A stretch of 59,664 nucleotides of DNA from Kiritimatiellia bacterium (lineage in GTDB: Bacteria > Verrucomicrobiota > Kiritimatiellia > RFP12 > UBA1067). How positions within the stretch are numbered: the first letter of the stretch is position 1; every line of letters begins with the position of its first letter. Position numbers and translations under genes: made by a program. Shown here in pieces: positions 1-59,664 of the stretch. A model generated the notes under the pieces. The model was not told where the DNA came from, did no database searches, and saw only the letters and a list, made by a program, of their open reading frames with translations. The stretch is taken from assembly GCA_016284515.1 (NCBI GenBank), contig JAEEOY010000088.1:1-59664 (forward strand), given 5' to 3'.

Positions 1-1
1 C

Positions 2-1468
2 TTCTCGCGACGGGTGATAAAGTCTGTCGATTCCGTTGCCGGCGAGGTCGAGACGCATTCCCCGGAGAACTGGGACGGCTGGAAGAAATGGAATTCAAAG
101 GAGACGCTCGTCTGGTTTGAGAATGTGCGCGGCGGATTTGACGCGCCCGGCGAATGGTTCTACGACGGGAAGAACGGGCGCATCCTCTACCGTCCGCTTC
201 CAGGAGAGAAGATCGAGTCGATCGTGGCATTCGCCCCCAGCTCCAAGCTAAGCCGGCTCGTGGAGATAAAAGGCGACCCCGACAAGAAGGAGCTTGTTCA
301 CGATATCCTGTTCAGCAACCTTGTGTTCGCCGTGACGGACGGCTGGGGCGAAGGGCGGGAGAACAACCGTCCGACACAGTCGTACCAGCATCAGGCCGCG
401 GGCGGAAGCGACGGCGCGGTAACGGCGAAAGGAGCCTGCCGCCTGACTTGGGACAGTTGCGTGTTCCGGCACACGGGCAACTACGCGCTCAGGTTCAACG
501 ACGGGTGTGTTTCAAACACGGTCGCGCGCTGTCTCATGGAGGACCTTGGCGCCGGCGGCGTGATCATGGGCTCATGGGCCGGACATGTTGCTGACGGCGA
601 GACGCTTTCCCGGCGCGTCATATCCAAGACGGCGCCGCATTCCGTCGCGTTCAACCGCATCGAGGACTGCATCATACGCGGCGGCGGACGTTTCAATCCC
701 GAAGCAACGGGAATTGTCTTTACCCACGTCTCAGACTCGAAGGTGCTTCACTGCGACATATACGACTTCTTCTATTCGGGAGTCTCGGTCGGATGGACGT
801 GGGGGTTCCGCGGCTCGGTCGCACAGCGCAACGAGATCGCGTACAACAGGATATACGACCTCGGGAAAGGCGTCATGAGCGATATGGGCGGTGTCTATAC
901 GCTCGGCACCAGTTTCGGGACTACGGTTCACGACAACGTCATCCACGATGTGGACAGCTATTCATATGGCGGATGGGGCATCTACTTCGACGAGGGAAGC
1001 GAAGGGGTTGTCGCGGAGCGCAACCTCTGCTGGAATACGACCGACGGAGGCTTTCACCAGCATTATGGCACAGGCTGCATAGTGAGAAACAACATCTTCG
1101 CCTGGAACCGCACACGCGGAGCGGTCAGGATGGAGCGTGCGGTCGTGCAGGACGTTCCGTGTACGCTTAACTTCCTGAACAACATCGTGATCGTGAAGGG
1201 GAGCCCTCTTGCCGGACGCGGCGTGCGCAACGTCGGCGGCATCTGGGCAGGAAACCTGTGGTACGACTTTTCGGGCAAGCCCGATTTCGACGGTCTCGAC
1301 TGGAACGGATGGGTCGCGAGCGGGAAGGAGATTCTCGGAAAGTACGCCGACCCGCAATTCGAGAATCCCGAAGTCTTCGACTTCCGGCTCAAGCCGTCCT
1401 CCCCGGCCTTCGCGCTCGGTTTCAAACCGTGGGACAGCTCAAAGGCGGGCGCGGCAGCCAGACAATAA
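2..1468 (+). CDS. Right-handed parallel beta-helix (pectin lyase-like) carbohydrate-active protein, 5'-partial
   Basis: Repeated beta-helix motifs (NRIYDLG, DMGGVYTLG, NVIHDV, WGIYFDEGS, RNNIF). The frame is open back to the window start. Confidence 0.75.
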   Translation, partial: FSRRVIKSVDSVAGEVETHSPENWDGWKKWNSKETLVWFENVRGGFDAPGEWFYDGKNGRILYRPLPGEKIESIVAFAPSSKLSRLVEIKGDPDKKELVHDILFSNLVFAVTDGWGEGRENNRPTQSYQHQAAGGSDGAVTAKGACRLTWDSCVFRHTGNYALRFNDGCVSNTVARCLMEDLGAGGVIMGSWAGHVADGETLSRRVISKTAPHSVAFNRIEDCIIRGGGRFNPEATGIVFTHVSDSKVLHCDIYDFFYSGVSVGWTWGFRGSVAQRNEIAYNRIYDLGKGVMSDMGGVYTLGTSFGTTVHDNVIHDVDSYSYGGWGIYFDEGSEGVVAERNLCWNTTDGGFHQHYGTGCIVRNNIFAWNRTRGAVRMERAVVQDVPCTLNFLNNIVIVKGSPLAGRGVRNVGGIWAGNLWYDFSGKPDFDGLDWNGWVASGKEILGKYADPQFENPEVFDFRLKPSSPAFALGFKPWDSSKAGAAARQ

Positions 1469-1507
1469 CCGACATCTAACTCAAAGCATACAAGAAAGGA
1501 ACATAAA

Positions 1508-3310
1508 ATGAACCAGACAGTGTTTACGCACAACCCGTTTCCCAAGGTGGGCATTCGCCCGATCATCGACGGCCGCAGGCGCGGCGTTCGCGAGTCGCTC
1601 GAAGACCAGACGATGGCGATGGCCAAGGCCGCCGCCAAGCTCATCAGCGACAACCTCCGCTATCCTGACGGATCGAAAGTGGAGTGTGTGATTGCCGACA
1701 CGACGATCGGCGGCAGGTTCGAGGCCGCGCAGTGCGCGAACAAGTTCGCCGCGAACAACGTCGGCGTTTCGCTCTCCGTGACGCCTTGCTGGTGCTACGG
1801 AACGGAGACGATGGACCTCGACCCCGTCATGCCCAAGGCCGTCTGGGGCTTCAACGGCACGGAGCGCCCGGGAGCCGTCTATCTCGCGTGCATGCTCGCA
1901 GGCTATGCGCAGCGTGGGATGCCGGCGTACGGCATCTACGGACACGAGGTGCAGAACCGCGACGAGTCCGACAAGATCCCCGCCGACGTCGCCGAGAAGA
2001 TCCTCCGCTTCGCGAAGGCGGGTCTCGCCGTCGCGATGATGAAGGGCAAGAGCTATCTTTCCATCGGCACTTCCGCGATGGGCATCGCGGGTTCGTTCGT
2101 CGACGTCAACTTCATGCAGGACTACCTCGGCATCGCGCCGGAGAACATGGACGAGTGCGAGATCCTCCGCCGCATCGAGGAGGGCATCTACGACAAGGAG
2201 GAGTACAAGAAGGCGCTCGCGTGGATGCGCGCAAACCTCAAGGAGGGCAAGGACTACAATCCGGTCAAGATCCAGAAGTCGCGCGAGGCGAAGGACAAGG
2301 ACTGGGAGTTCATCGCGAAGATGGCGATAATCGTCCGCGACATGATGGCCGGAAACCCCAAGCTCAAGGAGATGGGCTTCGGCGAGGAGGCGGTCGGCAG
2401 GAACGCCATCGCCGGCGGATTCCAGGGGCAGCGCCAGTGGACGGACCACTGGCCGAACGGCGATGTCGCGGAGGTGATGTGCAACACTTCGTTCGACTGG
2501 AACGGAAAGAAGATGCCGCAGATCCTCGCGACGGAGAACGACTCGCTCAACGGAATCTGCATGCTCCTCATGTGGCTCCTCACTAACAAGGCGTCGATGT
2601 TCGCCGACGTTCGCACCTACTGGAGCGACGCGGCCGTCAAGCGCGCCACGGGCAAGGGGCTTCCGAAGGACGCGAAGGCGGGGATCATCCACCTCCTCAA
2701 CTCGGGCTCCTGCTGCCTTGACGCGGCGGGCGAGATGAAGGAGAAGGGCAAGCCGGTCTTCAAGAACTGGTGGGATGTCACGCAGAAGGACATCGACGCG
2801 ACATTGAAGGCGACGAAGTGGGTTCCGGCGGGCGTGGAGTACTTCCGCGGCGGCGGCTTCTCGTCGTCGTTCCTCACCCCGAAGGGAATGCCACTCACGA
2901 TGATCCGCATCTCCATCGTGAAGGGGCAGGGTCCGGTCATGCAGATCGCCGAGGGCTGGTCGGTGGAGCTCGACGCTAAGCAGCAGAAGACGCTGATGGA
3001 GCGCACGAACCCCGAATGGCCGTGCACATGGTTCACGCCGCGCCTCACCGGGAAGGGCTTCTTCAAGGACGTCTACTCCGTGATGAACGCCTGGGCCGCG
3101 AACCACGGAGCGATCGCGTACGGACACATCGGCGCGGACCTCATCACGCTTGCCTCGATGCTGCGCATTCCGGTCGCTATGCACAACGTGCCGGAGGAGC
3201 AGGTCTTCCAGCCGCACTGCTGGGGCCTCTTCGGCGCGAGCGACGATCCGACGGGCGCGGACTACCGCGCGTGCGCGAACTTCGGTCCGCTCTACGCGAC
3301 CAACCGCTGA
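1508..3310 (+). CDS. fucI: L-fucose isomerase
   Basis: Motifs [77 protein letters not shown]. Confidence 0.97.
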
Positions 3311-3358
3311 GCGCGACGCCAGTTCTGCTGTTGCATCGCGACAGTGAACCGTAAAACC

Positions 3359-3439
3359 ACCTCGCGAGGTACCCTATGCCTACCTCGCGAGGTATCTTAT
3401 TCCCACCTCGGGAGGTACCCTATGCCTACCTCGCGAGGT
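3359..3439. repeat. Four copies of the 12-bp palindrome ACCTCGCGAGGT at a 23-bp period
   Basis: Copies start at 3359, 3382, 3405 (one mismatch) and 3428. Spacers 1 and 3 are identical (ACCCTATGCCT). Confidence 0.95.
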
Positions 3440-3457
3440 GCCCGCCACCTGCCTCGG

Positions 3458-3480
3458 GTATTTACCGGGGACTGTCCCCC
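3458..3480. repeat. GGGGACTGTCCCC palindromic element, copy 1
   Basis: GTATTTACCGGGGACTGTCCCCC; 22/23 identical to 5376-5398. Confidence 0.9.
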
Positions 3481-3540
3481 CTGTCTTCATGTTCTCTCAT
3501 ATCTTCGCAACGAGTTGCGTGATTCTCTCACGGTGTTTTG

Positions 3541-3549
3541 TGGTATAAT
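3541..3549 (+). promoter_or_regulatory. Extended -10 promoter (TGGTATAAT) of the GH2 gene
   Basis: TGnTATAAT consensus ~30 nt upstream of the probable ATG. Confidence 0.7.
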
Positions 3550-3579
3550 AGTGGAAAAATGATTAATGGGATGTGTTGC

Positions 3580-5310
3580 ATGAAAATGAAGTCGCATATA
3601 TTGTCGTTGTTGTTTTGTGCGGCCGCCGCGTGCGGCATGGCTGCGGAGTCGCTTTCGCTTGACGGGAGCTGGAGCTTCCGCTTCGAGGAGGGTAAGCCGA
3701 TAGAGGAGGCCGCGAAGGGGGACTTCGTGGCAACGGATTCGATTCCCGTCCCCGCGTGCTACGACATGATGCCGAAGTGGTACATGAAGCGCGGCACCGG
3801 ACTCTACCGCCGGTCGTTCACGCTCGCGAAGCTGATGAAGGACGCGGTCCTCGTCGTGGACGGAATGGGCGTCCGCGCGAAGTTCGAGCTAGACGGGAAG
3901 GACTTGGGACTTCATCCGTATCCATACGCGCGCCTCGAGATCCCCGTCGGAGCTCTCGCCGCGGGCGAGCACTCCGTCTTCGCGGCGGTCGACAACATCC
4001 TTTCGTGGCCGCGCGTGAAGCTGGCGCGTCCGTACTACGACTTCTATTTCTACGGCGGATTCTACCACGGCGTGAAGCTCGTCGAGCGCGAGCCGAAGGT
4101 CTTTGTCCGCACGCTGGACTACAAGACGGGCAAGGTCGAGGTCGAAGTTGAGAATGGCGGCGATTCCGCCGCGACGCTTGCATTTGACGGGGGGCGGGAG
4201 GTCAATGTCAAATTGAGCGACGGCCGCGCGGCCGTCACCGTTCCGAACTTCCGCCTGTGGTCTCCCGGCGCACCAAACCTTCACAGGCTGTCCGTTCAAC
4301 TTCCAACTTTAAACTTTAAACTTTCAACTCGTTTCGGTATCCGCAAGATCGAGGCGCGGGACAGGAAGATATACCTGAACGGCAGGGAGCTGTTCCTCAA
4401 GGGCTTCAACCGGCACGAGTCCGACTGGCTAAACGGCGCGGCCACGGGCGAAGCGCTCATGCTGCAGGACATCCAGCGCCTGAAGGCGCTCGGCGGCAAC
4501 TTCATACGCGGCGCGCACTACCAGCAGTGCGAACGCTTCCTCGACCTCTGCGACGAAAACGGCGTGCTCGTATGGGAGGAGTCGCTCGGATGGGGCAACG
4601 GACAGGACTACACGAACAACAACTTCCCGCCGAGCGAGCTGAAGGACGCGGAGTTCTGCGAGATGCAGGTGAAGGAGACGCGCGACATGGTGCGCGCGAG
4701 CTTCAACCATCCGTCGGTCATCATCTACGGATTCCTCAACGAGTGCGCCAGCCACAAGAAGGAATGCAAGTCGCTCGTCGACACTCTCGCCGAGACGATA
4801 CGCGCCGAGAATCCGGGGCGCCTCGTGACGTTTGCATGCAACATCACCGACGGCGACATCTGCTGCACGAACATGGACATCGTCTCGTTCAACGCATATC
4901 CGGGGACGATACCGATGGTTCCCGGCGACAACGCGCAGTTCAGGAAATCCGTTTCCTCAAACTTCAACGGAATCGTCGCGAAGTTCCGCGCGCGCTATCC
5001 CGACAAGCCGATCATGGTGTCCGAGTCTGGCTGCGGCGGCGAGTTCGGGCGGCGCGGCGAATACGCCTCGCCGAACACGGAGGAGTTCCAGGACGAGTAC
5101 CTGACGGACATCTTCGAGACGCTGTGGGCGAACCCCGACGTCGTCGGGTTCTCGATCTGGCAGATGAACGACGGCCGGACGCGCGAACGCTTCGGCGGCA
5201 AGGCGGTGTCCGCGATGTTCGGCGGCTCGATCGCCGGCGTCTTCGACCGCCTGCGGCGTCCGAAGCTCTCCGCCGAGACCGTCCGCAAATACTTCAACCT
5301 CAAACCATAA
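3580..5310 (+). CDS. Glycoside hydrolase family 2 (beta-glucuronidase/beta-galactosidase-like), secreted
   Basis: Signal peptide MKMKSHILSLLFCAAAA; motifs RFGIRKIE, LKGFNRHE, NFIRGAHY, LCDENGVLVWEE, NHPSVIIYGFLNE, PIMVSESG. Confidence 0.92.
   Translation: MKMKSHILSLLFCAAAACGMAAESLSLDGSWSFRFEEGKPIEEAAKGDFVATDSIPVPACYDMMPKWYMKRGTGLYRRSFTLAKLMKDAVLVVDGMGVRAKFELDGKDLGLHPYPYARLEIPVGALAAGEHSVFAAVDNILSWPRVKLARPYYDFYFYGGFYHGVKLVEREPKVFVRTLDYKTGKVEVEVENGGDSAATLAFDGGREVNVKLSDGRAAVTVPNFRLWSPGAPNLHRLSVQLPTLNFKLSTRFGIRKIEARDRKIYLNGRELFLKGFNRHESDWLNGAATGEALMLQDIQRLKALGGNFIRGAHYQQCERFLDLCDENGVLVWEESLGWGNGQDYTNNNFPPSELKDAEFCEMQVKETRDMVRASFNHPSVIIYGFLNECASHKKECKSLVDTLAETIRAENPGRLVTFACNITDGDICCTNMDIVSFNAYPGTIPMVPGDNAQFRKSVSSNFNGIVAKFRARYPDKPIMVSESGCGGEFGRRGEYASPNTEEFQDEYLTDIFETLWANPDVVGFSIWQMNDGRTRERFGGKAVSAMFGGSIAGVFDRLRRPKLSAETVRKYFNLKP
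4295..4329 (+). repeat. Five AT-rich 7-mers (TTCAACT-like) inside the GH2 coding sequence
   Basis: ttcaact tccaact ttaaact ttaaact ttcaact. Confidence 0.85.
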
Positions 5311-5329
5311 AATCTCAAGTTCCCACCTG

Positions 5330-5368
5330 ACTCTGTGAACTCTGCGGCTCTGCGCCTCTGCGTTAAAA
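5330..5368. repeat. CTCTGYG-type repeat arm after the GH2 gene, ending in TTAAA
   Basis: ctctgtgaactctgcggctctgcgcctctgcgttaaa; an opposite-orientation relative (cacagaggcgcggagag) lies at ~59484. Confidence 0.7.
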
Positions 5369-5375
5369 AAATCAA

Positions 5376-5398
5376 GTATTTCCCGGGGACTGTCCCCC
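5376..5398. repeat. GGGGACTGTCCCC palindromic element, copy 2
   Basis: GTATTTCCCGGGGACTGTCCCCC. Confidence 0.9.
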
Positions 5399-5678
5399 TC
5401 ATAATCCCCGGCTTCGACCGCCAGGTGTTCCCGTTCACGCTCGAGGGATGCGTCGTGCGCGTATCGGACATAATACTGATCGACGTGTCCGTTCTCGCTG
5501 ACAGGCAAGCACCGTCACGGACATGGTGCTACCCGGTGACGCTGCGGGACGCTGCGTCTCCTTGTTTACGTGAAGGTGAAGATGCGGGCAGTTGACGCCG
5601 GGCGGTTTGTGCGCGAGGTTTAGAAAATTATTTGGATTGCAGCCATTTTGCCATTTGGCACACGCGGGGCGCAATATT

Positions 5679-5687
5679 TGGTATAAT
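5679..5687 (+). promoter_or_regulatory. Extended -10 promoter (TGGTATAAT)
   Basis: Consensus match just upstream of ATG 5699. Confidence 0.65.
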
Positions 5688-5698
5688 ATCCGCCTGAT

Positions 5699-7015
5699 AT
5701 GAACAAACTGGCGATTGCTCTAAACAAGACGCTTGCCGACGCTGCGGGATTCCTCTCCCCCGCCGGCAGGAGAATGTATTTTCCGTACGGCGGCATCCTC
5801 GGCCAGGGCGCGGAGGCTAAGACCTGCGACATCAACGCCACGGTCGGCATGGCGTTCGAGGAGGACGGTTCCCCTCTGGTGATGGACTGCTTCAAGACGG
5901 GAGTGAACCTCGACAAGAAGGCGTTCCTCTATGCGGGCAGCTTCGGGCTTCCCGCCCTGCGAAAGGCCTGGAAGGAGATGGAGTTCGTGAAGAATCCGTC
6001 CCTCAAGGGCAAGCGCTTCTCCTCTCCAGTCGTCACGAACGCGCTGACGCACGGCATCCGCGTGTGCGCCGAGCTTTTCGCGGGTCCGTCCGACACGCTC
6101 GTCTGCCCCGACCTCTACTGGGACAACTACGAGCTCATCTTCCAGGAGGCGGTCGGCTGCAAGGTCGTCCACTTTAACACCTTCAGGCGCGGCGCATTCG
6201 ACGCGGCGGCGATGAAGGAGGCGCTTCTCGCCCCCGGCGCGAAGAAGATACTCATCCTCAACTTCCCCAACAACCCGACGGGCTACACGGCGACGCTCGA
6301 GGACGCGAAGAAGATCGTCGCGGCCGTGCGCGCCGCCGCGTCGAAGGGCAAGCGGATCGTCGTCATATGCGACGACGCCTACTTCGGGCTCGTGTACGAG
6401 AAGGGCGTCCACGGAGAGTCGATGTTCTCCGAGTTTGCGGACCTTCACAGGAACGTTCTCGCCGTCAAGCTCGACGGCACGACGAAGGAGGACTACGTCT
6501 GGGGTCTCCGCGTCGGGTTCGTCAGCTTCGCATTCAAGGGCGCGACTGAGGATCAGCTCAAGGCGCTTGAGGCGAAGGCCGCCGGCAACGTGCGCTCGGG
6601 CATCTCCAACGCGACGGCGATCGGGCAGCATCTCGCGATACGCGCGTTCGCCGACCCAGGGTATGTCTCGCAGAAGCGCGAGAAGTTCGCGGTCCTGAAG
6701 AAGCGCTACCACGAGATACGCGTCATCCTCAAGACGCATCCGGAGTACGCGAAGCACTTCGAGGCGATGCCGTTCAACTCGGGCTACTTCATGTGCGTGA
6801 AGCCCATCGGCGTGGAAGCTGAGAAGGTGCGCCGCCATCTGATAGAGAAGTACTCCGTAGGCACGATCGTCCTTTCGGGGCTCATCCGACTCGCGTTCTC
6901 GACCGTCCCGACCGCACGTCTGGGCAAACTCTTCGCGTCCGTTGACGCGGCGATCGCCGACCTCGTCGGCGAAACCACGAAAACCAAAACCTCCAAGAGG
7001 AGAAAAGCGAAATGA
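5699..7015 (+). CDS. PLP-dependent aminotransferase class I/II
   Basis: LNFPNNPTGY, DDAYFGL, KLDGTTKE (PLP Lys), WGLRVGF. Confidence 0.92.
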   Translation: MNKLAIALNKTLADAAGFLSPAGRRMYFPYGGILGQGAEAKTCDINATVGMAFEEDGSPLVMDCFKTGVNLDKKAFLYAGSFGLPALRKAWKEMEFVKNPSLKGKRFSSPVVTNALTHGIRVCAELFAGPSDTLVCPDLYWDNYELIFQEAVGCKVVHFNTFRRGAFDAAAMKEALLAPGAKKILILNFPNNPTGYTATLEDAKKIVAAVRAAASKGKRIVVICDDAYFGLVYEKGVHGESMFSEFADLHRNVLAVKLDGTTKEDYVWGLRVGFVSFAFKGATEDQLKALEAKAAGNVRSGISNATAIGQHLAIRAFADPGYVSQKREKFAVLKKRYHEIRVILKTHPEYAKHFEAMPFNSGYFMCVKPIGVEAEKVRRHLIEKYSVGTIVLSGLIRLAFSTVPTARLGKLFASVDAAIADLVGETTKTKTSKRRKAK

Positions 7016-8517
7016 AGAAAGCACTAGCGTCAGTTCTCGCGGCTCTGTCGATTTCCGCCTTTGCGGCGTGGGATCGCGTTGCGTCGCTACAGGTCGCGGA
7101 TGTCGCCGCACAGGGCGAGGCGGCGGCGAAGGTCGGTCAGATGGTCGGAAATCCTCTTGCGGCGGCGTCGCTTGCGGCGGCTCTCGCCGGCATGCCGACG
7201 GTGACGTTCTTCGGTCCGGCGCGCGAGAAGGCGACGATGCTCGTTCCGTTCTACCTCGACATGAAGGCGGTCGCGAAGAATCCGCAGGATGCGATCGATG
7301 ACATGAAGGTCTCCGTCCTGTATCCGGTTTCCATTTCGAAGGAAGAGTTCATCAAGCGCCACGAGGGGGCCGTCGAGAAGGAAGGGGCCGTCGTGGTCAA
7401 GGGCGATCTTTCCGGAGAGGACAAGGACGAGGAGAAGACGTACGTCGTGTTCTCCAAGGACGGAAAGTGGGCCGGTGCCTCCGACGATCCCGAGCGCGCG
7501 AAGCTCGCGCTTGCGGACGTCAAGCTCGCCGAGAAGGCGCTCAAGGGCGAGGTCGTGCGTCTGCGCGTTAACCCTAAGGCCGTCAAGGCGCTTGCCGCTG
7601 CGGTGAAGGACGTCCCCGGCATGACGGCGACGAACATGGAGATGATCAACGCGCTCAAGGCGTTCTCCCTCGGACTCAGGGTCTCCGACCGCGGGATTGA
7701 CCTGAACGGATCGATCACGTTCGCCGAGGGCACGGAATACGCGAAGTGCGGACTCAAGCCGCTCGGCGCGGATCCCCTCGCGTTCGCGGGCAAGGGCGCG
7801 TTCAGCGCCACGGCCGAGGCGGAGGACTGCGGCAACTACGGACGCATGACCGACAAGAAGTGGGCCGACATCCTCGCGCTCGTCAAAAAGCACGGTGGAT
7901 TCGACCTCTCCCAGTTCCTTGCGCGCAGCAAGGATGGTTCCGCGGAGAGGTATGTGTTCGACATCGCGGCGGTCATTAAGACCGTGACGGAGAATCCGGA
8001 GTCGTTTGGCAAGTTCGACTTCGAGAAGTTCTCCGCGGATGCGGAGAAGCTTGAGGAGACGGAGAAGTTCACCGCAAAGGCGCCTGCCTGCGCGAATGCG
8101 GGCGTCATCAAGGGATTCGAGTCGCAGTGGACGGTAGCGGAGCGCTTTGCGGCGACCGTGCCGGAGGCGGCCGCGAAGAAGCCGTTCTACGTCACATTCG
8201 GTTCCATCTCGTCTGTCGTAAAGGCCATCGTCCCGCATCTGCTTGCCCTCGTTCCCGAGGAGCAGCGCGCGGCTATCAAGCCCGTCGCAGACACTTTTGC
8301 CGTCGAGACGAAGACGGGCATCGCCGCCATGATGTGGCGCGCGAAGGCGGAGGATCCGATGCGCTTCATGATGCGCATCTCGGCTGACGAGATTCGCGGC
8401 ATCGGCGGAATCATCAACGCCGCCATGTCGATGGGCGCGCTTGGCGGAATGGGCGGCGGCGAAGACGGCGACTGTGGCGACGAAGACGGAAGCGACGACG
8501 GAGACGATGAAGACTGA
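7012..8517 (+). CDS. Hypothetical secreted protein with acidic C-terminal tail
   Basis: Signal peptide MKKALASVLAALSISAFA; host-like codon usage; ATGA overlap with the upstream gene. Confidence 0.8.
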   Translation: MKKALASVLAALSISAFAAWDRVASLQVADVAAQGEAAAKVGQMVGNPLAAASLAAALAGMPTVTFFGPAREKATMLVPFYLDMKAVAKNPQDAIDDMKVSVLYPVSISKEEFIKRHEGAVEKEGAVVVKGDLSGEDKDEEKTYVVFSKDGKWAGASDDPERAKLALADVKLAEKALKGEVVRLRVNPKAVKALAAAVKDVPGMTATNMEMINALKAFSLGLRVSDRGIDLNGSITFAEGTEYAKCGLKPLGADPLAFAGKGAFSATAEAEDCGNYGRMTDKKWADILALVKKHGGFDLSQFLARSKDGSAERYVFDIAAVIKTVTENPESFGKFDFEKFSADAEKLEETEKFTAKAPACANAGVIKGFESQWTVAERFAATVPEAAAKKPFYVTFGSISSVVKAIVPHLLALVPEEQRAAIKPVADTFAVETKTGIAAMMWRAKAEDPMRFMMRISADEIRGIGGIINAAMSMGALGGMGGGEDGDCGDEDGSDDGDDED

Positions 8518-9328
8518 GGCGTACGCCAAGGTCAACCTCACGCTTGAGGTGTTCGGAGTGCGTGGTGACGGATACCACGCGCTCCGTTCCATTGTGGCCC
8601 CCATATCGCTTTCGGACACGCTTGAGATCGAGCCGTCCGACGGACTTTCGTCCGACACAGGATATCCCGACGACCTCATCCTCAAGGCGGCGCGCGCGCT
8701 CGATCCGTCGCGCGGGGCGCGCTTCAGGGTGGCGAAGCGCATCCCTGCCGGCGGCGGACTCGGCGGGGGCAGCGCGGACGCCGCGGCGGCGCTTGTCGCG
8801 CTGAACGAGATGTGGAACCTCGGCCGCACCCGCGAGGAGCTTGCGGAAATCGGGGCGACGGTAGGGTCGGACGTCCCCGCGCTTGTTCTAGGCGGCCCAG
8901 TGCTCATGACCGGACGCGGCGAGTTCGTCGAGCGCATTGAGTGTCCGCGCCTCGACCTCGTCCTTGTGAATCCCGGGATAAACACCTCGACGCGCGAGGT
9001 ATACGCGCGCACCGCGGTGCGCGAGGAGGGCGGACCGTCCGCGACGGACGTGTGCCTTGAGGCGCTGGAGTCGGGCGAAATCGGCCTTATAGCGGAGACT
9101 TTTGCAAACGACCTCGAGGCGGCGGCGTGCGCGATGCACCCCGAGATAGCCTCGGCGATGTCCGCCCTGCGCGCGGAAGGCGCGCTCGGCGTGACGATGA
9201 GCGGAAGCGGCTCGTCGGCGTTCGGACTCGTGGAGTCCCTCTCTCGCGCGCAGGAAATCGCGCTTGCGCTGCGCGACCGCGGCCTTTCCGCCTGGGCTGT
9301 TCACACAATCGACGCGGATATGGTATAA
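8507..9328 (+). CDS. ispE: 4-diphosphocytidyl-2-C-methyl-D-erythritol kinase
   Basis: AYAKVNLTL, KRIPAGGGLGGGSADAAA, GSDVP, MSGSGS; followed by tRNA-Gln as is common. Confidence 0.95.
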   Translation: MKTEAYAKVNLTLEVFGVRGDGYHALRSIVAPISLSDTLEIEPSDGLSSDTGYPDDLILKAARALDPSRGARFRVAKRIPAGGGLGGGSADAAAALVALNEMWNLGRTREELAEIGATVGSDVPALVLGGPVLMTGRGEFVERIECPRLDLVLVNPGINTSTREVYARTAVREEGGPSATDVCLEALESGEIGLIAETFANDLEAAACAMHPEIASAMSALRAEGALGVTMSGSGSSAFGLVESLSRAQEIALALRDRGLSAWAVHTIDADMV

Positions 9329-9329
9329 T
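9321..9329 (+). promoter_or_regulatory. Extended -10 promoter for tRNA-Gln
   Basis: TGGTATAAT overlapping the ispE stop, 14 nt before the tRNA. Confidence 0.7.
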
Positions 9330-9343
9330 ATCTGCAATTCAGC

Positions 9344-9417
9344 TGTCCCATGGTGTAGCGGCTGCACACGGGTTTTTGATACCTAGAGTTCTGGTTCGAC
9401 TCCAGATGGGACAACCA
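9344..9417 (+). tRNA. tRNA-Gln (anticodon TTG)
   Basis: Acceptor stem TGTCCCA/TGGGACA, anticodon loop TT-TTG-AT, T arm TCTGG-TTCGACT-CCAGA, encoded CCA; C27-A43 mismatch in the anticodon stem. Confidence 0.93.
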
Positions 9418-9445
9418 GCGGGGATTTCGTTTATCTTGCAGCCCC

Positions 9446-9474
9446 TTGCATTGCGTCGGCGGATATGATATACT
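9446..9474 (+). promoter_or_regulatory. Sigma70-type promoter of rpsP-rplS
   Basis: TTGCAT-17 nt-TATACT with TG extension. Confidence 0.7.
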
Positions 9475-9510
9475 ATGCGCCAATCATTCACCGAAAAGGA
9501 AGAAAAAGAC

Positions 9511-9807
9511 ATGGTTAAGATCAGAATGCGTCGCACGGGCTGCACCAATCATGCAACCTACCGCATCGTCGCTGCGGACTCCCGTTCGCCCCGCGACGGC
9601 AAGTTCCTTGAGATCCTCGGCTGGTACGACACGCAGATCAAGGACGAGAACTTCAAGCTCGACCTTCCGCGCGTTGAGTACTGGCTCTCGAAGGGCGCCA
9701 AGCCCTCCACGACGGTGGCGTCGCTCATCCGCCGTGCGAAGAACCCCAACCTCAAGCCGCATCACGCGACCCCGGCCAAGAAGACCGAGGCGAAGAAGGA
9801 GGCCTAA
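9511..9807 (+). CDS. rpsP: 30S ribosomal protein S16
   Basis: MVKIRMRRTG, YRIVAADSRSPRDGKFLEILGWY, WLSKGAKPS. Confidence 0.97.
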   Translation: MVKIRMRRTGCTNHATYRIVAADSRSPRDGKFLEILGWYDTQIKDENFKLDLPRVEYWLSKGAKPSTTVASLIRRAKNPNLKPHHATPAKKTEAKKEA

Positions 9808-9810
9808 GCA

Positions 9811-10179
9811 ATGGGTATCAAGCTTATAGACAAGATCAACGCCGAGCAGACAGCGAAGCTCTCCGAGAAGAAGTTCCCCGAGTTCCGCACCGGCGACATC
9901 GTCCGCGTTTCCATCAAGATCAAGGAAGGCGAGAAGTTCCGCATCCAGGACTTCGAGGGCAAGGTCCTCGCGATCGACAACGGCCGTTCCAACGTTGCGG
10001 GCAACTTCACCGTCTCCCGCGATGCGTTCGGCGTCCGCGTCGAGAAGCTCTTCCCGTTCAACAGCCCGTGGATCCAGGCGATCAAGGTCGTCAAGAAGGG
10101 CAACGGATGGCGCGCGAAGCTCTACACGGAGCGCACCTTCTGCTCGCACAAGGCTGTCCGCAAGCTGGTGAAGAAATAA
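9811..10179 (+). CDS. rplS: 50S ribosomal protein L19
   Basis: PEFRTGDIVRV, IKEGEKFRIQDFEG, FTV, GVRVEKLFP. Confidence 0.93.
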   Translation: MGIKLIDKINAEQTAKLSEKKFPEFRTGDIVRVSIKIKEGEKFRIQDFEGKVLAIDNGRSNVAGNFTVSRDAFGVRVEKLFPFNSPWIQAIKVVKKGNGWRAKLYTERTFCSHKAVRKLVKK

Positions 10180-10217
10180 TCCCAGCGCACAGAGCCGCAA
10201 GTTCGGTGAATGAAACA

Positions 10218-10250
10218 GGCCGTCCCCAATGCGGGGGCGGTCCGTTTTTT
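10218..10250 (+). terminator. Rho-independent terminator after rplS
   Basis: GGCCGTCCCC/GGGGGCGGTC stem followed by a T run. Confidence 0.75.
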
Positions 10251-10258
10251 GGTATAAT
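10250..10258 (+). promoter_or_regulatory. Extended -10 promoter (TGGTATAAT)
   Basis: Consensus match upstream of ATG 10314. Confidence 0.65.
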
Positions 10259-10313
10259 ATCCCACACTTAACACCAACAGGAACATCTGCATTTCTACGA
10301 AAGGAATCTGAAA

Positions 10314-11492
10314 ATGGCAGTAACTGAAACGACCAAGGTATCGTGGGGTTCGAGGCTCGGAGCCTCCATAAAGGGCATTCTCGCGGGGCTCGCCCTCTTT
10401 GTGGTGGGCTTTCCCGTCCTCTTCTGGAACGAAGGCAACAGCGTGAAGACCGCCAAGGCGCTCGACGAGGGCGAGGGGGCGTGCATACCGGTCGAGTCGA
10501 TCGAGAAGATCGATCCCGAGATGGAGGGACAGCTCGTGCACATGACCGGCAAGGCGACGACCTCTGACGTCCTTTCCGACGACCAGTTCGGCGTTTCCGC
10601 CACGGCCATCGCGCTCGCGAGGAAGACCGAGATGTACCAGTGGGTCGAGCATTCCAAGACCGAGGAGAAGAAGAACCTCGGCGGCAGCGTCACCAAGACC
10701 ACGACGTACACCTACTCGCAGGAGTGGGTGGATAGCGCGATCGACTCGAGCGGATTCAAGGAGCAGGGACACGACAACCCCGGCATGATCGAGTTCCCCT
10801 CCGAGGAGACGCGCGCCGCGAACGTATCGTTCGGCGCCTTCCGCCTGAGCGAGAGCCAGATCGGCCGCATCGGATCCGAGCAGGCATATGCGTTCCCCAC
10901 CGACTTCGTCTGCAAGGTCGAGCGCGTGCAGATACAGGGCCGGACGATATATGTTCCGAACAAGACCACTCGCGACAACGAGAAGAACAACCGCGACGTC
11001 GCCTCGCAGCCGCGCGTGGGCGACATGCGCGTCAACTTCAGCGTCGTGTATCCGCACGACATCTCCATCGTCGCGAAGCAGAAGGGCGACACCTTCGTCG
11101 GATATCTCGCAAAGACAAAGAAGAAGATCGACATGCTCTCGGACGGAGTCAAGGACGCCGCGGAGATGTTCGAGGCGGCGCGCTCGGCCAACACGATGAT
11201 GACGTGGATCGTCCGCCTTGTCGGATTCCTCCTCATGTTCTTCGGACTCTCCATGGTCCTCAAGCCGCTGTCTGTTCTCGCTGACGTGCTGCCGATCCTC
11301 GGCAACATCGTCGAAATCGGCACCGGGCTTGTCGCAGGCGTCATTGCGTTCGTCTGCGCGCTCGTCACCATCGCCATCGCATGGATCTTCTACCGTCCGG
11401 TCCTTGGCATCCTGCTCCTCGCCGCGGCAGGCGCGGCAATCTTCCTCCTCTGGAAGAAAAAACAAGAAAAGAAGTCCGCCGTCGTCGCATAA
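10314..11492 (+). CDS. TMEM43 family (DUF1625) membrane protein
   Basis: LFWNEG, LVHMTG, RKTEMYQWVE, VGDMRV, several C-terminal TM helices. Confidence 0.85.
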   Translation: MAVTETTKVSWGSRLGASIKGILAGLALFVVGFPVLFWNEGNSVKTAKALDEGEGACIPVESIEKIDPEMEGQLVHMTGKATTSDVLSDDQFGVSATAIALARKTEMYQWVEHSKTEEKKNLGGSVTKTTTYTYSQEWVDSAIDSSGFKEQGHDNPGMIEFPSEETRAANVSFGAFRLSESQIGRIGSEQAYAFPTDFVCKVERVQIQGRTIYVPNKTTRDNEKNNRDVASQPRVGDMRVNFSVVYPHDISIVAKQKGDTFVGYLAKTKKKIDMLSDGVKDAAEMFEAARSANTMMTWIVRLVGFLLMFFGLSMVLKPLSVLADVLPILGNIVEIGTGLVAGVIAFVCALVTIAIAWIFYRPVLGILLLAAAGAAIFLLWKKKQEKKSAVVA

Positions 11493-11504
11493 ACGCCGAA
11501 AATT

Positions 11505-11513
11505 TGGTATAAT
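11505..11513 (+). promoter_or_regulatory. Extended -10 promoter (TGGTATAAT)
   Basis: Consensus match upstream of ATG 11563. Confidence 0.65.
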
Positions 11514-11562
11514 CCATCCATAAGTCAGTCAACAAACAAGCATTGCAAAGGAGCAAAAGACA

Positions 11563-12477
11563 ATGAAGAAGCTTACGACACTCGCGCTCGCGGCGTTCGC
11601 GGCCGCAGCGGCTTTCGCTGAAGGCGGAAACCTCCGCTACTCCATCATGGTCAACAAGTTCGAGAACAAGGCCAACTGGCGCGGACAGTGGGAGCTCGGC
11701 GACGCGTGGGGCACGATTCTCACCGACCAGCTTGTTCAGAGCGGCAAGTTCATCGTCCTCGGCGAGGCAGACATGCGCGGCGCGGCGATGCAGGAGCAGG
11801 ACCTCGCGGCGTCCGGACGCACCGCCGGCGGCAAGAAGGCTCCTCAGATGGGACGCATGACGCCAGCCCAGCTGCTCGTCAAGGGCGCGATCACCCACGT
11901 GCAGGAGACGAAGGGCGGCAGCGGAGGCTTCTCGCTCGGAAAGGGCATCCTCAGCGGCGTGTCCATCGGCGGCAGCGCCGGCGGCGCGGAGATCAACATC
12001 ACGATCTACATCTGCGACTCCGCGACCGGACAGGTCAAGGCGTCCAAGAGCGTGATCGGCAAGAGCGGAAAGCGCGGCATCGGTCTCGGCTACCACGGCA
12101 ACAAGCTCGGCGGCCTCACCGGCGACCTCGAGGGTTTCGAAAAGGACAATATGGGCCAGGCCTGCACCGATGCAGTCGCCCAGGCCGTCGAATTCCTCGT
12201 CGCCCAGCTCGAGACGATTCCGTGGGAGGGCTCCGTCTCTCTCGTTAAGCCGGACAAGCTCCTCATCAACCGCGGTTCGCGTGAAGGCGTCGCGGTCGGC
12301 ATGAAGTTTGACATCGGCAAGGTTGAGGAGATCGTCGACGAGGATACCGGAGAGGTGCTCGACAGCGAGATGACCAAGATCGGCACGGTAGTCGTAACAG
12401 AGGTGAAGGAGAAGATCTCCTACACGACTCCGCTCGAGGGCGCCGAAAAGGGCATGGGCGTCCATCCCGCAAAGTAA
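11563..12477 (+). CDS. CsgG/HfaB family protein with C-terminal beta domain
   Basis: Signal peptide; LTDQLVQSGKFIVL, EQDLAASGR, AQLLVKGAIT; C-terminal LLINRGSREGVAVG. Confidence 0.8.
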   Translation: MKKLTTLALAAFAAAAAFAEGGNLRYSIMVNKFENKANWRGQWELGDAWGTILTDQLVQSGKFIVLGEADMRGAAMQEQDLAASGRTAGGKKAPQMGRMTPAQLLVKGAITHVQETKGGSGGFSLGKGILSGVSIGGSAGGAEINITIYICDSATGQVKASKSVIGKSGKRGIGLGYHGNKLGGLTGDLEGFEKDNMGQACTDAVAQAVEFLVAQLETIPWEGSVSLVKPDKLLINRGSREGVAVGMKFDIGKVEEIVDEDTGEVLDSEMTKIGTVVVTEVKEKISYTTPLEGAEKGMGVHPAK

Positions 12478-12501
12478 TGTGAAGCGCAGCCAAACTGCGT
12501 G

Positions 12502-12534
12502 AAAAAGGGGCCGGCATCCGCCGGTCCTTTTTTT
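12502..12534. terminator. Rho-independent terminator (possibly bidirectional)
   Basis: AAAAAGGGGCCGGC-ATCC-GCCGGTCCTTTTTTT. Confidence 0.85.
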
Positions 12535-12562
12535 CATGCCCTGAAAATTTTTCGCACCCCCG

Positions 12563-12606
12563 TTGACAAGCCCACCCGATTTATGATAAAGTAATCGCGT
12601 GATTAC
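12563..12606 (+). promoter_or_regulatory. TetR-gene promoter (-35 TTGACA) with palindromic operator candidate GTAATCGCGTGATTAC (12591-12606)
   Basis: TTGACA at 12563; near-perfect 16-bp palindrome between the promoter and the RBS (AAAGGAG). Confidence 0.6.
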
Positions 12607-12625
12607 GATAAAAGGAGTTTCGGCG

Positions 12626-13282
12626 ATGGAGAAGACATTTAAGAGAAAGGCGCGGCAGGACGGCGTGGAGACGCGCGAGGCGATACTCGCTGCGGCGGAG
12701 GCGGAGTTCTCGGAGAAGGGCTTCGCGCTCGCCTCGGCGCGGGAGATCTGCCGCCGCGCGAAGGTCAACTCGGCTTTGATGAACCGCTACTTTGGCTCGA
12801 AGGAGGCGCTCTACCGCATTGTCGCGAAGCGGCTCTTCGGCGATCTCGGTGCGCCGCTTGCGCGGCTCGCGGACGGCGTGAAGGACGAAAAGTCGTGGCG
12901 TGCGGCTGTTAGCGAGTGGGTGGACGACATGCTCTTCATGACGCTTCCGACGGAGAAGGCGCAGAAGCTCTGCGCAGGGCTATTCCGCCACGAGGTGACG
13001 AGCCCCACGAAGTTCCACGCCGAGTTCAAGGAGTCGTTCGGACGTCCGGTATACGAGGGGCTGAAGAAGCTTCTCGCGATGAAGGTCAAGGACGACGAGC
13101 AGCTCGACCTCTGGGCGTCGTCCATCTGGGCGCAGGTTTCGGTCTATGCGCTTGCGGACGTCAAATGGCACGACTCCTTTAGGCCGAAGGGAATCGACAA
13201 CCGTGCCTGGGCCGAGAAGGTGAGAGACCACATCTGCGATGGAATCTTTGCATCGACAGCCGGGGAGAAATTAACCTTGTAG
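12626..13282 (+). CDS. TetR/AcrR family transcriptional regulator
   Basis: N-terminal HTH TREAILAAAEAEFSEKGF, REICRRAKVN, RYFGSKEALY. Confidence 0.92.
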   Translation: MEKTFKRKARQDGVETREAILAAAEAEFSEKGFALASAREICRRAKVNSALMNRYFGSKEALYRIVAKRLFGDLGAPLARLADGVKDEKSWRAAVSEWVDDMLFMTLPTEKAQKLCAGLFRHEVTSPTKFHAEFKESFGRPVYEGLKKLLAMKVKDDEQLDLWASSIWAQVSVYALADVKWHDSFRPKGIDNRAWAEKVRDHICDGIFASTAGEKLTL

Positions 13283-13340
13283 AACATGCAGAAAATGTAT
13301 CTACACGATCTACACGATCTACACGTTCTACACGGCTAAA
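13279..13340. repeat. Family B inverted 9-mer element (GTAGAACAT... / TCTACACGN x4, ending in CTAAA)
   Basis: gtagaacat gcagaaaat gta, then tctacacga tctacacga tctacacgt tctacacgg ctaaa; opposite arm also at 59404-59434. Confidence 0.85.
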
Positions 13341-13358
13341 CAATCAGGAGCAGAAGTA

Positions 13359-15404
13359 ATGAAAAACTCTTTTTTACCGCTTTATGTCACCAACTTCTTC
13401 GGGACGCTGAACGACAACTTCCTGAAGACGCTGGCGTGCCTGACCGTCATCGGATGGATTGCCGACGAGCGCGTGCGGTCGCTCCTGACGAGTGTTGTCG
13501 CGGGAATGCTCGTCCTGCCCTACATTCTCTGTTCGCCGCTTGCCGACCGGCTGACCGCCGTGTGGCCGAAGCGTCGGATCGTACGCGCGGCGAAATGGGC
13601 GGAACTTCCGATCATGGCCGTTGCGATTGCGGGCTTCGCGCTCCACTCACCGTGGTTCGTCATCGGCGCGGTTCTCCTGATGGGGCTTCAAAGCTCGCTC
13701 TACTCGCCCGCCAAGTACGCGCTTGTGCGCGACATCGGCGGCGCGGAGAGAATCTCGACCGGCATGGGCGGCATGGAGGGCGTCTCGTTTCTCGGCGTGC
13801 TGCTCGGCACTGTGGCGGGTGGCCTTGTGGCCGACCTTCAAGTCCGCCATTCCGAGTGGAATCTCGCCTACTGCTGCCTTGCGACATTCGCCGTGCTCGG
13901 CCTTGCGGCGAGCTACACAGTCAGGGCGAAAGAGGAGCTCAACCGCTCTTTCCACGCCATCAACCCGATTCGCTATATTGCCCGTGCCTACCGAATGGCC
14001 GGTCGCTACGACGGGCTCAATGCCGTCATCTTCACGCTCTCCGTCTTCTGGTGGGGCGCGGCGATGCTCCAGATGGGACTTCTCGTCTACGGCAAGTCGA
14101 AAGTCGGGCTAAACTTGAGCGACACCGGCACGGGGGTACTCCTTTGCGGCGCTGCCGTTGGCATCGTCGCCGGGCAGGTCATCGCCGGCTTTGTCGACAA
14201 ACGTCGCTTCCTTCTCGGCGCGACGCTCTTGACCGGCTGGATCGCCGCGGCGCTTTTTGCCGTTCTCTACTTCGTGCCGCTTTCGCCGACGGCGTTCGGC
14301 GTGGTGCTGGGGCTTCTTGCCTTCGATCTCGGCTTTTTCAAGCTGCCGTTCGACGCCGAGATACAGAAGGTCGTGAAGGGACCGAAGCTCAACACGATGC
14401 TTGCCTACTTCAACCAAGTGTCGTTTCTCTTCATGCTCGCGGCGAGCGGATGCTACGCGCTCGTGAGCTGGGCGTTCGGGCCGAAGGCGTTTCTCCTCTT
14501 GCTCGCGGTCGTCTTTCTCGTAGCGCCGTTCCTCTTCGTGTTCTGTTACCGCTCGGTTCTGCTGTGCGTCGGCCGCTGGGTCTTTGCCTGGAGATACAAG
14601 GTTGAGGTCGAGGATAAGACAGGATTAACAGGATTGACAGGATTAAGAGCTGGGGGAGATCCCCAGACCCCCGAAAATCTTGTTAATCCTGTAAATCCTG
14701 TCAAGAAAACATCGCTCCTCGTCTTGCCGAATCATCCGGCGATGGTGGACCCGATGCTCGTGGGCGTAACGTTCTGGAAGACGCCGCTTAAGCCGCTTTC
14801 AGACGAACTCTTCTTCCACACCGGCATCGTCGCTCCGCGCGTTTTGAAGACACTTGGCGCGGTGGCTGTTCCCGATCTTCGCAAGCACCGCACGGCGAAG
14901 GGCGCGACAATCGCGCGGGGTCTTGGCGACATCGTGAAGTCGACGCTTGAAGACGGCGGGAACGTCATCTTTTATCCCTCGGGGCACATCCAGACCGAGG
15001 GCGAGCAGGAAGACATCGGCACGCGCCAGCTCGCGTACAACATGTGCGGCGATCTGCCCGAGGGGGTGCGCGTCATTGGCGTCAGAACGCGCGGACTCTG
15101 GGGGTCGATCTGGTCGCGCAAGGGGCGCAAGAATTCGCCCTCGTTTGTGCCGACTTTCATCAAGAGCGTATTCCTGTGGTTCTTCTGGTCGCCGTTCGTC
15201 CCGCGCCGCCGCGTGACGATGCACATCGAGGACCTGACCGACCGCGTGAAGGAGTGGTCGAAGCTTACGCGGCTCGAGTTCAACCGAAAGCTGGAGGAGT
15301 GGTACAACGACGAACCACAGACCAACGCAGACGTGCCGTCGCTAACGCTCGGCCAAAATAACGCAAGCGTTAGCGCAGCGTTGTCTGCGAAAGTCTGTGG
15401 TTAA
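13359..15404 (+). CDS. MFS (LplT-like) transporter fused to a PlsC-like acyltransferase domain (Aas-like)
   Basis: TNFFGTLNDNFLK, LYSPAKYALV, ~12 TM helices; acyltransferase NHPAMVDP and FYPSG. Carries repeat-derived peptides at 14618-14702 and at the C-terminus. Confidence 0.85.
   Translation: MKNSFLPLYVTNFFGTLNDNFLKTLACLTVIGWIADERVRSLLTSVVAGMLVLPYILCSPLADRLTAVWPKRRIVRAAKWAELPIMAVAIAGFALHSPWFVIGAVLLMGLQSSLYSPAKYALVRDIGGAERISTGMGGMEGVSFLGVLLGTVAGGLVADLQVRHSEWNLAYCCLATFAVLGLAASYTVRAKEELNRSFHAINPIRYIARAYRMAGRYDGLNAVIFTLSVFWWGAAMLQMGLLVYGKSKVGLNLSDTGTGVLLCGAAVGIVAGQVIAGFVDKRRFLLGATLLTGWIAAALFAVLYFVPLSPTAFGVVLGLLAFDLGFFKLPFDAEIQKVVKGPKLNTMLAYFNQVSFLFMLAASGCYALVSWAFGPKAFLLLLAVVFLVAPFLFVFCYRSVLLCVGRWVFAWRYKVEVEDKTGLTGLTGLRAGGDPQTPENLVNPVNPVKKTSLLVLPNHPAMVDPMLVGVTFWKTPLKPLSDELFFHTGIVAPRVLKTLGAVAVPDLRKHRTAKGATIARGLGDIVKSTLEDGGNVIFYPSGHIQTEGEQEDIGTRQLAYNMCGDLPEGVRVIGVRTRGLWGSIWSRKGRKNSPSFVPTFIKSVFLWFFWSPFVPRRRVTMHIEDLTDRVKEWSKLTRLEFNRKLEEWYNDEPQTNADVPSLTLGQNNASVSAALSAKVCG
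14618..14702. repeat. Family A inverted element (ACAGGATTA x3 ... AATCCTGTN x3) inserted in frame in the CDS
   Basis: gacaggattaacaggattgacaggatt-N29-aatcttgttaatcctgtaaatcctgtc; translates as TGLTGLTGL...LVNPVNPV. Confidence 0.95.
15313..15402. repeat. Family C hairpin element copy 1 (forms the C-terminus of the Aas-like gene)
   Basis: Terminal IR AACCACAGAC/GTCTGTGGTT; inner IR CGCTAACGCT/AGCGTTAGCG; the final T begins the TAA stop. Confidence 0.95.
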
Positions 15405-15428
15405 AAACGAAGGATGATGAGATGAAAG

Positions 15429-15524
15429 AACCGCAGACGAACGCAGACGTGCCGTCGCTAACGCTCGGCAGAGATAAAGGAGGCGCAAGCGTAAGCGCAG
15501 CGCAGTCTGCGAAAGTCTGTGGTT
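15429..15524. repeat. Family C hairpin element copy 2 (also a 34-aa mini-ORF, 15422-15526)
   Basis: Near-identical to copies 1 and 3; ORF MKEPQTNADVPSLTLGRDKGGASVSAAQSAKVCG*. Confidence 0.95.
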
Positions 15525-15550
15525 AAACAATAAGCAAAAGGAGACAAGCT

Positions 15551-16027
15551 ATGGTAACAAAGGAAGAAACAGGTAAGATAATTGGCGTATGCATGGATGT
15601 GTTCCATGAACTTGGTTCAGGATTTCTGGAGCCTGTATACCAGGACGCGGCCGAGATAGCCTTCAGGCAGGCTGGCATTCCCTTTGTTCGCGAGGCGCAA
15701 TGTCCGATTTATTTCCGAGGTGTGAAGATCAATCGGAATTATGAGGCGGATTTTGTTTGCTATGGAGAAGTGATTCTTGAGTTCAAGGCGGTGAAGTGCT
15801 TTGCGCCGGAGCACAAGGCGCAGTTGATCAATTATCTCAAGGCGACACGCATTCCTCTTGGGTATCTCATCAACTTTCACGGTGAGAGGCTGATTTGGGA
15901 GCGCATCGTCTACACTTCGGCAGAGAGTAAACCGCAGACGAACGCAGACGGGCCTTCGCTAACGCTCGGCCAGGATAAAAAAGGCGCAAGCGTTAGCGCG
16001 GCGCAGTCTGCGAAAGTCTGTGGTTAA
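15551..16027 (+). CDS. GxxExxY protein (PD-(D/E)XK-like nuclease, PDDEXK_3), copy 1, with repeat-derived C-terminal tail
   Basis: GFLEPVY motif; YEADFVCYGEVILEFKAV; LLNYLKAT-like QLINYLKAT; GYLINF. Confidence 0.95.
   Translation: MVTKEETGKIIGVCMDVFHELGSGFLEPVYQDAAEIAFRQAGIPFVREAQCPIYFRGVKINRNYEADFVCYGEVILEFKAVKCFAPEHKAQLINYLKATRIPLGYLINFHGERLIWERIVYTSAESKPQTNADGPSLTLGQDKKGASVSAAQSAKVCG
15930..16025. repeat. Family C hairpin element copy 3 (3' end of GxxExxY copy 1)
   Basis: aaccgcagacgaacgcagac...gtctgcgaaagtctgtggtt(aa). Confidence 0.95.
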
Positions 16028-16070
16028 AAACGCAAAGAGGTATTAACAGGATTAAGAAAGGAGCGGAAGC

Positions 16071-17264
16071 ATGAATGTCAACAGAGTGTATGCCGAGGCG
16101 ATAGCGAAATGGGAAGGCGCCAAATCCTGGAGTGGCGACAAGGCGACAAAGCCGTTTGCCGTTCTGTGGGATGATCCGGAAAGCGGCGCGGACTTGAAGG
16201 TCGTGTACAGGACGCCGAAGGAAGAGGGCGTATCCCTGCTCCTGCTTGGGTTCGCGACATGTGTCGTCTTGGCGGCGATTACCGCTCTCCTTTGTCGTGC
16301 CTTTCAGCCAATGTGCGCCATCTTGATAGGCGTACCGCTAATCTTGGCTTTTGCTGTCATCGTGGTGGTTCGCGCCATGCGCCTTGGATGGGTTCGCATG
16401 GAGTATGAGTTCAGGCGAGGAATCGCCACCGTGCGCTATTCAATGGCGGAACACTGGAAGCGTGAGTGGTCGTTCCCCTACAACGACAGGACGAGGCTCT
16501 TCTCCCGCCTGCGGCCGTTCGCCTGTGGGTTCGTCATATCGGAATACGGATTTGTGGATGAGGCGGGCAGCGTCCTGTTTCGCACAAAGCAGGCGATGGA
16601 GCTTCCTCACTACGACTACTTCTCGCTTGTCGTGACGGGTTATCTTTCGCGCGACGAAGACGAAGATAAGTCCGCACGGGATATTGCGGAAAAGTATCGT
16701 GAATGCACTTTGCGTGACAAATCGCTGTCGAGAAAGTGGTGGGCTTTCGTTGTTGTTTCCGCTACGATTGTAATCGCCATGCAATTCATTGACAGCTGTA
16801 GAAAGCCGACAAAGGAAGAAGATCGTGTGCAGAAGGTGATATATGAGGCGTTCCTCAACGGCGGCGACTATCTGGCGGTTGCCGAGGCACAGAAGGCCAA
16901 GTGCGGCAATCGCGCGCAGAAGGGGATAGACGAGGTGTTGGATTACTGTGCGGAATTCTCGGCGGCGCGGCAAGAGCTGAAGGATGCGGGGGCGATTGAG
17001 GACGCTCGCAGTCGCCGTGAAGTGGCGCAGGGAGTAGCTTCAAGATTGCGCGAACGGGTAAAGGCGATGGAAGCCGTCAGACGCAGAAGCGTTGCCAATT
17101 ATGTCTTTGCCCATTCCTTCGAGGATCTGGTTGGGGTGGCCGAATCACTGCGTTCCGCTCCAGACGGCAAGGTAATCGTAATCATAAACGAGAACATGAA
17201 AACCATCATAAACGAGAACATGAAAACCGCCGCGCCGCAACAATCATCGGAGGAAACGAAATGA
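16071..17264 (+). CDS. Hypothetical membrane protein
   Basis: RBS AAAGGAG; three hydrophobic segments; lower GC than core genes. Confidence 0.75.
   Translation: MNVNRVYAEAIAKWEGAKSWSGDKATKPFAVLWDDPESGADLKVVYRTPKEEGVSLLLLGFATCVVLAAITALLCRAFQPMCAILIGVPLILAFAVIVVVRAMRLGWVRMEYEFRRGIATVRYSMAEHWKREWSFPYNDRTRLFSRLRPFACGFVISEYGFVDEAGSVLFRTKQAMELPHYDYFSLVVTGYLSRDEDEDKSARDIAEKYRECTLRDKSLSRKWWAFVVVSATIVIAMQFIDSCRKPTKEEDRVQKVIYEAFLNGGDYLAVAEAQKAKCGNRAQKGIDEVLDYCAEFSAARQELKDAGAIEDARSRREVAQGVASRLRERVKAMEAVRRRSVANYVFAHSFEDLVGVAESLRSAPDGKVIVIINENMKTIINENMKTAAPQQSSEETK
17181..17228 (+). repeat. 24-bp tandem duplication (IINENMKT x2)
   Basis: atcataaacgagaacatgaaaacc twice. Confidence 0.9.
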
Positions 17265-17308
17265 ATGCTCGGCTGATGTTTGCGCGGTGTGTCGCGGGAA
17301 GGTTTCTA

Positions 17309-17756
17309 GACAGGATTAACATGATTAACAGGATTAAGAATGATGAATATAGATGAATTATGCTATAAGGTCATTGGGGCTGCGATGGCAGTGCATCGGC
17401 ACTTTGGCCCCGGATACCTCGAGGAGGTGTATAAAAACGCCTTGATAGTGGAGTTGACGGCGCTTGGTATTCACACAGAAAAAGAAGTTCCCATTGCGGT
17501 TAACTACAAAGGCATTCGCGTGGGAGATTATAGGGCCGATGTAATAGTTGATAATCGACTCATTCTAGAATTGAAAGCTGTAACGAATATCAACCCAAGT
17601 CATGAGGCCCAGGTTGTGAACTATCTTAATGCGACTGGAATAGAGGATGGGCTCTTGATCAATTTTGGAGCGCACTCTCTTCAGCACAAACACAAATACC
17701 GTGTGTATCGCCAGCCGCAGGCTCTTAATCCTGTCAATCCTGTAAATCCTGTCTAA
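17309..17756 (+). mobile_element. Putative element: family A inverted arms enclosing GxxExxY copy 2
   Basis: Left arm 17309-17336 (GACAGGATTAACATGATTAACAGGATT); right arm 17727-17753 plus TAA. Mobility is inferred only. Confidence 0.55.
17340..17756 (+). CDS. GxxExxY protein (PD-(D/E)XK-like nuclease, PDDEXK_3), copy 2
   Basis: GYLEEVY motif; YRADVIVDNRLILELKAV; QVVNYLNAT; GLLINFG; ends in arm-encoded NPVNPVNPV*. Confidence 0.96.
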   Translation: MMNIDELCYKVIGAAMAVHRHFGPGYLEEVYKNALIVELTALGIHTEKEVPIAVNYKGIRVGDYRADVIVDNRLILELKAVTNINPSHEAQVVNYLNATGIEDGLLINFGAHSLQHKHKYRVYRQPQALNPVNPVNPV

Positions 17757-17826
17757 AAAACAAAAGGGAGAAGTAGAGATGAATATGCGAAAGAGATTTG
17801 CTCTGGGTAACGCGGGAAGGTTTTTA

Positions 17827-17902
17827 GACAGGATTAACAAGATTAACAGGATTATGAGAAGAGGATGGAAGTCTTAATCTTGTGAATCCTGTAAATCCTG
17901 TC
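17827..17902. repeat. Family A element, empty (about 22-bp loop)
   Basis: Left arm 17827-17853; right arm 17876-17902 followed by TAAA. Confidence 0.95.
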
Positions 17903-17928
17903 TAAAGCAGAAAAGGAAGGAAGCAGAA

Positions 17929-18132
17929 ATGATCAACGGAATGACATGGGGAATCTACTATCTGATTCTGTTTGCAGTTTCGTTTGCAGGCTGCCTTGGG
18001 TGGGCTTTGAAACTGATTCGCGGCAACAAGCAGGGGCGTGCGGTAATGGTGATGCTGCTGGGTCCGTTTTGCTTCGCCTCTGTAGTCTGGGTTGCAACAT
18101 TGATCGTCGTGCTTTGCATGTATGGTATTTAG
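17929..18132 (+). CDS. Small hypothetical membrane protein (67 aa, 2 TM)
   Basis: RBS AAGGAAGG; two hydrophobic helices; AT-richer. Confidence 0.65.
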   Translation: MINGMTWGIYYLILFAVSFAGCLGWALKLIRGNKQGRAVMVMLLGPFCFASVVWVATLIVVLCMYGI

Positions 18133-18160
18133 CCACAAAGAACACAAAGGTCACAAAGAG
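18131..18160 (+). repeat. CACAAAG 9-mer repeat arm
   Basis: agccacaaagaacacaaaggtcacaaagag, directly after the stop codon. Confidence 0.75.
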
Positions 18161-18197
18161 GAGCGGAGAAATGGAAATGAACGCGGGAAGGTTTTTA

Positions 18198-18434
18198 GAC
18201 AGGATTAACATGATTAACAGGATTTTAGCATGGAGAACAGGAGATACAGAAGATAGGGTTTTTGGCATGGAGAACAGGGGAAGCAGGAGGAAAACTGGGG
18301 TTGCCGCACCCTGCATTGACCCGCCTGCGGCGCTCGCTTCGCTCGGGGGATACCCAGCCCCCGCCGAAGGCGGACCTAAACTCTCCTGCATCTCTTGCTC
18401 TACCTGCTTAAAAAACAATCCTGTAAAACCTGTC
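18198..18434. repeat. Family A element with nested CAGGAG/CTCCTGC inverted arms
   Basis: Outer A arms; inner arms acaggaga.../ctcctgcatctcttgctctacctgcttaaa; near-identical to 19409-19607 apart from a ~40-bp insert. Confidence 0.92.
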
Positions 18435-18459
18435 TAAACAAAGACAAGGAGAAAGTGAA

Positions 18460-19311
18460 ATGAAACGAGTGATGGTTATGCTTGTGATTGTTGTGACCTG
18501 TCTGGCACAGCAGGGGTGTTATACGACCGTTGATCGCAAATGGCAATATTATGCATCAACAAAGTGGCTTTGGGAGAAGCGTCAATCTGGGCCTGGTGCC
18601 TGGTTTCCTGAAGTGCAGACCACTGGCGAGGGTATGTATCTTGTGGGATGTTTCATACCTGTGGTTGGCTGGGTTACGCTTTGCCCCGCTGGATTAGCGT
18701 TAGGTGTTGTTGAACGGTGTGTCGTAGCACCTGTGTTTGACACTGTTTGCCTTCCCATTGACTACATCAACAATGTGAATTATCGGATTGATGAAAAGCA
18801 CTTTAAGATTTTCGAGGACCGTCTTGATTCCGATTTGGATGCTGTTCTTGCGGATTCAATGTATTGGTCAGATCGGACAGATGACAAGTTCTGCTATTTG
18901 AGTCGGTGGCTTTCGCAAAACGGAGATAAGGTTGAATTGACGTCGAAACGTGTATCTGCGATACTATCACTTCTTGGGTGGTATGCAAAAGAAAGGAGGT
19001 GCCTGGATGATGAAATGTGGTCAATTTACCTGGAGATATTGAGGGTTATATACTACGATAAATCCTGCGAACGTGAAACGCTGACGGCATTGGCGAATTG
19101 GTTTGTTGAAATGAAGAATTCCACCAGAGTGTATGTGGATAGTTTTTTCCATGCTGGAATTTATCTCAGTCGTGAGGACTGGGTGAAGTTCACTGATGAA
19201 CAGTTGAAGGTTCTTCTGGATGCCGATATCATGAGTCTGGAGATAACGAGAGTTCTCAAGATACGCCAGGAAAAACGCGAAAAGGAAGCCAATGGGCAAA
19301 CCGTGGACTGA
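18460..19311 (+). CDS. Putative lipoprotein (N-terminus weakly YceK/YidQ-like), low GC
   Basis: Lipobox-like LAQQGC; PVFDTVCLPIDY; 23/60 G+C in line 18781-18840. Confidence 0.65.
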   Translation: MKRVMVMLVIVVTCLAQQGCYTTVDRKWQYYASTKWLWEKRQSGPGAWFPEVQTTGEGMYLVGCFIPVVGWVTLCPAGLALGVVERCVVAPVFDTVCLPIDYINNVNYRIDEKHFKIFEDRLDSDLDAVLADSMYWSDRTDDKFCYLSRWLSQNGDKVELTSKRVSAILSLLGWYAKERRCLDDEMWSIYLEILRVIYYDKSCERETLTALANWFVEMKNSTRVYVDSFFHAGIYLSREDWVKFTDEQLKVLLDADIMSLEITRVLKIRQEKREKEANGQTVD

Positions 19312-19408
19312 AGACTTCAAGTGTGAGTCAAAGTGCAAAAAGAGGAAAGGAGCAAACTTATGAATATGCGAAGAGGATTTGCTGCAGCTGCCGCGGGAAG
19401 GTTTTTTA

Positions 19409-19607
19409 GACAGGATTAACATGATTAACAGGATTTTTGCATGGAGAACAGGAGATGCAGAAGATGGTTTTTGGCTTGGAGAACAGGAGAGGCAGGAGGA
19501 AGACTGGGGTAGCCATCCCAGACCCCGCCGAAGGCGGACCTAAACTCTCCTGCATCTCCTGCTCTACCTGCTTAAAAAACAATCTTGTCAATCCTGTAAA
19601 TCCTGTC
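19409..19607. repeat. Family A element with nested CAGGAG/CTCCTGC arms (second copy)
   Basis: Left arm 19409-19435; right arm 19581-19607 followed by TAAAAAA. Confidence 0.95.
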
Positions 19608-19646
19608 TAAAAAAACAACTGGAACGAATTTCAAGGAGGAACAACA

Positions 19647-22085
19647 ATGAAAAGAATGATGTTTGCAGCTATGGTCGCCGCGGCGGCGTTTGCGCCGCTT
19701 GCGGGGCGGGCGGATGAGAGCCGCCTCAACCTCTGGCCGCTTGTCGGCTACGAAGATGGCGCGCTGGACGTCATCTGGCCGCTCGGACACTTCAAGGATT
19801 CGGACGAGTGGCGGTTCTTCCCCGTCATCATGGACCACGACCTCTTCTGCGTCTTCCCCGAGTTCTGGTTCATGGACGACGGTTTCGCCGTCCTGCCGTT
19901 CTACGCGAAGTACGACTTCAGGGAGGGCACGCTCTTCCCCGTGCTCTGGTGGGACCTCGCGGGCTCCGACAAGATGCACAGCGTCTTCCCGCTCTACTAC
20001 TACCATGGGCGCGAGAATGCGACGACCTTCTGGGCGGGCTGCGGACTTGCGGGCTACAAGCGCTACAACGACGAGACTTCCCACTGGCTTCTGCCGCTCT
20101 ACATGCGCACGGGGAGCGGATTCTACTCCATCCCGTACTCAAGGACGTCTCATTCCACGAGCAGGGACGAGGCGTATCTCTGCGGCTTCGCGGGGCGGAA
20201 GACCGCCCAGGACGGCACGACGTACGCGCACTGGTGCTTTCCGCTCTGGCACAAGGACCAGAACAGCTTCACTTCGCTGCCGTACCACCGCGAATGGGAC
20301 GACAAGGGGGAGACGACGTCATGGCTCTCCGTCCTTGCGCTCTCCGGCGGCTGGCGGGACCGTCCCTACTGGAAGGAGCGCTATCTCCTCGGCCTCGCCG
20401 GACGCAACAGGAACGACAAGAACGGATACAGCGACTCCTGGCTCGCGCCGTTCTACTACGCGGACAACCAGGGCACGCTCGTCACGCCCGTCTACGGTCA
20501 GGCCAAGACGGCGAAGTGGGGGCTTCCCGGGTGGTACACGGACGACCATACGTTCGCCTCTCCGCTCTGGTATAGCCATACGGACGACCAGAACCGCCTC
20601 GACCAGTGGATGGTTCCGCTCCTCCTGTCGGGCGGCGTCTACCGCGACGGCGTGCGCCGAAACGGCTTTCTCCTGAACGTCGCGGGCTGGATGTCGGGCG
20701 ACGACGGCTATTTCGCCTCGTGGTGCATGCCGCTCTACTTCAAGGACAGCGAGGGCACGTTCATCACGCCGCTCTACGGACGCAACAAGTCCTCGCAGTG
20801 GTGCTTCCCGCTCTGGTACAACGACGAGCGGTCGCTGTATTCCCTCCTCTGGTGCCAGAGGAAGGACGAAGCGGGCGAGCTCGAGTCGTGGGTGGCGCCG
20901 CTTCTCCTATCCGGCGGAAGGACGAAAAGCGACGGTACGCGCGAATCGGACATCCTCCTCGGACTCGGCGGCGCGACGTGGGGCGGCAAGGACGGCCTGC
21001 GCTCGAGCTGGGCGTTTCCGTTCTACTACGAGAACAGCGCGGGCGCGTTCGTGACGCCGCTCGGCGGCTGGAACCGGGACTCGAGCTGGATTCTGCCGCT
21101 TTTCTACACCGACAAGGAAGCCTTCGTCTCGCTCCCGTACATGCATGGCCGCAGCGAGTCCAAGAAGTCGGACACCTATGTCGTGCCGCCGCTTCTCTCG
21201 GGCTACACGAAGCACGACGACGGCCGCACGGACCTGTGCGCGCTCGTCCTGTACGGACACAGCCGCGGTGCGCAGGGCGAGACGCGCTACGACTACCTGC
21301 TGCCGCTCTACCACTACAACGGCGAGACGGGCGACTTCATCTCGCTCCCCTACGGCCGCGACGTGCGGGGCTCCTATACCAACACCTGGTGGGCGACGCC
21401 GCTCGTGGGCTTGCGCTCCGGGTCGAAGACGGGCGGCTGGCTGTTTCCGCTCTTAAACCGCCGGAAGGACGCCTCCTTCGACAAGGACCTTGCGCGGATG
21501 GATTCGCCTACGATCCCGGACGACATCACGTTCTCGGATCAGGTGAAGTGCTGGACGAACGGCGAGGGGAGGGTGTGCTTCCGCACGAACTGCATTGCCT
21601 CGGCCCGGATCGACTCCGAGGCGCGCGGCTCGGTGCTGCTGGCGTCCGACCACGACCATTGGGTCTATAGCGGCGTCTCCTGCGGGGAGAAGGAGTATAC
21701 GCTGCACGAGGGCTCCAAGCAGGGCAACCGCATTTTCTTCAACAGCGAGTCCTCGCGTACGGTGACGTACGACATCCCTTCGCGCCGGAAGAAGGGCGAG
21801 AGGTCCGACTCCGAGACGATGGCGCTCTGCGGACTCTTCTACAGCGAGCACAGGGAAGACTCGATGAAGGGTACGTCGCATACGCATACGCGCGTCCTCT
21901 GGAAGCTCTGGGACCGCGAGGAGCGCGACGGCAACGTGACGGTCGATGCCTTCCCGGGCTTCACCTACGACTCGAAGAAGAACGGCTATTCGAAGACCTC
22001 GTTCCTCTGGCGGTTCTTCCGCTACGAGAACGATCCCGAGAAGGGGAAGAAAGTCGACCTCTTCTTCATCCCCGTGTGGAGGTGA
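19647..22085 (+). CDS. Secreted aromatic-rich repeat protein of unknown function
   Basis: Signal peptide; recurrent W/F-x-x-P-L/F-Y motifs, e.g. SWLAPFYYADNQGTLVTPVYG, SWCMPLYFKDSEGTFITPLYG, SWAFPFYYENSAGAFVTPLGG. Confidence 0.85.
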   Translation: MKRMMFAAMVAAAAFAPLAGRADESRLNLWPLVGYEDGALDVIWPLGHFKDSDEWRFFPVIMDHDLFCVFPEFWFMDDGFAVLPFYAKYDFREGTLFPVLWWDLAGSDKMHSVFPLYYYHGRENATTFWAGCGLAGYKRYNDETSHWLLPLYMRTGSGFYSIPYSRTSHSTSRDEAYLCGFAGRKTAQDGTTYAHWCFPLWHKDQNSFTSLPYHREWDDKGETTSWLSVLALSGGWRDRPYWKERYLLGLAGRNRNDKNGYSDSWLAPFYYADNQGTLVTPVYGQAKTAKWGLPGWYTDDHTFASPLWYSHTDDQNRLDQWMVPLLLSGGVYRDGVRRNGFLLNVAGWMSGDDGYFASWCMPLYFKDSEGTFITPLYGRNKSSQWCFPLWYNDERSLYSLLWCQRKDEAGELESWVAPLLLSGGRTKSDGTRESDILLGLGGATWGGKDGLRSSWAFPFYYENSAGAFVTPLGGWNRDSSWILPLFYTDKEAFVSLPYMHGRSESKKSDTYVVPPLLSGYTKHDDGRTDLCALVLYGHSRGAQGETRYDYLLPLYHYNGETGDFISLPYGRDVRGSYTNTWWATPLVGLRSGSKTGGWLFPLLNRRKDASFDKDLARMDSPTIPDDITFSDQVKCWTNGEGRVCFRTNCIASARIDSEARGSVLLASDHDHWVYSGVSCGEKEYTLHEGSKQGNRIFFNSESSRTVTYDIPSRRKKGERSDSETMALCGLFYSEHREDSMKGTSHTHTRVLWKLWDREERDGNVTVDAFPGFTYDSKKNGYSKTSFLWRFFRYENDPEKGKKVDLFFIPVWR

Positions 22086-22105
22086 CAGCAAAGGAAAATG
22101 TGAAA

Positions 22106-22217
22106 ATGTGCAATTATCCAATATCCAGTATCCATTATCCAATATGCTGTATCCAGTATCCGATGATGGCGGAGAGATGTTGAGTATTGGCTATTGGATA
22201 TTGGATATTTGCACATT
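22106..22217. repeat. Inverted 7-mer (TATCCAN / TATTGGA) hairpin element, empty
   Basis: aatgtgcaa + tatccaa tatccag tatccat tatccaa ... tattgga tattgga tatt + tgcacatt. Confidence 0.85.
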
Positions 22218-22274
22218 GAACAAAAGATATTTGCACATTAAACAAAAATAGAACAACCTAAACAAAGGAGTGAA

Positions 22275-23174
22275 ATGACAATGGCTATAATGGCGGCGAC
22301 GGTGTGGTTCATCCCCGGGTGGCTCCGTTCGGAGAAGCCCGCGGACGGCGTCCTGGAGTGCGTCTCGAACGCATTCCCGACGGCGCAGGTCGAGTTCAAG
22401 GCGTGGGACGGCGACAACGTCGTCTGGCCGCTCTCGGTCGATTCGGCGGACAAGGAGTCGTGGCGCTTCGCGTTCGAGATCGCGATGATGCCGAAGGAGG
22501 AGCGCGAGTCGCTCACGCTTATCGGACACTCCCTCGGTGGACGCATCATCGCGCGCATCCTCGCGCGCCTCGAAGAGCACGGAATGAAGATACGCCAGGC
22601 GATACTTATGGGCGCGGCGATTCCGTCCGACGACCCCGACCTCGAGAAGATGGGCCGCGCAAGCGCGCTCCCGGTTCTTGCCGTGTGCAATCCGGACGAC
22701 GTCGTGCTGCGGTACGTCTACACGATGGTTGGCGCCGTGGTGGGCGGGGAGAAGGCGACGGCGTTCGGGGCGAACGGAACGCTGAGCCCGTGCGAGAACG
22801 TGGTCGAGTGCGTGACTCCGACGAACATAACTCGCCAGGTCGAGATTGGCGAGAAGTGGGCGAAGGTTTCCGCGTTGAAGGACATCGCAAACCACCACGA
22901 GAAGTTCTACATCGGATACGCCAAGCGCCTTCTCGACGGCGAGGAGCCGACGGGCAAGGTGATGGTTCCGCAGGGCTTCCCCGGCGTAGAGGGGCATGTA
23001 ATGGATTCGATGGTCTGGTGGGACGTCCTCGATTCGTCGGGCGGATGGAAGCTCGAGAAGAATAAGGTGACGGGCCACTGCCGGATCATAGACCCAGACA
23101 AGCTTCGCACTGCCTGGGGCCGCGAGGCGGAGATGCGCTCGGCGTTTGAGAAGGTGAAACAACAATTGAAGTAA
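22275..23174 (+). CDS. Alpha/beta hydrolase (DUF726-like) with a small C-terminal domain
   Basis: Nucleophile elbow GHSLGGR; ILMGAAI; NPDDVVLRYVY; C-terminal WWDVL...GWKLEKNKVTGHCRIID. Confidence 0.75.
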   Translation: MTMAIMAATVWFIPGWLRSEKPADGVLECVSNAFPTAQVEFKAWDGDNVVWPLSVDSADKESWRFAFEIAMMPKEERESLTLIGHSLGGRIIARILARLEEHGMKIRQAILMGAAIPSDDPDLEKMGRASALPVLAVCNPDDVVLRYVYTMVGAVVGGEKATAFGANGTLSPCENVVECVTPTNITRQVEIGEKWAKVSALKDIANHHEKFYIGYAKRLLDGEEPTGKVMVPQGFPGVEGHVMDSMVWWDVLDSSGGWKLEKNKVTGHCRIIDPDKLRTAWGREAEMRSAFEKVKQQLK

Positions 23175-23191
23175 TATTAGGAGGTAAAGTT

Positions 23192-25261
23192 ATGGGAATA
23201 GTAGTGATTGGCGTATTGGCCGTGCTCAGCGTTCCGATCATGCTGATTGTGGCTCTCGTTAAGCTGTCCTGGATAGAAGACCAGCTGTCGTCGCTCTGCA
23301 AGAAGATCGAGATAGCCGATGTCTCCAGAAATCTCAAGTCCGTGCCAAAGCCGGCCGCGCCGGTAAAAGACAATGCGGAGGAAACCGAAATGAAGAATCG
23401 AATTGAGAAGCAGGAAATGACTGGGGGAAGCGGCGTCTCGCCGCTTCAGGAAAGAGGAAATGTCATTGTTGTAGAGAAGCGCCGGGACGGCGCTTCCCCC
23501 AGTCAGGAAGAGGATGTTTACGAGAAGCGCCGGGACGGCGCTTCCCCCAGTCAGGAAGAGGATGTTTACGAGAAGCGGCGGGACGGCGCTTCCCCCAGTC
23601 AGAATGACGATTCATATGAGCCGACGGCGCTCGACATCTTCTGGATGCGCGTCGAGGACTGGTTCGCCGTGCGCGGCGACTTCGCGCCGAAGGGGATGAC
23701 GCACGAATTCGCCTTCGCGACGCGCTGGCTCGTGCGCGTAGGCGTGGCGCTGATCGTTGGCGCGATCATCTACTTCGTGAAGCTGTCGATCGACCGCGGA
23801 TGGATGGGTCCGACGGGACGCGTCGTCGCGACGCTCGCCTGTGGCGCGGCATTCAGCGTCGGCGGCTCGTGGCTCGTGAAGAAGGAGAGGTACTCGCTTC
23901 TCGGACACGCCATCGCCGCGCTCGGAGTCGTTGCGCTGTACCTCGGTTTCGGACTCGGACACCGCTTCTTCGATCCACCCGTGATCGCGTCGCCCGTGAT
24001 CGCGTTCTGCGCGCTCGCGGCGGTGACGTTCTGCGCAGGCGTGATGTCCGTCTACCTCCGTTCGCCCTACATCGCGGTGATGGGACTCGTCGGCGGATAT
24101 CTCGTCCCGGTGATCGCAGGTCGCGACAGCGGATTCCCGCTCTGGTTGGATGCGTATCTCCTCGTCCTGAACCTCGGCGCGTTCTACGTCGCGCGGATGC
24201 GCAGGTGGTCCGCGCTCGACTTCCTCGCGTCGATGCTTGCGTTCGCGATGTGCTGCATCTGGGGCGCGCGGCATCCGGAATTCGGCGGACGCGCCGCAGT
24301 GCTCGTCAACTTCGCGTTCCTCTCGGCCGTCCACGCGCTCTACATGACGAGCGTCATGGTCGGCTCGAGGATGCGCAGCGAGTCCGAGGACGCCATCGCG
24401 TGGGCCGGGCTCTCCGTCAACGCATGCTGCTATTTCGGATGGCTCGCGTGGGTCTTCCGCGCCGGATTCGCCGACCGCGCTACGGGGGTTGTGCTGCTCG
24501 CGCTCGTCGCCGCGTATTTTGCCGTCGCGTATCTCGCGACAAAGCGCGGTTGGGCGGACCGCGCGACCGTTGGCATACTCGTGGTCTTCGCGCTTACGTA
24601 TCTGTCCATCGTGCCGCTCCTGCTGTTCAGCCGTCCGTGGTGCGTCGTCTCTTGGTCCGTCCTCGCCGTCGCGACGGCGGAGGCCGAGTCGCGCAGCCGT
24701 CAGCGCATTCTCGGCATCGCCTCGTTTCTGCTTCTCGCGGCCGCGGCGTGGTCGGGCATTCTTTACTACGCGCCCCTCGCGTACTGCCAGCGCTCGGTCT
24801 ATGCGCTGACGGCGCTTTCCGGAGGGGAGTATTTCGTCGAGTTCGCGCTGCGGCTCGTGCGGCTCTGGACTCTTCCCGCGGCGGCCGTGTTTGTCGCGCG
24901 GCGACTCAGGGTCGACGCGCTTGCCATCGCCGCGCTCATCGTCGCGTTCCTATTCTTCACGGGGGAGGCGCGCAACTTCGGATACGTCTTCTTCCCGTCG
25001 CTCAAGACGGGTATGGTGTCCGTCGCGTGGCTGATTGCCGCGTTCGGCGGACTCTGGGCGGGCATCGTCTTCCGCAGCCGCCTGTCGCGCATCTGTTCGC
25101 TCTCGCTTCTCGGCGTCTCCGTCGCTAAGGTGCTCGTCATCGACACCGCGCACCTCACGACTCCGGTCCGCGTCGCGCTCTTCGCGCTCTCCGGCGTCCT
25201 CCTCATCGTCGGCGCGTTCCTCTACATGAAGTTCAGGGAAAGGTTCGAAGACAATGCGTAA
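23192..25261 (+). CDS. DUF2339 family multi-pass membrane protein
   Basis: EFAFATRWLVRVG, IYFVKLSID, GWMGPTGRV; C-terminal KVLVIDTAHL...RVALF; REP-derived linker. Confidence 0.85.
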   Translation: MGIVVIGVLAVLSVPIMLIVALVKLSWIEDQLSSLCKKIEIADVSRNLKSVPKPAAPVKDNAEETEMKNRIEKQEMTGGSGVSPLQERGNVIVVEKRRDGASPSQEEDVYEKRRDGASPSQEEDVYEKRRDGASPSQNDDSYEPTALDIFWMRVEDWFAVRGDFAPKGMTHEFAFATRWLVRVGVALIVGAIIYFVKLSIDRGWMGPTGRVVATLACGAAFSVGGSWLVKKERYSLLGHAIAALGVVALYLGFGLGHRFFDPPVIASPVIAFCALAAVTFCAGVMSVYLRSPYIAVMGLVGGYLVPVIAGRDSGFPLWLDAYLLVLNLGAFYVARMRRWSALDFLASMLAFAMCCIWGARHPEFGGRAAVLVNFAFLSAVHALYMTSVMVGSRMRSESEDAIAWAGLSVNACCYFGWLAWVFRAGFADRATGVVLLALVAAYFAVAYLATKRGWADRATVGILVVFALTYLSIVPLLLFSRPWCVVSWSVLAVATAEAESRSRQRILGIASFLLLAAAAWSGILYYAPLAYCQRSVYALTALSGGEYFVEFALRLVRLWTLPAAAVFVARRLRVDALAIAALIVAFLFFTGEARNFGYVFFPSLKTGMVSVAWLIAAFGGLWAGIVFRSRLSRICSLSLLGVSVAKVLVIDTAHLTTPVRVALFALSGVLLIVGAFLYMKFRERFEDNA
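23419..23600. repeat. Four 29-bp REP-like palindromes in frame within the DUF2339 gene (1 forward, 3 reverse at a 48-bp period)
   Basis: GACTGGGGGAAGCGGCGTCTCGCCGCTTC at 23419; reverse-type copies at 23476, 23524, 23572; identical intergenic copy at 59454-59482. Confidence 0.93.
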
Positions 25262-25312
25262 AAATCCAATCTTTGCGCACTTCCGCCACGATATATGATA
25301 TAATTACCTAAT

Positions 25313-26839
25313 ATGGAACAGGAAGATAACGCCAAGCTCGACCTCGGTTCGCTCGGGTCGTTCGATTTCACGCCCGACTGGGCGCGGAAAGACGCCGGAG
25401 TGACCGTGGGCAAGGTCCGCCCCGAAAGGGCGGAGGGAGACAGGAAGCCGTTCGGCGACAGGAAGCCGTCCGGCGATCGCAAGCCATTCGGGGAGCGCAA
25501 GCCCTTCGGCGACCGGAGGCAGTTCGGCGACCGGAAGCCCTTCGGCGACCGCAAGGGGTTCGGAGACCGCGGCAGGCCGCGCTTCGCCGAGAAGCCCCAG
25601 CCGCTCGACGCCGAGGTGAAGGTGCTGCCCGAGTCGAAGGCGCTTGGCACGGTCATGCGCAAGCTTCAGGGCGACTGCCACGCGTACAAGCTCAAGGACC
25701 TCGCGTACTTCTTCCTGGACAACCCCGGTTCCGTCCTTCTCAAGATCACGCCGAAGGCGCAGCCCGACAAGCCCGCCGCGGCGTTCTGCCAGTGCAAGGC
25801 GTGCGGCTTCGCGTCCACGAAGGAGGAGGATGTCATCGAGCATGCGCTGTCCGCGCATCTTGCCGACTACTACGACTCGAAGGTGATCGAGGTCGAGCCG
25901 CCCAAGGGCAACTTCAGCTGCGTGGCGAAGTGCGGACTTTCCGGCGTCCTTCTCGGGCCGCCGAACATCCACGAGTTCAACGCGACGGTGCGCGAGATGA
26001 TCCGCACGCGCTACCCCGACATGTCCGAGGAGCAGTACCGCTCGCGCATCGAGATGGTCCGTGACGCGGACGCCATCGAGGAGTGGCGCAAGGGCGCGAC
26101 GAAGAAGACGGTGTTCGTTCCGAAAGGCCAGGCCGAGACCGAGGGTGTCGCGACGATGACGCGTGAGCAGGCCGAGGGCGAGTTCAAGCGCAACGTGCTG
26201 CCTTCTCTCCTCGACAGGCCGAAGAACCTCATGATCACCGCCGAAGTCGCGCTCAAGAGCCCCGTGAAGCCGCTCGTCTGGGCGGTCCGCGACGCGCTGG
26301 AGGCCGAGCGCCGCATTCCCTCGGGCATGTGCTTCGCGCTCCGCGGCGCGCTTCACCACCGCAAGTTCAACTTCTTCCGCGCGAACGACGCGCGCGGACC
26401 CGAGTTCGTCACGAGCGCGGAGCTCAAGGAGTTCGACGCCGCGCACGCGATCCCCGAGCTCGCGTCCGTGGCGAAGTTCATCGCCGAGCATCCGTGCTGC
26501 GACAAGTCGGAGCTTCCGCAGGAGGAGGGCGTGCTGCAGCACCTGCAGTGGCTCGTCTCGACCGGGCACGTCGTCGCGTTCGCCAAGATGGGCGTCTACT
26601 CGGCCGTGGAGAAGTTCCCGAAGTACGGTCCGCAGTGGAAGAAGCGCTCGGCGAAGAAGCCCGAGGCGCCGAAGGGCGAGGCGGAGTCGGCGGGCGAGCC
26701 GCCGGTCCCGCAAGTCCCGCAGGACGCGCCAGTCCCTCCGGCTGAACAGCCCGCGGCCCAGGAGCAGCCCGCCGCACAGGAACCAATCGAAGAAAAGAAA
26801 GAAGAACCTCAGAATGAAGCTTCCACTCAGTTGGCTTAA
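25313..26839 (+). CDS. Hypothetical protein with KPFGDR repeats and a C2H2-type zinc-finger motif
   Basis: Host-like codon usage; CKAC-x12-H-x4-H; overlaps the pheT start by 26 nt. Confidence 0.8.
   Translation: MEQEDNAKLDLGSLGSFDFTPDWARKDAGVTVGKVRPERAEGDRKPFGDRKPSGDRKPFGERKPFGDRRQFGDRKPFGDRKGFGDRGRPRFAEKPQPLDAEVKVLPESKALGTVMRKLQGDCHAYKLKDLAYFFLDNPGSVLLKITPKAQPDKPAAAFCQCKACGFASTKEEDVIEHALSAHLADYYDSKVIEVEPPKGNFSCVAKCGLSGVLLGPPNIHEFNATVREMIRTRYPDMSEEQYRSRIEMVRDADAIEEWRKGATKKTVFVPKGQAETEGVATMTREQAEGEFKRNVLPSLLDRPKNLMITAEVALKSPVKPLVWAVRDALEAERRIPSGMCFALRGALHHRKFNFFRANDARGPEFVTSAELKEFDAAHAIPELASVAKFIAEHPCCDKSELPQEEGVLQHLQWLVSTGHVVAFAKMGVYSAVEKFPKYGPQWKKRSAKKPEAPKGEAESAGEPPVPQVPQDAPVPPAEQPAAQEQPAAQEPIEEKKEEPQNEASTQLA
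25436..25570 (+). repeat. 18-bp coding tandem repeat (GDRKPF, ~7 copies)
   Basis: ggcgacaggaagccgttc-like units with synonymous divergence. Confidence 0.9.
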
Positions 26840-29261
26840 CGAGTACGTCAAGGTTGACGACATCGATCCGAAGGACCTCGCGGAGAAACTCACGCGCGCG
26901 GGCCTTCAGGTCGAGTCCATTGAAACGGTCGGGGGAACTCCGCTCTCCGACCTCATCGTCGTCGCGGAGGTGCTGGAGTGCGAGGCGCATCCGAACAGCG
27001 ACCACCTGCACGTCTGCAAGGTGACGGACGGCAAGGAGACGTTCCAGGTCGTGTGCGGCGCGCCCAACATGCGACTTGGCATCAAGACGGCGTTCGCGAA
27101 GATCGGCGCGGAGATCCCCGAGTTCCTCGACAAGAACGGCAAGCCCGAGAAGATCAAGAAGGGCAAGCTGCGCGGAGTCGAGAGCTTCGGCATGTGCTGC
27201 TCGGAGAAGGAGCTCCACATCGGCGAGGGGAACTCCGGCATCATCGAGTATCCGGCCGAGACCCCGACGGGCGCGCTCGTGCGCGACGTGGCGAAGCTGG
27301 AGAAGCCCGAGGTCGTCTTCGACATCGAGGTGACGTGGAACCGTCCGGACGCGCTTTCGGTCGTCGGACTCGCCCGCGAGTTCGCTGCGATCCTGCACCG
27401 TCCGCTGACTCTCCCGCCCGTCGACTTCGAGGAGTGCGGAGTAGACGTGAACGACGAGGTCAAGGTCGTCGTTGAGGACAAGGAGAAGTGCCTCAGGTAC
27501 ACCGCGCGCGTCGTCACCGAGATGACGCCCGACGCGCCGTCTCCCGCGGTGATGGCGAAGAGGCTGGAGCTCTGCGGCGTCCGTTCGCTCGGACTCGCCG
27601 TCGACGTCACGAACTACGTGATGCTCGAGCTCGGGCAGCCTATGCACGCCTTCGACCACCGCACGCTCAAGGACCGCACGATCGTCGTGAGGGACGCGCG
27701 CGAGGGCGAGACGATGAAGACGCTCGACGGCGTCGAGAGGAAGCTCGACCCTTCGATGCTCATGATCTGCGACGCCGAGAGACCGAACGCGGTCGCCGGC
27801 ATCATGGGCGGAGAGGATTCCGGAATCGCCCCCGGCACGACGTCCGTCCTCCTCGAGAGCGCTCTCTTCGAGCCGACTTCGACGAAGTTCACCGCTACGA
27901 AGCTCGGACTCGCGAGCGAGTCGTCGTACCGCTACATCCGCGGAGTCGACAAGGATCTCGCGGACTTCGCGTCGCGCCGCGCTGCGCATCTCCTGCAGAA
28001 GTACGGCAACGCGAAGATCGCGAAGGGGATCGTCGACGTCGACAGCCGCGCGAAGCCGCTGAACGCCGACGTGACGCTCGACTTCGAGCGCGCGCGCAGG
28101 CTCATCGGAATCCCCGTCGGAAACGACGCGATGGTGTTCATTCTCCGCGGGCTCGGACTCGTCCCGCGCAAGGACGGCTGCCTGTACGCCGCCGAGAAGT
28201 CCGTCGCCTTCGGAATCCCCTCCTGGCGCTGGGACCTCCTCGAGGAGGCCGATCTCGTGGAGGAGATCGCGAGGCTCTACGGACTCGACAACATCCCCGA
28301 CACGATGCCGTCCGCACCGTCCGTCTCGCCGCTTTCCGACGCGCCGTTCCGCGCGAAGGCGAGGGTGCGCGAGCTGTGCCTTGCGCTCGGCTTCACCGAG
28401 GCGATGCACTACTCGTTCCTCTCGAAGAAGGAGCTCGACGACTTCGACACGCGCGCTGCGGACCGCAGGCTCGTCATCCCCGACCCCGTCTCGGCGGAGT
28501 ACGGAGTGATGCGCGACTCGCTTCTTCCGCAGATGATGGGCTCGCTCGGACGCAACGCCTCGCACCAGCTCGAGACGGCGATGCTCTTTGAAATCGGCAA
28601 GGTGTTCGGCGTCGCGAAGACTCCGAAGGGCGACGTCCCGTGCGAGAAGGAGACCCTCTCGCTCGGCTTCGTCGGACCGGTCGGACGCGAGGCGCTCAGG
28701 ACGCGCGCGCCGCTCTCCGAGGAGGAGGCGGTGCTGTGGATGAAGGGCGCCGTGGAGGAACTCGTCGCGCGGCTGCACGCAGGGAAGCTCGAGTTCGAGG
28801 CGGCGGACCATCCGGCGTTCGCGAAGGGCGCCGCGCTAGCGGTGAAGCTCAACGGACGCCAGATCGGCGTCATGGGCGCGCTCTCGGCGAAGATGCGGCA
28901 TCCGTACCGCCTCACGACGCAGATGGCGCTCTGCGAGATGGACCTGAAGCCGCTCCTCAAGCGCGTGAACGAGCTCGGACGCGTCTCGCCCGTGCCGCAG
29001 TTCCCGCTCGTGAGGCGCGACATCGCGATCGTCGCCGCGAAGTCGGTGTCGAACGCCGCCGTTGAGGATGTCATCCGCAGAAACGGCGGAAAGGACCTCA
29101 TCAAGGTGACCCTATTCGACGTCTTCAAGGACTCGCGCGCCTACTCGCTCGAGTTCAGGTCGGCGGAGAGGACGCTTACCGACGAAGAGGTGGGCAAGGA
29201 CTTCCAGCGGATCGTCGACGCCCTCAAGGCGACCGCCGGCATCGAGGTGAGGGAAAGTTGA
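26814..29261 (+). CDS. pheT: Phenylalanine--tRNA ligase beta subunit
   Basis: MKLPLSWLNEY, HPNSDHLHVC, VVCGAPN, GKLRGVESFGMCCSEKEL, VTWNRPDALSVVGLARE, ELGQPMHAFD, EEADLVEEIARLYG, RTLTDEE. Confidence 0.98.
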   Translation: MKLPLSWLNEYVKVDDIDPKDLAEKLTRAGLQVESIETVGGTPLSDLIVVAEVLECEAHPNSDHLHVCKVTDGKETFQVVCGAPNMRLGIKTAFAKIGAEIPEFLDKNGKPEKIKKGKLRGVESFGMCCSEKELHIGEGNSGIIEYPAETPTGALVRDVAKLEKPEVVFDIEVTWNRPDALSVVGLAREFAAILHRPLTLPPVDFEECGVDVNDEVKVVVEDKEKCLRYTARVVTEMTPDAPSPAVMAKRLELCGVRSLGLAVDVTNYVMLELGQPMHAFDHRTLKDRTIVVRDAREGETMKTLDGVERKLDPSMLMICDAERPNAVAGIMGGEDSGIAPGTTSVLLESALFEPTSTKFTATKLGLASESSYRYIRGVDKDLADFASRRAAHLLQKYGNAKIAKGIVDVDSRAKPLNADVTLDFERARRLIGIPVGNDAMVFILRGLGLVPRKDGCLYAAEKSVAFGIPSWRWDLLEEADLVEEIARLYGLDNIPDTMPSAPSVSPLSDAPFRAKARVRELCLALGFTEAMHYSFLSKKELDDFDTRAADRRLVIPDPVSAEYGVMRDSLLPQMMGSLGRNASHQLETAMLFEIGKVFGVAKTPKGDVPCEKETLSLGFVGPVGREALRTRAPLSEEEAVLWMKGAVEELVARLHAGKLEFEAADHPAFAKGAALAVKLNGRQIGVMGALSAKMRHPYRLTTQMALCEMDLKPLLKRVNELGRVSPVPQFPLVRRDIAIVAAKSVSNAAVEDVIRRNGGKDLIKVTLFDVFKDSRAYSLEFRSAERTLTDEEVGKDFQRIVDALKATAGIEVRES

Positions 29262-29274
29262 TTTTCTAGGACGT

Positions 29275-29394
29275 GGGTCCTGGGTTGCACGCGGATTCAG
29301 CAGAAATTTCTTCGACCGACATTTTTAAAAGGGGGCAACCCCTACTAGGAACGACGGGTTCCGGGGATTCTGTGCTACGGCAACGTGGGATCTT
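29275..29394 (+). ncRNA. ssrS: Putative 6S RNA, unusually compact (~120 nt)
   Basis: Directly downstream of pheT; ends pair (GGGTCCT/GGGATCT, GTTGC/GCAAC, GCAC/GTGC); TTCTTCGACC...TTTTAAAAGGG and ACGGCA resemble 6S conserved segments; GGGG-GCAA-CCCC apical hairpin. Confidence 0.62.
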
Positions 29395-29459
29395 TTAAAT
29401 TGCAAAGTAGTAGAATGTGAAGAGTAAAACATCGAAGCTTAAAAGGGGATGAAAACGGT

Positions 29460-30320
29460 ATGATGGCAAGATGTAGAATGGTATTGCTGGCAGCGGCGCT
29501 GGCAGCCTGCGCCGCCGGGGCGGCGGAGGTCAGGCGTTCGTTCGAGGCGGTGCCGAAGCAGGCGCTCGTCGAGCTCAAGGCCACGGTCGGACGGCCGTTC
29601 TCGTCCGGCCTCGTCTTTCTGGACGGCAAGTTCATTCCGCCTCCCTACAAGGTGGAGCGCTATGGCACGGCGCTTCGCATCAACGGGCAGCAGGTGACCG
29701 GGCAGATCATCCCGTGGGACGATTTCCTCAAGACGCAGGCAGGCGTGCGCGTGGAGCGCGTCGAAACTCCGGCGTCTGAGACTCCCGCCGTGGTTGAGGA
29801 GGAGGCTCCTGCCGAGACCTCCTATTCCGACGACCTTTCCGACGACTTCGACGATCTCTTCGACGACAACCCCAAGCCAAAGAAGAAGACGTCGCGTCCC
29901 GCGGCGCGCAAGCCCGCCGCGCCGCCTCCGCCGGCTGCGAAGGTCATATTCGACGGTGAGTTCAAGCCGAACACTAAGTCGAAGGCCATGGTGGCGAAAC
30001 TCAACAAGATACGTACAGACCTGGAGGTCTTTCTCCGCAAGGGGGGTGCGTGCTTCTTCGGGACGCGATACACCACCGTCACTGCGGACCGTGCGCCTGC
30101 GGACATGTTCCTTGAGGCGATTCCGCGGGTCATGAAGGACAGCACGACGTTCGAGGTGTTCTCCTCGGCAGCTCGCTCGAGAGGCATATCGTACCTCTCC
30201 GAGCCGGTGTTGCGCGACCTCTTCCGCAACAGGCTCGACTACATCAAGCTGCAGGAGCGCGCCAAAGCCGTCAAGGACGAGCGCAAATGGGAAGCGATGC
30301 TGAACAAGACCGGACAGTGA
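29460..30320 (+). CDS. Hypothetical secreted protein
   Basis: Signal peptide; host-like codon usage; acidic/Pro-rich linker. Confidence 0.75.
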   Translation: MMARCRMVLLAAALAACAAGAAEVRRSFEAVPKQALVELKATVGRPFSSGLVFLDGKFIPPPYKVERYGTALRINGQQVTGQIIPWDDFLKTQAGVRVERVETPASETPAVVEEEAPAETSYSDDLSDDFDDLFDDNPKPKKKTSRPAARKPAAPPPPAAKVIFDGEFKPNTKSKAMVAKLNKIRTDLEVFLRKGGACFFGTRYTTVTADRAPADMFLEAIPRVMKDSTTFEVFSSAARSRGISYLSEPVLRDLFRNRLDYIKLQERAKAVKDERKWEAMLNKTGQ

Positions 30321-31357
30321 CGGTCCTCATACCGGCGTACAATCCGGATGAAAAGCTGCTGGCGCTCCTTCCGAAGCTGAAGGAGCGCTTTTCGCGCATC
30401 GTCATAGTCGACGACGGGTCCGTCAAAGGGCGCGAGATATTCCCGCAGGCGGAGAAGTACGTCGAGAAGATACTTGTCCACGAGAGGAACCGCGGAAAGG
30501 GCGCCGCGCTAAAGACAGGCTTCGCGTATCTCGGCGACTCGACGGACGTCATAACGGCGGATTCGGACGGGCAGCACACGCCCGAAGACATCGCGAAGGT
30601 CGCGGAGGGGCTTAGGAGCCACCGCGACGGACTCGTCCTCGGCGTGCGCTCGTTCTCCGGCAAGGTCCCGCTGAGGAGCCGCTTCGGGAACTGGTGGACG
30701 CGCTGGTTCTTCTTCCTGATGACGGGGCTGATGATCCGCGACACGCAGACCGGGCTCCGCGGAATCCCCGCGGCGCTTCTGCCGCGCGTCGCCGGCATAC
30801 CAGGAGACAGGTACGAGTACGAGATGGCGATGCTCGCGGACGCGAAGAACCATCCGTCGCGCCCGCTGCAGATCCCGATCGAGACGGTCTACATCGACTC
30901 CAACGCGACGAGCCACTTCAATCCGCTCCTCGACACGATAAGGATATACCGCTCGCTCTTCCAGTTCTGCATATCGTCCGTGCTGTCGTTCCTCATCGAC
31001 AACGGAATCTTCGCCGCCGTTATGTGGGTGCTTACGGCGAAGGACACTCCGCGCCGGGACGACGTCCTGATTGCGCTCGTGGCGGCCAGGTTCGTCTCGT
31101 CGCACTTCAACTACTTCTACAACCGCTTCGTCGTGTTTCGTCGGGAGCGCGCGACGCCGCACCGGCGCCACCGCAGCTACTACGGCTACATCGCGCTCGT
31201 CCTTGCCGTCGGCGCGGCGAGCTATGCCCTCACCGAGGGCTGCGCGGCGCTGCTCGACGTCCGGGGCGTGGCCGTGACGGTGGTGAAGATCGCCGCCGAC
31301 ATCGCGCTCTTCGTCGCGAGCTACCTCGTCCAGAAGAAGCTCATCTTCCGCAGGTGA
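30287..31357 (+). CDS. Glycosyltransferase family 2 fused to a GtrA-like membrane domain
   Basis: LIPAYNP, IVDDGS, NRGKGAALKTG, TADSDGQH, DTQTGLRG; C-terminal FLID, ARFVSSHFNY TM region. Confidence 0.92.
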   Translation: MGSDAEQDRTVTVLIPAYNPDEKLLALLPKLKERFSRIVIVDDGSVKGREIFPQAEKYVEKILVHERNRGKGAALKTGFAYLGDSTDVITADSDGQHTPEDIAKVAEGLRSHRDGLVLGVRSFSGKVPLRSRFGNWWTRWFFFLMTGLMIRDTQTGLRGIPAALLPRVAGIPGDRYEYEMAMLADAKNHPSRPLQIPIETVYIDSNATSHFNPLLDTIRIYRSLFQFCISSVLSFLIDNGIFAAVMWVLTAKDTPRRDDVLIALVAARFVSSHFNYFYNRFVVFRRERATPHRRHRSYYGYIALVLAVGAASYALTEGCAALLDVRGVAVTVVKIAADIALFVASYLVQKKLIFRR

Positions 31358-31412
31358 CCTGCCGCTTCTGCGAATTGCGCAGGGCGGCGGCAATATGGTA
31401 AAATACCATCCT

Positions 31413-32066
31413 ATGAAAAGGATAGGGATTATCGGCGCGGGGCGGTTCGGAATGAGCCTCGCGGAGACGCTCGCCAACGGCGGGGCGGAAGTTGTGCTCA
31501 TCGACAGGAACAGGCCCGCGATGCAGAGTGCGTCGGAGTACGCGACGGCACTTCAGGGCGACGCGACGCAGCAGCATGTGCTGGCGGAGGCGGGCTTCGC
31601 CGAATGCGACGTCGTCGTGGTGGCGATAGGCTCCAACATCGAGGCGTCCATGATGGCGACGGCGAACTGCAAGGAGCTCGGCGTCCCGCGCGTCGTCTCG
31701 AAGGCGACGAGCGAACTCCACGGAAAGATCTTGAGGCGCATCGGGGCGGACAGCGTGGTGTATCCGGACCGCGACAGCGCGCACCGCCTCGCCCGCGCCA
31801 TCGCGAACCACGACGTGGTCGACTTCCTCGAAGTCGCAGAAGGGTACTCCATCGCGGAGATCGATGTTCCGGACGCCGCGCGCGGCAAGACGCTCGCCGA
31901 GGCGGACCTCAGGAAGAAGACTGGACTCACGGTTCTCTGCATCCGCCGCGGAGACGATTCCGGGCACGGCCGCACGGTGATCATTCCGCAGCCCTCCGAC
32001 AAGCTCGAGAATGAGGACAAGCTCGTCGTGTTCGGCGAGACAAAGCAGATCGACGCGCTGTCGTGA
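31413..32066 (+). CDS. TrkA/KtrA family potassium-uptake regulatory subunit
   Basis: IIGAGRFG, GDAT, VVVAIG, KIGAD-like RIGADSVVYPD, C-terminal TrkA_C. Confidence 0.92.
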   Translation: MKRIGIIGAGRFGMSLAETLANGGAEVVLIDRNRPAMQSASEYATALQGDATQQHVLAEAGFAECDVVVVAIGSNIEASMMATANCKELGVPRVVSKATSELHGKILRRIGADSVVYPDRDSAHRLARAIANHDVVDFLEVAEGYSIAEIDVPDAARGKTLAEADLRKKTGLTVLCIRRGDDSGHGRTVIIPQPSDKLENEDKLVVFGETKQIDALS

Positions 32067-33346
32067 GCAAATTCGTAATACAGGGCGGGAAGACCATCTC
32101 GGGTACGCACCGCGTCTCCGGCAACAAGAACGCGGCGCTGCCGATGATCGCGGCGTCGCTTCTCTCCGCAGAGCCTGTGACGCTAAGGAACGTGCCGGAC
32201 ATAGCGGACGTCGCCGCGATGCTGGAGGCGGCGAAGACGTTCGGCGCGAAGGTGTCGCGCGACGCGAAGGAGGGGACGGTCGTCCTCTCGACGCCGAAGG
32301 TCAAGACCGCCAAGATCGACTCGGCGCTCGCCGCGAAGATAAGGACGAGCTTCCTGTTCGCGGGGCCGCTCCTCGCGCGCGTGGGACGCGCCTCGCTGCC
32401 TCCGCCGGGCGGCGACCAGATCGGGCACCGCAGGCTCGACACGCATTTCGCGGGATTCCGCGCGCTCGGCGCGAAGGCCGTGGCGGGACGCAAGACGCTG
32501 CGCTTCAGCGGAGAGCTCAAGGGCGCGCGCATTCTCCTCGACGAGGCGTCTGTCACCGCGACGGAGAACGTCCTGATGGCGTCCGTCACGGCCCGTGGCA
32601 GGACAGTCATATTCAACGCGGCGTGCGAGCCGCACATCGTCGACCTCGCCAACATGCTCAACGCCATGGGCGCGAAGGTGTCCGGCGCGGGCACGAACCG
32701 CATCGAGGTTGAGGGGGTCGAGTCGCTGCACGGATGCGACGCGTCCGTCGGATGCGACTACATCGAGGCCGGGAGCTACATCGTCGCGGCAGCGGTCACG
32801 GGTGGCGAACTCACGCTCACGGGAATCGACCCCGAGCCTTTCGAGGTGCTCGCAGGCGCGTTTGCGCGCTTCGGGGTGACGTGGACGGTCAGCGCGCGCG
32901 AGCGGACGCTCACGTTCGTGCCGAAGCGCAGGCTCAAGATGAAGTACGACCTGGGCGACGCGATCCCGTCCGTTTCCGACGGCACATGGCCTGCGTTTCC
33001 GTCGGACCTCATGTCGATCCTCATCGTCCTTGCGACGCAGACGAGGGGAACTTGCCTTTTCTTCGAGAAGATGTTCGAGTCCCGTCTCTACTTCGTCGAC
33101 CACCTACGCCAGATGGGCGCGAAGATCGTGCAGTGCGATCCGCACCGCGTCGTGGTGACTGGTCCGTCCCAGCTCTACGGCGGAACGGTCACCTCGCCCG
33201 ACATACGCGCCGGCATCGCGCTCGTCATCGCCGCGCTCGTCGCGAAGGGCGAGTCGACGATCCTCGGCGCGGAGACGGTTGACCGCGGCTACGTCTCGGT
33301 CGAGACGGAGCTCTCGCGCCTCGGCGCGGGAATCGTGCGGAAGTAG
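32063..33346 (+). CDS. murA: UDP-N-acetylglucosamine 1-carboxyvinyltransferase (Asp at the catalytic Cys position)
   Basis: SGNKNAALP, PGGDQIGHRRLDTH, SVTATEN, EPHIVDL, DYIEAGS, FPSDL, FESRL, DIRAG, DRGY. Confidence 0.96.
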   Translation: MSKFVIQGGKTISGTHRVSGNKNAALPMIAASLLSAEPVTLRNVPDIADVAAMLEAAKTFGAKVSRDAKEGTVVLSTPKVKTAKIDSALAAKIRTSFLFAGPLLARVGRASLPPPGGDQIGHRRLDTHFAGFRALGAKAVAGRKTLRFSGELKGARILLDEASVTATENVLMASVTARGRTVIFNAACEPHIVDLANMLNAMGAKVSGAGTNRIEVEGVESLHGCDASVGCDYIEAGSYIVAAAVTGGELTLTGIDPEPFEVLAGAFARFGVTWTVSARERTLTFVPKRRLKMKYDLGDAIPSVSDGTWPAFPSDLMSILIVLATQTRGTCLFFEKMFESRLYFVDHLRQMGAKIVQCDPHRVVVTGPSQLYGGTVTSPDIRAGIALVIAALVAKGESTILGAETVDRGYVSVETELSRLGAGIVRK

Positions 33347-33373
33347 CGGCTGTCTTCGCGCCGGAACGGATTA

Positions 33374-33382
33374 TGCTATAAT
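33374..33382 (+). promoter_or_regulatory. Extended -10 promoter (TGCTATAAT) of galE
   Basis: Consensus match upstream of RBS AGGAAAGGA and ATG 33411. Confidence 0.65.
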
Positions 33383-33410
33383 ATACGAAACAGGAAAGGA
33401 AATACCAGCA

Positions 33411-34448
33411 ATGAAGATCCTAGTCACCGGCGGAGCCGGGTACATCGGCAGCCATACCGTCGTCGAACTACTCAACGCGGGCCACGACGTCGTAGTCGTC
33501 GACAATCTGTGCAACAGCTCGAAGAAGTCGCTCGCCCGCGTCAAGAAGATCACGGGGAAGGACGTGAAGTTCTACAAGGTGGACATCCGCGACGAGAAGA
33601 AGCTGAACGCGCTGCTGGACAAGGAGGCGCCCTTCGGCGCGACGATCCACTTCGCCGCCCTCAAGGCCGTCGGCGAGTCGACGAGGATTCCGCTCAAGTA
33701 CTACAACAACAACCTCGGCGGAACCTTCACGCTCCTCAAGTGCCTCGGCGACCACGGATGCAAGAACATCGTCTTCTCCAGTTCCGCCACGGTGTACGGC
33801 GACCCCAAGAGCGTGCCGATCCGCGAGGATTTCCCCACGCCTGGCTGCACGAACGCCTACGGATGGACCAAGCTCATGATGGAGCAGGTGTTCAAGGACG
33901 TCCAGAAGGCGGATCCCGAGTGGAACGTCATCCTGCTGAGGTACTTCAACCCGATCGGCGCGCACAAGTCGGGCCTCATCGGAGAGGACCCCGCGGGCAT
34001 TCCGAACAACCTCCTGCCGTTCGTGGCGCAGGTCGCCGTCGGACGCCGCCCCGAGCTCAGCGTCTTCGGCAACGACTATCCGACGCCCGACGGAACTGGC
34101 GTGCGCGACTACATCCACGTCGTCGACCTCGCCATCGGACACCTCAAGGCCATAGAGAAGATCGAGAAGAATCCGAAACTCGGACTCAAGGTCTACAACC
34201 TCGGCACGGGACACGGCTATTCCGTCCTCCAGATCGTCAAGGCGTTCGAGAAGGCGTCCGGAAGGCCCGTTCCCTACAAGATCTGCCCGCGTCGCCCCGG
34301 CGACATCGCGGAGTGCTGGGCCGATCCCGCGCTCGCCGCGAAGGACCTCGGATGGAAGGCCGAACGCGGCATTGACGAGATGTGCGAAGACGCCTGGCGC
34401 TGGCAGAGCAAGAATCCGTACGGATACGAGAAGTCGAAGAATGACTAG
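33411..34448 (+). CDS. galE: UDP-glucose 4-epimerase
   Basis: LVTGGAGYIGSHT, HFAALKAVGES, FSSSATVYG, YGWTK, LRYFNPIGAH, PNNLLP, DGTGVRDYIHV. Confidence 0.97.
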   Translation: MKILVTGGAGYIGSHTVVELLNAGHDVVVVDNLCNSSKKSLARVKKITGKDVKFYKVDIRDEKKLNALLDKEAPFGATIHFAALKAVGESTRIPLKYYNNNLGGTFTLLKCLGDHGCKNIVFSSSATVYGDPKSVPIREDFPTPGCTNAYGWTKLMMEQVFKDVQKADPEWNVILLRYFNPIGAHKSGLIGEDPAGIPNNLLPFVAQVAVGRRPELSVFGNDYPTPDGTGVRDYIHVVDLAIGHLKAIEKIEKNPKLGLKVYNLGTGHGYSVLQIVKAFEKASGRPVPYKICPRRPGDIAECWADPALAAKDLGWKAERGIDEMCEDAWRWQSKNPYGYEKSKND

Positions 34449-34477
34449 GTAGTTAGGTGGTTGGGTGGTTTCGGTGG
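34446..34477 (+). repeat. 8-mer repeat starting at the galE stop codon
   Basis: taggtagt taggtggt tgggtggt ttcggtgg. Confidence 0.65.
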
Positions 34478-35040
34478 AATATGTCTTGGACGGTTTGGAG
34501 GCCGAGCTCGAGCTTGAACGCGAGCTCGGCGTCCGAGTTGTCGAGATTGACCGCGCACTGCTAAGCCCCTCGCCAGCCGCGGCGGCAGTCAGGGCTGGCG
34601 TTCCACCGCCAGCCGCGGACATTCGCCAGCCGGCCACCGCCCCCGAACCGCCACCCGCCAACCACGCCCCACTCTCCACATCCCTCGACTTCGTGTTCCT
34701 GCACGACAGGCCGCTGTCGCCGGGCGGAATCGAGATGATGGCGAAGATAGTGACGGCGATGAAGAAGACGCCCGAAACCGCGCCGATCATCTTCACGGGG
34801 GAGCGTCCAGAGGCGAAGGCGTACGTGCTGCTGGGCTCGGGCGCGCTTCGCAAGTGGCTTCCTGGCGCGAGAGGCGCGCCGGGGGAGTGGGTTAAGGACT
34901 CGGAAGGGAACAGCTATCTCGTCACCTATTCGCCCGAGTTCATCCTCCGCATGGGTCCGGTGACGCCGGCAGTCAAGGAGATCAAGATGAAGATGTGGAC
35001 TTCCCTAAAAGGCGTCATGCAGAGAGTCGTTAGTCGTTAG
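34465..35040 (+). CDS. Degenerate uracil-DNA glycosylase-like protein
   Basis: C-terminal YVLLGSGA, GEW, TYSPEFILR, KMWTSLK resemble family-4 UDG motifs; no Cys cluster or GEAPG motif. Confidence 0.5.
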   Translation: MVSVEYVLDGLEAELELERELGVRVVEIDRALLSPSPAAAAVRAGVPPPAADIRQPATAPEPPPANHAPLSTSLDFVFLHDRPLSPGGIEMMAKIVTAMKKTPETAPIIFTGERPEAKAYVLLGSGALRKWLPGARGAPGEWVKDSEGNSYLVTYSPEFILRMGPVTPAVKEIKMKMWTSLKGVMQRVVSR

Positions 35041-35092
35041 TCGATAGTCGTTTCAACTTCAACCTTCAACCTTAAAACCTTCAACCTTCAAC
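35025..35092 (+). repeat. Two adjacent 7-mer arrays (AGTCGTT x4; TCAACCT-type x6)
   Basis: Read directly; spans the stop of the upstream gene and ends 5 nt before pyrK. Confidence 0.9.
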
Positions 35093-35097
35093 GGACC

Positions 35098-35889
35098 ATG
35101 ACAAACGAAAAATGCAGAGTCGTTTCGCACCGTGAAATCGGCAGCGGATACCGCTACATCGAGTTCGAGGCGCCGGCGATAGCCGCGGACGCGACTCCTG
35201 GACAGTTCGTGCACGTGCGCGTTCCGTCGCTTGAGAAGAGTGCGCTGCGGCGTCCGTTCTCGATTTTCAACGCAGAAGGGGATAGGCTTGAGCTTCTCTA
35301 CAAGACAGTTGGACGCGGCACGGCGGCGCTGAACGAAGTGAAGCCGGGCGACGAAGTCGAGGTGATGGGTCCGCTCGGACACGGCTTCCCGCTCAAGTGC
35401 GCGGGCGAGGCGCTGCTCGTAGGCGGCGGATACGGCGTAGCGCCGCTCTACTTCCTCGCCAGGCGGCTTCTTGCGTCAGGCGTCCAGACCATTCCCGCCA
35501 TCCATCTTTTCGTCGGCGGGCGCACGAAGAACGACCTCCTCGCGCTGGACCGTTTCGAGGCGCTGGGCGGGGTGAAAATCCATCTCGCCACGAACGACGG
35601 CAGCGCGGGCGCGAAGGGGCTTGTCACCGATCCGCTGGACGACGAACTCATACGCCTGCGTGGAGAGGGCGGGAAGTTCGAGCTCTTTGCGTGCGGACCG
35701 GATCCGATGCTCAAGGCCGTGGCGCTGCGCGCAACGGGAACCGGCTCCAAGGGATGGATTTCGATGGACCGCCACATGGTCTGCGGCGTCGGCGCGTGCT
35801 ACGCCTGCATCCAGAAGACGGTGCGCGGCAACTCCCGCTGCTGCATAGAAGGCCCCGTCTTCTCCGCCGCAGACCTCGTCTGGCAGTGA
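35098..35889 (+). CDS. pyrK: Dihydroorotate dehydrogenase electron-transfer subunit
   Basis: PGQFVHV, RRPFSI, GPLGHGF, LVGGGYGVAPL, ACGPDPML, MVCGVGACYAC, CIEGPVF. Confidence 0.93.
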   Translation: MTNEKCRVVSHREIGSGYRYIEFEAPAIAADATPGQFVHVRVPSLEKSALRRPFSIFNAEGDRLELLYKTVGRGTAALNEVKPGDEVEVMGPLGHGFPLKCAGEALLVGGGYGVAPLYFLARRLLASGVQTIPAIHLFVGGRTKNDLLALDRFEALGGVKIHLATNDGSAGAKGLVTDPLDDELIRLRGEGGKFELFACGPDPMLKAVALRATGTGSKGWISMDRHMVCGVGACYACIQKTVRGNSRCCIEGPVFSAADLVWQ

Positions 35890-35946
35890 ATCTCCTCGCC
35901 GCGACGGTGCGTCGGTGTTAATGTGGCGCGGCGAAAAGCTTGTCAA

Positions 35947-36007
35947 GGAGACGCGGCATCCTGCCGCGTTGCAGTCTGGGAGTGACGCGGCTGGAAGCCG
36001 CGTCTCC
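35947..36007. repeat. Pair of inverted REP-like palindromes
   Basis: GGAGACGCGGCATCCTGCCGCGT and GACGCGGCTGGAAGCCGCGTCTCC. Confidence 0.85.
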
Positions 36008-36105
36008 ATGGAGGCCGGCGGCCGCGAAGTGGAGCAGGGGTGCGTCTCGCCTCGTCGGAAATATGGTAAAATATATGGGTAAGGAAGACTAGAAAGTTTC
36101 ATTTC

Positions 36106-39100
36106 ATGACCCAGACACCGGCACCAGAAGCATTTCTCCTCAAGTGGCGCGGCGACGTGCTTTCCGTGACGCTCAGGCTCGATGCGCCTCGCAAGGGGCG
36201 CGCGGCGTTCCGCACGAACATAGGCCACGCCCGCGTGAGGCGGCGCGAGATAATCGCCGAGACCGAGCGCGGCGAGACTCCGCTCGCCAAGGCCTGGACC
36301 GACATTCCCCTACCCGAGGTCTCGCCCGGGGTCTTCTCCGCCGACATAGAGCTTGACGAGGTCGGCATATTCTCCGGCAAGGCGTGCTTCTTCCCGGAGG
36401 GCTCCAACGTCCCCGAGTGGCCGCTGGGGCGCAACACGCACATAAAGGTCGAGAGCGCTGAGACGCGCGCCAACAACACGATATACACCGTCTTCCCGCG
36501 CCAGTTCGGATCCTTCCGCGAGGTTGCGAGAAGGCTTGACCTCATAATGGACCGGATGGGCTTCCGCATCGTGCAGACGCTCCCACCGTTTCCCGTTCCG
36601 ACGACATACGCCGTGATGGGCGAGTACGGCTGTCCGTTCGCAGCGACCGACTTCCTCACCGTCGACCCCGCAATGGCGGAGTTCGACGAGTTCACCACCC
36701 CGCTGGACCAGTTCCGCGAGCTCATCGACGCGGTGCATGCGCGGCACGGGCTCCTCCTCGTCGACCTTCCGGCGAACCACACGGGCTGGGCGTCGACGCT
36801 GCAGACGCACCATCCGGACTGGTTCCGGCGCGAGGCGGACGGGCGCTTCCACTCGCCCGGCGCGTGGGGCGTGAAGTGGGCGGACCTCGTCGAGCTTGAC
36901 TTCGACAGGCCGGGGCTCAGGGCCTACATGGCGGACGTATTCCTCTTCTGGTGCCGCAACGGAGTTGACGGGTTCCGCTGCGATGCGGGGTACATGATTC
37001 CGCTCAAGACGTGGGAGTACATCGTCGCGCGCGTCCGCGAGGAGTATCCCGACACCATCTTCATGCTCGAGGGCCTCGGCGGGGAGCTCAAGCTCACCGA
37101 CGACCTCCTTGCCGTCGCGAACCTCGACTGGGCCTACTCCGAGATTTTCCAGACCTACGACCGCGGCGCCTTCGAATGGTACCTCCCGAGCGCGATAGAG
37201 CGCAGCGAGAAGTTCGGCACGCTCGTCCACTTCGCGGAGACGCACGACAACGACCGCCTCGCGAAGAAGGGCGAGACGTACGCTCGGCTCAGGGTGCAGC
37301 TCGCGGCGCTCCTGTCGTGGCAGGGTGCGTGGGGAATCGCCAACGGCGTCGAGTGGTTCTGCACCGAGAAGATCGACGTGCACGGAAAGAACGACCTCGC
37401 GTGGGGCGCGAAGTCGAACATGGTAGACCTCATCGCGAAGCTCAACCACATCCTCGGGAAGGAGCCCACCTTCTCCGGCGAGAGCCGTCTCTCCGTCGTC
37501 ACGCGCGGAGAGGGCAACACGCTCGCCGTGGTGAGGAGATGCGGGGCGGACGGGGCGAACACCCCCTGGGCTCCTTCGTCGGAGCACCGTGTCCTGCTGC
37601 TCGCAAACCTCGACTGCGGGGCGCCTGCGATGATCGACTGGGACCGCGAGGCGTTTCCCTATGCCGAGGCGTTCGACCTTCTGTCGCAGCGCAAGGTGAA
37701 GACGTCCGGCCCAGTGCCGCTGAAGCCGGGCGAGGTGGTCTGCCTCGCGGCGAAGGCGGGCGCGGCGCAGCGCCGGGCGAACGCAATGCGGCGTTCGGCG
37801 GTCTGCCACGAGGCGCGCTTCCACTGGATGTTCCCGCGCGACCTGAAGCGCGTCGTCTGCGTGCCCGAAAACGAGTGGGTGGAGGTCTCCGCGGCGACGC
37901 ACTTCCGCGTGAGGCTCGTCGACCCAGAGACCGGCAAGACGCTGCGCGTGTACCGCTCGCATCCCGACGGCGCGCGCCATGTCGCGATGTTCGACGCGCC
38001 GCACTACAAGGGCGACGGAACGCACTGCCGCAGGCTCGAGATCGCGATGATCGTCTACGCGGACGGCAAGGCGACGCGCACGCGCGCGGAGTTCCTCATT
38101 CCGCCGCCCGGCAACGTCGCGGCGGCGAAGCTTTCGATGACGGGCGACGAGGTGAGGCGCCATCCGGAGTACAGGACCGTCCTTTCCAACGGCGCCGGCG
38201 CGGCGTCGCAGGTGCGGATCGGATGGGGCTCCGTCGCGAGCCAGTACGACGCTCTGCTCGCCGCGAACACGAATCCGAACGTGCCGTCCGACAGGCTCAA
38301 CGTCTGGACGCGCACGCGCTGCTGGCTCCAGCGCGAGGGATACCTGCGCGAGCTGGACGCGAAGTGCGTGACGTCGTTCACGGCGGACCCCGCGGGGCGC
38401 GGCGCGCGGTGGGACTTCCTCGTTCCGTGCGGCATGGGGCACTCCGCGTCGTTCTCCTTCGTGCTGTCGCTCGCGGACGGACGCAACGCGGCGCGGCTTC
38501 TCGTGACGCGCTACGAGCGCGGCGAGAGCGATGTCGGCGACCAGGTGCGGCTGGTGTTCCGTCCGGACATAGAGTGGCGGAGCTTCCATTCCACGACGAA
38601 GGCGTATGCGGGGCTCGAGGATCTCTTCCCGAAGAAGTCCGTTCCGACGGAGGATGGATTCGTCTTCTCGCCGTACGACGGCGAGTTCAGGATGTCCGTC
38701 TCGAACGGCGTCTACCACCACGAGCCGCAGTGGACGTACAGCGTCCCGCATCCGGAGGAGGAGGCGCGCGGGCAGGACGGGTCGGGCGATCTGTACAGTC
38801 CGGGATGGATCTCCGCCGACCTCAAGTGCGGCGAGAGCGTCGGGATCGTTGGCGCCGTGGGCGACGCGGCGGAGGGCGCGCACTGGGGCGCGGAGCAGTT
38901 CTCGGCCGTCGCGTCGGCGTCGGTCCCGGACGTCCTCAGGAACTCCATCGACCTCTTCATCGTGAAGCGCGACGACCTCAAGACCGTCATCGCCGGATAC
39001 CCGTGGTTCCTCGACTGGGGGCGCGACACGTTCATCTTCATGCGCGGCATGATCGCCGCGGGGAAGATCGCGGACTCCGTGCGCATCCTCAAGGCGTTCG

Positions 39101-39999
39101 CCGCGTTCGAGGAGAACGGGACTCTGCCGAACATCATATACGGCGACAAGGCCGGGAACCGCGACACGACGGACGCGCAGCTGTGGTTCATCCGCTGCGT
39201 GCAGGAGCTCGACGGCAAGATCGGCGCCAACTTCGCTCCGCTGAAGGCGACGTGCGAGTCGATCGTGGACAACTACATCAAGGGGACGCCGAACGGAATC
39301 AAGATGGATGCCGAGAGCGCGCTCGTGTGGTCTCCCTCGCACTTCACGTGGATGGACACGAACTATCCCGCGTGCACTCCGCGCGAGGGGTATCCGGTCG
39401 AGATACAGGCGCTGTGGATATCGGCGCTGCGCTTCCTCGGACGGACCGAGCTCGCCGAGAAGGCGCTCGCGAGCGTGCGCAGGCTCTTCAAGCGCGACGA
39501 CGGACGCGGATACTACGACTGCCTCGCGGCGCCGAAGGACATCGGCGCGGCGGATGCGACGCCGGAGGACACGGTGCGTCCGAACCAGCTGTTCCTGCTG
39601 ACTCTCGGCATACTCGACGACAGGTCGATCCTCTCCGCGACCGAGGAGCTCCTCGTTCCGGGCGGAATGCGTTCGCTCGACGCGGGGAACGAACTCTACC
39701 GCGGCACATATGCCGGCGACGAAGACACGAGCCGCAAGCCGGCGTATCACAACGGAACCGTCTGGGGCTGGGTCTTCCCGCTCTACGCAGAGGCGCTCGC
39801 GAAGACCGGGGCGTGTCCGCGCGAGACCGCGCTCTCGCTCCTCGCGTCGTCCGTCGAGAACCTCAACGCGGGGTGCCTCTGCCACGCGAGCGAGAACGCC
39901 GACGGAGACGCTCCGCATGCGCAGAAGGGCTGCACGGCGCAGGCGTGGAGCGAGTCGGAGCTGCTGCGCGTCTGGCTCGGACTTTCAGCGGCTAAATAG
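36106..39999 (+). CDS. Bifunctional glycogen debranching enzyme (GH13-like glucanotransferase + amylo-alpha-1,6-glucosidase)
   Basis: GH13 GFRCDAG, MLEGLG, AETHDN; C-terminal IAGYPWFLDWGRDT, WMDT, TPREGYPVEIQALW, RPNQL, YHNGTVW, QAWS. Confidence 0.92.
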   Translation: MTQTPAPEAFLLKWRGDVLSVTLRLDAPRKGRAAFRTNIGHARVRRREIIAETERGETPLAKAWTDIPLPEVSPGVFSADIELDEVGIFSGKACFFPEGSNVPEWPLGRNTHIKVESAETRANNTIYTVFPRQFGSFREVARRLDLIMDRMGFRIVQTLPPFPVPTTYAVMGEYGCPFAATDFLTVDPAMAEFDEFTTPLDQFRELIDAVHARHGLLLVDLPANHTGWASTLQTHHPDWFRREADGRFHSPGAWGVKWADLVELDFDRPGLRAYMADVFLFWCRNGVDGFRCDAGYMIPLKTWEYIVARVREEYPDTIFMLEGLGGELKLTDDLLAVANLDWAYSEIFQTYDRGAFEWYLPSAIERSEKFGTLVHFAETHDNDRLAKKGETYARLRVQLAALLSWQGAWGIANGVEWFCTEKIDVHGKNDLAWGAKSNMVDLIAKLNHILGKEPTFSGESRLSVVTRGEGNTLAVVRRCGADGANTPWAPSSEHRVLLLANLDCGAPAMIDWDREAFPYAEAFDLLSQRKVKTSGPVPLKPGEVVCLAAKAGAAQRRANAMRRSAVCHEARFHWMFPRDLKRVVCVPENEWVEVSAATHFRVRLVDPETGKTLRVYRSHPDGARHVAMFDAPHYKGDGTHCRRLEIAMIVYADGKATRTRAEFLIPPPGNVAAAKLSMTGDEVRRHPEYRTVLSNGAGAASQVRIGWGSVASQYDALLAANTNPNVPSDRLNVWTRTRCWLQREGYLRELDAKCVTSFTADPAGRGARWDFLVPCGMGHSASFSFVLSLADGRNAARLLVTRYERGESDVGDQVRLVFRPDIEWRSFHSTTKAYAGLEDLFPKKSVPTEDGFVFSPYDGEFRMSVSNGVYHHEPQWTYSVPHPEEEARGQDGSGDLYSPGWISADLKCGESVGIVGAVGDAAEGAHWGAEQFSAVASASVPDVLRNSIDLFIVKRDDLKTVIAGYPWFLDWGRDTFIFMRGMIAAGKIADSVRILKAFAAFEENGTLPNIIYGDKAGNRDTTDAQLWFIRCVQELDGKIGANFAPLKATCESIVDNYIKGTPNGIKMDAESALVWSPSHFTWMDTNYPACTPREGYPVEIQALWISALRFLGRTELAEKALASVRRLFKRDDGRGYYDCLAAPKDIGAADATPEDTVRPNQLFLLTLGILDDRSILSATEELLVPGGMRSLDAGNELYRGTYAGDEDTSRKPAYHNGTVWGWVFPLYAEALAKTGACPRETALSLLASSVENLNAGCLCHASENADGDAPHAQKGCTAQAWSESELLRVWLGLSAAK

Positions 40000-40011
40000 G
40001 GGGAGTCCGTC

Positions 40012-42942
40012 ATGAAGACGAACATCCTCATCGAGGCGTCCGCCGGAACCGGGAAGACGCAGGCGCTCGCCGAGCGGCTCATCGAGCTCGCGAAGGGCGG
40101 GGTCGAGCCGAGCGAGATCGTCGCGCTGACGTTCTCGCGCGCGGCGGCGGGGGAGATATTCGAGCGCTTCGTCTCGCTCCTCGCAAAGAAGGCGAAGGAC
40201 GATCCGTCCTGCGTGGCGCTGCTCCGCAAGGTGATCGCCTCTCAGCACCTCTCCCAGATCGGCACCCTCGACAGCTTCCTCATGCGCGTGGTGCGCATGT
40301 TCCCCCTGGAGCTCGGGCTGGAGGGGAAGGCCGAGATAATGGACGAGTACCGCGAAAAGCAGGAGCTCGCGCGCGTTTCGTTCGGCATTCTGCGCCGCAC
40401 GGACGCGCAGACGCGGCGTGCGTTCGCGGACGCCTTTGCGCTGGCGATGAACGGGGAGGACGTGCGGAGCTTCGTGGATTCCTACCGCAAGTTCATAGGC
40501 GCGTGGCACAGGCTGCTGCTGGAGCATCCGGAGCGCTCCGCGTGGGGCGACCCCTCCGCGATATGGGGCGGCGACACGTCCTGGACGGAGACGGACGAGG
40601 CGGGGCTCTCGCGGCTCGCGGACGCGCTGGAGGGGCTCTGCGACGAAAAGTCGTGGCCGCTCTTCGCCGAGTGGGTGAGGGACTTCCGCGGAAGCTTCAC
40701 CGGCGTCAAGGGCTTCGCCAAGAAGTTCTTCGAGATGGGTCCCGAGGTGTTCGCACATGCGACGCTGGACGTGAAGTTCGGCAGGAAGACGTACACCTTC
40801 GCCGGCTCCGCCGCGAAGGCCGTGAGGGACGCGCTGCGCGGAGTGTGCGGCTATGCCGTCGGACGCAAGCTCGCGCTCGCGCGCGGCGTCTACGCGCTGA
40901 TGTCCCAGTACGAGGCGGAGTACGCGTCGCGCGTGCGCGGCGCGGGGAAGCTCGTTTTCGACGACGTGCCGAGGCTTCTCGCGAACCTGCCGGACGACGT
41001 CCGCCTCGCGCTGGAGTTCCGCCTCGACGCGAAGATAACGGGCTGGGCGCTCGACGAGTTCCAGGACACGAGCCGCGGACAGTGGCGCGCGATAGGTCCG
41101 CTCGTCGCGGAGGCGCGCCAGTCCGCCGGAGAGCGCAGCGTCTTCATCGTCGGCGACAGGAAGCAGGCCATCTACGGATGGCGCGAGGGCGATGTCGGGA
41201 TCTTCAAGGCGGAGAAGGACAGCGGAGAGTACGAGGTGATTCCGAAGGACCTCACCTACCGCTCCTCGCCGCCCATAGTCGACGCGGTGAACGCCGTGTT
41301 CGTCGACGGACGGCTGCGGCAGCTTTTCCCGCGCTGGGAGGCGAAAAGTCACGAATCCTACAACAAGGACTGGCCGGGATACGTCCAGGTCGTGGATGCG
41401 CCCGGAAGGGGCGTCGAGTCGTTCTTCGAGCCGATACGCGCTGCGCTCGCCGCGGTCGATCCGGTCGGGCGCGGCATATCCGCCGCGGTGCTTGTGAGGG
41501 GCAACGGAGACGGCGAGGCGATAGCGGCGTACCTGAAGAGCAAGGGAGTGGTCGGAGTCGTCTGGGAGGGCGAGAGCGCCATACTCGACACGCCCGCGCT
41601 GCAGGGGTTCATAGACCTCGTCAGGCTAGCGGACCATCCCGGCTACACGCAGCCGTACCGGCATTTCGCGTCCACTCCCCTCGCGAAGGCGATGTACCCC
41701 GACGGAGTGCCGAGCGCGTCCGACGTGTCTCAGCGCGCGGCGCGCGACTTCACGACGAAGGGCCTTGTGCGCGCGTTCCGCGAGATGCGGGCGCTTCTTC
41801 CCGAGGATCCGTCCGAGGCGTGGAGCGCGTTCACCGAGGGACGCTTCACGGACATGCTGCGCGCGGCGGCGGAGTTCGACATGGGGCTCGAGCCGGGAAC
41901 GCGTCTGTCGGATTTCCCGGAGTTCCTCGCGGCGAAGAAGAAGCGGAACCTCGCCGAGCCGGGGAAGGTGCGCATAATGACGATCCACCGCTCGAAGGGA
42001 CTTGGATTCGACTACGTGGTGCTTCCGCTGTGCGAGCCGTTCTCGCTCAACGCGGGCTCGGACCGTCCGCTGGTGACCGACGGATGGGTGGTGCCGAATC
42101 CGGGCGCGAGCGTCGCGCGCATGGTGCCGGGGCTTTCGGACGCGCTGGCGGACCGCCAGGAGCGCGCCGAGGAGGAGGCGCTTTGCGTGTACTACGTCGC
42201 GATGACGCGCGCGAAGTTCGCCATGACCGTCATCACGCGTCCTGCGGCGAAGTCCGGCTCCTCCGTCTACATGTCCGATCTTGTCCGCGAGGCGGTTCCG
42301 GAGCCGATTGGGGATCCGCAGTGGTATCTGCATCTTCCCGAGTTCGATCGGGACAAGCCTTCCGCGGCGCATGCGCCGCGCGCGTTCAAGCGCGGGGCGC
42401 GCACGGAGGTGCGGCGGCGGTTGCCGTCCATGTCGCTCCGCTCCGGGATGTCGGCGGGCGAGCTGTTCGCGGATGTGCGTCCGCGGCGCGAGGCGATGAA
42501 GGCGGGAACGGAGGCGCACGCGCGCTACGAGGCGGTAGGATGGATCGACCCCTCCGCGCCGAAGGACGATTTTGAGCGGCGGATACTCGAGTGCGGTTGG
42601 GACGAGGCGTTCGTGAAGGGCGCGGACGCGGCGGCGCTGTGGCGCGAGCGCAGCTACGAGCTGCTCGTCGGCGGGAGGTGGGAGTCGGGGACTCTCGACC
42701 GCGTCGTTTTCCGCGGCGAAGGCGCCGCGCGCAGCGCGTGCGTGTACGACTTCAAGACGAACGCGAAGCGCAGGGACGAGTCGGACGCGGAATTCGAGCG
42801 GCGCATGGCGGAAGCCTACGGCGGGCAGATGGCGGCGTACAGGGCGGCTGTCTCCTCGCTGACGGGGATTCCCCTCGAGAGGGTCCGCGCCGTGCTGCTC
42901 CTGGCCGCGACAGGCGCGAAGGTCGCGGCTGGCCAGCCGTGA
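40012..42942 (+). CDS. addA: UvrD-like helicase/nuclease (AddA/RecB type)
   Basis: ASAGTGKT, LDEFQDTS, VGDRKQAIYGWR, MTIHRSKGL, YVAMTRAK; C-terminal nuclease GTLDRV...DFKT...QMAAY. Confidence 0.88.
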   Translation: MKTNILIEASAGTGKTQALAERLIELAKGGVEPSEIVALTFSRAAAGEIFERFVSLLAKKAKDDPSCVALLRKVIASQHLSQIGTLDSFLMRVVRMFPLELGLEGKAEIMDEYREKQELARVSFGILRRTDAQTRRAFADAFALAMNGEDVRSFVDSYRKFIGAWHRLLLEHPERSAWGDPSAIWGGDTSWTETDEAGLSRLADALEGLCDEKSWPLFAEWVRDFRGSFTGVKGFAKKFFEMGPEVFAHATLDVKFGRKTYTFAGSAAKAVRDALRGVCGYAVGRKLALARGVYALMSQYEAEYASRVRGAGKLVFDDVPRLLANLPDDVRLALEFRLDAKITGWALDEFQDTSRGQWRAIGPLVAEARQSAGERSVFIVGDRKQAIYGWREGDVGIFKAEKDSGEYEVIPKDLTYRSSPPIVDAVNAVFVDGRLRQLFPRWEAKSHESYNKDWPGYVQVVDAPGRGVESFFEPIRAALAAVDPVGRGISAAVLVRGNGDGEAIAAYLKSKGVVGVVWEGESAILDTPALQGFIDLVRLADHPGYTQPYRHFASTPLAKAMYPDGVPSASDVSQRAARDFTTKGLVRAFREMRALLPEDPSEAWSAFTEGRFTDMLRAAAEFDMGLEPGTRLSDFPEFLAAKKKRNLAEPGKVRIMTIHRSKGLGFDYVVLPLCEPFSLNAGSDRPLVTDGWVVPNPGASVARMVPGLSDALADRQERAEEEALCVYYVAMTRAKFAMTVITRPAAKSGSSVYMSDLVREAVPEPIGDPQWYLHLPEFDRDKPSAAHAPRAFKRGARTEVRRRLPSMSLRSGMSAGELFADVRPRREAMKAGTEAHARYEAVGWIDPSAPKDDFERRILECGWDEAFVKGADAAALWRERSYELLVGGRWESGTLDRVVFRGEGAARSACVYDFKTNAKRRDESDAEFERRMAEAYGGQMAAYRAAVSSLTGIPLERVRAVLLLAATGAKVAAGQP

Positions 42943-42963
42943 CGGGGCGGGGGGGCTTGCGTC

Positions 42964-44214
42964 ATGTACGGGCTTGTCGACGGCAACAACTTCTTCGTGA
43001 GCTGCGAACGGGTGTTCGACCGTTCGCTCGTGGGGCGTCCCGTGGCCGTGCTGTCGAACAACGACGGATGCTGTGTCGCGCGTTCCAACGAGTTCAAGGC
43101 GCTTGGCATTGCGATGGGGACGCCGTACTTCCAGCTCAAGGACAGGGAGCGCACCGGCGAGCTGTCGTTCCGTTCGTCAAACTACGAACTTTACGGGGAC
43201 ATGTCGAGGCGGATCATCTCGATTCTGCGCGAAGAGGCGCTTGATGTCGAGCAGTACTCGATAGACGAGGCGTTCATACGTCCGCCGGCACTCCCCGGTC
43301 CGGAACTCCTTGAATACGGAAAGCGCTTGAGGGCCAGGATATTGCGGTGGGTGGGAATTCCGTGCGGTGTTGGCTTCGCGCCCACCAAGACGCTTGCGAA
43401 GATCGCGAACCACATCGCAAAGAAGAGACCGGACGGCGTGTTCGAGCTTCCTGCGGATCCGACGGAGACGCTTGCGTCGCTTCCGGCGGGCGAGGTGTGG
43501 GGCGTCGGGCGCAGGCTGCCGGCGAAGCTGCGCGCGGAGCGCATACTGACGGCGAAGGACCTGCGCGACGCACCAGACGACGTCGTGAGGTCCGTCGGCG
43601 GCGTCACGCTCCTCAGGACGGCGATGGAGCTCAGGGGGATCGCCTGCAGCGAGTCGCGCGCGTACGATGCGGATCCGGACTCCGTGTCCTGTTCGCGGTC
43701 GTTCGGCACGCCGGTGTCGGACGTCGAGGGGCTGGAGGAGTCGCTCGCGTCTTTTGCCGCGCAGGCGGCCGCTAAGCTTCGCCGACACTCGCTCCTCGCC
43801 ACGGGGTGCAACATGTATGCCCAGATTTTTGCCTCTGGCGGAGGAGGGGACGTCCTTGCGCGCACGGTGGTGTTCGACGCGCCCACGGACGCGACAAACG
43901 AGATGCTGTCGGCGATGCGCCCGAACGTCCCCGCGCTGTTCGTTCCTGGGGTTCGGTACCGCAAGACGGGAGTCGTCTTCTTCGGACTCGAAAAGGCTGG
44001 ATCGGCTCGTCAGGGCGACCTTTTCGCGCTCCCCGCGGCGCCATCCGGGCGCTCGGCGCTGTACAGGGCGATAGACGACCTAAATGCGCGCTTCGGGCGC
44101 GGAAAGGTGTTTTCGGCGGCGGAAGGGATGGGGGACAGGCCCTGGAAGATGAAGCGATCGATGCTTTCCAGACGTGCCACGACCCGCTGGGACGAGCTTC
44201 TTTCGGTCCGTTGA
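42964..44214 (+). CDS. umuC: Y-family DNA polymerase (UmuC-like, C-terminal DUF4113-like tail)
   Basis: LVDGNNFFVSCE, VLSNNDGCCVARS, YSIDEAF, PTKTLAK, VWGVGR, WKMKR...TTRWDEL. Confidence 0.92.
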   Translation: MYGLVDGNNFFVSCERVFDRSLVGRPVAVLSNNDGCCVARSNEFKALGIAMGTPYFQLKDRERTGELSFRSSNYELYGDMSRRIISILREEALDVEQYSIDEAFIRPPALPGPELLEYGKRLRARILRWVGIPCGVGFAPTKTLAKIANHIAKKRPDGVFELPADPTETLASLPAGEVWGVGRRLPAKLRAERILTAKDLRDAPDDVVRSVGGVTLLRTAMELRGIACSESRAYDADPDSVSCSRSFGTPVSDVEGLEESLASFAAQAAAKLRRHSLLATGCNMYAQIFASGGGGDVLARTVVFDAPTDATNEMLSAMRPNVPALFVPGVRYRKTGVVFFGLEKAGSARQGDLFALPAAPSGRSALYRAIDDLNARFGRGKVFSAAEGMGDRPWKMKRSMLSRRATTRWDELLSVR

Positions 44215-44228
44215 CTGCCCCCGCCCTA

Positions 44229-44257
44229 TTGACTGGAGGCACATTTTTAGGTAAAAT
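44229..44257 (+). promoter_or_regulatory. Sigma70-type promoter of the permease-galK genes
   Basis: TTGACT-17 nt-TAAAAT. Confidence 0.7.
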
Positions 44258-44292
44258 TACCGCAATAACCCATAAAAGGAGTTTCAACAAAA

Positions 44293-45621
44293 ATGAGCGA
44301 GCAGCAGGAAAAGGGCACCAACTGGGTGGCCGTCATTACCATGATGTTTATCTATGGCATGATTTCGTTTGTAACGAATCTTGCCGCGCCGATGGGCAAT
44401 GTCTGGAAGTACCAGCCCGGCATCGACGGCTCCAACATGCTCGGCATGATGGGCAATATGATGAACTTCCTCGCCTATGTTTTCATGGGTATTCCCGCTG
44501 GCAGGATGCTCACAAACTGTGGATACAAGAAAACCGCGATGATTGGCATTGCGACGGGCTTTGTCGGTGTTCTTATCCAGTTCCTCTCCGGCAAGATTCC
44601 GTTTACGGACAGCGCGATTGTTCCGTTCAGCGTCTATCTCCTGGGCGCGTTCGTGTGCGGCTTCTCTGTCTGCATGCTGAACATGGTCGTCAACCCGATG
44701 CTCAACCTGCTCGGCGGCGGCGGCAATCGCGGAAACCAGCTGAACATGATCGGCACGACGTTCAACTCTCTCGCCGGCACTGCGACCCCGGTGCTGGTTC
44801 TCTCCCTCATCGGCGAGGTTTCCAATACGACCAAAGTCGCCGATGTCAACCTCGTGATGTACATCGCGCTCACCGTCTTCGCGGTAGCGTTCGTGATTCT
44901 TGCCTTCATCCCGATCGCCAATCCCGAACAAGGCACGACGAGCGAAAAGATTCCAGTGCTGTCTCCGCTCAGGTTCCGCCACTGCCTTCTCGGTGTCGTT
45001 GCGATCTTCATGTATGTCGGCGTCGAGGTCGGCATTCCTGGCACGATGGGACTTTGGCTTCCCGCCGCCAATGGCCCCTTGGTGAAGGCTGGCATCGCGA
45101 ATGCTGCGACCGTGACGACTGGTTGCGTGGCCGTTTACTGGCTTCTGATGCTCGTCGGGCGCACGATCGGCGCGTTCATCGGCGGCAAGGTCTCCTCCCG
45201 CATTCTGATGATCGTTACGACGGTCGCCGCCATGTCCTTGCTTCTTGTCGGAGTTCTTCTCCCCGAGACTGTCACGGTTTCGATGCCGGTCATCGACGTT
45301 GCGCACCTCAAGTGCTGGATGGCGACGGTTCCCATGACGGCGCTGCTCTTCGCGCTGTGCGGACTGTGCACCTCGATCATGTGGCCGTCCACCTTCAACC
45401 TCGCCACCGAGAAGCTCGGCAAGTACACCGCCGCGGCATCGGGCCTGTTCATGGTGATGGTCGTGGGCGGAGGCGTTCTCCCGCTCATCCAGAACGCGAT
45501 CGCCGACAAGGCCGGCTTCATGATCGCCTACATCGTTCCGATTCTTGGCCTTGCCTACATGTTCGTCTACTCCGCGTTCCTCTCGAAGCCGCCGGCGGAC
45601 ATCGAGGAGCGCGTTAAGTAA
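44293..45621 (+). CDS. MFS sugar permease (FucP/GluP family)
   Basis: 12 TM; MGIPAG, LNMVVNP, YVGVEVG, SIMWPSTF, VVGGGVLP. Confidence 0.9.
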   Translation: MSEQQEKGTNWVAVITMMFIYGMISFVTNLAAPMGNVWKYQPGIDGSNMLGMMGNMMNFLAYVFMGIPAGRMLTNCGYKKTAMIGIATGFVGVLIQFLSGKIPFTDSAIVPFSVYLLGAFVCGFSVCMLNMVVNPMLNLLGGGGNRGNQLNMIGTTFNSLAGTATPVLVLSLIGEVSNTTKVADVNLVMYIALTVFAVAFVILAFIPIANPEQGTTSEKIPVLSPLRFRHCLLGVVAIFMYVGVEVGIPGTMGLWLPAANGPLVKAGIANAATVTTGCVAVYWLLMLVGRTIGAFIGGKVSSRILMIVTTVAAMSLLLVGVLLPETVTVSMPVIDVAHLKCWMATVPMTALLFALCGLCTSIMWPSTFNLATEKLGKYTAAASGLFMVMVVGGGVLPLIQNAIADKAGFMIAYIVPILGLAYMFVYSAFLSKPPADIEERVK

Positions 45622-45650
45622 GAACGTTTAGAAGTTGAAAAGTTTAGAAG
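45619..45650 (+). repeat. 8-mer repeat starting at the permease stop codon
   Basis: taagaacg tttagaag ttgaaaag tttagaag. Confidence 0.7.
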
Positions 45651-45680
45651 CGGACGGAGAGTCCCGGAAGGAGTGTTGAA

Positions 45681-46853
45681 ATGCTGAATCAGGAAGTCTA
45701 CGACGAGCTCGTTTCGAAGTTCGAGAAGCTCTACGGCGAGAAGCCTCAGGTCGTCGCCTACGCGCCCGGACGCATCGAGGTCCTTGGCAACCACACGGAC
45801 TACAACGAGGGCTACGTCTTCTCGGCGGCCATCGACAAGGGCACGTTCTTCGCGGTCTCGCCGACGGCCGACGCGAGCTGCGAGCTGACGGCCGGCGACT
45901 TCATGGAGACGGCGAAGTTCACCACCTCCACTGTCGCCCCCGCGAAGGAGATGACGTGGCAGAACTACGTCACCGGAACCTTCAACTGGCTTTTCGACGG
46001 CAATCCCGCCGCGGCGAAGCACGGCTTCAAGGCCATGTTCCTCGGCAACATCCCGCTTGGCGCCGGCCTGAGCTCCTCCGCCGCGCTTGAGATGTGCACG
46101 GCGCTCGCGCTCTCGAAGATCTACGGAATCGAGAAGGACAGGACCACGCTCGCCAAGATCGGGCAGAAGGCGGAGCACACCTTCGCGGGCTGCCCCTGCG
46201 GGCTCCTCGACCAGGCCTCCTCGATGTATGGCAAGGCCGGCGCGCTCGTCAAGAGCGACTTCCGCACGAACGAGTTCGAGTCCGTCCCGATGGGCGACGG
46301 CGTCGCGTTCATGATGGTCAAGTCGAACGCCAAGCACGCTCTCGTCGACGGAGCGTACGCGTCGCGCCGCCAGGCGTGCGAGGACGCGGCGAAGTTCTTC
46401 GCGGGCGTCCTGAGGAAGCCGGTCACGCATCTGCGCGACGTCACGATGGCGGAGTGGGTGCTGTACCACGGCGGGCTCAGCGAGACCACGGCCAAGAGGG
46501 CGGTGCATCCGATCGGCGAGGACGAGCGCGTTCTCCAGGGCGCGGCGCTCCTCGAGAAGGGCGACTTGAAGGGCTTCGGCGCGCTCATGTACGATTCGCA
46601 CGAGTCGAGCCGCAACTGGTTCGAGAACTCCTGCGAGGAGCTCGACGCGATCGTCGACGCGGCGAAGGCGATTCCCGAGGTCTACGGCGCGCGCCTTTCG
46701 GGCGGCGGATTCGGCGGCAGCTGCTGCCTTCTCGTCGACCCCTCGGCGGCCGACAGGATCGCGGCGCAGATTTCAAAGGAATACAAGGCGAAGTTCGGCG
46801 ACGAGCCGGTCTGCAGCCTCATCAAGCCCTCCGAGGGCGCTCATCTCGTCTAA
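45681..46853 (+). CDS. galK: Galactokinase
   Basis: APGRIEVLGNHTDYNEG, IPLGAGLSSSAALE, CGLLDQ, GARLSGGGFGG. Confidence 0.93.
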   Translation: MLNQEVYDELVSKFEKLYGEKPQVVAYAPGRIEVLGNHTDYNEGYVFSAAIDKGTFFAVSPTADASCELTAGDFMETAKFTTSTVAPAKEMTWQNYVTGTFNWLFDGNPAAAKHGFKAMFLGNIPLGAGLSSSAALEMCTALALSKIYGIEKDRTTLAKIGQKAEHTFAGCPCGLLDQASSMYGKAGALVKSDFRTNEFESVPMGDGVAFMMVKSNAKHALVDGAYASRRQACEDAAKFFAGVLRKPVTHLRDVTMAEWVLYHGGLSETTAKRAVHPIGEDERVLQGAALLEKGDLKGFGALMYDSHESSRNWFENSCEELDAIVDAAKAIPEVYGARLSGGGFGGSCCLLVDPSAADRIAAQISKEYKAKFGDEPVCSLIKPSEGAHLV

Positions 46854-46879
46854 AACAAGCATTCTGAAGGGAGAAATCA

Positions 46880-47998
46880 ATGAAATCTATCGTTCGCTCT
46901 CTCGCGGTGGCCGCGGCGGTGTCGGGGCTTTCCGCTTTCGCGCAGGACATTGAGGAGCTCGACGAGGAAGAGGTCGAGTCCTCTTCCGAAGCCGAGACGA
47001 CGGAGTCAGGGGAGGCTCCCATTGAAATCGGCGGACAGCTCCACCACCAGAAGGCGGAGGCCAGGTTCTTCTACACCCTTCCCGAGGTCCATAAGCTTGA
47101 GGGCGTGGCGGAGTTCCTCCAGCCCGGCAGCGAGACGTGGGCTCCCGTCGAGGAGGGGCGCCACTATCCGCTCGGCTCGTCCTTCCGCTCAATCGGCAAG
47201 GACACGCGCCTTACGGTTCAGTTTGGGCGCGAGTGCAGCATCATCGCAATCGGAGATGCGTCCTTCGGAACGCGTGCGCAGGGGCTTGAGGAGAAGTCCC
47301 GCGCGGTCATGCTCCAGGGCGGCGTCCTCGCGGTGAAGCTTCCCCGTAACCTCCCGGAGGGTCTTTTCTCCGTGACGGCGCCGGGCTTCTCGGTGGTCAA
47401 TCCGGCCGGCGAGTCCCGCTACCGCTACGCCAAGACTGGTGATGGCGACAGGGCGACGATCCGCTGCGTCACCGGCTCTCTCGCTGTCGAGGGACGCCAC
47501 TTCCGCATCCTTTCGATGCGCGCGGCCAACGAGGTGTGCATCCAGACCTCCCAGGACATGCTCTTCACGGGCATCTACGGAACGCGCGGCGACTATATCT
47601 GCAAGCTTGACCAGGGCCTCGTCAAGGTCACCGACGTCGAGACCGGAGAGTCCCACATCAACCCGAAGTTCCTCGAGTGGAAGATCTCGCCCCAGACTGC
47701 GGTCCGCATCCAGCGCGCCGTCCCCGAGATCGGCAAGAACATGTCGGTCAGCGTGATGACCTTCGACGCCGCCGGAAACCTCAAGAACCGTTGTGCGTTC
47801 GCCGAGAACCGCTTCGAGATCAACTCCGGAGAGCAGGCTCCCAGCACCAAGAGCGGACAGGCCGAGCTTGTGAAGAAGGCGGCCGAGGTCGCGTCCGACA
47901 CGACGGCTGTCGAGGCCGAGGCGGTCGAGACCGAGGCCTCCGATGGCGAGGATTCGTCCGACTCCGGCTCGTCCGACGATGACGATTTGGATTTCTAA
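46880..47998 (+). CDS. Hypothetical secreted protein, possibly FecR-like beta fold, with acidic termini
   Basis: Signal peptide; central beta-rich region (VMLQGG, GSLAVEG); acidic N- and C-terminal tails. Confidence 0.65.
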   Translation: MKSIVRSLAVAAAVSGLSAFAQDIEELDEEEVESSSEAETTESGEAPIEIGGQLHHQKAEARFFYTLPEVHKLEGVAEFLQPGSETWAPVEEGRHYPLGSSFRSIGKDTRLTVQFGRECSIIAIGDASFGTRAQGLEEKSRAVMLQGGVLAVKLPRNLPEGLFSVTAPGFSVVNPAGESRYRYAKTGDGDRATIRCVTGSLAVEGRHFRILSMRAANEVCIQTSQDMLFTGIYGTRGDYICKLDQGLVKVTDVETGESHINPKFLEWKISPQTAVRIQRAVPEIGKNMSVSVMTFDAAGNLKNRCAFAENRFEINSGEQAPSTKSGQAELVKKAAEVASDTTAVEAEAVETEASDGEDSSDSGSSDDDDLDF

Positions 47999-48064
47999 CA
48001 AAGACGCCGAGGAAAATTCCGGCGCCCATACGACAAAAGACAAGAGAAAGTTCAGAGCAACAAA

Positions 48065-49714
48065 ATGGTTATCCTGCAATTCAACAAGCTGATTCGCAAC
48101 AAGTGGATTTGGGGCGTCTTTGCCATCATCGTAGGCGGCGCGTTCGCGTTCGACTTCCTTGTGGACGACCTTATCAGGGACGACAAGAGCGACAGGAACG
48201 AGGCGAGCGCCGGAACTCTCGCGGGCGAGAGCGTCGGATCGTCGCTCTTCCGCGACATCACCGAGGAGCTGCGCGGCTTCGGACAGAACCGCGACTGGCG
48301 CCGGAAGTCGAGCGAGATCAACCGCGAGGCGTGGGAGATCTGCGCGATGCTCGAGGCGGCGAAGCGCAACGGAGTCGTCGCAACGGATGCGGAAGTCGCA
48401 AAGGCCATCCGCACCGACCGTTCGTTCCAGAAGAACGGACAGTTCAGCTTCGCGCTCTACCAGGGCCTTCTCCGCGAGAACTCCCTCACGCCCGAGCGCT
48501 TCGAGGAGTTCCTCAAGCGCCGTCTGACGATGACGAAGATCGCCGAGGGCGGCGCCGGTTCCGCCGTGTGGGCCTCCCCGATGGAAGTCGACCAGGCGGT
48601 CAACGACATGACCGACACCTTCACCGTCAAGGTCGCGAACTTCGCGGAGGACAAGAAGGAGGCCGACGCCGTCAAGCTCGACGACGAGGGTCTCAAGAAG
48701 TGGTATGACGAGAACTCGAAGTCCCTCGAGCTTCCCGAGCGCATCAAGCTTCGCATGGTCGCGTTCGACGCGACGGACACGAACGTGCTCGCGAAGATGA
48801 TCGTCTCCGAGGATGCTCTCCGCGACCACTACGATGTGACCGTCGACAAGTATACCTCCACCGACACCAACGGCGTCGAGACCGTCAAGAAGTTCGAGGA
48901 GGTCCGCGATCTCGTCGACAAGGAGGTCCGTCAGGTCGAGGCTGTCGAATACTACGTCACGAACCTGAACTCCCGCGTCTACGGCGTTCCTGCCGCGGAG
49001 GGCAAGTCCAGGCTGGACGAGATCGCCGCCGAGGAGGGTCTCAAGGTTGTCACCACCGACTGGTTCGCCCCCGACGGGACGTACAAGGAGGGCTTCATGA
49101 AGCGCTCCTACCAGATCTGCCCCGGCGCGCAGACCCTCAACGAGGTTGTTGCCGAGCTCGATCCCGACACCGAGGATCTCCGCTACGGCGTGGTGCGTTC
49201 CGACAGGACCGTCTGGCTGGTCGAGAAGATCGAGACGAGTCCCGCGCACGTGCCGACCTTCGAGGAGGCCAAGGAGATCATCCGTCCGCGCGCTCTTGAC
49301 GCGGCCAAGGAGAAGGCGTTCAAGGACAAGGTCGAGGCTGTCGCCAAGAAGGGCGTCGAAGCCGTTCTCGCGTCCGGCAACGTCTCCACGAACATCACCT
49401 TCGCCGTCTGCGACCTGAAGTCTGGGGACTTCCCGGACCAGAACGCGGTCGCCGGCGCGGCGATCAAGCTCTCCAAGGGACAGGTCTCCGACTTCGTCCG
49501 CACCGGCAAGGGCAAGGGCATTCTCGTCGTCTGCGAGGACCGCGTCCCCGGCGATGCCGCTAAGGCGCAGATATGGAAGCTCCAGGTCCGCGGAACGGTG
49601 GAGATGCTCCAGCGCCGCGAGATTCCGGAGTCCTGGAAGAAGTGGAACCTCGAGCGCCTTGGCTTCGAGCCGGGCGAGGGTTCCTCGATAGTCGACGTGG
49701 AAGAGGAAGAATGA
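48065..49714 (+). CDS. PpiD/SurA-N-like periplasmic chaperone
   Basis: N-terminal anchor [11 protein letters not shown]; [34 protein letters not shown]. Confidence 0.75.
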
Positions 49715-50139
49715 TCCTCCGCTTCAAGAAAGTCCATCCGGACGCAACCCTGCCCGCGTATGCTCACAAGAGCGACGCGGGCATGGATTTGAGGAGTGTC
49801 GCCGATCTCGTCATCGCTCCAGGAAAGCGCGCGCTCGTCCCTACGGGGCTTGTGATGCTTCTCCCGCCCAACTACGAGGCCCAGGTGCGTCCGCGCTCGG
49901 GCCTCGCCCTGAAGCACGGCGTTACTGTCCTGAACACCCCTGGAACGATAGACTCCGGCTACCGCGGTGAGGTCGGGGTGATACTCGCGAACTTCGGCGA
50001 CGCCGATTTCACGGTGAACAAGGGCGACAAGATCGCGCAGATGGTAATCGCGCCGGTAACGCAGCCGGAAATCGTCGAGACGGACACTGTCGACGAAACC
50101 GACCGCGGGGCGGGCGGCTTTGGCTCCACTGGGGTTTAG
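49711..50139 (+). CDS. dut: dUTP diphosphatase
   Basis: [38 protein letters not shown]. Confidence 0.97.
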
Positions 50140-50150
50140 CATCCCTCGAC

Positions 50151-50190
50151 TCAACCTTCAACCTTTCAACTTTTTTAACCCTTGAACCTC
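50151..50190 (+). repeat. TCAACCT-type 7-mer array between dut and def
   Basis: tcaacct tcaacct ttcaact ... cttgaacct; same family as 35052-35092 and 4295-4329. Confidence 0.8.
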
Positions 50191-50727
50191 AAGATAATCA
50201 AATACGGCGATCCTGTTCTCCGCGAAAAGGCGGAGCCGGTCGCGGTCGTGACGGATGCTCTCCGCGCGCTTGCCGCGGACATGATCGAGACGATGCACCG
50301 TTCCAAGGGCGTGGGGCTCGCCGCGGAGCAGGTGGGGCGCACCGAGAAGCTCTGCGTGATCGACATTCCCGAGGGATGCGAGAACGAGGAGGACGAGGCG
50401 TTCAACGCTCCGATCCAGATGCCGCTCGTCCTGTTCAATCCCGAGATCGTCTCCCAGGAGGGCAGCCAGCGCGACAAGGAGGGATGCCTCAGCTTCCCCG
50501 GCGTCGGAGGTTCGATAACGCGCGCGGCGCAGGTCGTGTGCCAGTACCTCGACGAGAACAACATGCCGCAGATGATCACCGCGCGCGGATTCCTCGCGAG
50601 GGCGATACAGCACGAACTAGACCATCTTAACGGAATTCTCTACGTCGACCACATGTCGGCTGTGGAGCGGCTCACCTACGCGCAGAAACTCAAACGCCTC
50701 GCAGCGGCGAACGGCGGGGCGCGCTGA
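50182..50727 (+). CDS. def: Peptide deformylase (TTG start)
   Basis: YGDPVLR, GVGLAAEQVG, EGCLS, QHELDHL. Confidence 0.96.
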   Translation: MNLKIIKYGDPVLREKAEPVAVVTDALRALAADMIETMHRSKGVGLAAEQVGRTEKLCVIDIPEGCENEEDEAFNAPIQMPLVLFNPEIVSQEGSQRDKEGCLSFPGVGGSITRAAQVVCQYLDENNMPQMITARGFLARAIQHELDHLNGILYVDHMSAVERLTYAQKLKRLAAANGGAR

Positions 50728-50757
50728 GGCTCGGTCTTTGAAGGAAGGGGGTTTGGC

Positions 50758-51639
50758 ATGGCAAGAAAGGGCATAATACTCGCAGGCGGCGCTGGAACGC
50801 GTCTTCATCCGCTCACGCGCGTCGTCTCGAAGCAACTTCTGCCGGTGTACGACAAGCCGATGGTCTTCTATCCGCTGTCGACGCTGATGCTTGCCGGAAT
50901 CCGCGAAGTGCTCGTCATCTCGACTCCGGAGGACCTGCCGAACTTCGAGCGGCTTCTCGGCGACGGATCGGACCTCGGCATGAAATTCTCCTACAAGGTG
51001 CAGGAGAAGCCGAACGGACTCGCCCAGGCGTTCGTTCTCGGGGCGGAGTTTCTCGGCGGGGACGACGCGTGCCTCGTTCTCGGCGACAACATTTTCTACG
51101 GGGCGGATCTTCCGCGCCTTCTCAAGGGTGCCGCGGCGAGGAGCGAGCCGACGGTGTTCGGATACCGCGTGAGCGATCCGGAGCGCTACGGCGTGGTGGA
51201 GTTCGACGCGGAGGGCCGTGCGGTCTCGCTGGAGGAGAAGCCGGCGAAGCCGAAGTCCAACTACGCCGTCGTGGGGCTTTACTTCTATCCCAACGACGTC
51301 GTCAGGAAGGCGGCTGCGCTCAAGCCCTCGGCTAGGGGCGAGTACGAGATCACTGACATCAACCGCGCGTATCTCGAGGAGGGCCGGCTTTCGGTCGAGA
51401 CGATGGGGCGCGGCTTCGCGTGGCTCGACACGGGCACGCACCAGTCGCTTGCCGACGCAACCAACTTCGTGCGCGCGCTCATCGAGCGCCAGGGGCTGCA
51501 GATCTCCTGCATCGAGGAGATCGCGTGGTCGAAGGGCTGGATAGACGACGCGCAGCTGAGGCGCCTTGCCGACGGCTACGGCAAGTCGACCTACGGCGCG
51601 TATCTTCGCAACCTCGTGCGCGAGACGCAAGGGGCGTAG
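50758..51639 (+). CDS. rfbA: Glucose-1-phosphate thymidylyltransferase
   Basis: [51 protein letters not shown]. Confidence 0.97.
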
Positions 51640-51646
51640 CCGCCGA

Positions 51647-52135
51647 ATGAGCATGTCCATCATGTATGAATGGATCGGGTGGGTTCTGATTGCAATTGGA
51701 ACCATCGGCTGTTTTCTTCCTGTGCTGCCGGGTCCGCCGATTGCATATGCGGCGCTATTCCTTGCCCTCGCGCGAGGCGACCACTCGTCGCCGGAAGTTT
51801 CCACTTTTGTCGTCGCCGGATTGGTGATGGCGGTGGTGTTGGTTCTCGACTGGATTGTCCCGGCGCTCGGAGCGAGAAAGTTCAACTGCTCGCGCCTCGG
51901 GATGCTCGGATGTTTCATTGGAACAATCGCCGGGCTTTTCTTCCTTCCGCTCGGCGTCGTCGCGGGACCGTTCCTCGGGGCGCTTGCGGGTGAAATGGTG
52001 TCTGGCAAGCCGTTCGGCATGTCGCTCAAGGGGGCGTTTGGAGCACTCCTTGGGTACGTGTGCGGAGTGATGCTGAAGGTCCTCTGCTGCGGATTCATCG
52101 CCTACCAGTTCTGGCTGGCGATCCACGGCTCGTAG
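51647..52135 (+). CDS. DUF456 family membrane protein
   Basis: GCFLPVLPGPP, GARKF, GPFLGALAGE. Confidence 0.85.
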   Translation: MSMSIMYEWIGWVLIAIGTIGCFLPVLPGPPIAYAALFLALARGDHSSPEVSTFVVAGLVMAVVLVLDWIVPALGARKFNCSRLGMLGCFIGTIAGLFFLPLGVVAGPFLGALAGEMVSGKPFGMSLKGAFGALLGYVCGVMLKVLCCGFIAYQFWLAIHGS

Positions 52136-52230
52136 GCGTCTAGGCCGGGATGTTTGGCTGTATCGGCGCACTGTCCGACTGGATATGGCCCGTATGATAC
52201 TCTCGTATAATTGTCAGAGAACGGCCATTA

Positions 52231-52239
52231 TGCTATAAT
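52231..52239 (+). promoter_or_regulatory. Extended -10 promoter (TGCTATAAT)
   Basis: Consensus match 10 nt before ATG 52250 (possibly a leaderless or short-leader transcript). Confidence 0.6.
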
Positions 52240-52249
52240 TTTGCGCGAA

Positions 52250-54817
52250 ATGAGGATACTAGCGTCAGCGTTTGCCGCGGCCGTTCTGGTCATGCAGTGC
52301 GTTTATGCCCAAGAGCCCGTGTCCGCCGCCGTCGAGACTCCTGAGGGAACGGCGAGCAGGTCGAAGCTCGTGTGGGCTGGGGATGGTGTTGTGACAAACG
52401 GAATCGTCTCGTTCTACCGCCATTCGTTCTCCCTGCCCGCGAAGCCCGAGAAGGCGGCGCTCGATTCGTATCTCGACGACGACGGACAGGTCTTCATAAA
52501 CGGACGCGAGGTGCCGTCCCGCGGAGACGTCACGGCACTGCTGAAGCGCGGGGCGAACACCATCGCCGTCCGCGTCGAAAACGCCGTTTCCACCTCTGCC
52601 ATGATCTATCTCGTCTCCTGCGAGGACGAATACGGCAACAGGTTCTACGTCCACAGCGGCACTTCGCTCAAGGGGACGGTGAAGCCCCAGCCTGAGGGAT
52701 GGGAGCAGCCGGACTTCGACGATTCGGGGTGGCCGAACGTGAAAGTGTGCGCAGACGTCCTCGGAAAGCCCTGGGCGCTCCACTACGATTTGAAAAACCG
52801 ATTCACGACGAGGGACGAGCGCGCCCGCCTTGCCAAGCTCGAGGCGCCGCTGATGGTTCTTCAGAAGGGGCTTGAAGACGAGCCCGATCCCGCTGTGCGC
52901 GTTGTCTACCGCGGCAACCAGCCGAAGATTGAGATCAACGGCAGGCAGCTCGACGCGGCGGTCAACATATGCAATCCGGGCGACTCCTATCGCGACAATG
53001 CGATCGTCAGGTGCGCTGAGGCCGGATTCGGAATCGTCGAGCTCCGATTCGTGATGGAGAGGTTCTGCGACGACGAGGGCGCTCCGATTGGGTTCGGCAT
53101 GATCGACGAGGCCGTGCGGCGCGTGCTCGGACTCTGTCCCGAAGCCTATGTGGTGCTGGGGCTCGACTTCAGGATGAACAAGTGGGCGGAACGGCATCCG
53201 TCCGAGCAGGCCGGAGGCGCCTCGTCGCGCCGTCCGCGTCCGTCGGTCGCGAGCGACGCATATCGCGATCAGGCGCTCCGCGTCATGCAGGAGTTCGCTG
53301 AGTTCGCGAACGCGAAGCCGTGGGCGAAGCGCGTTGTGGGAATCCGTCCGCTGTGCGCCGTGTATACGGAGTGGGTCTATGGCGGAATGATCGAGGCGCC
53401 TGACACGGGCGAGAGAATGCGGGAGAGGTTCCGTGCCTTCATGAAGGCGCGTCGTGGGGTAGAAAACGCCGAGATCCCGTCCGCGCTGCGGTGCAGCAAG
53501 GATGGCGCCCTCCATGATCCGGCGGAGGACGGACTCGTCCTCGACTACCTCGAATGCCACGCGGATGCCGTAGCCGATTTCGTCCTCGCGCTTGCGGGCG
53601 AGGCGCGGCGGCTGTTCCCGGGGCGGCTAGTTGGCGTCTGCCATGGCGGACTCTGCTCGCGCGGCGCATGTGACGCGTCCGGCGCACCAGTGGACAGGGT
53701 CATCGAGAGTCCGGACGTCGACTTCATCTCGAACCCTCCTTTCGCCGATGCGCGCGCCCGGCTTTCCGGCGGCGGGTTCGCCCCGCGGACATCGCCTGCG
53801 ACGCTCCGCCGGCTCGGGAAGTTCCTGCTCGTCGAGGACGACAGCCGGTTCCATCATCTCTCGGGCTGGCTCAAGGGCTCGCAGAACCTGGCGACGAAAA
53901 CCGAGCTGGAGACGGAGATGAACGTGCGCCGCAACTGGCTGAACCAGTTTTTCGACGGCGACGGAATCCAGCTCTGCGATTCCGTCAAGGGCGTCGGGGA
54001 GCGTCCGAACGCCTTCGACGACCCCGCTGTGTTCAAGGGCATAGCGGACGCCAAGGCGGCGCTAAGGAAGGCTGGTGTCGCGTCCTTCTCGTCCGGAAAC
54101 ACCGTGGCCGTCGTGACAAGTCCGCGCGAGCGGCTCAGGATGGACGGCAGGCCCGACTCGCCGTTCACGCGCCTTGTCTGCCAGCAGCCGTTCATTGACA
54201 TCTGCCGCAGCGGCGCTGCGTTCGACATGCTGTCGCTTGAGGACTACCTCGCGAATCCGCGCGGATACAAGACCGTCGTCTTCCTCGACGCGTTCTACCT
54301 GACCGCGGAGGAGCGCGCTGCGCTGAAGAAGCTGACGCGAAAGCCATGCGTGACGTCCGTGTGGATCGGACCCGCGGGCGGAGTCACGGACGCCGGTTTC
54401 GACGACGCGGCGATGTCCGATCTCACCGGCGTGGCGGCAGCGGGTATCGCGCGCAGGCCGCGAATCGTCTGCCGCGACGGCGCGGCGAAACCCGTCTGCG
54501 ACGGAAAGGCGTACTCCAAGACGCTCGCCGCGGGCGGAAGGAGCATTGTCGTGCCGGAGATGCCGAAGTCTCCGTCGGAGTACGCGTCGATACTCAAGGA
54601 GGCGGGTGCGTGGCTCTACACGACGCCAGGAAGCTATTTCAGGCGCTACGGCGACATATTCATGCTGCACACGGGCACGATCGGAAGGCACACGATACGG
54701 CTTCCGAGAAAGCGGGACACCGTGCGCGAGCTGTTCACGGATGCGAAGTTCGCCTCATCGGTCGTGACCGTCGAGACGAGCGGACCTGCCACGTGGCTGT
54801 TCAGAATCGAACGGTGA
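52250..54817 (+). CDS. Putative secreted glycoside hydrolase (clan GH-A-like, GH42-like) with N-terminal beta-sandwich
   Basis: Signal peptide; GWEQPDFDDSGW; YTEW and VEDD candidate catalytic Glu motifs; paralogous to the next gene. Confidence 0.6.
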   Translation: MRILASAFAAAVLVMQCVYAQEPVSAAVETPEGTASRSKLVWAGDGVVTNGIVSFYRHSFSLPAKPEKAALDSYLDDDGQVFINGREVPSRGDVTALLKRGANTIAVRVENAVSTSAMIYLVSCEDEYGNRFYVHSGTSLKGTVKPQPEGWEQPDFDDSGWPNVKVCADVLGKPWALHYDLKNRFTTRDERARLAKLEAPLMVLQKGLEDEPDPAVRVVYRGNQPKIEINGRQLDAAVNICNPGDSYRDNAIVRCAEAGFGIVELRFVMERFCDDEGAPIGFGMIDEAVRRVLGLCPEAYVVLGLDFRMNKWAERHPSEQAGGASSRRPRPSVASDAYRDQALRVMQEFAEFANAKPWAKRVVGIRPLCAVYTEWVYGGMIEAPDTGERMRERFRAFMKARRGVENAEIPSALRCSKDGALHDPAEDGLVLDYLECHADAVADFVLALAGEARRLFPGRLVGVCHGGLCSRGACDASGAPVDRVIESPDVDFISNPPFADARARLSGGGFAPRTSPATLRRLGKFLLVEDDSRFHHLSGWLKGSQNLATKTELETEMNVRRNWLNQFFDGDGIQLCDSVKGVGERPNAFDDPAVFKGIADAKAALRKAGVASFSSGNTVAVVTSPRERLRMDGRPDSPFTRLVCQQPFIDICRSGAAFDMLSLEDYLANPRGYKTVVFLDAFYLTAEERAALKKLTRKPCVTSVWIGPAGGVTDAGFDDAAMSDLTGVAAAGIARRPRIVCRDGAAKPVCDGKAYSKTLAAGGRSIVVPEMPKSPSEYASILKEAGAWLYTTPGSYFRRYGDIFMLHTGTIGRHTIRLPRKRDTVRELFTDAKFASSVVTVETSGPATWLFRIER

Positions 54818-54946
54818 TGCCTCCGTTTTTTGCAGTATAGTGCCCTTTGTATACTCGCGTATAACAGTTTCGTATACACCTGTATAATTGTTGTTTCGGT
54901 GTGATTTTTGCTAAAATTTTCACGTCGTTTCACAAAGGGAAAAACA

Positions 54947-57900
54947 ATGAAAATCAAAGCGATTCTCGCATCCTTCGTTTTAGCCGCGTCCGCCTTTGCC
55001 GCGCTCGCTGGCGATTCACAGTCCCCCGTCCCCGTGGGGCAGGCGGGAGGGATCCTGCTGAGCGAGCAGTACTACTCCGCCTCGCGCTGGATATGGGGCG
55101 CGGCCGAGGCGCATTCGCACGAGACATACTCGTTCCGCGGAACGTTCAACGTCCCGGGTGCGGTGAAGAAGGCGAGCTTCAAAGTGTACGTCGACGACGG
55201 GGCGTACTACTGGATGAACGGAGAGCAGTTCTCGCGCAGCGCCGTCTTTGATGGCTCCGGCGTGCAGCAGGGGCGCAACGTCCTCGCGATCATGGCGACA
55301 AACCACGTGAGCAAGGCGGGAATCATCCTCCGCGGCGACATTGAGCTTACGGACGGAAGCCACGTCATCGTCAACAGCAATGCCGAGACCTTCAAGGTGA
55401 CTGACGGCACTGCGTCCGGTAACTGGCAGTCGCCCGACTATGACGATTCTTCCTGGCGAGCGGCGACGGAAATCGGCGACGCATGGACGAACATCGCCGG
55501 AGAGATTACTCCCTACGTGAACAACTGCACGACGGAGGAGGAGCGCGCCGCAAAGGCCGCGGCCGAGGCGGGCGGATCCGGCGAGTCGGGCGAGTCTGGT
55601 GGATCGGGCGAGTCGGGCGAGTCGGGCGGAGATACTGCGGGCACTCCCAACGCGAAGATCGTCTATGTGAACGGCATGCCGAAGATCTCGCTAGACGGAA
55701 CGCTTGTCGACCCGGTGTTCAACCAGAGCGGCGTCGACAGCTCGTACTGCGAGACCGCCGTCGCAAAGATGGCCGCGCTCGGAATCACGATCAACCAGAT
55801 CAACCTGCGTCCTTCTGAATACGAGAAGTCCGCCGGGAGCTATTCGTTCACCGCTGCCGACTCGAAGATACGCAAGCTGCTCAATTCCGCGCCGGACGCG
55901 CGCATCCTGCTGCTGATCCGCATGGAGCTCCCCAAGTGGCTCGCGGCGCATCCGGACGAGATGATCGGCTATGCGAAGGGCGACGTGCAGACTTCCGGCG
56001 ACCTCGACGAGCGCAAGGACCGCGTCGCGCGGCCTTCACCGGCCTCGGCCGCGTACTGCGCGGAGGCGAAGCGCCTTCTGACGCAGCTTGCGGCGTACGT
56101 CAAGTCGCAGCCGTGGGGCGACCGCGTCATCGGCGTGCGTCCGTGCTGGGGCATCTACACCGAGTGGCACATGTACGGCATGGACCAGGGTCCGGACACC
56201 GGGCTTAGGATGACCGAGGCGTTCCGCAAATGGAAGAACGGCAAGTACGCTGGTCAGAATCCGCCGTCGATGTCCGACCGAATCAACGACGACGACCGGT
56301 TCTTCCTGAACCGCGCGAACAGCTCGACCGAGCAGAAGGTTATCGACTTCTACGAATGCCAGGCGACCGTGATCGCCGACCTCATGACGAACGTCGCGCA
56401 CACGATCAAGACGGAGCTTCCGGGGCGGCTTGTCGGAATGTACTACGGCTATGTCATGACGACGCATCCGCCGGAGGGCGCGAACGTGATGCTGGACCGC
56501 GTGCTTTCCTCGCCCGACGTCGACTTCCTCTCGAATCCCGCCGACTACACCAAGGACTGCAGACTGGCGGGCGGCGCGTACTACCACCGGACCATTCCGT
56601 CGACCTTCCACCGCTACGGGAAGCTCGTCATGCTCGAGGACGACATGCGCCACTACCACGTCAGGGACTACGTCCAGCTCCAGTACATCTGCACGCGCAG
56701 CGACCGCGAGTCGGAGATGACCACGCGCCGCAACTGGCTCAACACGTATTTCGACGGGTGCGGACTCCAGATGCTCGATCCCGAGCACGACATAGACAAG
56801 CGTAATTTCTCGATGGACACGCCGCCTGTCCTTCAGGCCATCTCCGACACGCAGCAGGTCCTCGCTCAAATCGGCGCGCGCCCGGAGGATTCCGGCAACG
56901 AGGTCGCCGTCGTGGTGGACTGGCGCGAGCGACTTCGCTGCTCTACGAAGGAGACGTTTACGCACACTCTTGTCTACACTCACTCCCTGCCGGGCCTCTA
57001 CTCTTCGGGCGTGCCGTTCGACATGATGACGCTGGACGACTTCCTCGCAAAGCCGGCGAACCGCTACCGCAAGGCCGTCTTCATCAACGTCTTCGCCCCG
57101 GAGGGCGACATGAAGACTGCGCTCCAGCAGCGCGTCAGCGCGTCGGACTTCAGGTCCGTCTGGCTCTTCCACTGTCCGTTCAGCCTCCCGTCCTCCCAGG
57201 CGACGGTGTGCGACATCAACAACATGCCGTATCATGTCACCAGGCCGACCGTGTGGCGTGACCTGCTCGTCGGAATGGGGGCGACTCCGCTTGCGCCGCT
57301 CGGACACTGCATCCGCCGCCACGGCGACGTCGTGATGTTCCACACCGCGTCTAACGCGACGATCAAGGTGAGCCTTCCCGCCGGCATGACGAGGGTGCGC
57401 GAGCTCTACTCCGGACAGGTCTACGAAACCTCCGAGCTTACGCTTCAGAGCGACGGACCGAACACGTGGGTCTTCAAGGCGGTCTCGTCGCAGCCGGAGG
57501 CGTGGCAGGTCGGAGAGGCCGTCTCCGCCACGCTCTCTGCGGACGGCGTCCTTGCCTTCACCGGCACGGGATCGACCTACGACTTCGCGTCCGCGTCCGA
57601 CCTTCCGTGGAATCCCGCGTCGGTCACGGGCGTCTCGATCGGCAGCGGCGTCGCAGTCGGCGCGAATGCGTTCGAGGGGATTCCCGACGCGGTGCCGGTG
57701 AGCATTTCGCTTGGCGACTTCAGAAGCGGCCTCGGCGCGGCGTCAGTTCCCGAGAACATGCTTCTTGTCGCGAAAACCGAACTTCAGGCTCCGGGAGTGG
57801 AGGCGATTGCGATAGAGAATGGAAGGGCGGTCCTCGGAATCAGCGTCTGCACGAACGCCGATCTCAGGTCCGCGACGTCGGAATGGAATCCGGTCGCGGT

Positions 57901-58003
57901 GAAGAAGTCCGACCTTGACGTCAGCGCGGACGGCAGCAAGATCCTCGTTCCGGTGCCGGTAAGCGCCGACAGGGGCTTTATGGTCCTTCGCGCGGGGAAG
58001 TGA
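54947..58003 (+). CDS. Putative secreted glycoside hydrolase, paralog of the upstream gene, with a BspA-like fragment and C-terminal extension
   Basis: Signal peptide; NWQSPDYDDSSW, IYTEW, DFLSNP, LEDDMR, RRNWLN; C-terminal LSADGVLAFTGTG...VSIGSGV and ...GFMVLRAGK. Confidence 0.6.
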   Translation: MKIKAILASFVLAASAFAALAGDSQSPVPVGQAGGILLSEQYYSASRWIWGAAEAHSHETYSFRGTFNVPGAVKKASFKVYVDDGAYYWMNGEQFSRSAVFDGSGVQQGRNVLAIMATNHVSKAGIILRGDIELTDGSHVIVNSNAETFKVTDGTASGNWQSPDYDDSSWRAATEIGDAWTNIAGEITPYVNNCTTEEERAAKAAAEAGGSGESGESGGSGESGESGGDTAGTPNAKIVYVNGMPKISLDGTLVDPVFNQSGVDSSYCETAVAKMAALGITINQINLRPSEYEKSAGSYSFTAADSKIRKLLNSAPDARILLLIRMELPKWLAAHPDEMIGYAKGDVQTSGDLDERKDRVARPSPASAAYCAEAKRLLTQLAAYVKSQPWGDRVIGVRPCWGIYTEWHMYGMDQGPDTGLRMTEAFRKWKNGKYAGQNPPSMSDRINDDDRFFLNRANSSTEQKVIDFYECQATVIADLMTNVAHTIKTELPGRLVGMYYGYVMTTHPPEGANVMLDRVLSSPDVDFLSNPADYTKDCRLAGGAYYHRTIPSTFHRYGKLVMLEDDMRHYHVRDYVQLQYICTRSDRESEMTTRRNWLNTYFDGCGLQMLDPEHDIDKRNFSMDTPPVLQAISDTQQVLAQIGARPEDSGNEVAVVVDWRERLRCSTKETFTHTLVYTHSLPGLYSSGVPFDMMTLDDFLAKPANRYRKAVFINVFAPEGDMKTALQQRVSASDFRSVWLFHCPFSLPSSQATVCDINNMPYHVTRPTVWRDLLVGMGATPLAPLGHCIRRHGDVVMFHTASNATIKVSLPAGMTRVRELYSGQVYETSELTLQSDGPNTWVFKAVSSQPEAWQVGEAVSATLSADGVLAFTGTGSTYDFASASDLPWNPASVTGVSIGSGVAVGANAFEGIPDAVPVSISLGDFRSGLGAASVPENMLLVAKTELQAPGVEAIAIENGRAVLGISVCTNADLRSATSEWNPVAVKKSDLDVSADGSKILVPVPVSADRGFMVLRAGK
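55571..55630 (+). repeat. Gly/Ser/Glu linker repeat (GGSGESGES)
   Basis: Read directly in the CDS. Confidence 0.85.
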
Positions 58004-58042
58004 GCGCCGCGGGGCGTGAATCAAGAACAGGATTGAATCTGG

Positions 58043-59206
58043 ATGATGCGTCTTCTCATCTGTCTCCTTGCTGCAGCGTCGGCGTCGTCGGTCTATGCCA
58101 AGTCCCGCGTCGTGAACGAGATACTCGTCACGGAGTCGGGCGACCTTGGGACGCTGGCGCTGCACCAGCCGAGTTTCCGCGCATGGCTCGACGATCCCGA
58201 GCCGGCGAACTACAAGAGCTACGACTGGAGCACGTCGAAGAGCTACAGCAATCCAATCGCGATCAGGATAACGGACGGAGTGGACTCGCAGCTGTTCGCA
58301 AATCTATACCCCGGCTCCAACTACACATGGAAGGTCGGCGGCTTTACCGGGACGTTCACGACCGAAGGCCAGGCTCCGCGGACAGTTTCGGCCTATTTCG
58401 GCGAAGAGGAGATGGTGTGGAACTTCCGCGATCTTGGGGGGTGGCGCCTGATTGGCAGCAGCCGTCGCGCGAAGTACGGCGTGTTCTACCGGAGTTCGTA
58501 CTGGGTTGGATACGACACCGAGGCAAAGCGGGCGGAATGTCCGATGAACAGCGAGTTCGGCATCCGCTGCCACATCGATCTCCGCGCCGACAGCGGCTAT
58601 TCGGACGCCACCGTTCCGGAGTATTCTCCTGCGATGCCGGCCGGGGACACGTCCGTTCGTTTCTTCAACTACGGGGTGGACCAGCATTTCCAGAAGCCCG
58701 GAAGCGGTTATGCGGGAAATTACGGAAAGATATTCCAGACCTTGGGGCAGCGACAGTTCCGTCCGGCGGTCTTCCACTGCGCAGGCGGACTCGACCGCAC
58801 GGAAACGGTCGCGTTCTTCATAGAGGCGCTGTGCGGCGTGGAGTGGGTCGACATCCTGCGGGACGACATCATCGGCGCGTTCCGGCAGGGGCGTCCCAGC
58901 AATGTCCCGCCGTCGGAGTTGAGGAATGCGCTTTTTTCGGACGCCAGGTACGAGAAGTACGGCAATTCACTGGCCGGGCACACCAGGGCCTATTTGGAGG
59001 AGCTGGGCGTCACGTACGACCAGATTGCCGAAATCACGATGGCGTACGTCGGCGAGATGCCCGAGACGGTGCTGGCCCGTGTCGATTACTTCGAGGAGCA
59101 CGGCGAGAGGCTTCCTCCGGCGATGGACCACGGCGACGATAATACGCCGAGCCCGATTAAGGTCCGGAACGGCATCAGGCTGCTGCTGTCGGCCATCGCG
59201 CTCTAG
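58043..59206 (+). CDS. Secreted tyrosine/dual-specificity phosphatase family protein (Y_phosphatase3-like)
   Basis: Signal peptide; NFRDLGGW, FYRS, IDLR, P-loop FHCAGGLDRT (CX5R). Confidence 0.88.
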   Translation: MMRLLICLLAAASASSVYAKSRVVNEILVTESGDLGTLALHQPSFRAWLDDPEPANYKSYDWSTSKSYSNPIAIRITDGVDSQLFANLYPGSNYTWKVGGFTGTFTTEGQAPRTVSAYFGEEEMVWNFRDLGGWRLIGSSRRAKYGVFYRSSYWVGYDTEAKRAECPMNSEFGIRCHIDLRADSGYSDATVPEYSPAMPAGDTSVRFFNYGVDQHFQKPGSGYAGNYGKIFQTLGQRQFRPAVFHCAGGLDRTETVAFFIEALCGVEWVDILRDDIIGAFRQGRPSNVPPSELRNALFSDARYEKYGNSLAGHTRAYLEELGVTYDQIAEITMAYVGEMPETVLARVDYFEEHGERLPPAMDHGDDNTPSPIKVRNGIRLLLSAIAL

Positions 59207-59251
59207 CCTCCCGCCGCGTCGCCAGGGGGTTGCGTCGGGCCTGTGCTCTAC

Positions 59252-59350
59252 AGGGGGTTCCGTCGCTCCGCGACGCAACAATGAAGGGCGTGGAGCAGAT
59301 GACTAGAAAACCACTTTCCATTCGCCACCCTCGCATGCTCCCGATTATTT
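59252..59350 (+). repeat. 99-bp direct repeat copy 1 (starts with a GTTGCGTCG/CGACGCAAC-type hairpin)
   Basis: Matches 59558-59656 with one mismatch. Confidence 0.95.
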
Positions 59351-59403
59351 AATTTCGTGCGAGAGTTGTGAATGTCCGTCGCTCGGCCGTCATGGTAGAG
59401 GTC

Positions 59404-59525
59404 TAGCCGGGTAGAACATGTAGAGCATGTAGAAGGGGGTGGAGAGGCCGTTTGACTGGGGGAAGCGGCGTCTCGCCGCTTCAAGATATCTCACACAGAG
59501 GCGCGGAGAGGCCGAGAGCGCAGAG
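59404..59525. repeat. Cluster of repeat arms: family B arm, 29-bp REP, CACAGAG/GCAGAG arm
   Basis: tagccgggtagaacatgtagagcatgtagaa; gactgggggaagcggcgtctcgccgcttc; cacagaggcgcggagaggccgagagcgcagagg. Confidence 0.88.
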
Positions 59526-59557
59526 GGGCTTAGATGTGCAGAGCGGGTTGGAGTTTT

Positions 59558-59656
59558 AGGGGGTTGCGTCGCTCCGCGACGCAACAATGAAGGGCGTGGA
59601 GCAGATGACTAGAAAACCACTTTCCATTCGCCACCCTCGCATGCTCCCGATTATTT
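59558..59656 (+). repeat. 99-bp direct repeat copy 2
   Basis: agggggttgcgtcgctccgcgacgcaac...gattattt. Confidence 0.95.
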
Positions 59657-59664
59657 GATTTCTT

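What the first reader, a model, noticed from the sequence alone, without database searches (positions are those of the whole stretch)
17294..19610. One repeat family in full, empty and nested (Russian-doll) states, like an autonomous element and its MITE-like derivatives
SEEN: the same ~30-bp terminal inverted arms (TTTAGACAGGATTAAC... / ...AATCCTGTCTAAA) enclose (i) the entire GxxExxY-2 gene (17309-17756), (ii) only ~22 bp (17827-17902), and (iii) twice, a second inverted family (CAGGAG/CTCCTGC) with its own TTAAA end (18198-18434, 19409-19607). All four left arms are preceded by CGCGGGAAGGTTT. The two nested copies are near-identical direct repeats bracketing one low-GC lipoprotein gene. INFERENCE: a GxxExxY-carrying element with non-autonomous derivatives; the constant upstream motif could be a target or cleavage site.
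Basis: partly seen in the sequence, partly recalled or inferred. Interest (0 to 1): 0.8.

Follow-up and report, generated by a model that had tools for sequence, protein, structure and literature searches.

The report
Hairpin repeat elements carrying nuclease gene
A Kiritimatiellia chromosome carries a family of hairpin-forming DNA repeats that either are empty, hold other hairpins, or hold a small nuclease gene (GxxExxY); the same repeats turn up in many phyla and come and go between close relatives, so they look like a poorly known kind of selfish mobile element related in design to the 'intervening sequences' of ribosomal RNA genes.

Summary
Each arm is three tandem 9-mers (GACAGGATT-type). 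The arm pairs enclose the GxxExxY-2 gene, a 14-22 nt loop, or a second and third layer of hairpins. I found a fifth copy, in frame inside an LplT/Aas-like gene (14616-14705).

It is not a local duplication artefact.
- The same hairpin occurs in at least 12 phyla, usually empty and twice with a GxxExxY gene built in the same way.
- 37 of 67 unrelated GxxExxY genes sit between inverted tandem-repeat arms, against 0 of 198 shifted control positions.
- Arm family tracks nuclease clade.
- Close relatives have empty alleles at the same sites.
- Synteny breakpoints fall on arm edges.

The 'constant upstream motif' is not a target. It encodes ...AGRF of a short leader ORF that belongs to the lineage's repeat unit, and it is absent elsewhere. 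I found no target-site duplication and no transposase.

Best reading: these are palindromic selfish elements built like 23S rRNA intervening sequences and behaving like REPIN/RAYT systems. Their own PD-(D/E)XK nuclease probably acts on its cognate arms, with copies spreading by break repair or recombination. That the nuclease drives mobility is inferred, not shown. I rate it a new variant of a known kind.

The parts
14616..14705 (+). Fifth copy of the ACAGGATT hairpin, in frame inside the LplT/Aas-like ORF (13359-15404). It is translated as DKTGLTGLTGLRAGGDPQTPENLVNPVNPVKK.
   Evidence: RNA fold -48.9 kcal/mol, z -9.3. Orthologues without it read VEIDGLKSVAQDKPLLV.
17261..17356 (+). Leader ORF 1 (MNARLMFARCVAGRFLDRINMINRIKNDEYR). 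Its start overlaps the stop of the 397-aa gene (ATGA), it reads through the left arm, and it stops 11-14 nt past the GxxExxY start. It contains CGCGGGAAGGTTT (17293-17305).
   Evidence: Conserved leader peptides precede hairpins in L122, L124, L125 and L127.
17303..17339 (+). Left arm of the full element: TTTCTAGACAGGATT AACATGATT AACAGGATT AAGA. Its last AGGA serves as the Shine-Dalgarno sequence for GxxExxY-2.
   Evidence: (I2/I3).
17340..17756 (+). GxxExxY-2, a 138-aa PD-(D/E)XK nuclease with D67, E77 and K79 intact. The last 12-14 residues (NPVNPVNPV) and the stop codon lie in the right arm.
   Evidence: AlphaFold2 pLDDT 89 with a disordered tail at 125-138. Foldseek best hits are Cas4, lambda exonuclease and AddAB/AdnAB nuclease domains.
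17722..17759 (+). Right arm of the full element: CTCTTAATCCTGTC AATCCTGTA AATCCTGTC TAAAAA.
   Evidence: (I2).
17779..17877 (+). Leader ORF 2 (MNMRKRFALGNAGRFLDRINKINRIMRRGWKS) in the 61-nt spacer. It reads into the empty hairpin.
   Evidence: (D4/D5).
17821..17906 (+). Empty hairpin: arms 17823-17857 and 17872-17906, with a 14-22 nt loop.
   Evidence: I5. Fold -34.7 kcal/mol, z -6.3. Orthologous copy before the 67-aa ORF in L122, L124 and L127.
17929..18132 (+). 67-aa membrane ORF, a resident gene rather than part of the repeat. It is present between hairpins in L122, L124 and L127.
18132..18160 (+). Solo arm of another 9-mer family (CACAAAG x3).
   Evidence: The same module lies upstream of leader plus hairpin in L125 and L127.
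18171..18437 (+). Leader ORF 3 (MEMNAGRFLDRIN...). It stays open through the whole nested hairpin and stops at GTC TAA of the right arm.
18192..18441 (+). Nested hairpin C. Outer ACAGGATT arms at 18192-18224 and 18417-18441. Inner GCAGGAGA-type arms at 18228-18252, 18265-18289 and 18383-18407. Central CTGGGG..CCCAG hairpin with an extra 45-nt apex block.
18460..19311 (+). 283-aa ORF with a signal peptide and low GC, bracketed by the two nested hairpins. It is a cassette-like cargo, not part of the repeat.
   Evidence: No family hit. A 279-aa homologue sits in another context in L125.
19360..19419 (+). Leader ORF 4 (MNMRRGFAAAAAGRFFRQD). One extra T shifts the frame, and it stops in the left arm.
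   Evidence: (D5).
19402..19614 (+). Nested hairpin D. Outer arms at 19402-19438 and 19578-19614, inner arms at 19434-19464 and 19546-19576, and two small central hairpins.
   Evidence: I3/I4 and I13. Fold -93.9 kcal/mol, z -8.2.
15313..16027 (+). Second cognate pair in the same genome. GxxExxY-1 (15551-16027) is flanked by three hairpins of a different family (CCACAGAC/CGCAGAC; 15313-15402, 15429-15524, 15930-16025). The first hairpin supplies the C-terminal 28 residues and the stop codon of the LplT/Aas-like ORF.

Best explanation
These are palindromic, hairpin-forming selfish DNA elements of one family. Each arm is an array of three 9-bp iterons (core ACAGGATT). The full form carries, in the loop, a promoterless gene for a minimal RecB/Cas4-like PD-(D/E)XK nuclease (GxxExxY). 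That gene borrows its Shine-Dalgarno sequence from the left arm, its stop codon from the right arm, and its transcription (and partly its translation, through overlapping leader ORFs) from the host operon. The empty and nested forms are ORF-less relatives of the same element. They sit just after stop codons, between cistrons, or in frame in tolerant linkers. They do not terminate transcription, because the T-run is 5' and the A-run 3' of the stem. Inferred mechanism: the nuclease, probably as a dimer, recognises its cognate iteron arms and breaks DNA at or near the hairpin. Repair from another copy (homing-like gene conversion or recombination, not DDE transposition) then copies hairpins and the ORF. 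The same process creates nests at hairpin apices and shuffles, duplicates or deletes the genes lying between hairpins. Shown here: the anatomy, the wide distribution, presence/absence polymorphism, the clade-specific link between nuclease and arms, and breakpoints at the arms. Inferred: nuclease specificity for the arms, and that the nuclease drives spread.
For: (1) Arms: 9 hits against 0 expected; strong folds.
(2) At least 120 genome stretches carry the exact 17 specified bases, and about 80 of them have a partner arm within 130 nt. Taxa include Verrucomicrobiota/Kiritimatiellia, Acidobacteriota, Chloroflexota, Bacteroidota, Desulfobacterota, Pseudomonadota (including the isolate Thioalkalivibrio denitrificans ALJD), Bacillota, Calditrichota, Armatimonadota, Planctomycetota and the archaeon Methanoperedens.
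(3) The only protein repeatedly enclosed by the arms is GxxExxY: L021 and L096, 48-51% aa identity to the window protein, with the same ...NPVNPV-stop read-out into the right arm.
(4) The 120 closest homologues (68-100% identity) almost all end in NPVNPV.
(5) 37 of 67 metagenomic GxxExxY genes have flanking inverted repeats scoring at least 14, against 0 of 198 shifted mock positions.
(6) Arm family co-varies with protein clade: 58.4% against 51.7% identity, 0 of 1000 permutations. Two different cognate pairs coexist in this window.
(7) Cultured isolates show the same layout: Prevotella nigrescens and Treponema saccharophilum.
(8) Empty alleles and alternative repeat families occupy the same two sites of the LplT/Aas gene among orthologues of 81-96% identity, and the two sites vary independently.
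(9) One empty/filled pair: L122 GGTATAAT|AAAACTCG against L125 with 0.9 kb of hairpins plus GxxExxY.
(10) The GxxExxY-2 module (17298-17912) is 86% identical to L124 and L125 copies that lie in another context. Synteny breaks fall at 17298, 17340, 17759, 17820, 17905-17912, 18140 and 19435, all arm edges.
(11) The element also sits in a polysaccharide operon in another relative.
(12) Catalytic D/E/K are conserved. Many homologues are tandem two-domain fusions, consistent with a dimer.
(13) No TSD, and no transposase or integrase among the window ORFs scanned.
Against: There is no biochemical or genetic evidence that GxxExxY binds or cuts the arms. The clade-arm co-variation could be simple co-inheritance. 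In this window all five copies lie within 5 kb, and much of their similarity (shared leader ORF and spacer) is explained by local duplication and recombination of leader-hairpin units. Only 2 of about 120 arm-bearing loci carry the gene, and I could not test whether every genome with the hairpins has a cognate nuclease. About 45% of GxxExxY genes showed no arms with my ungapped test. Arms of 30-40 bp are short for RecA-dependent homing. The test for RNA-level against DNA-level selection (G.U against A.C mismatches by strand) showed no bias either way.
Confidence: 0.5

Rival explanations
1. The hairpins are primarily RNA-level devices kept by the host, and GxxExxY is only a selfish or passenger ORF that lodges in their loops. 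As devices they could work as REP-like intercistronic stabilisers, as RNase III processing sites like 23S rRNA intervening sequences, or as translational-coupling modules with a leader peptide.
For: They lie inside one long co-directional transcription unit with no internal terminators, typically 5-25 nt after stop codons. A conserved leader ORF reads into the left arm. Stems are 8-bp segments interrupted by 1x1 mismatches, as long dsRNA stems often are. The Coxiella 23S IVS has the same design: a 28-bp inverted-repeat stem, an ORF in the loop and three tandem GACAGAT repeats before the ORF, and RNase III cuts it (PMC4990558). Correia elements are also cut by RNase III (PMC10969869).
Against: A host-function model does not explain why the exact 9-mer sequence, not just the structure, is kept across phyla and an archaeon. 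It does not explain why arm family tracks nuclease clade, why different families replace each other at one site in near-identical strains, or why copies occur in frame in coding sequence. There is no excess of G.U over A.C on the sense strand. By crude ORF calls, hairpins also lie between divergent and convergent genes.
Confidence: 0.2
2. They are classical MITEs mobilised in trans by an unlinked transposase (an IS with matching terminal inverted repeats), and GxxExxY is incidental cargo.
For: They have terminal inverted arms, small size, many insertion contexts and ORF-less copies far outnumbering ORF-bearing ones.
Against: No target-site duplication at 19 inspected copies. No transposase lies between arms in any of about 120 loci with loops up to 1.5 kb, whereas GxxExxY recurs. 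No transposase was found among the window ORFs scanned. The arm-GxxExxY link holds for many unrelated arm families, which is not expected for cargo.
Confidence: 0.12
3. The region is an integron-like cassette array. On this view the hairpins are recombination sites (attC-like) at which promoterless genes are inserted, excised and shuffled by a site-specific recombinase encoded elsewhere.
For: The island is low-GC (43-52% against 62-65%) and made of co-oriented small ORFs separated by hairpins. Gene content between TetR and DUF726 differs in every relative examined. The same 'left arm + GAAAGGAGCGGA[AG]GC-ATG' 5' module is joined to different genes. Breakpoints lie at arms. The 283-aa gene is flanked by two hairpin copies, as after cassette integration. 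An assembly variant lacks exactly one unit (372 bp).
Against: No integrase was found in the window ORFs scanned. The arms lack the attC core GTTRRRY. In other phyla the hairpins are mostly solitary, not in arrays. Shuffling is equally explained by homologous recombination between dispersed repeats.
Confidence: 0.1
4. It is a purely local tandem-duplication product with no mobility.
For: All five window copies lie within 5 kb. Four share the leader and CGCGGGAAGGTTT.
Against: The same arms occur in at least 12 phyla. The module sits in different contexts in relatives. There are empty alleles.
Confidence: 0.03

Closest known systems
ORF-containing intervening sequences (IVS) of 23S rRNA genes (Coxiella burnetii, Leptospira; PMC4990558)
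   Same: An element of about 0.4 kb bounded by inverted repeats of about 28 bp that form a stem, with a small ORF of about 14 kDa in the loop and a weak or borrowed Shine-Dalgarno sequence in the stem. Tandem short repeats lie next to the ORF; in Coxiella they are three GACAGAT heptamers, matching the core of the arms here (GACAGGATT) and of other GxxExxY arm families (ACAGAT, ACAGAATT). Origin and mobility are unknown, and the IVS is described as selfish.
   Different: IVSs sit in helix 25 or 45 of 23S rRNA and carry a four-helix-bundle S23p ORF. These elements sit in mRNA operons or in coding sequence and carry a PD-(D/E)XK nuclease. RNase III excision is shown for IVSs and untested here. 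No rRNA was found next to any GxxExxY locus fetched.
REPIN-RAYT systems (PMC3116915, PMC3337134)
   Same: Hairpin-forming inverted doublets of a short repeat are dispersed mostly between genes. One protein gene flanked by the same repeats is the presumed mobiliser, repeat family is matched to protein lineage, and ORF-less copies greatly outnumber the gene.
   Different: RAYT is an HUH/Y1 (IS200/IS605-type) transposase, whereas this protein is a PD-(D/E)XK nuclease. Arms here are 3 x 9-bp iterons rather than a single REP. The gene lies inside the hairpin loop. In-frame intragenic copies and multi-layer nests are common.
Bacterial MITEs: Correia elements and Rickettsia palindromic elements (PMC10969869)
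   Same: Small palindromic repeats co-transcribed with genes. RPEs insert in frame into protein-coding genes, as at 14616-14705 and in L272. Correia stems are RNase III substrates.
   Different: MITEs derive from DDE-type IS elements and make TSDs, and none was seen here. RPE and Correia have no associated nuclease gene and narrow host ranges.
Integron attC sites and cassette arrays (from general knowledge)
   Same: Imperfect palindromes separate promoterless, co-oriented, highly variable small genes.
   Different: No IntI, no GTTRRRY core. Outside this lineage the hairpins occur mostly singly.
PD-(D/E)XK homing endonucleases such as I-Ssp6803I (from general knowledge)
   Same: A small PD-(D/E)XK nuclease gene embedded in a selfish insertion. 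Spread is proposed to occur by cleavage of the ORF-less allele and repair from the ORF-bearing copy.
   Different: The host structure here is a DNA palindrome, not a self-splicing intron. The target would be a multi-copy repeat rather than a unique gene site. Homing is untested.

Membership tests
GxxExxY / PDDEXK_3 protein family (TIGR04256, PF13366) | Profile match above the curated cut-off | tested here: met
   142.5 bits against a cut-off of 35; 138.5 bits against 22.
GxxExxY / PDDEXK_3 protein family (TIGR04256, PF13366) | PD-(D/E)XK fold with the D...ExK catalytic triad | tested here: met
   D67, E77 and K79 are invariant or nearly invariant. The AlphaFold2 model has pLDDT 89. Foldseek hits Cas4, lambda exonuclease and AddAB nuclease domains.
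MITE | Terminal inverted repeats bounding a short non-coding element | tested here: met
MITE | Target-site duplication flanking the element | tested here: not met
   No direct repeat at 19 copies. One empty/filled pair has an ambiguous 4-bp TAAT overlap.
MITE | Parent autonomous IS that encodes a transposase and has the same inverted repeats | tested here: not met
   The only recurrent enclosed ORF is a PD-(D/E)XK nuclease. No transposase lies in arm-bounded segments or among the window ORFs scanned.
REPIN-RAYT | Inverted REP doublet forming a hairpin, in many copies | tested here: inconclusive
   The hairpin doublets are present. Copy number per genome could not be measured, because only loci of 8 kb or less were available.
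REPIN-RAYT | Associated HUH/Y1 (IS200/IS605-like) transposase flanked by the repeats | tested here: not met
   The associated protein is PF13366, not a Y1 transposase.
23S rRNA intervening sequence | Located in helix 25 or 45 of a 23S rRNA gene | tested here: not met
   The window has only a tRNA. No rRNA motifs were found in any fetched locus.
23S rRNA intervening sequence | Inverted-repeat stem, with or without an ORF in the loop | tested here: met
   compared with PMC4990558.
23S rRNA intervening sequence | Excision of the stem-loop by RNase III | not testable with these tools
   This needs RNA end-mapping in a carrier, with and without rnc.
Integron cassette array | IntI tyrosine recombinase and attI next to the array | tested here: not met
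   27 of 39 window ORFs were scanned against Pfam or NCBIfam, and none is an integrase. The rest of the genome was not seen.
Integron cassette array | attC with R''/L''-L'/R' boxes and a GTTRRRY core | tested here: not met
   The arm ends are TTTTAGAC/GTCTAAAA.
Known Rfam RNA family | Match at the gathering score | tested here: not met
   Only a tRNA passes. Sub-threshold hits are generic miRNA-precursor hairpins.
Known anti-phage defence protein (PADLOC) | Profile match | tested here: not met
   No hit for either GxxExxY or for the neighbouring genes.

The most novel reading that the evidence does not exclude
GxxExxY proteins (about 30,000 clusters at 50% identity, function unknown) are the element-encoded nucleases of a pan-prokaryotic superfamily of iteron-armed hairpin elements. 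Each nuclease clade recognises its own arm repeat and drives copying of hairpins and of itself by break-induced repair. The classical 23S rRNA intervening sequences, and many 'orphan' intergenic palindromes and in-frame repeat peptides (NPVNPV, TGLTGL, SAKSA and similar), would be members or relics of this superfamily. This would be a nuclease-based counterpart of REPIN-RAYT, and it would also act as a cassette-shuffling engine in operons.
Probability: 0.3. Interest if true: 0.9.

Novelty: new variant of a known kind. Interest (0 to 1): 0.75.

Why it matters
GxxExxY/PDDEXK_3 is a very large protein family: 12,146 representative clusters at E<=1e-10. It has essentially no literature; three papers mention the name, none about its function. 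Showing that these genes live inside clade-matched, iteron-armed hairpins would give the family a testable role.

It would also:
- explain a widespread class of intergenic palindromes and odd repeat peptides in predicted proteins of MAGs;
- offer a concrete hypothesis for the 35-year-old question of where 23S rRNA intervening sequences come from and how they move;
- identify a driver of operon-level gene shuffling and in-frame protein insertions.

Practically, these elements break short-read assemblies (most close homologues are on contigs under 2 kb) and create spurious C-terminal extensions in gene calls.

Tried and rejected
- Rfam at gathering and E-value thresholds returned nothing but a tRNA and generic miRNA-like hairpins.
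- A PDB sequence search with a GxxExxY profile gave no meaningful hit.
- PADLOC gave no hit.
- Plasmids: only 8 of 72,556 records encode a relative, so the family is not plasmid-borne as a rule.
- Viral contigs: 63 exact arm matches, but only 12 form hairpins and none carries GxxExxY, so phages are not obvious vectors.
- The strand test for RNA-level selection (G.U against A.C mismatches relative to flanking gene orientation) showed no bias. The gene orientation used was crude, so the result is inconclusive.
- The search for TSDs found none. Flanks are instead conserved parts of a larger repeat unit.
- The search for an independent copy of the inner (GCAGGAGA) family outside the two nested elements found none in any fetched locus. 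Nesting by insertion of a separate element is therefore not proven for this pair, although other families are nested in L060, L070, L012 and L113.
- The search for rRNA next to GxxExxY loci found none.
- The idea that empty loops are internal-deletion remnants of the ORF ends: by eye about 10-13 of 17 positions match, which is too weak to claim.
- The idea that TGGTATAAT is an insertion target: it occurs at two sites (L125/L124 after the 826-aa gene; L279/L280 at the end of the LplT/Aas gene) but not at the other 15 or more contexts. An 8-bp microhomology recombination is more likely.
- DNA of the GCA_016648615.1 variant contig could not be fetched.


Full report
**1. What is in the sequence**

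Reading 16800-20100 and running the repeat finder confirm the four arm pairs at the reported coordinates. Each arm is three tandem 9-mers: left GACAGGATT-AACAKGATT-AACAGGATT, right its imperfect complement (TRF period 9). The 27-nt pattern with up to 3 mismatches has 9 hits in the 59.7-kb window against 0.00 expected.

- Pair A (17303-17339 / 17722-17759) encloses a 138-aa ORF that is a clear GxxExxY/PDDEXK_3 protein.
- Pair B (17821-17906) is empty.
- Pairs C (18192-18441) and D (19402-19614) contain a second inverted family built on the same 9-nt plan, plus small central hairpins.
- D folds as one coaxial stem of -93.9 kcal/mol, z = -8.2. The shorter hairpins have z = -6.3 to -9.3.
- C and D are about 93% identical, but C has an extra 45-nt block exactly at the apex of the central hairpin and one 9-mer fewer in its right arm.
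- CGCGGGAAGGTTT precedes all four left arms.

**2.

- A fifth copy lies at 14616-14705, in frame in the linker between the MFS (LplT-like) and acyltransferase halves of a 681-aa ORF. It reads ...DKTGLTGLTGLRAGGDPQTPENLVNPVNPVKK....
- A second GxxExxY gene (15551-16027, 33-39% identical to the first) is flanked by three hairpins of another family (CCACAGAC/CGCAGAC). The first of these provides the last 28 codons and the stop of the 681-aa ORF.
- Further tandem-repeat hairpins or solo arms lie at 13297-13336, 18132-18160 and 22105-22217.
- The whole stretch 15350-19650 is a low-GC island, 43-52% against 62-65%. It lies inside one co-directional unit that starts at a promoter-like site at 12563 and has no convincing internal terminator.
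- The rest of the window is ordinary chromosome, with pheT, aroA, fucI, galK and dut. Homologue names place it in Kiritimatiellia.

**3. Anatomy of the full element**

The last AGGA of the left arm lies 6 nt before the ATG of GxxExxY-2. The ORF runs into the right arm, which contributes ...NPVNPVNPV and the stop codon (GTC TAA). In the AlphaFold2 model (pLDDT 89) that tail is disordered.

The catalytic D67/E77/K79 are conserved. The nearest solved folds are Cas4, lambda exonuclease and AddAB/AdnAB nuclease domains.

A short leader ORF starts on the stop codon of the upstream 397-aa gene (ATGA), reads through the left arm as ...AGRFLDRINMINRI, and ends just past the GxxExxY start. The element therefore has no promoter and is wired for translational coupling to host genes. 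This coupling is an inference from the layout.

**4. The 'constant upstream motif'**

Related leader peptides (M-N-[AM]-R-x-x-F-x-R-x-[VI]-A-G-R-F-L-D-R-I-N) precede most hairpins of this family in the relatives L122, L124, L125 and L127. CGCGGGAAGGTTT is simply the codons for ...AGRF.

The motif is absent at the 14616 copy. It is absent at orthologous hairpins in L122 (GCAAAGTG, GCAGAGGAG) and L124 (GTGAAGG), after several stop codons, and in all other phyla. It is part of a lineage-specific repeat unit, not a target or cleavage site.

**5. Distribution of the arms**

About 70 exact matches would be expected by chance in 1.2e12 positions. However, roughly 80 of the 120 have a partner arm within 130 nt, usually with three units per arm, which chance cannot produce.

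Hosts span Verrucomicrobiota/Kiritimatiellia, Acidobacteriota, Chloroflexota, Bacteroidota, Desulfobacterota, Pseudomonadota (including the isolate Thioalkalivibrio denitrificans ALJD), Bacillota, Calditrichota, Armatimonadota, Planctomycetota and the archaeon Methanoperedens.

- Stems often continue into flanks that differ between genomes but remain complementary, for example 13 nt in L043.
- Loops are short and unrelated to each other.
- In L060, L070, L012, L113 and L045 the loop is itself a hairpin of another tandem-repeat family, so 'Russian dolls' are a general habit.
- Among arm pairs up to 1.5 kb apart, the only recurrent enclosed protein is GxxExxY: L021 in Chthoniobacterales and L096. 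These are 48-51% identical to the window protein and have the same NPVNPV-stop read-out.

**6. Generality of the gene-arm link**

- The 120 closest homologues of GxxExxY-2 (68-100% identity) almost all end in NPVNPV.
- In 80 metagenomic loci with relatives of 43-82% identity, 37 of 67 testable genes have an inverted repeat scoring at least 14 between the 130 nt upstream and the stop region. This compares with 0 of 198 windows shifted by 0.8-1.9 kb in the same loci, and shuffle maxima of 12.5 or less.
- The arms are again tandem short repeats, in families such as ACAGGATT, ACAGAATT, CACGGATT, CGCAGATT, C[AG]CAGAC and GACATAA.
- Arm family follows the protein tree: same-family pairs are 58.4% identical against 51.7% for different families, with 0 of 1000 permutations reaching this difference.
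- Two different cognate pairs coexist in this one window.
- Isolates (Prevotella nigrescens, Treponema saccharophilum) show the same layout.
- The family is huge, with 30,665 representative clusters at E<=1e-3. Many members are tandem two-domain fusions, which suggests a dimeric enzyme.

**7. Evidence of movement in this lineage**

Among 120 orthologues of the LplT/Aas protein (81-96% identity), the commonest allele lacks the linker insert (VEIDGLKSVAQDKPLLV). Others carry the window-type insert, a longer version with an extra central module, or at least four other repeat families at the same place.

The 3' end of the gene is likewise either native (...EEWYNA(E)*) or fused to family 2, to an AAKNAKDAK family, or directly to an ACAGGATT left arm (...NVFRQD*). 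The two sites vary independently.

The GxxExxY-2 module (17298-17912) is 86% identical to copies in L124 and L125. Those copies lie after the 812/826-aa gene, not after the 397-aa gene. L122 has the empty site there: GGTATAAT|AAAACTCG against GGTATAAT|GCTTAAG...GTCTAAT|AAAACTCG.

- Blocks of synteny between the window and L122, L124, L125 and L127 end at 17298, 17340, 17759, 17820, 17905-17912, 18140 and 19435, all arm edges.
- Solo left arms fused to a conserved RBS (GAAAGGAGCGGA[AG]GC-ATG) precede different genes: the 397-aa gene here at about 16040, a 115-aa gene in L124 and L125, and others in L279 and L280.
- A relative carries the element in a polysaccharide operon, next to a gene with an in-frame QDLQDGQD insert.
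- At least 15 distinct left-flank contexts exist, typically just after stop codons.
- An NCBI assembly holds the same genes with 372 bp less, equal to one hairpin unit plus the 67-aa ORF. This is either a real deletion between direct repeats or a collapsed assembly.
- No TSD is visible.

**8. Mechanism**

Shown here:
- a hairpin element family with iteron arms;
- full, empty and nested states;
- very wide host range;
- gain and loss between close relatives, including in-frame copies;
- a clade-specific association with an apparently active PD-(D/E)XK nuclease;
- recombination breakpoints at the arms.

Inferred: the nuclease recognises its own arms and makes the breaks. Break repair or recombination, rather than DDE transposition, then spreads hairpins and the ORF, adds layers at hairpin apices, and shuffles the genes between hairpins. 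I give this 0.5.

The main rival (0.2) is that the hairpins are RNA-level devices, whether REP-like stabilisers or RNase III sites, and the nuclease gene merely lodges in them. My strand test could not separate DNA-level from RNA-level selection. The other rivals are a trans-acting transposase (0.12), an integron-like recombinase system (0.1) and pure local duplication (0.03, refuted).

**9. Comparison with known systems**

The closest design is the ORF-containing 23S rRNA intervening sequence. The Coxiella IVS is 428 nt with a 28-bp inverted-repeat stem, a small ORF in the loop, and three tandem GACAGAT repeats before the ORF. RNase III cuts it, and its origin and mobility are unresolved (PMC4990558). 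The heptamer core equals the core of the arms here.

The closest logic is REPIN-RAYT (PMC3116915, PMC3337134), but with a PD-(D/E)XK nuclease instead of a Y1 transposase. In-frame insertion recalls Rickettsia palindromic elements, and co-transcribed stems recall Correia elements (PMC10969869).

This element fails the defining tests for MITE (TSD, transposase), RAYT (HUH enzyme), IVS (rRNA location) and integron (IntI, attC core). I therefore file it as a new variant of a known kind, not as a member of any of them. Searches of the paper library for GxxExxY, PF13366, TIGR04256 and S23p found no description of this association. A description outside that library cannot be excluded.

Noticed in passing
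window 14616-14705 (and 120 orthologues, P0001-P0120): The linker of the LplT/Aas-like fusion protein is a hot spot. At least six different states occur in proteins 81-96% identical: empty, two ACAGGATT versions, and four or more other tandem-repeat families, all in frame.
   Followed up: yes
window 15313-15404: A family-2 hairpin replaces the native stop of the LplT/Aas-like gene and adds 28 residues (EPQTNAD...SAKVCG). Other relatives have other repeat-derived tails, so many annotated C-termini in this lineage are repeat read-through.
   Followed up: yes
window 13297-13336; L127 7263-7335: Four tandem ATCTACACG 9-mers lie between the TetR gene and the LplT/Aas gene as a solo arm. In L127 a related sequence forms a complete hairpin at the same kind of position.
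   Followed up: partly
window 22105-22217: A 113-nt hairpin of a 7-mer family (TATCCAG/TATTGGA) lies between the 812-aa gene and the DUF726 gene (-53.4 kcal/mol, z -7.3). In L124 and L125 the GxxExxY-2 module occupies this same intergenic site instead.
   Followed up: partly
window 23474-23602: A 48-bp tandem repeat (2.7 copies, 98% identical), each unit containing a GC-rich palindrome, lies in frame in the N-terminal linker of the DUF2339 membrane protein (EKRRDGASPSQEEDVY repeats). This N-terminal region does not align with L122.
   Followed up: no
window 3358-3440: An 83-nt near-perfect palindrome (CACCTCGCGAGGTACCCTATGCCTACCTCGCGAGGT...) lies between the fucose isomerase and GH2 genes. It belongs to a different repeat type.
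   Followed up: no
window 17181-17228: A perfect 24-bp tandem duplication (IINENMKT x2) lies at the 3' end of the 397-aa ORF, just before leader ORF 1.
   Followed up: no
GCA_016648615.1, 7986-bp contig (no DNA available): It has the same 397-aa fragment, GxxExxY-2, 283-aa, 812-aa and DUF726 genes, but 372 bp less between GxxExxY-2 and the 283-aa gene, meaning the 67-aa ORF unit is missing. This is either a deletion between direct hairpin repeats or an assembly collapse.
   Followed up: partly
L122 16033-16725; L124 14040-14435; L125 13228-13621; L279 2483-2822: Left arms (whole or truncated) fused to a conserved RBS precede unrelated small genes: a 150-aa unknown, a 115-aa membrane protein and a 97-130-aa secreted protein. 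Fic in L122 ends by reading into a left arm (..GKVFRQD*).
   Followed up: partly
L272 4411-4821 and L273 1127-1549: A cupin-like protein in a polysaccharide operon carries an in-frame ACAGGATT-type insert (GQDLQDGQD), which is longer in a second strain. It lies right next to a GxxExxY element whose stop overlaps the next gene's ATG.
   Followed up: partly
P0241-P0390: About a quarter of the best GxxExxY representatives are 250-295 aa with two matched stretches. These are tandem-fused double domains, which hints that the single-domain protein works as a dimer.
   Followed up: no
L009 (Thioalkalivibrio denitrificans ALJD) 2870-3189 and 6329-6513: An isolate genome has multi-layer hairpins built from several ACAGGAT-type units (outer ACAGGATG layers around an inner ACAGGATT hairpin), twice within 8 kb.
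   Followed up: no
L122, L124, L125, L127 and L280 between the TetR and DUF726 genes: Gene content of this operon differs in every relative examined (Fic, Sel1, DUF2157/GDYXXLXY duplicates, hydrolases, many small unknown ORFs). It is a hypervariable cassette-like region in otherwise syntenic chromosomes.
   Followed up: partly
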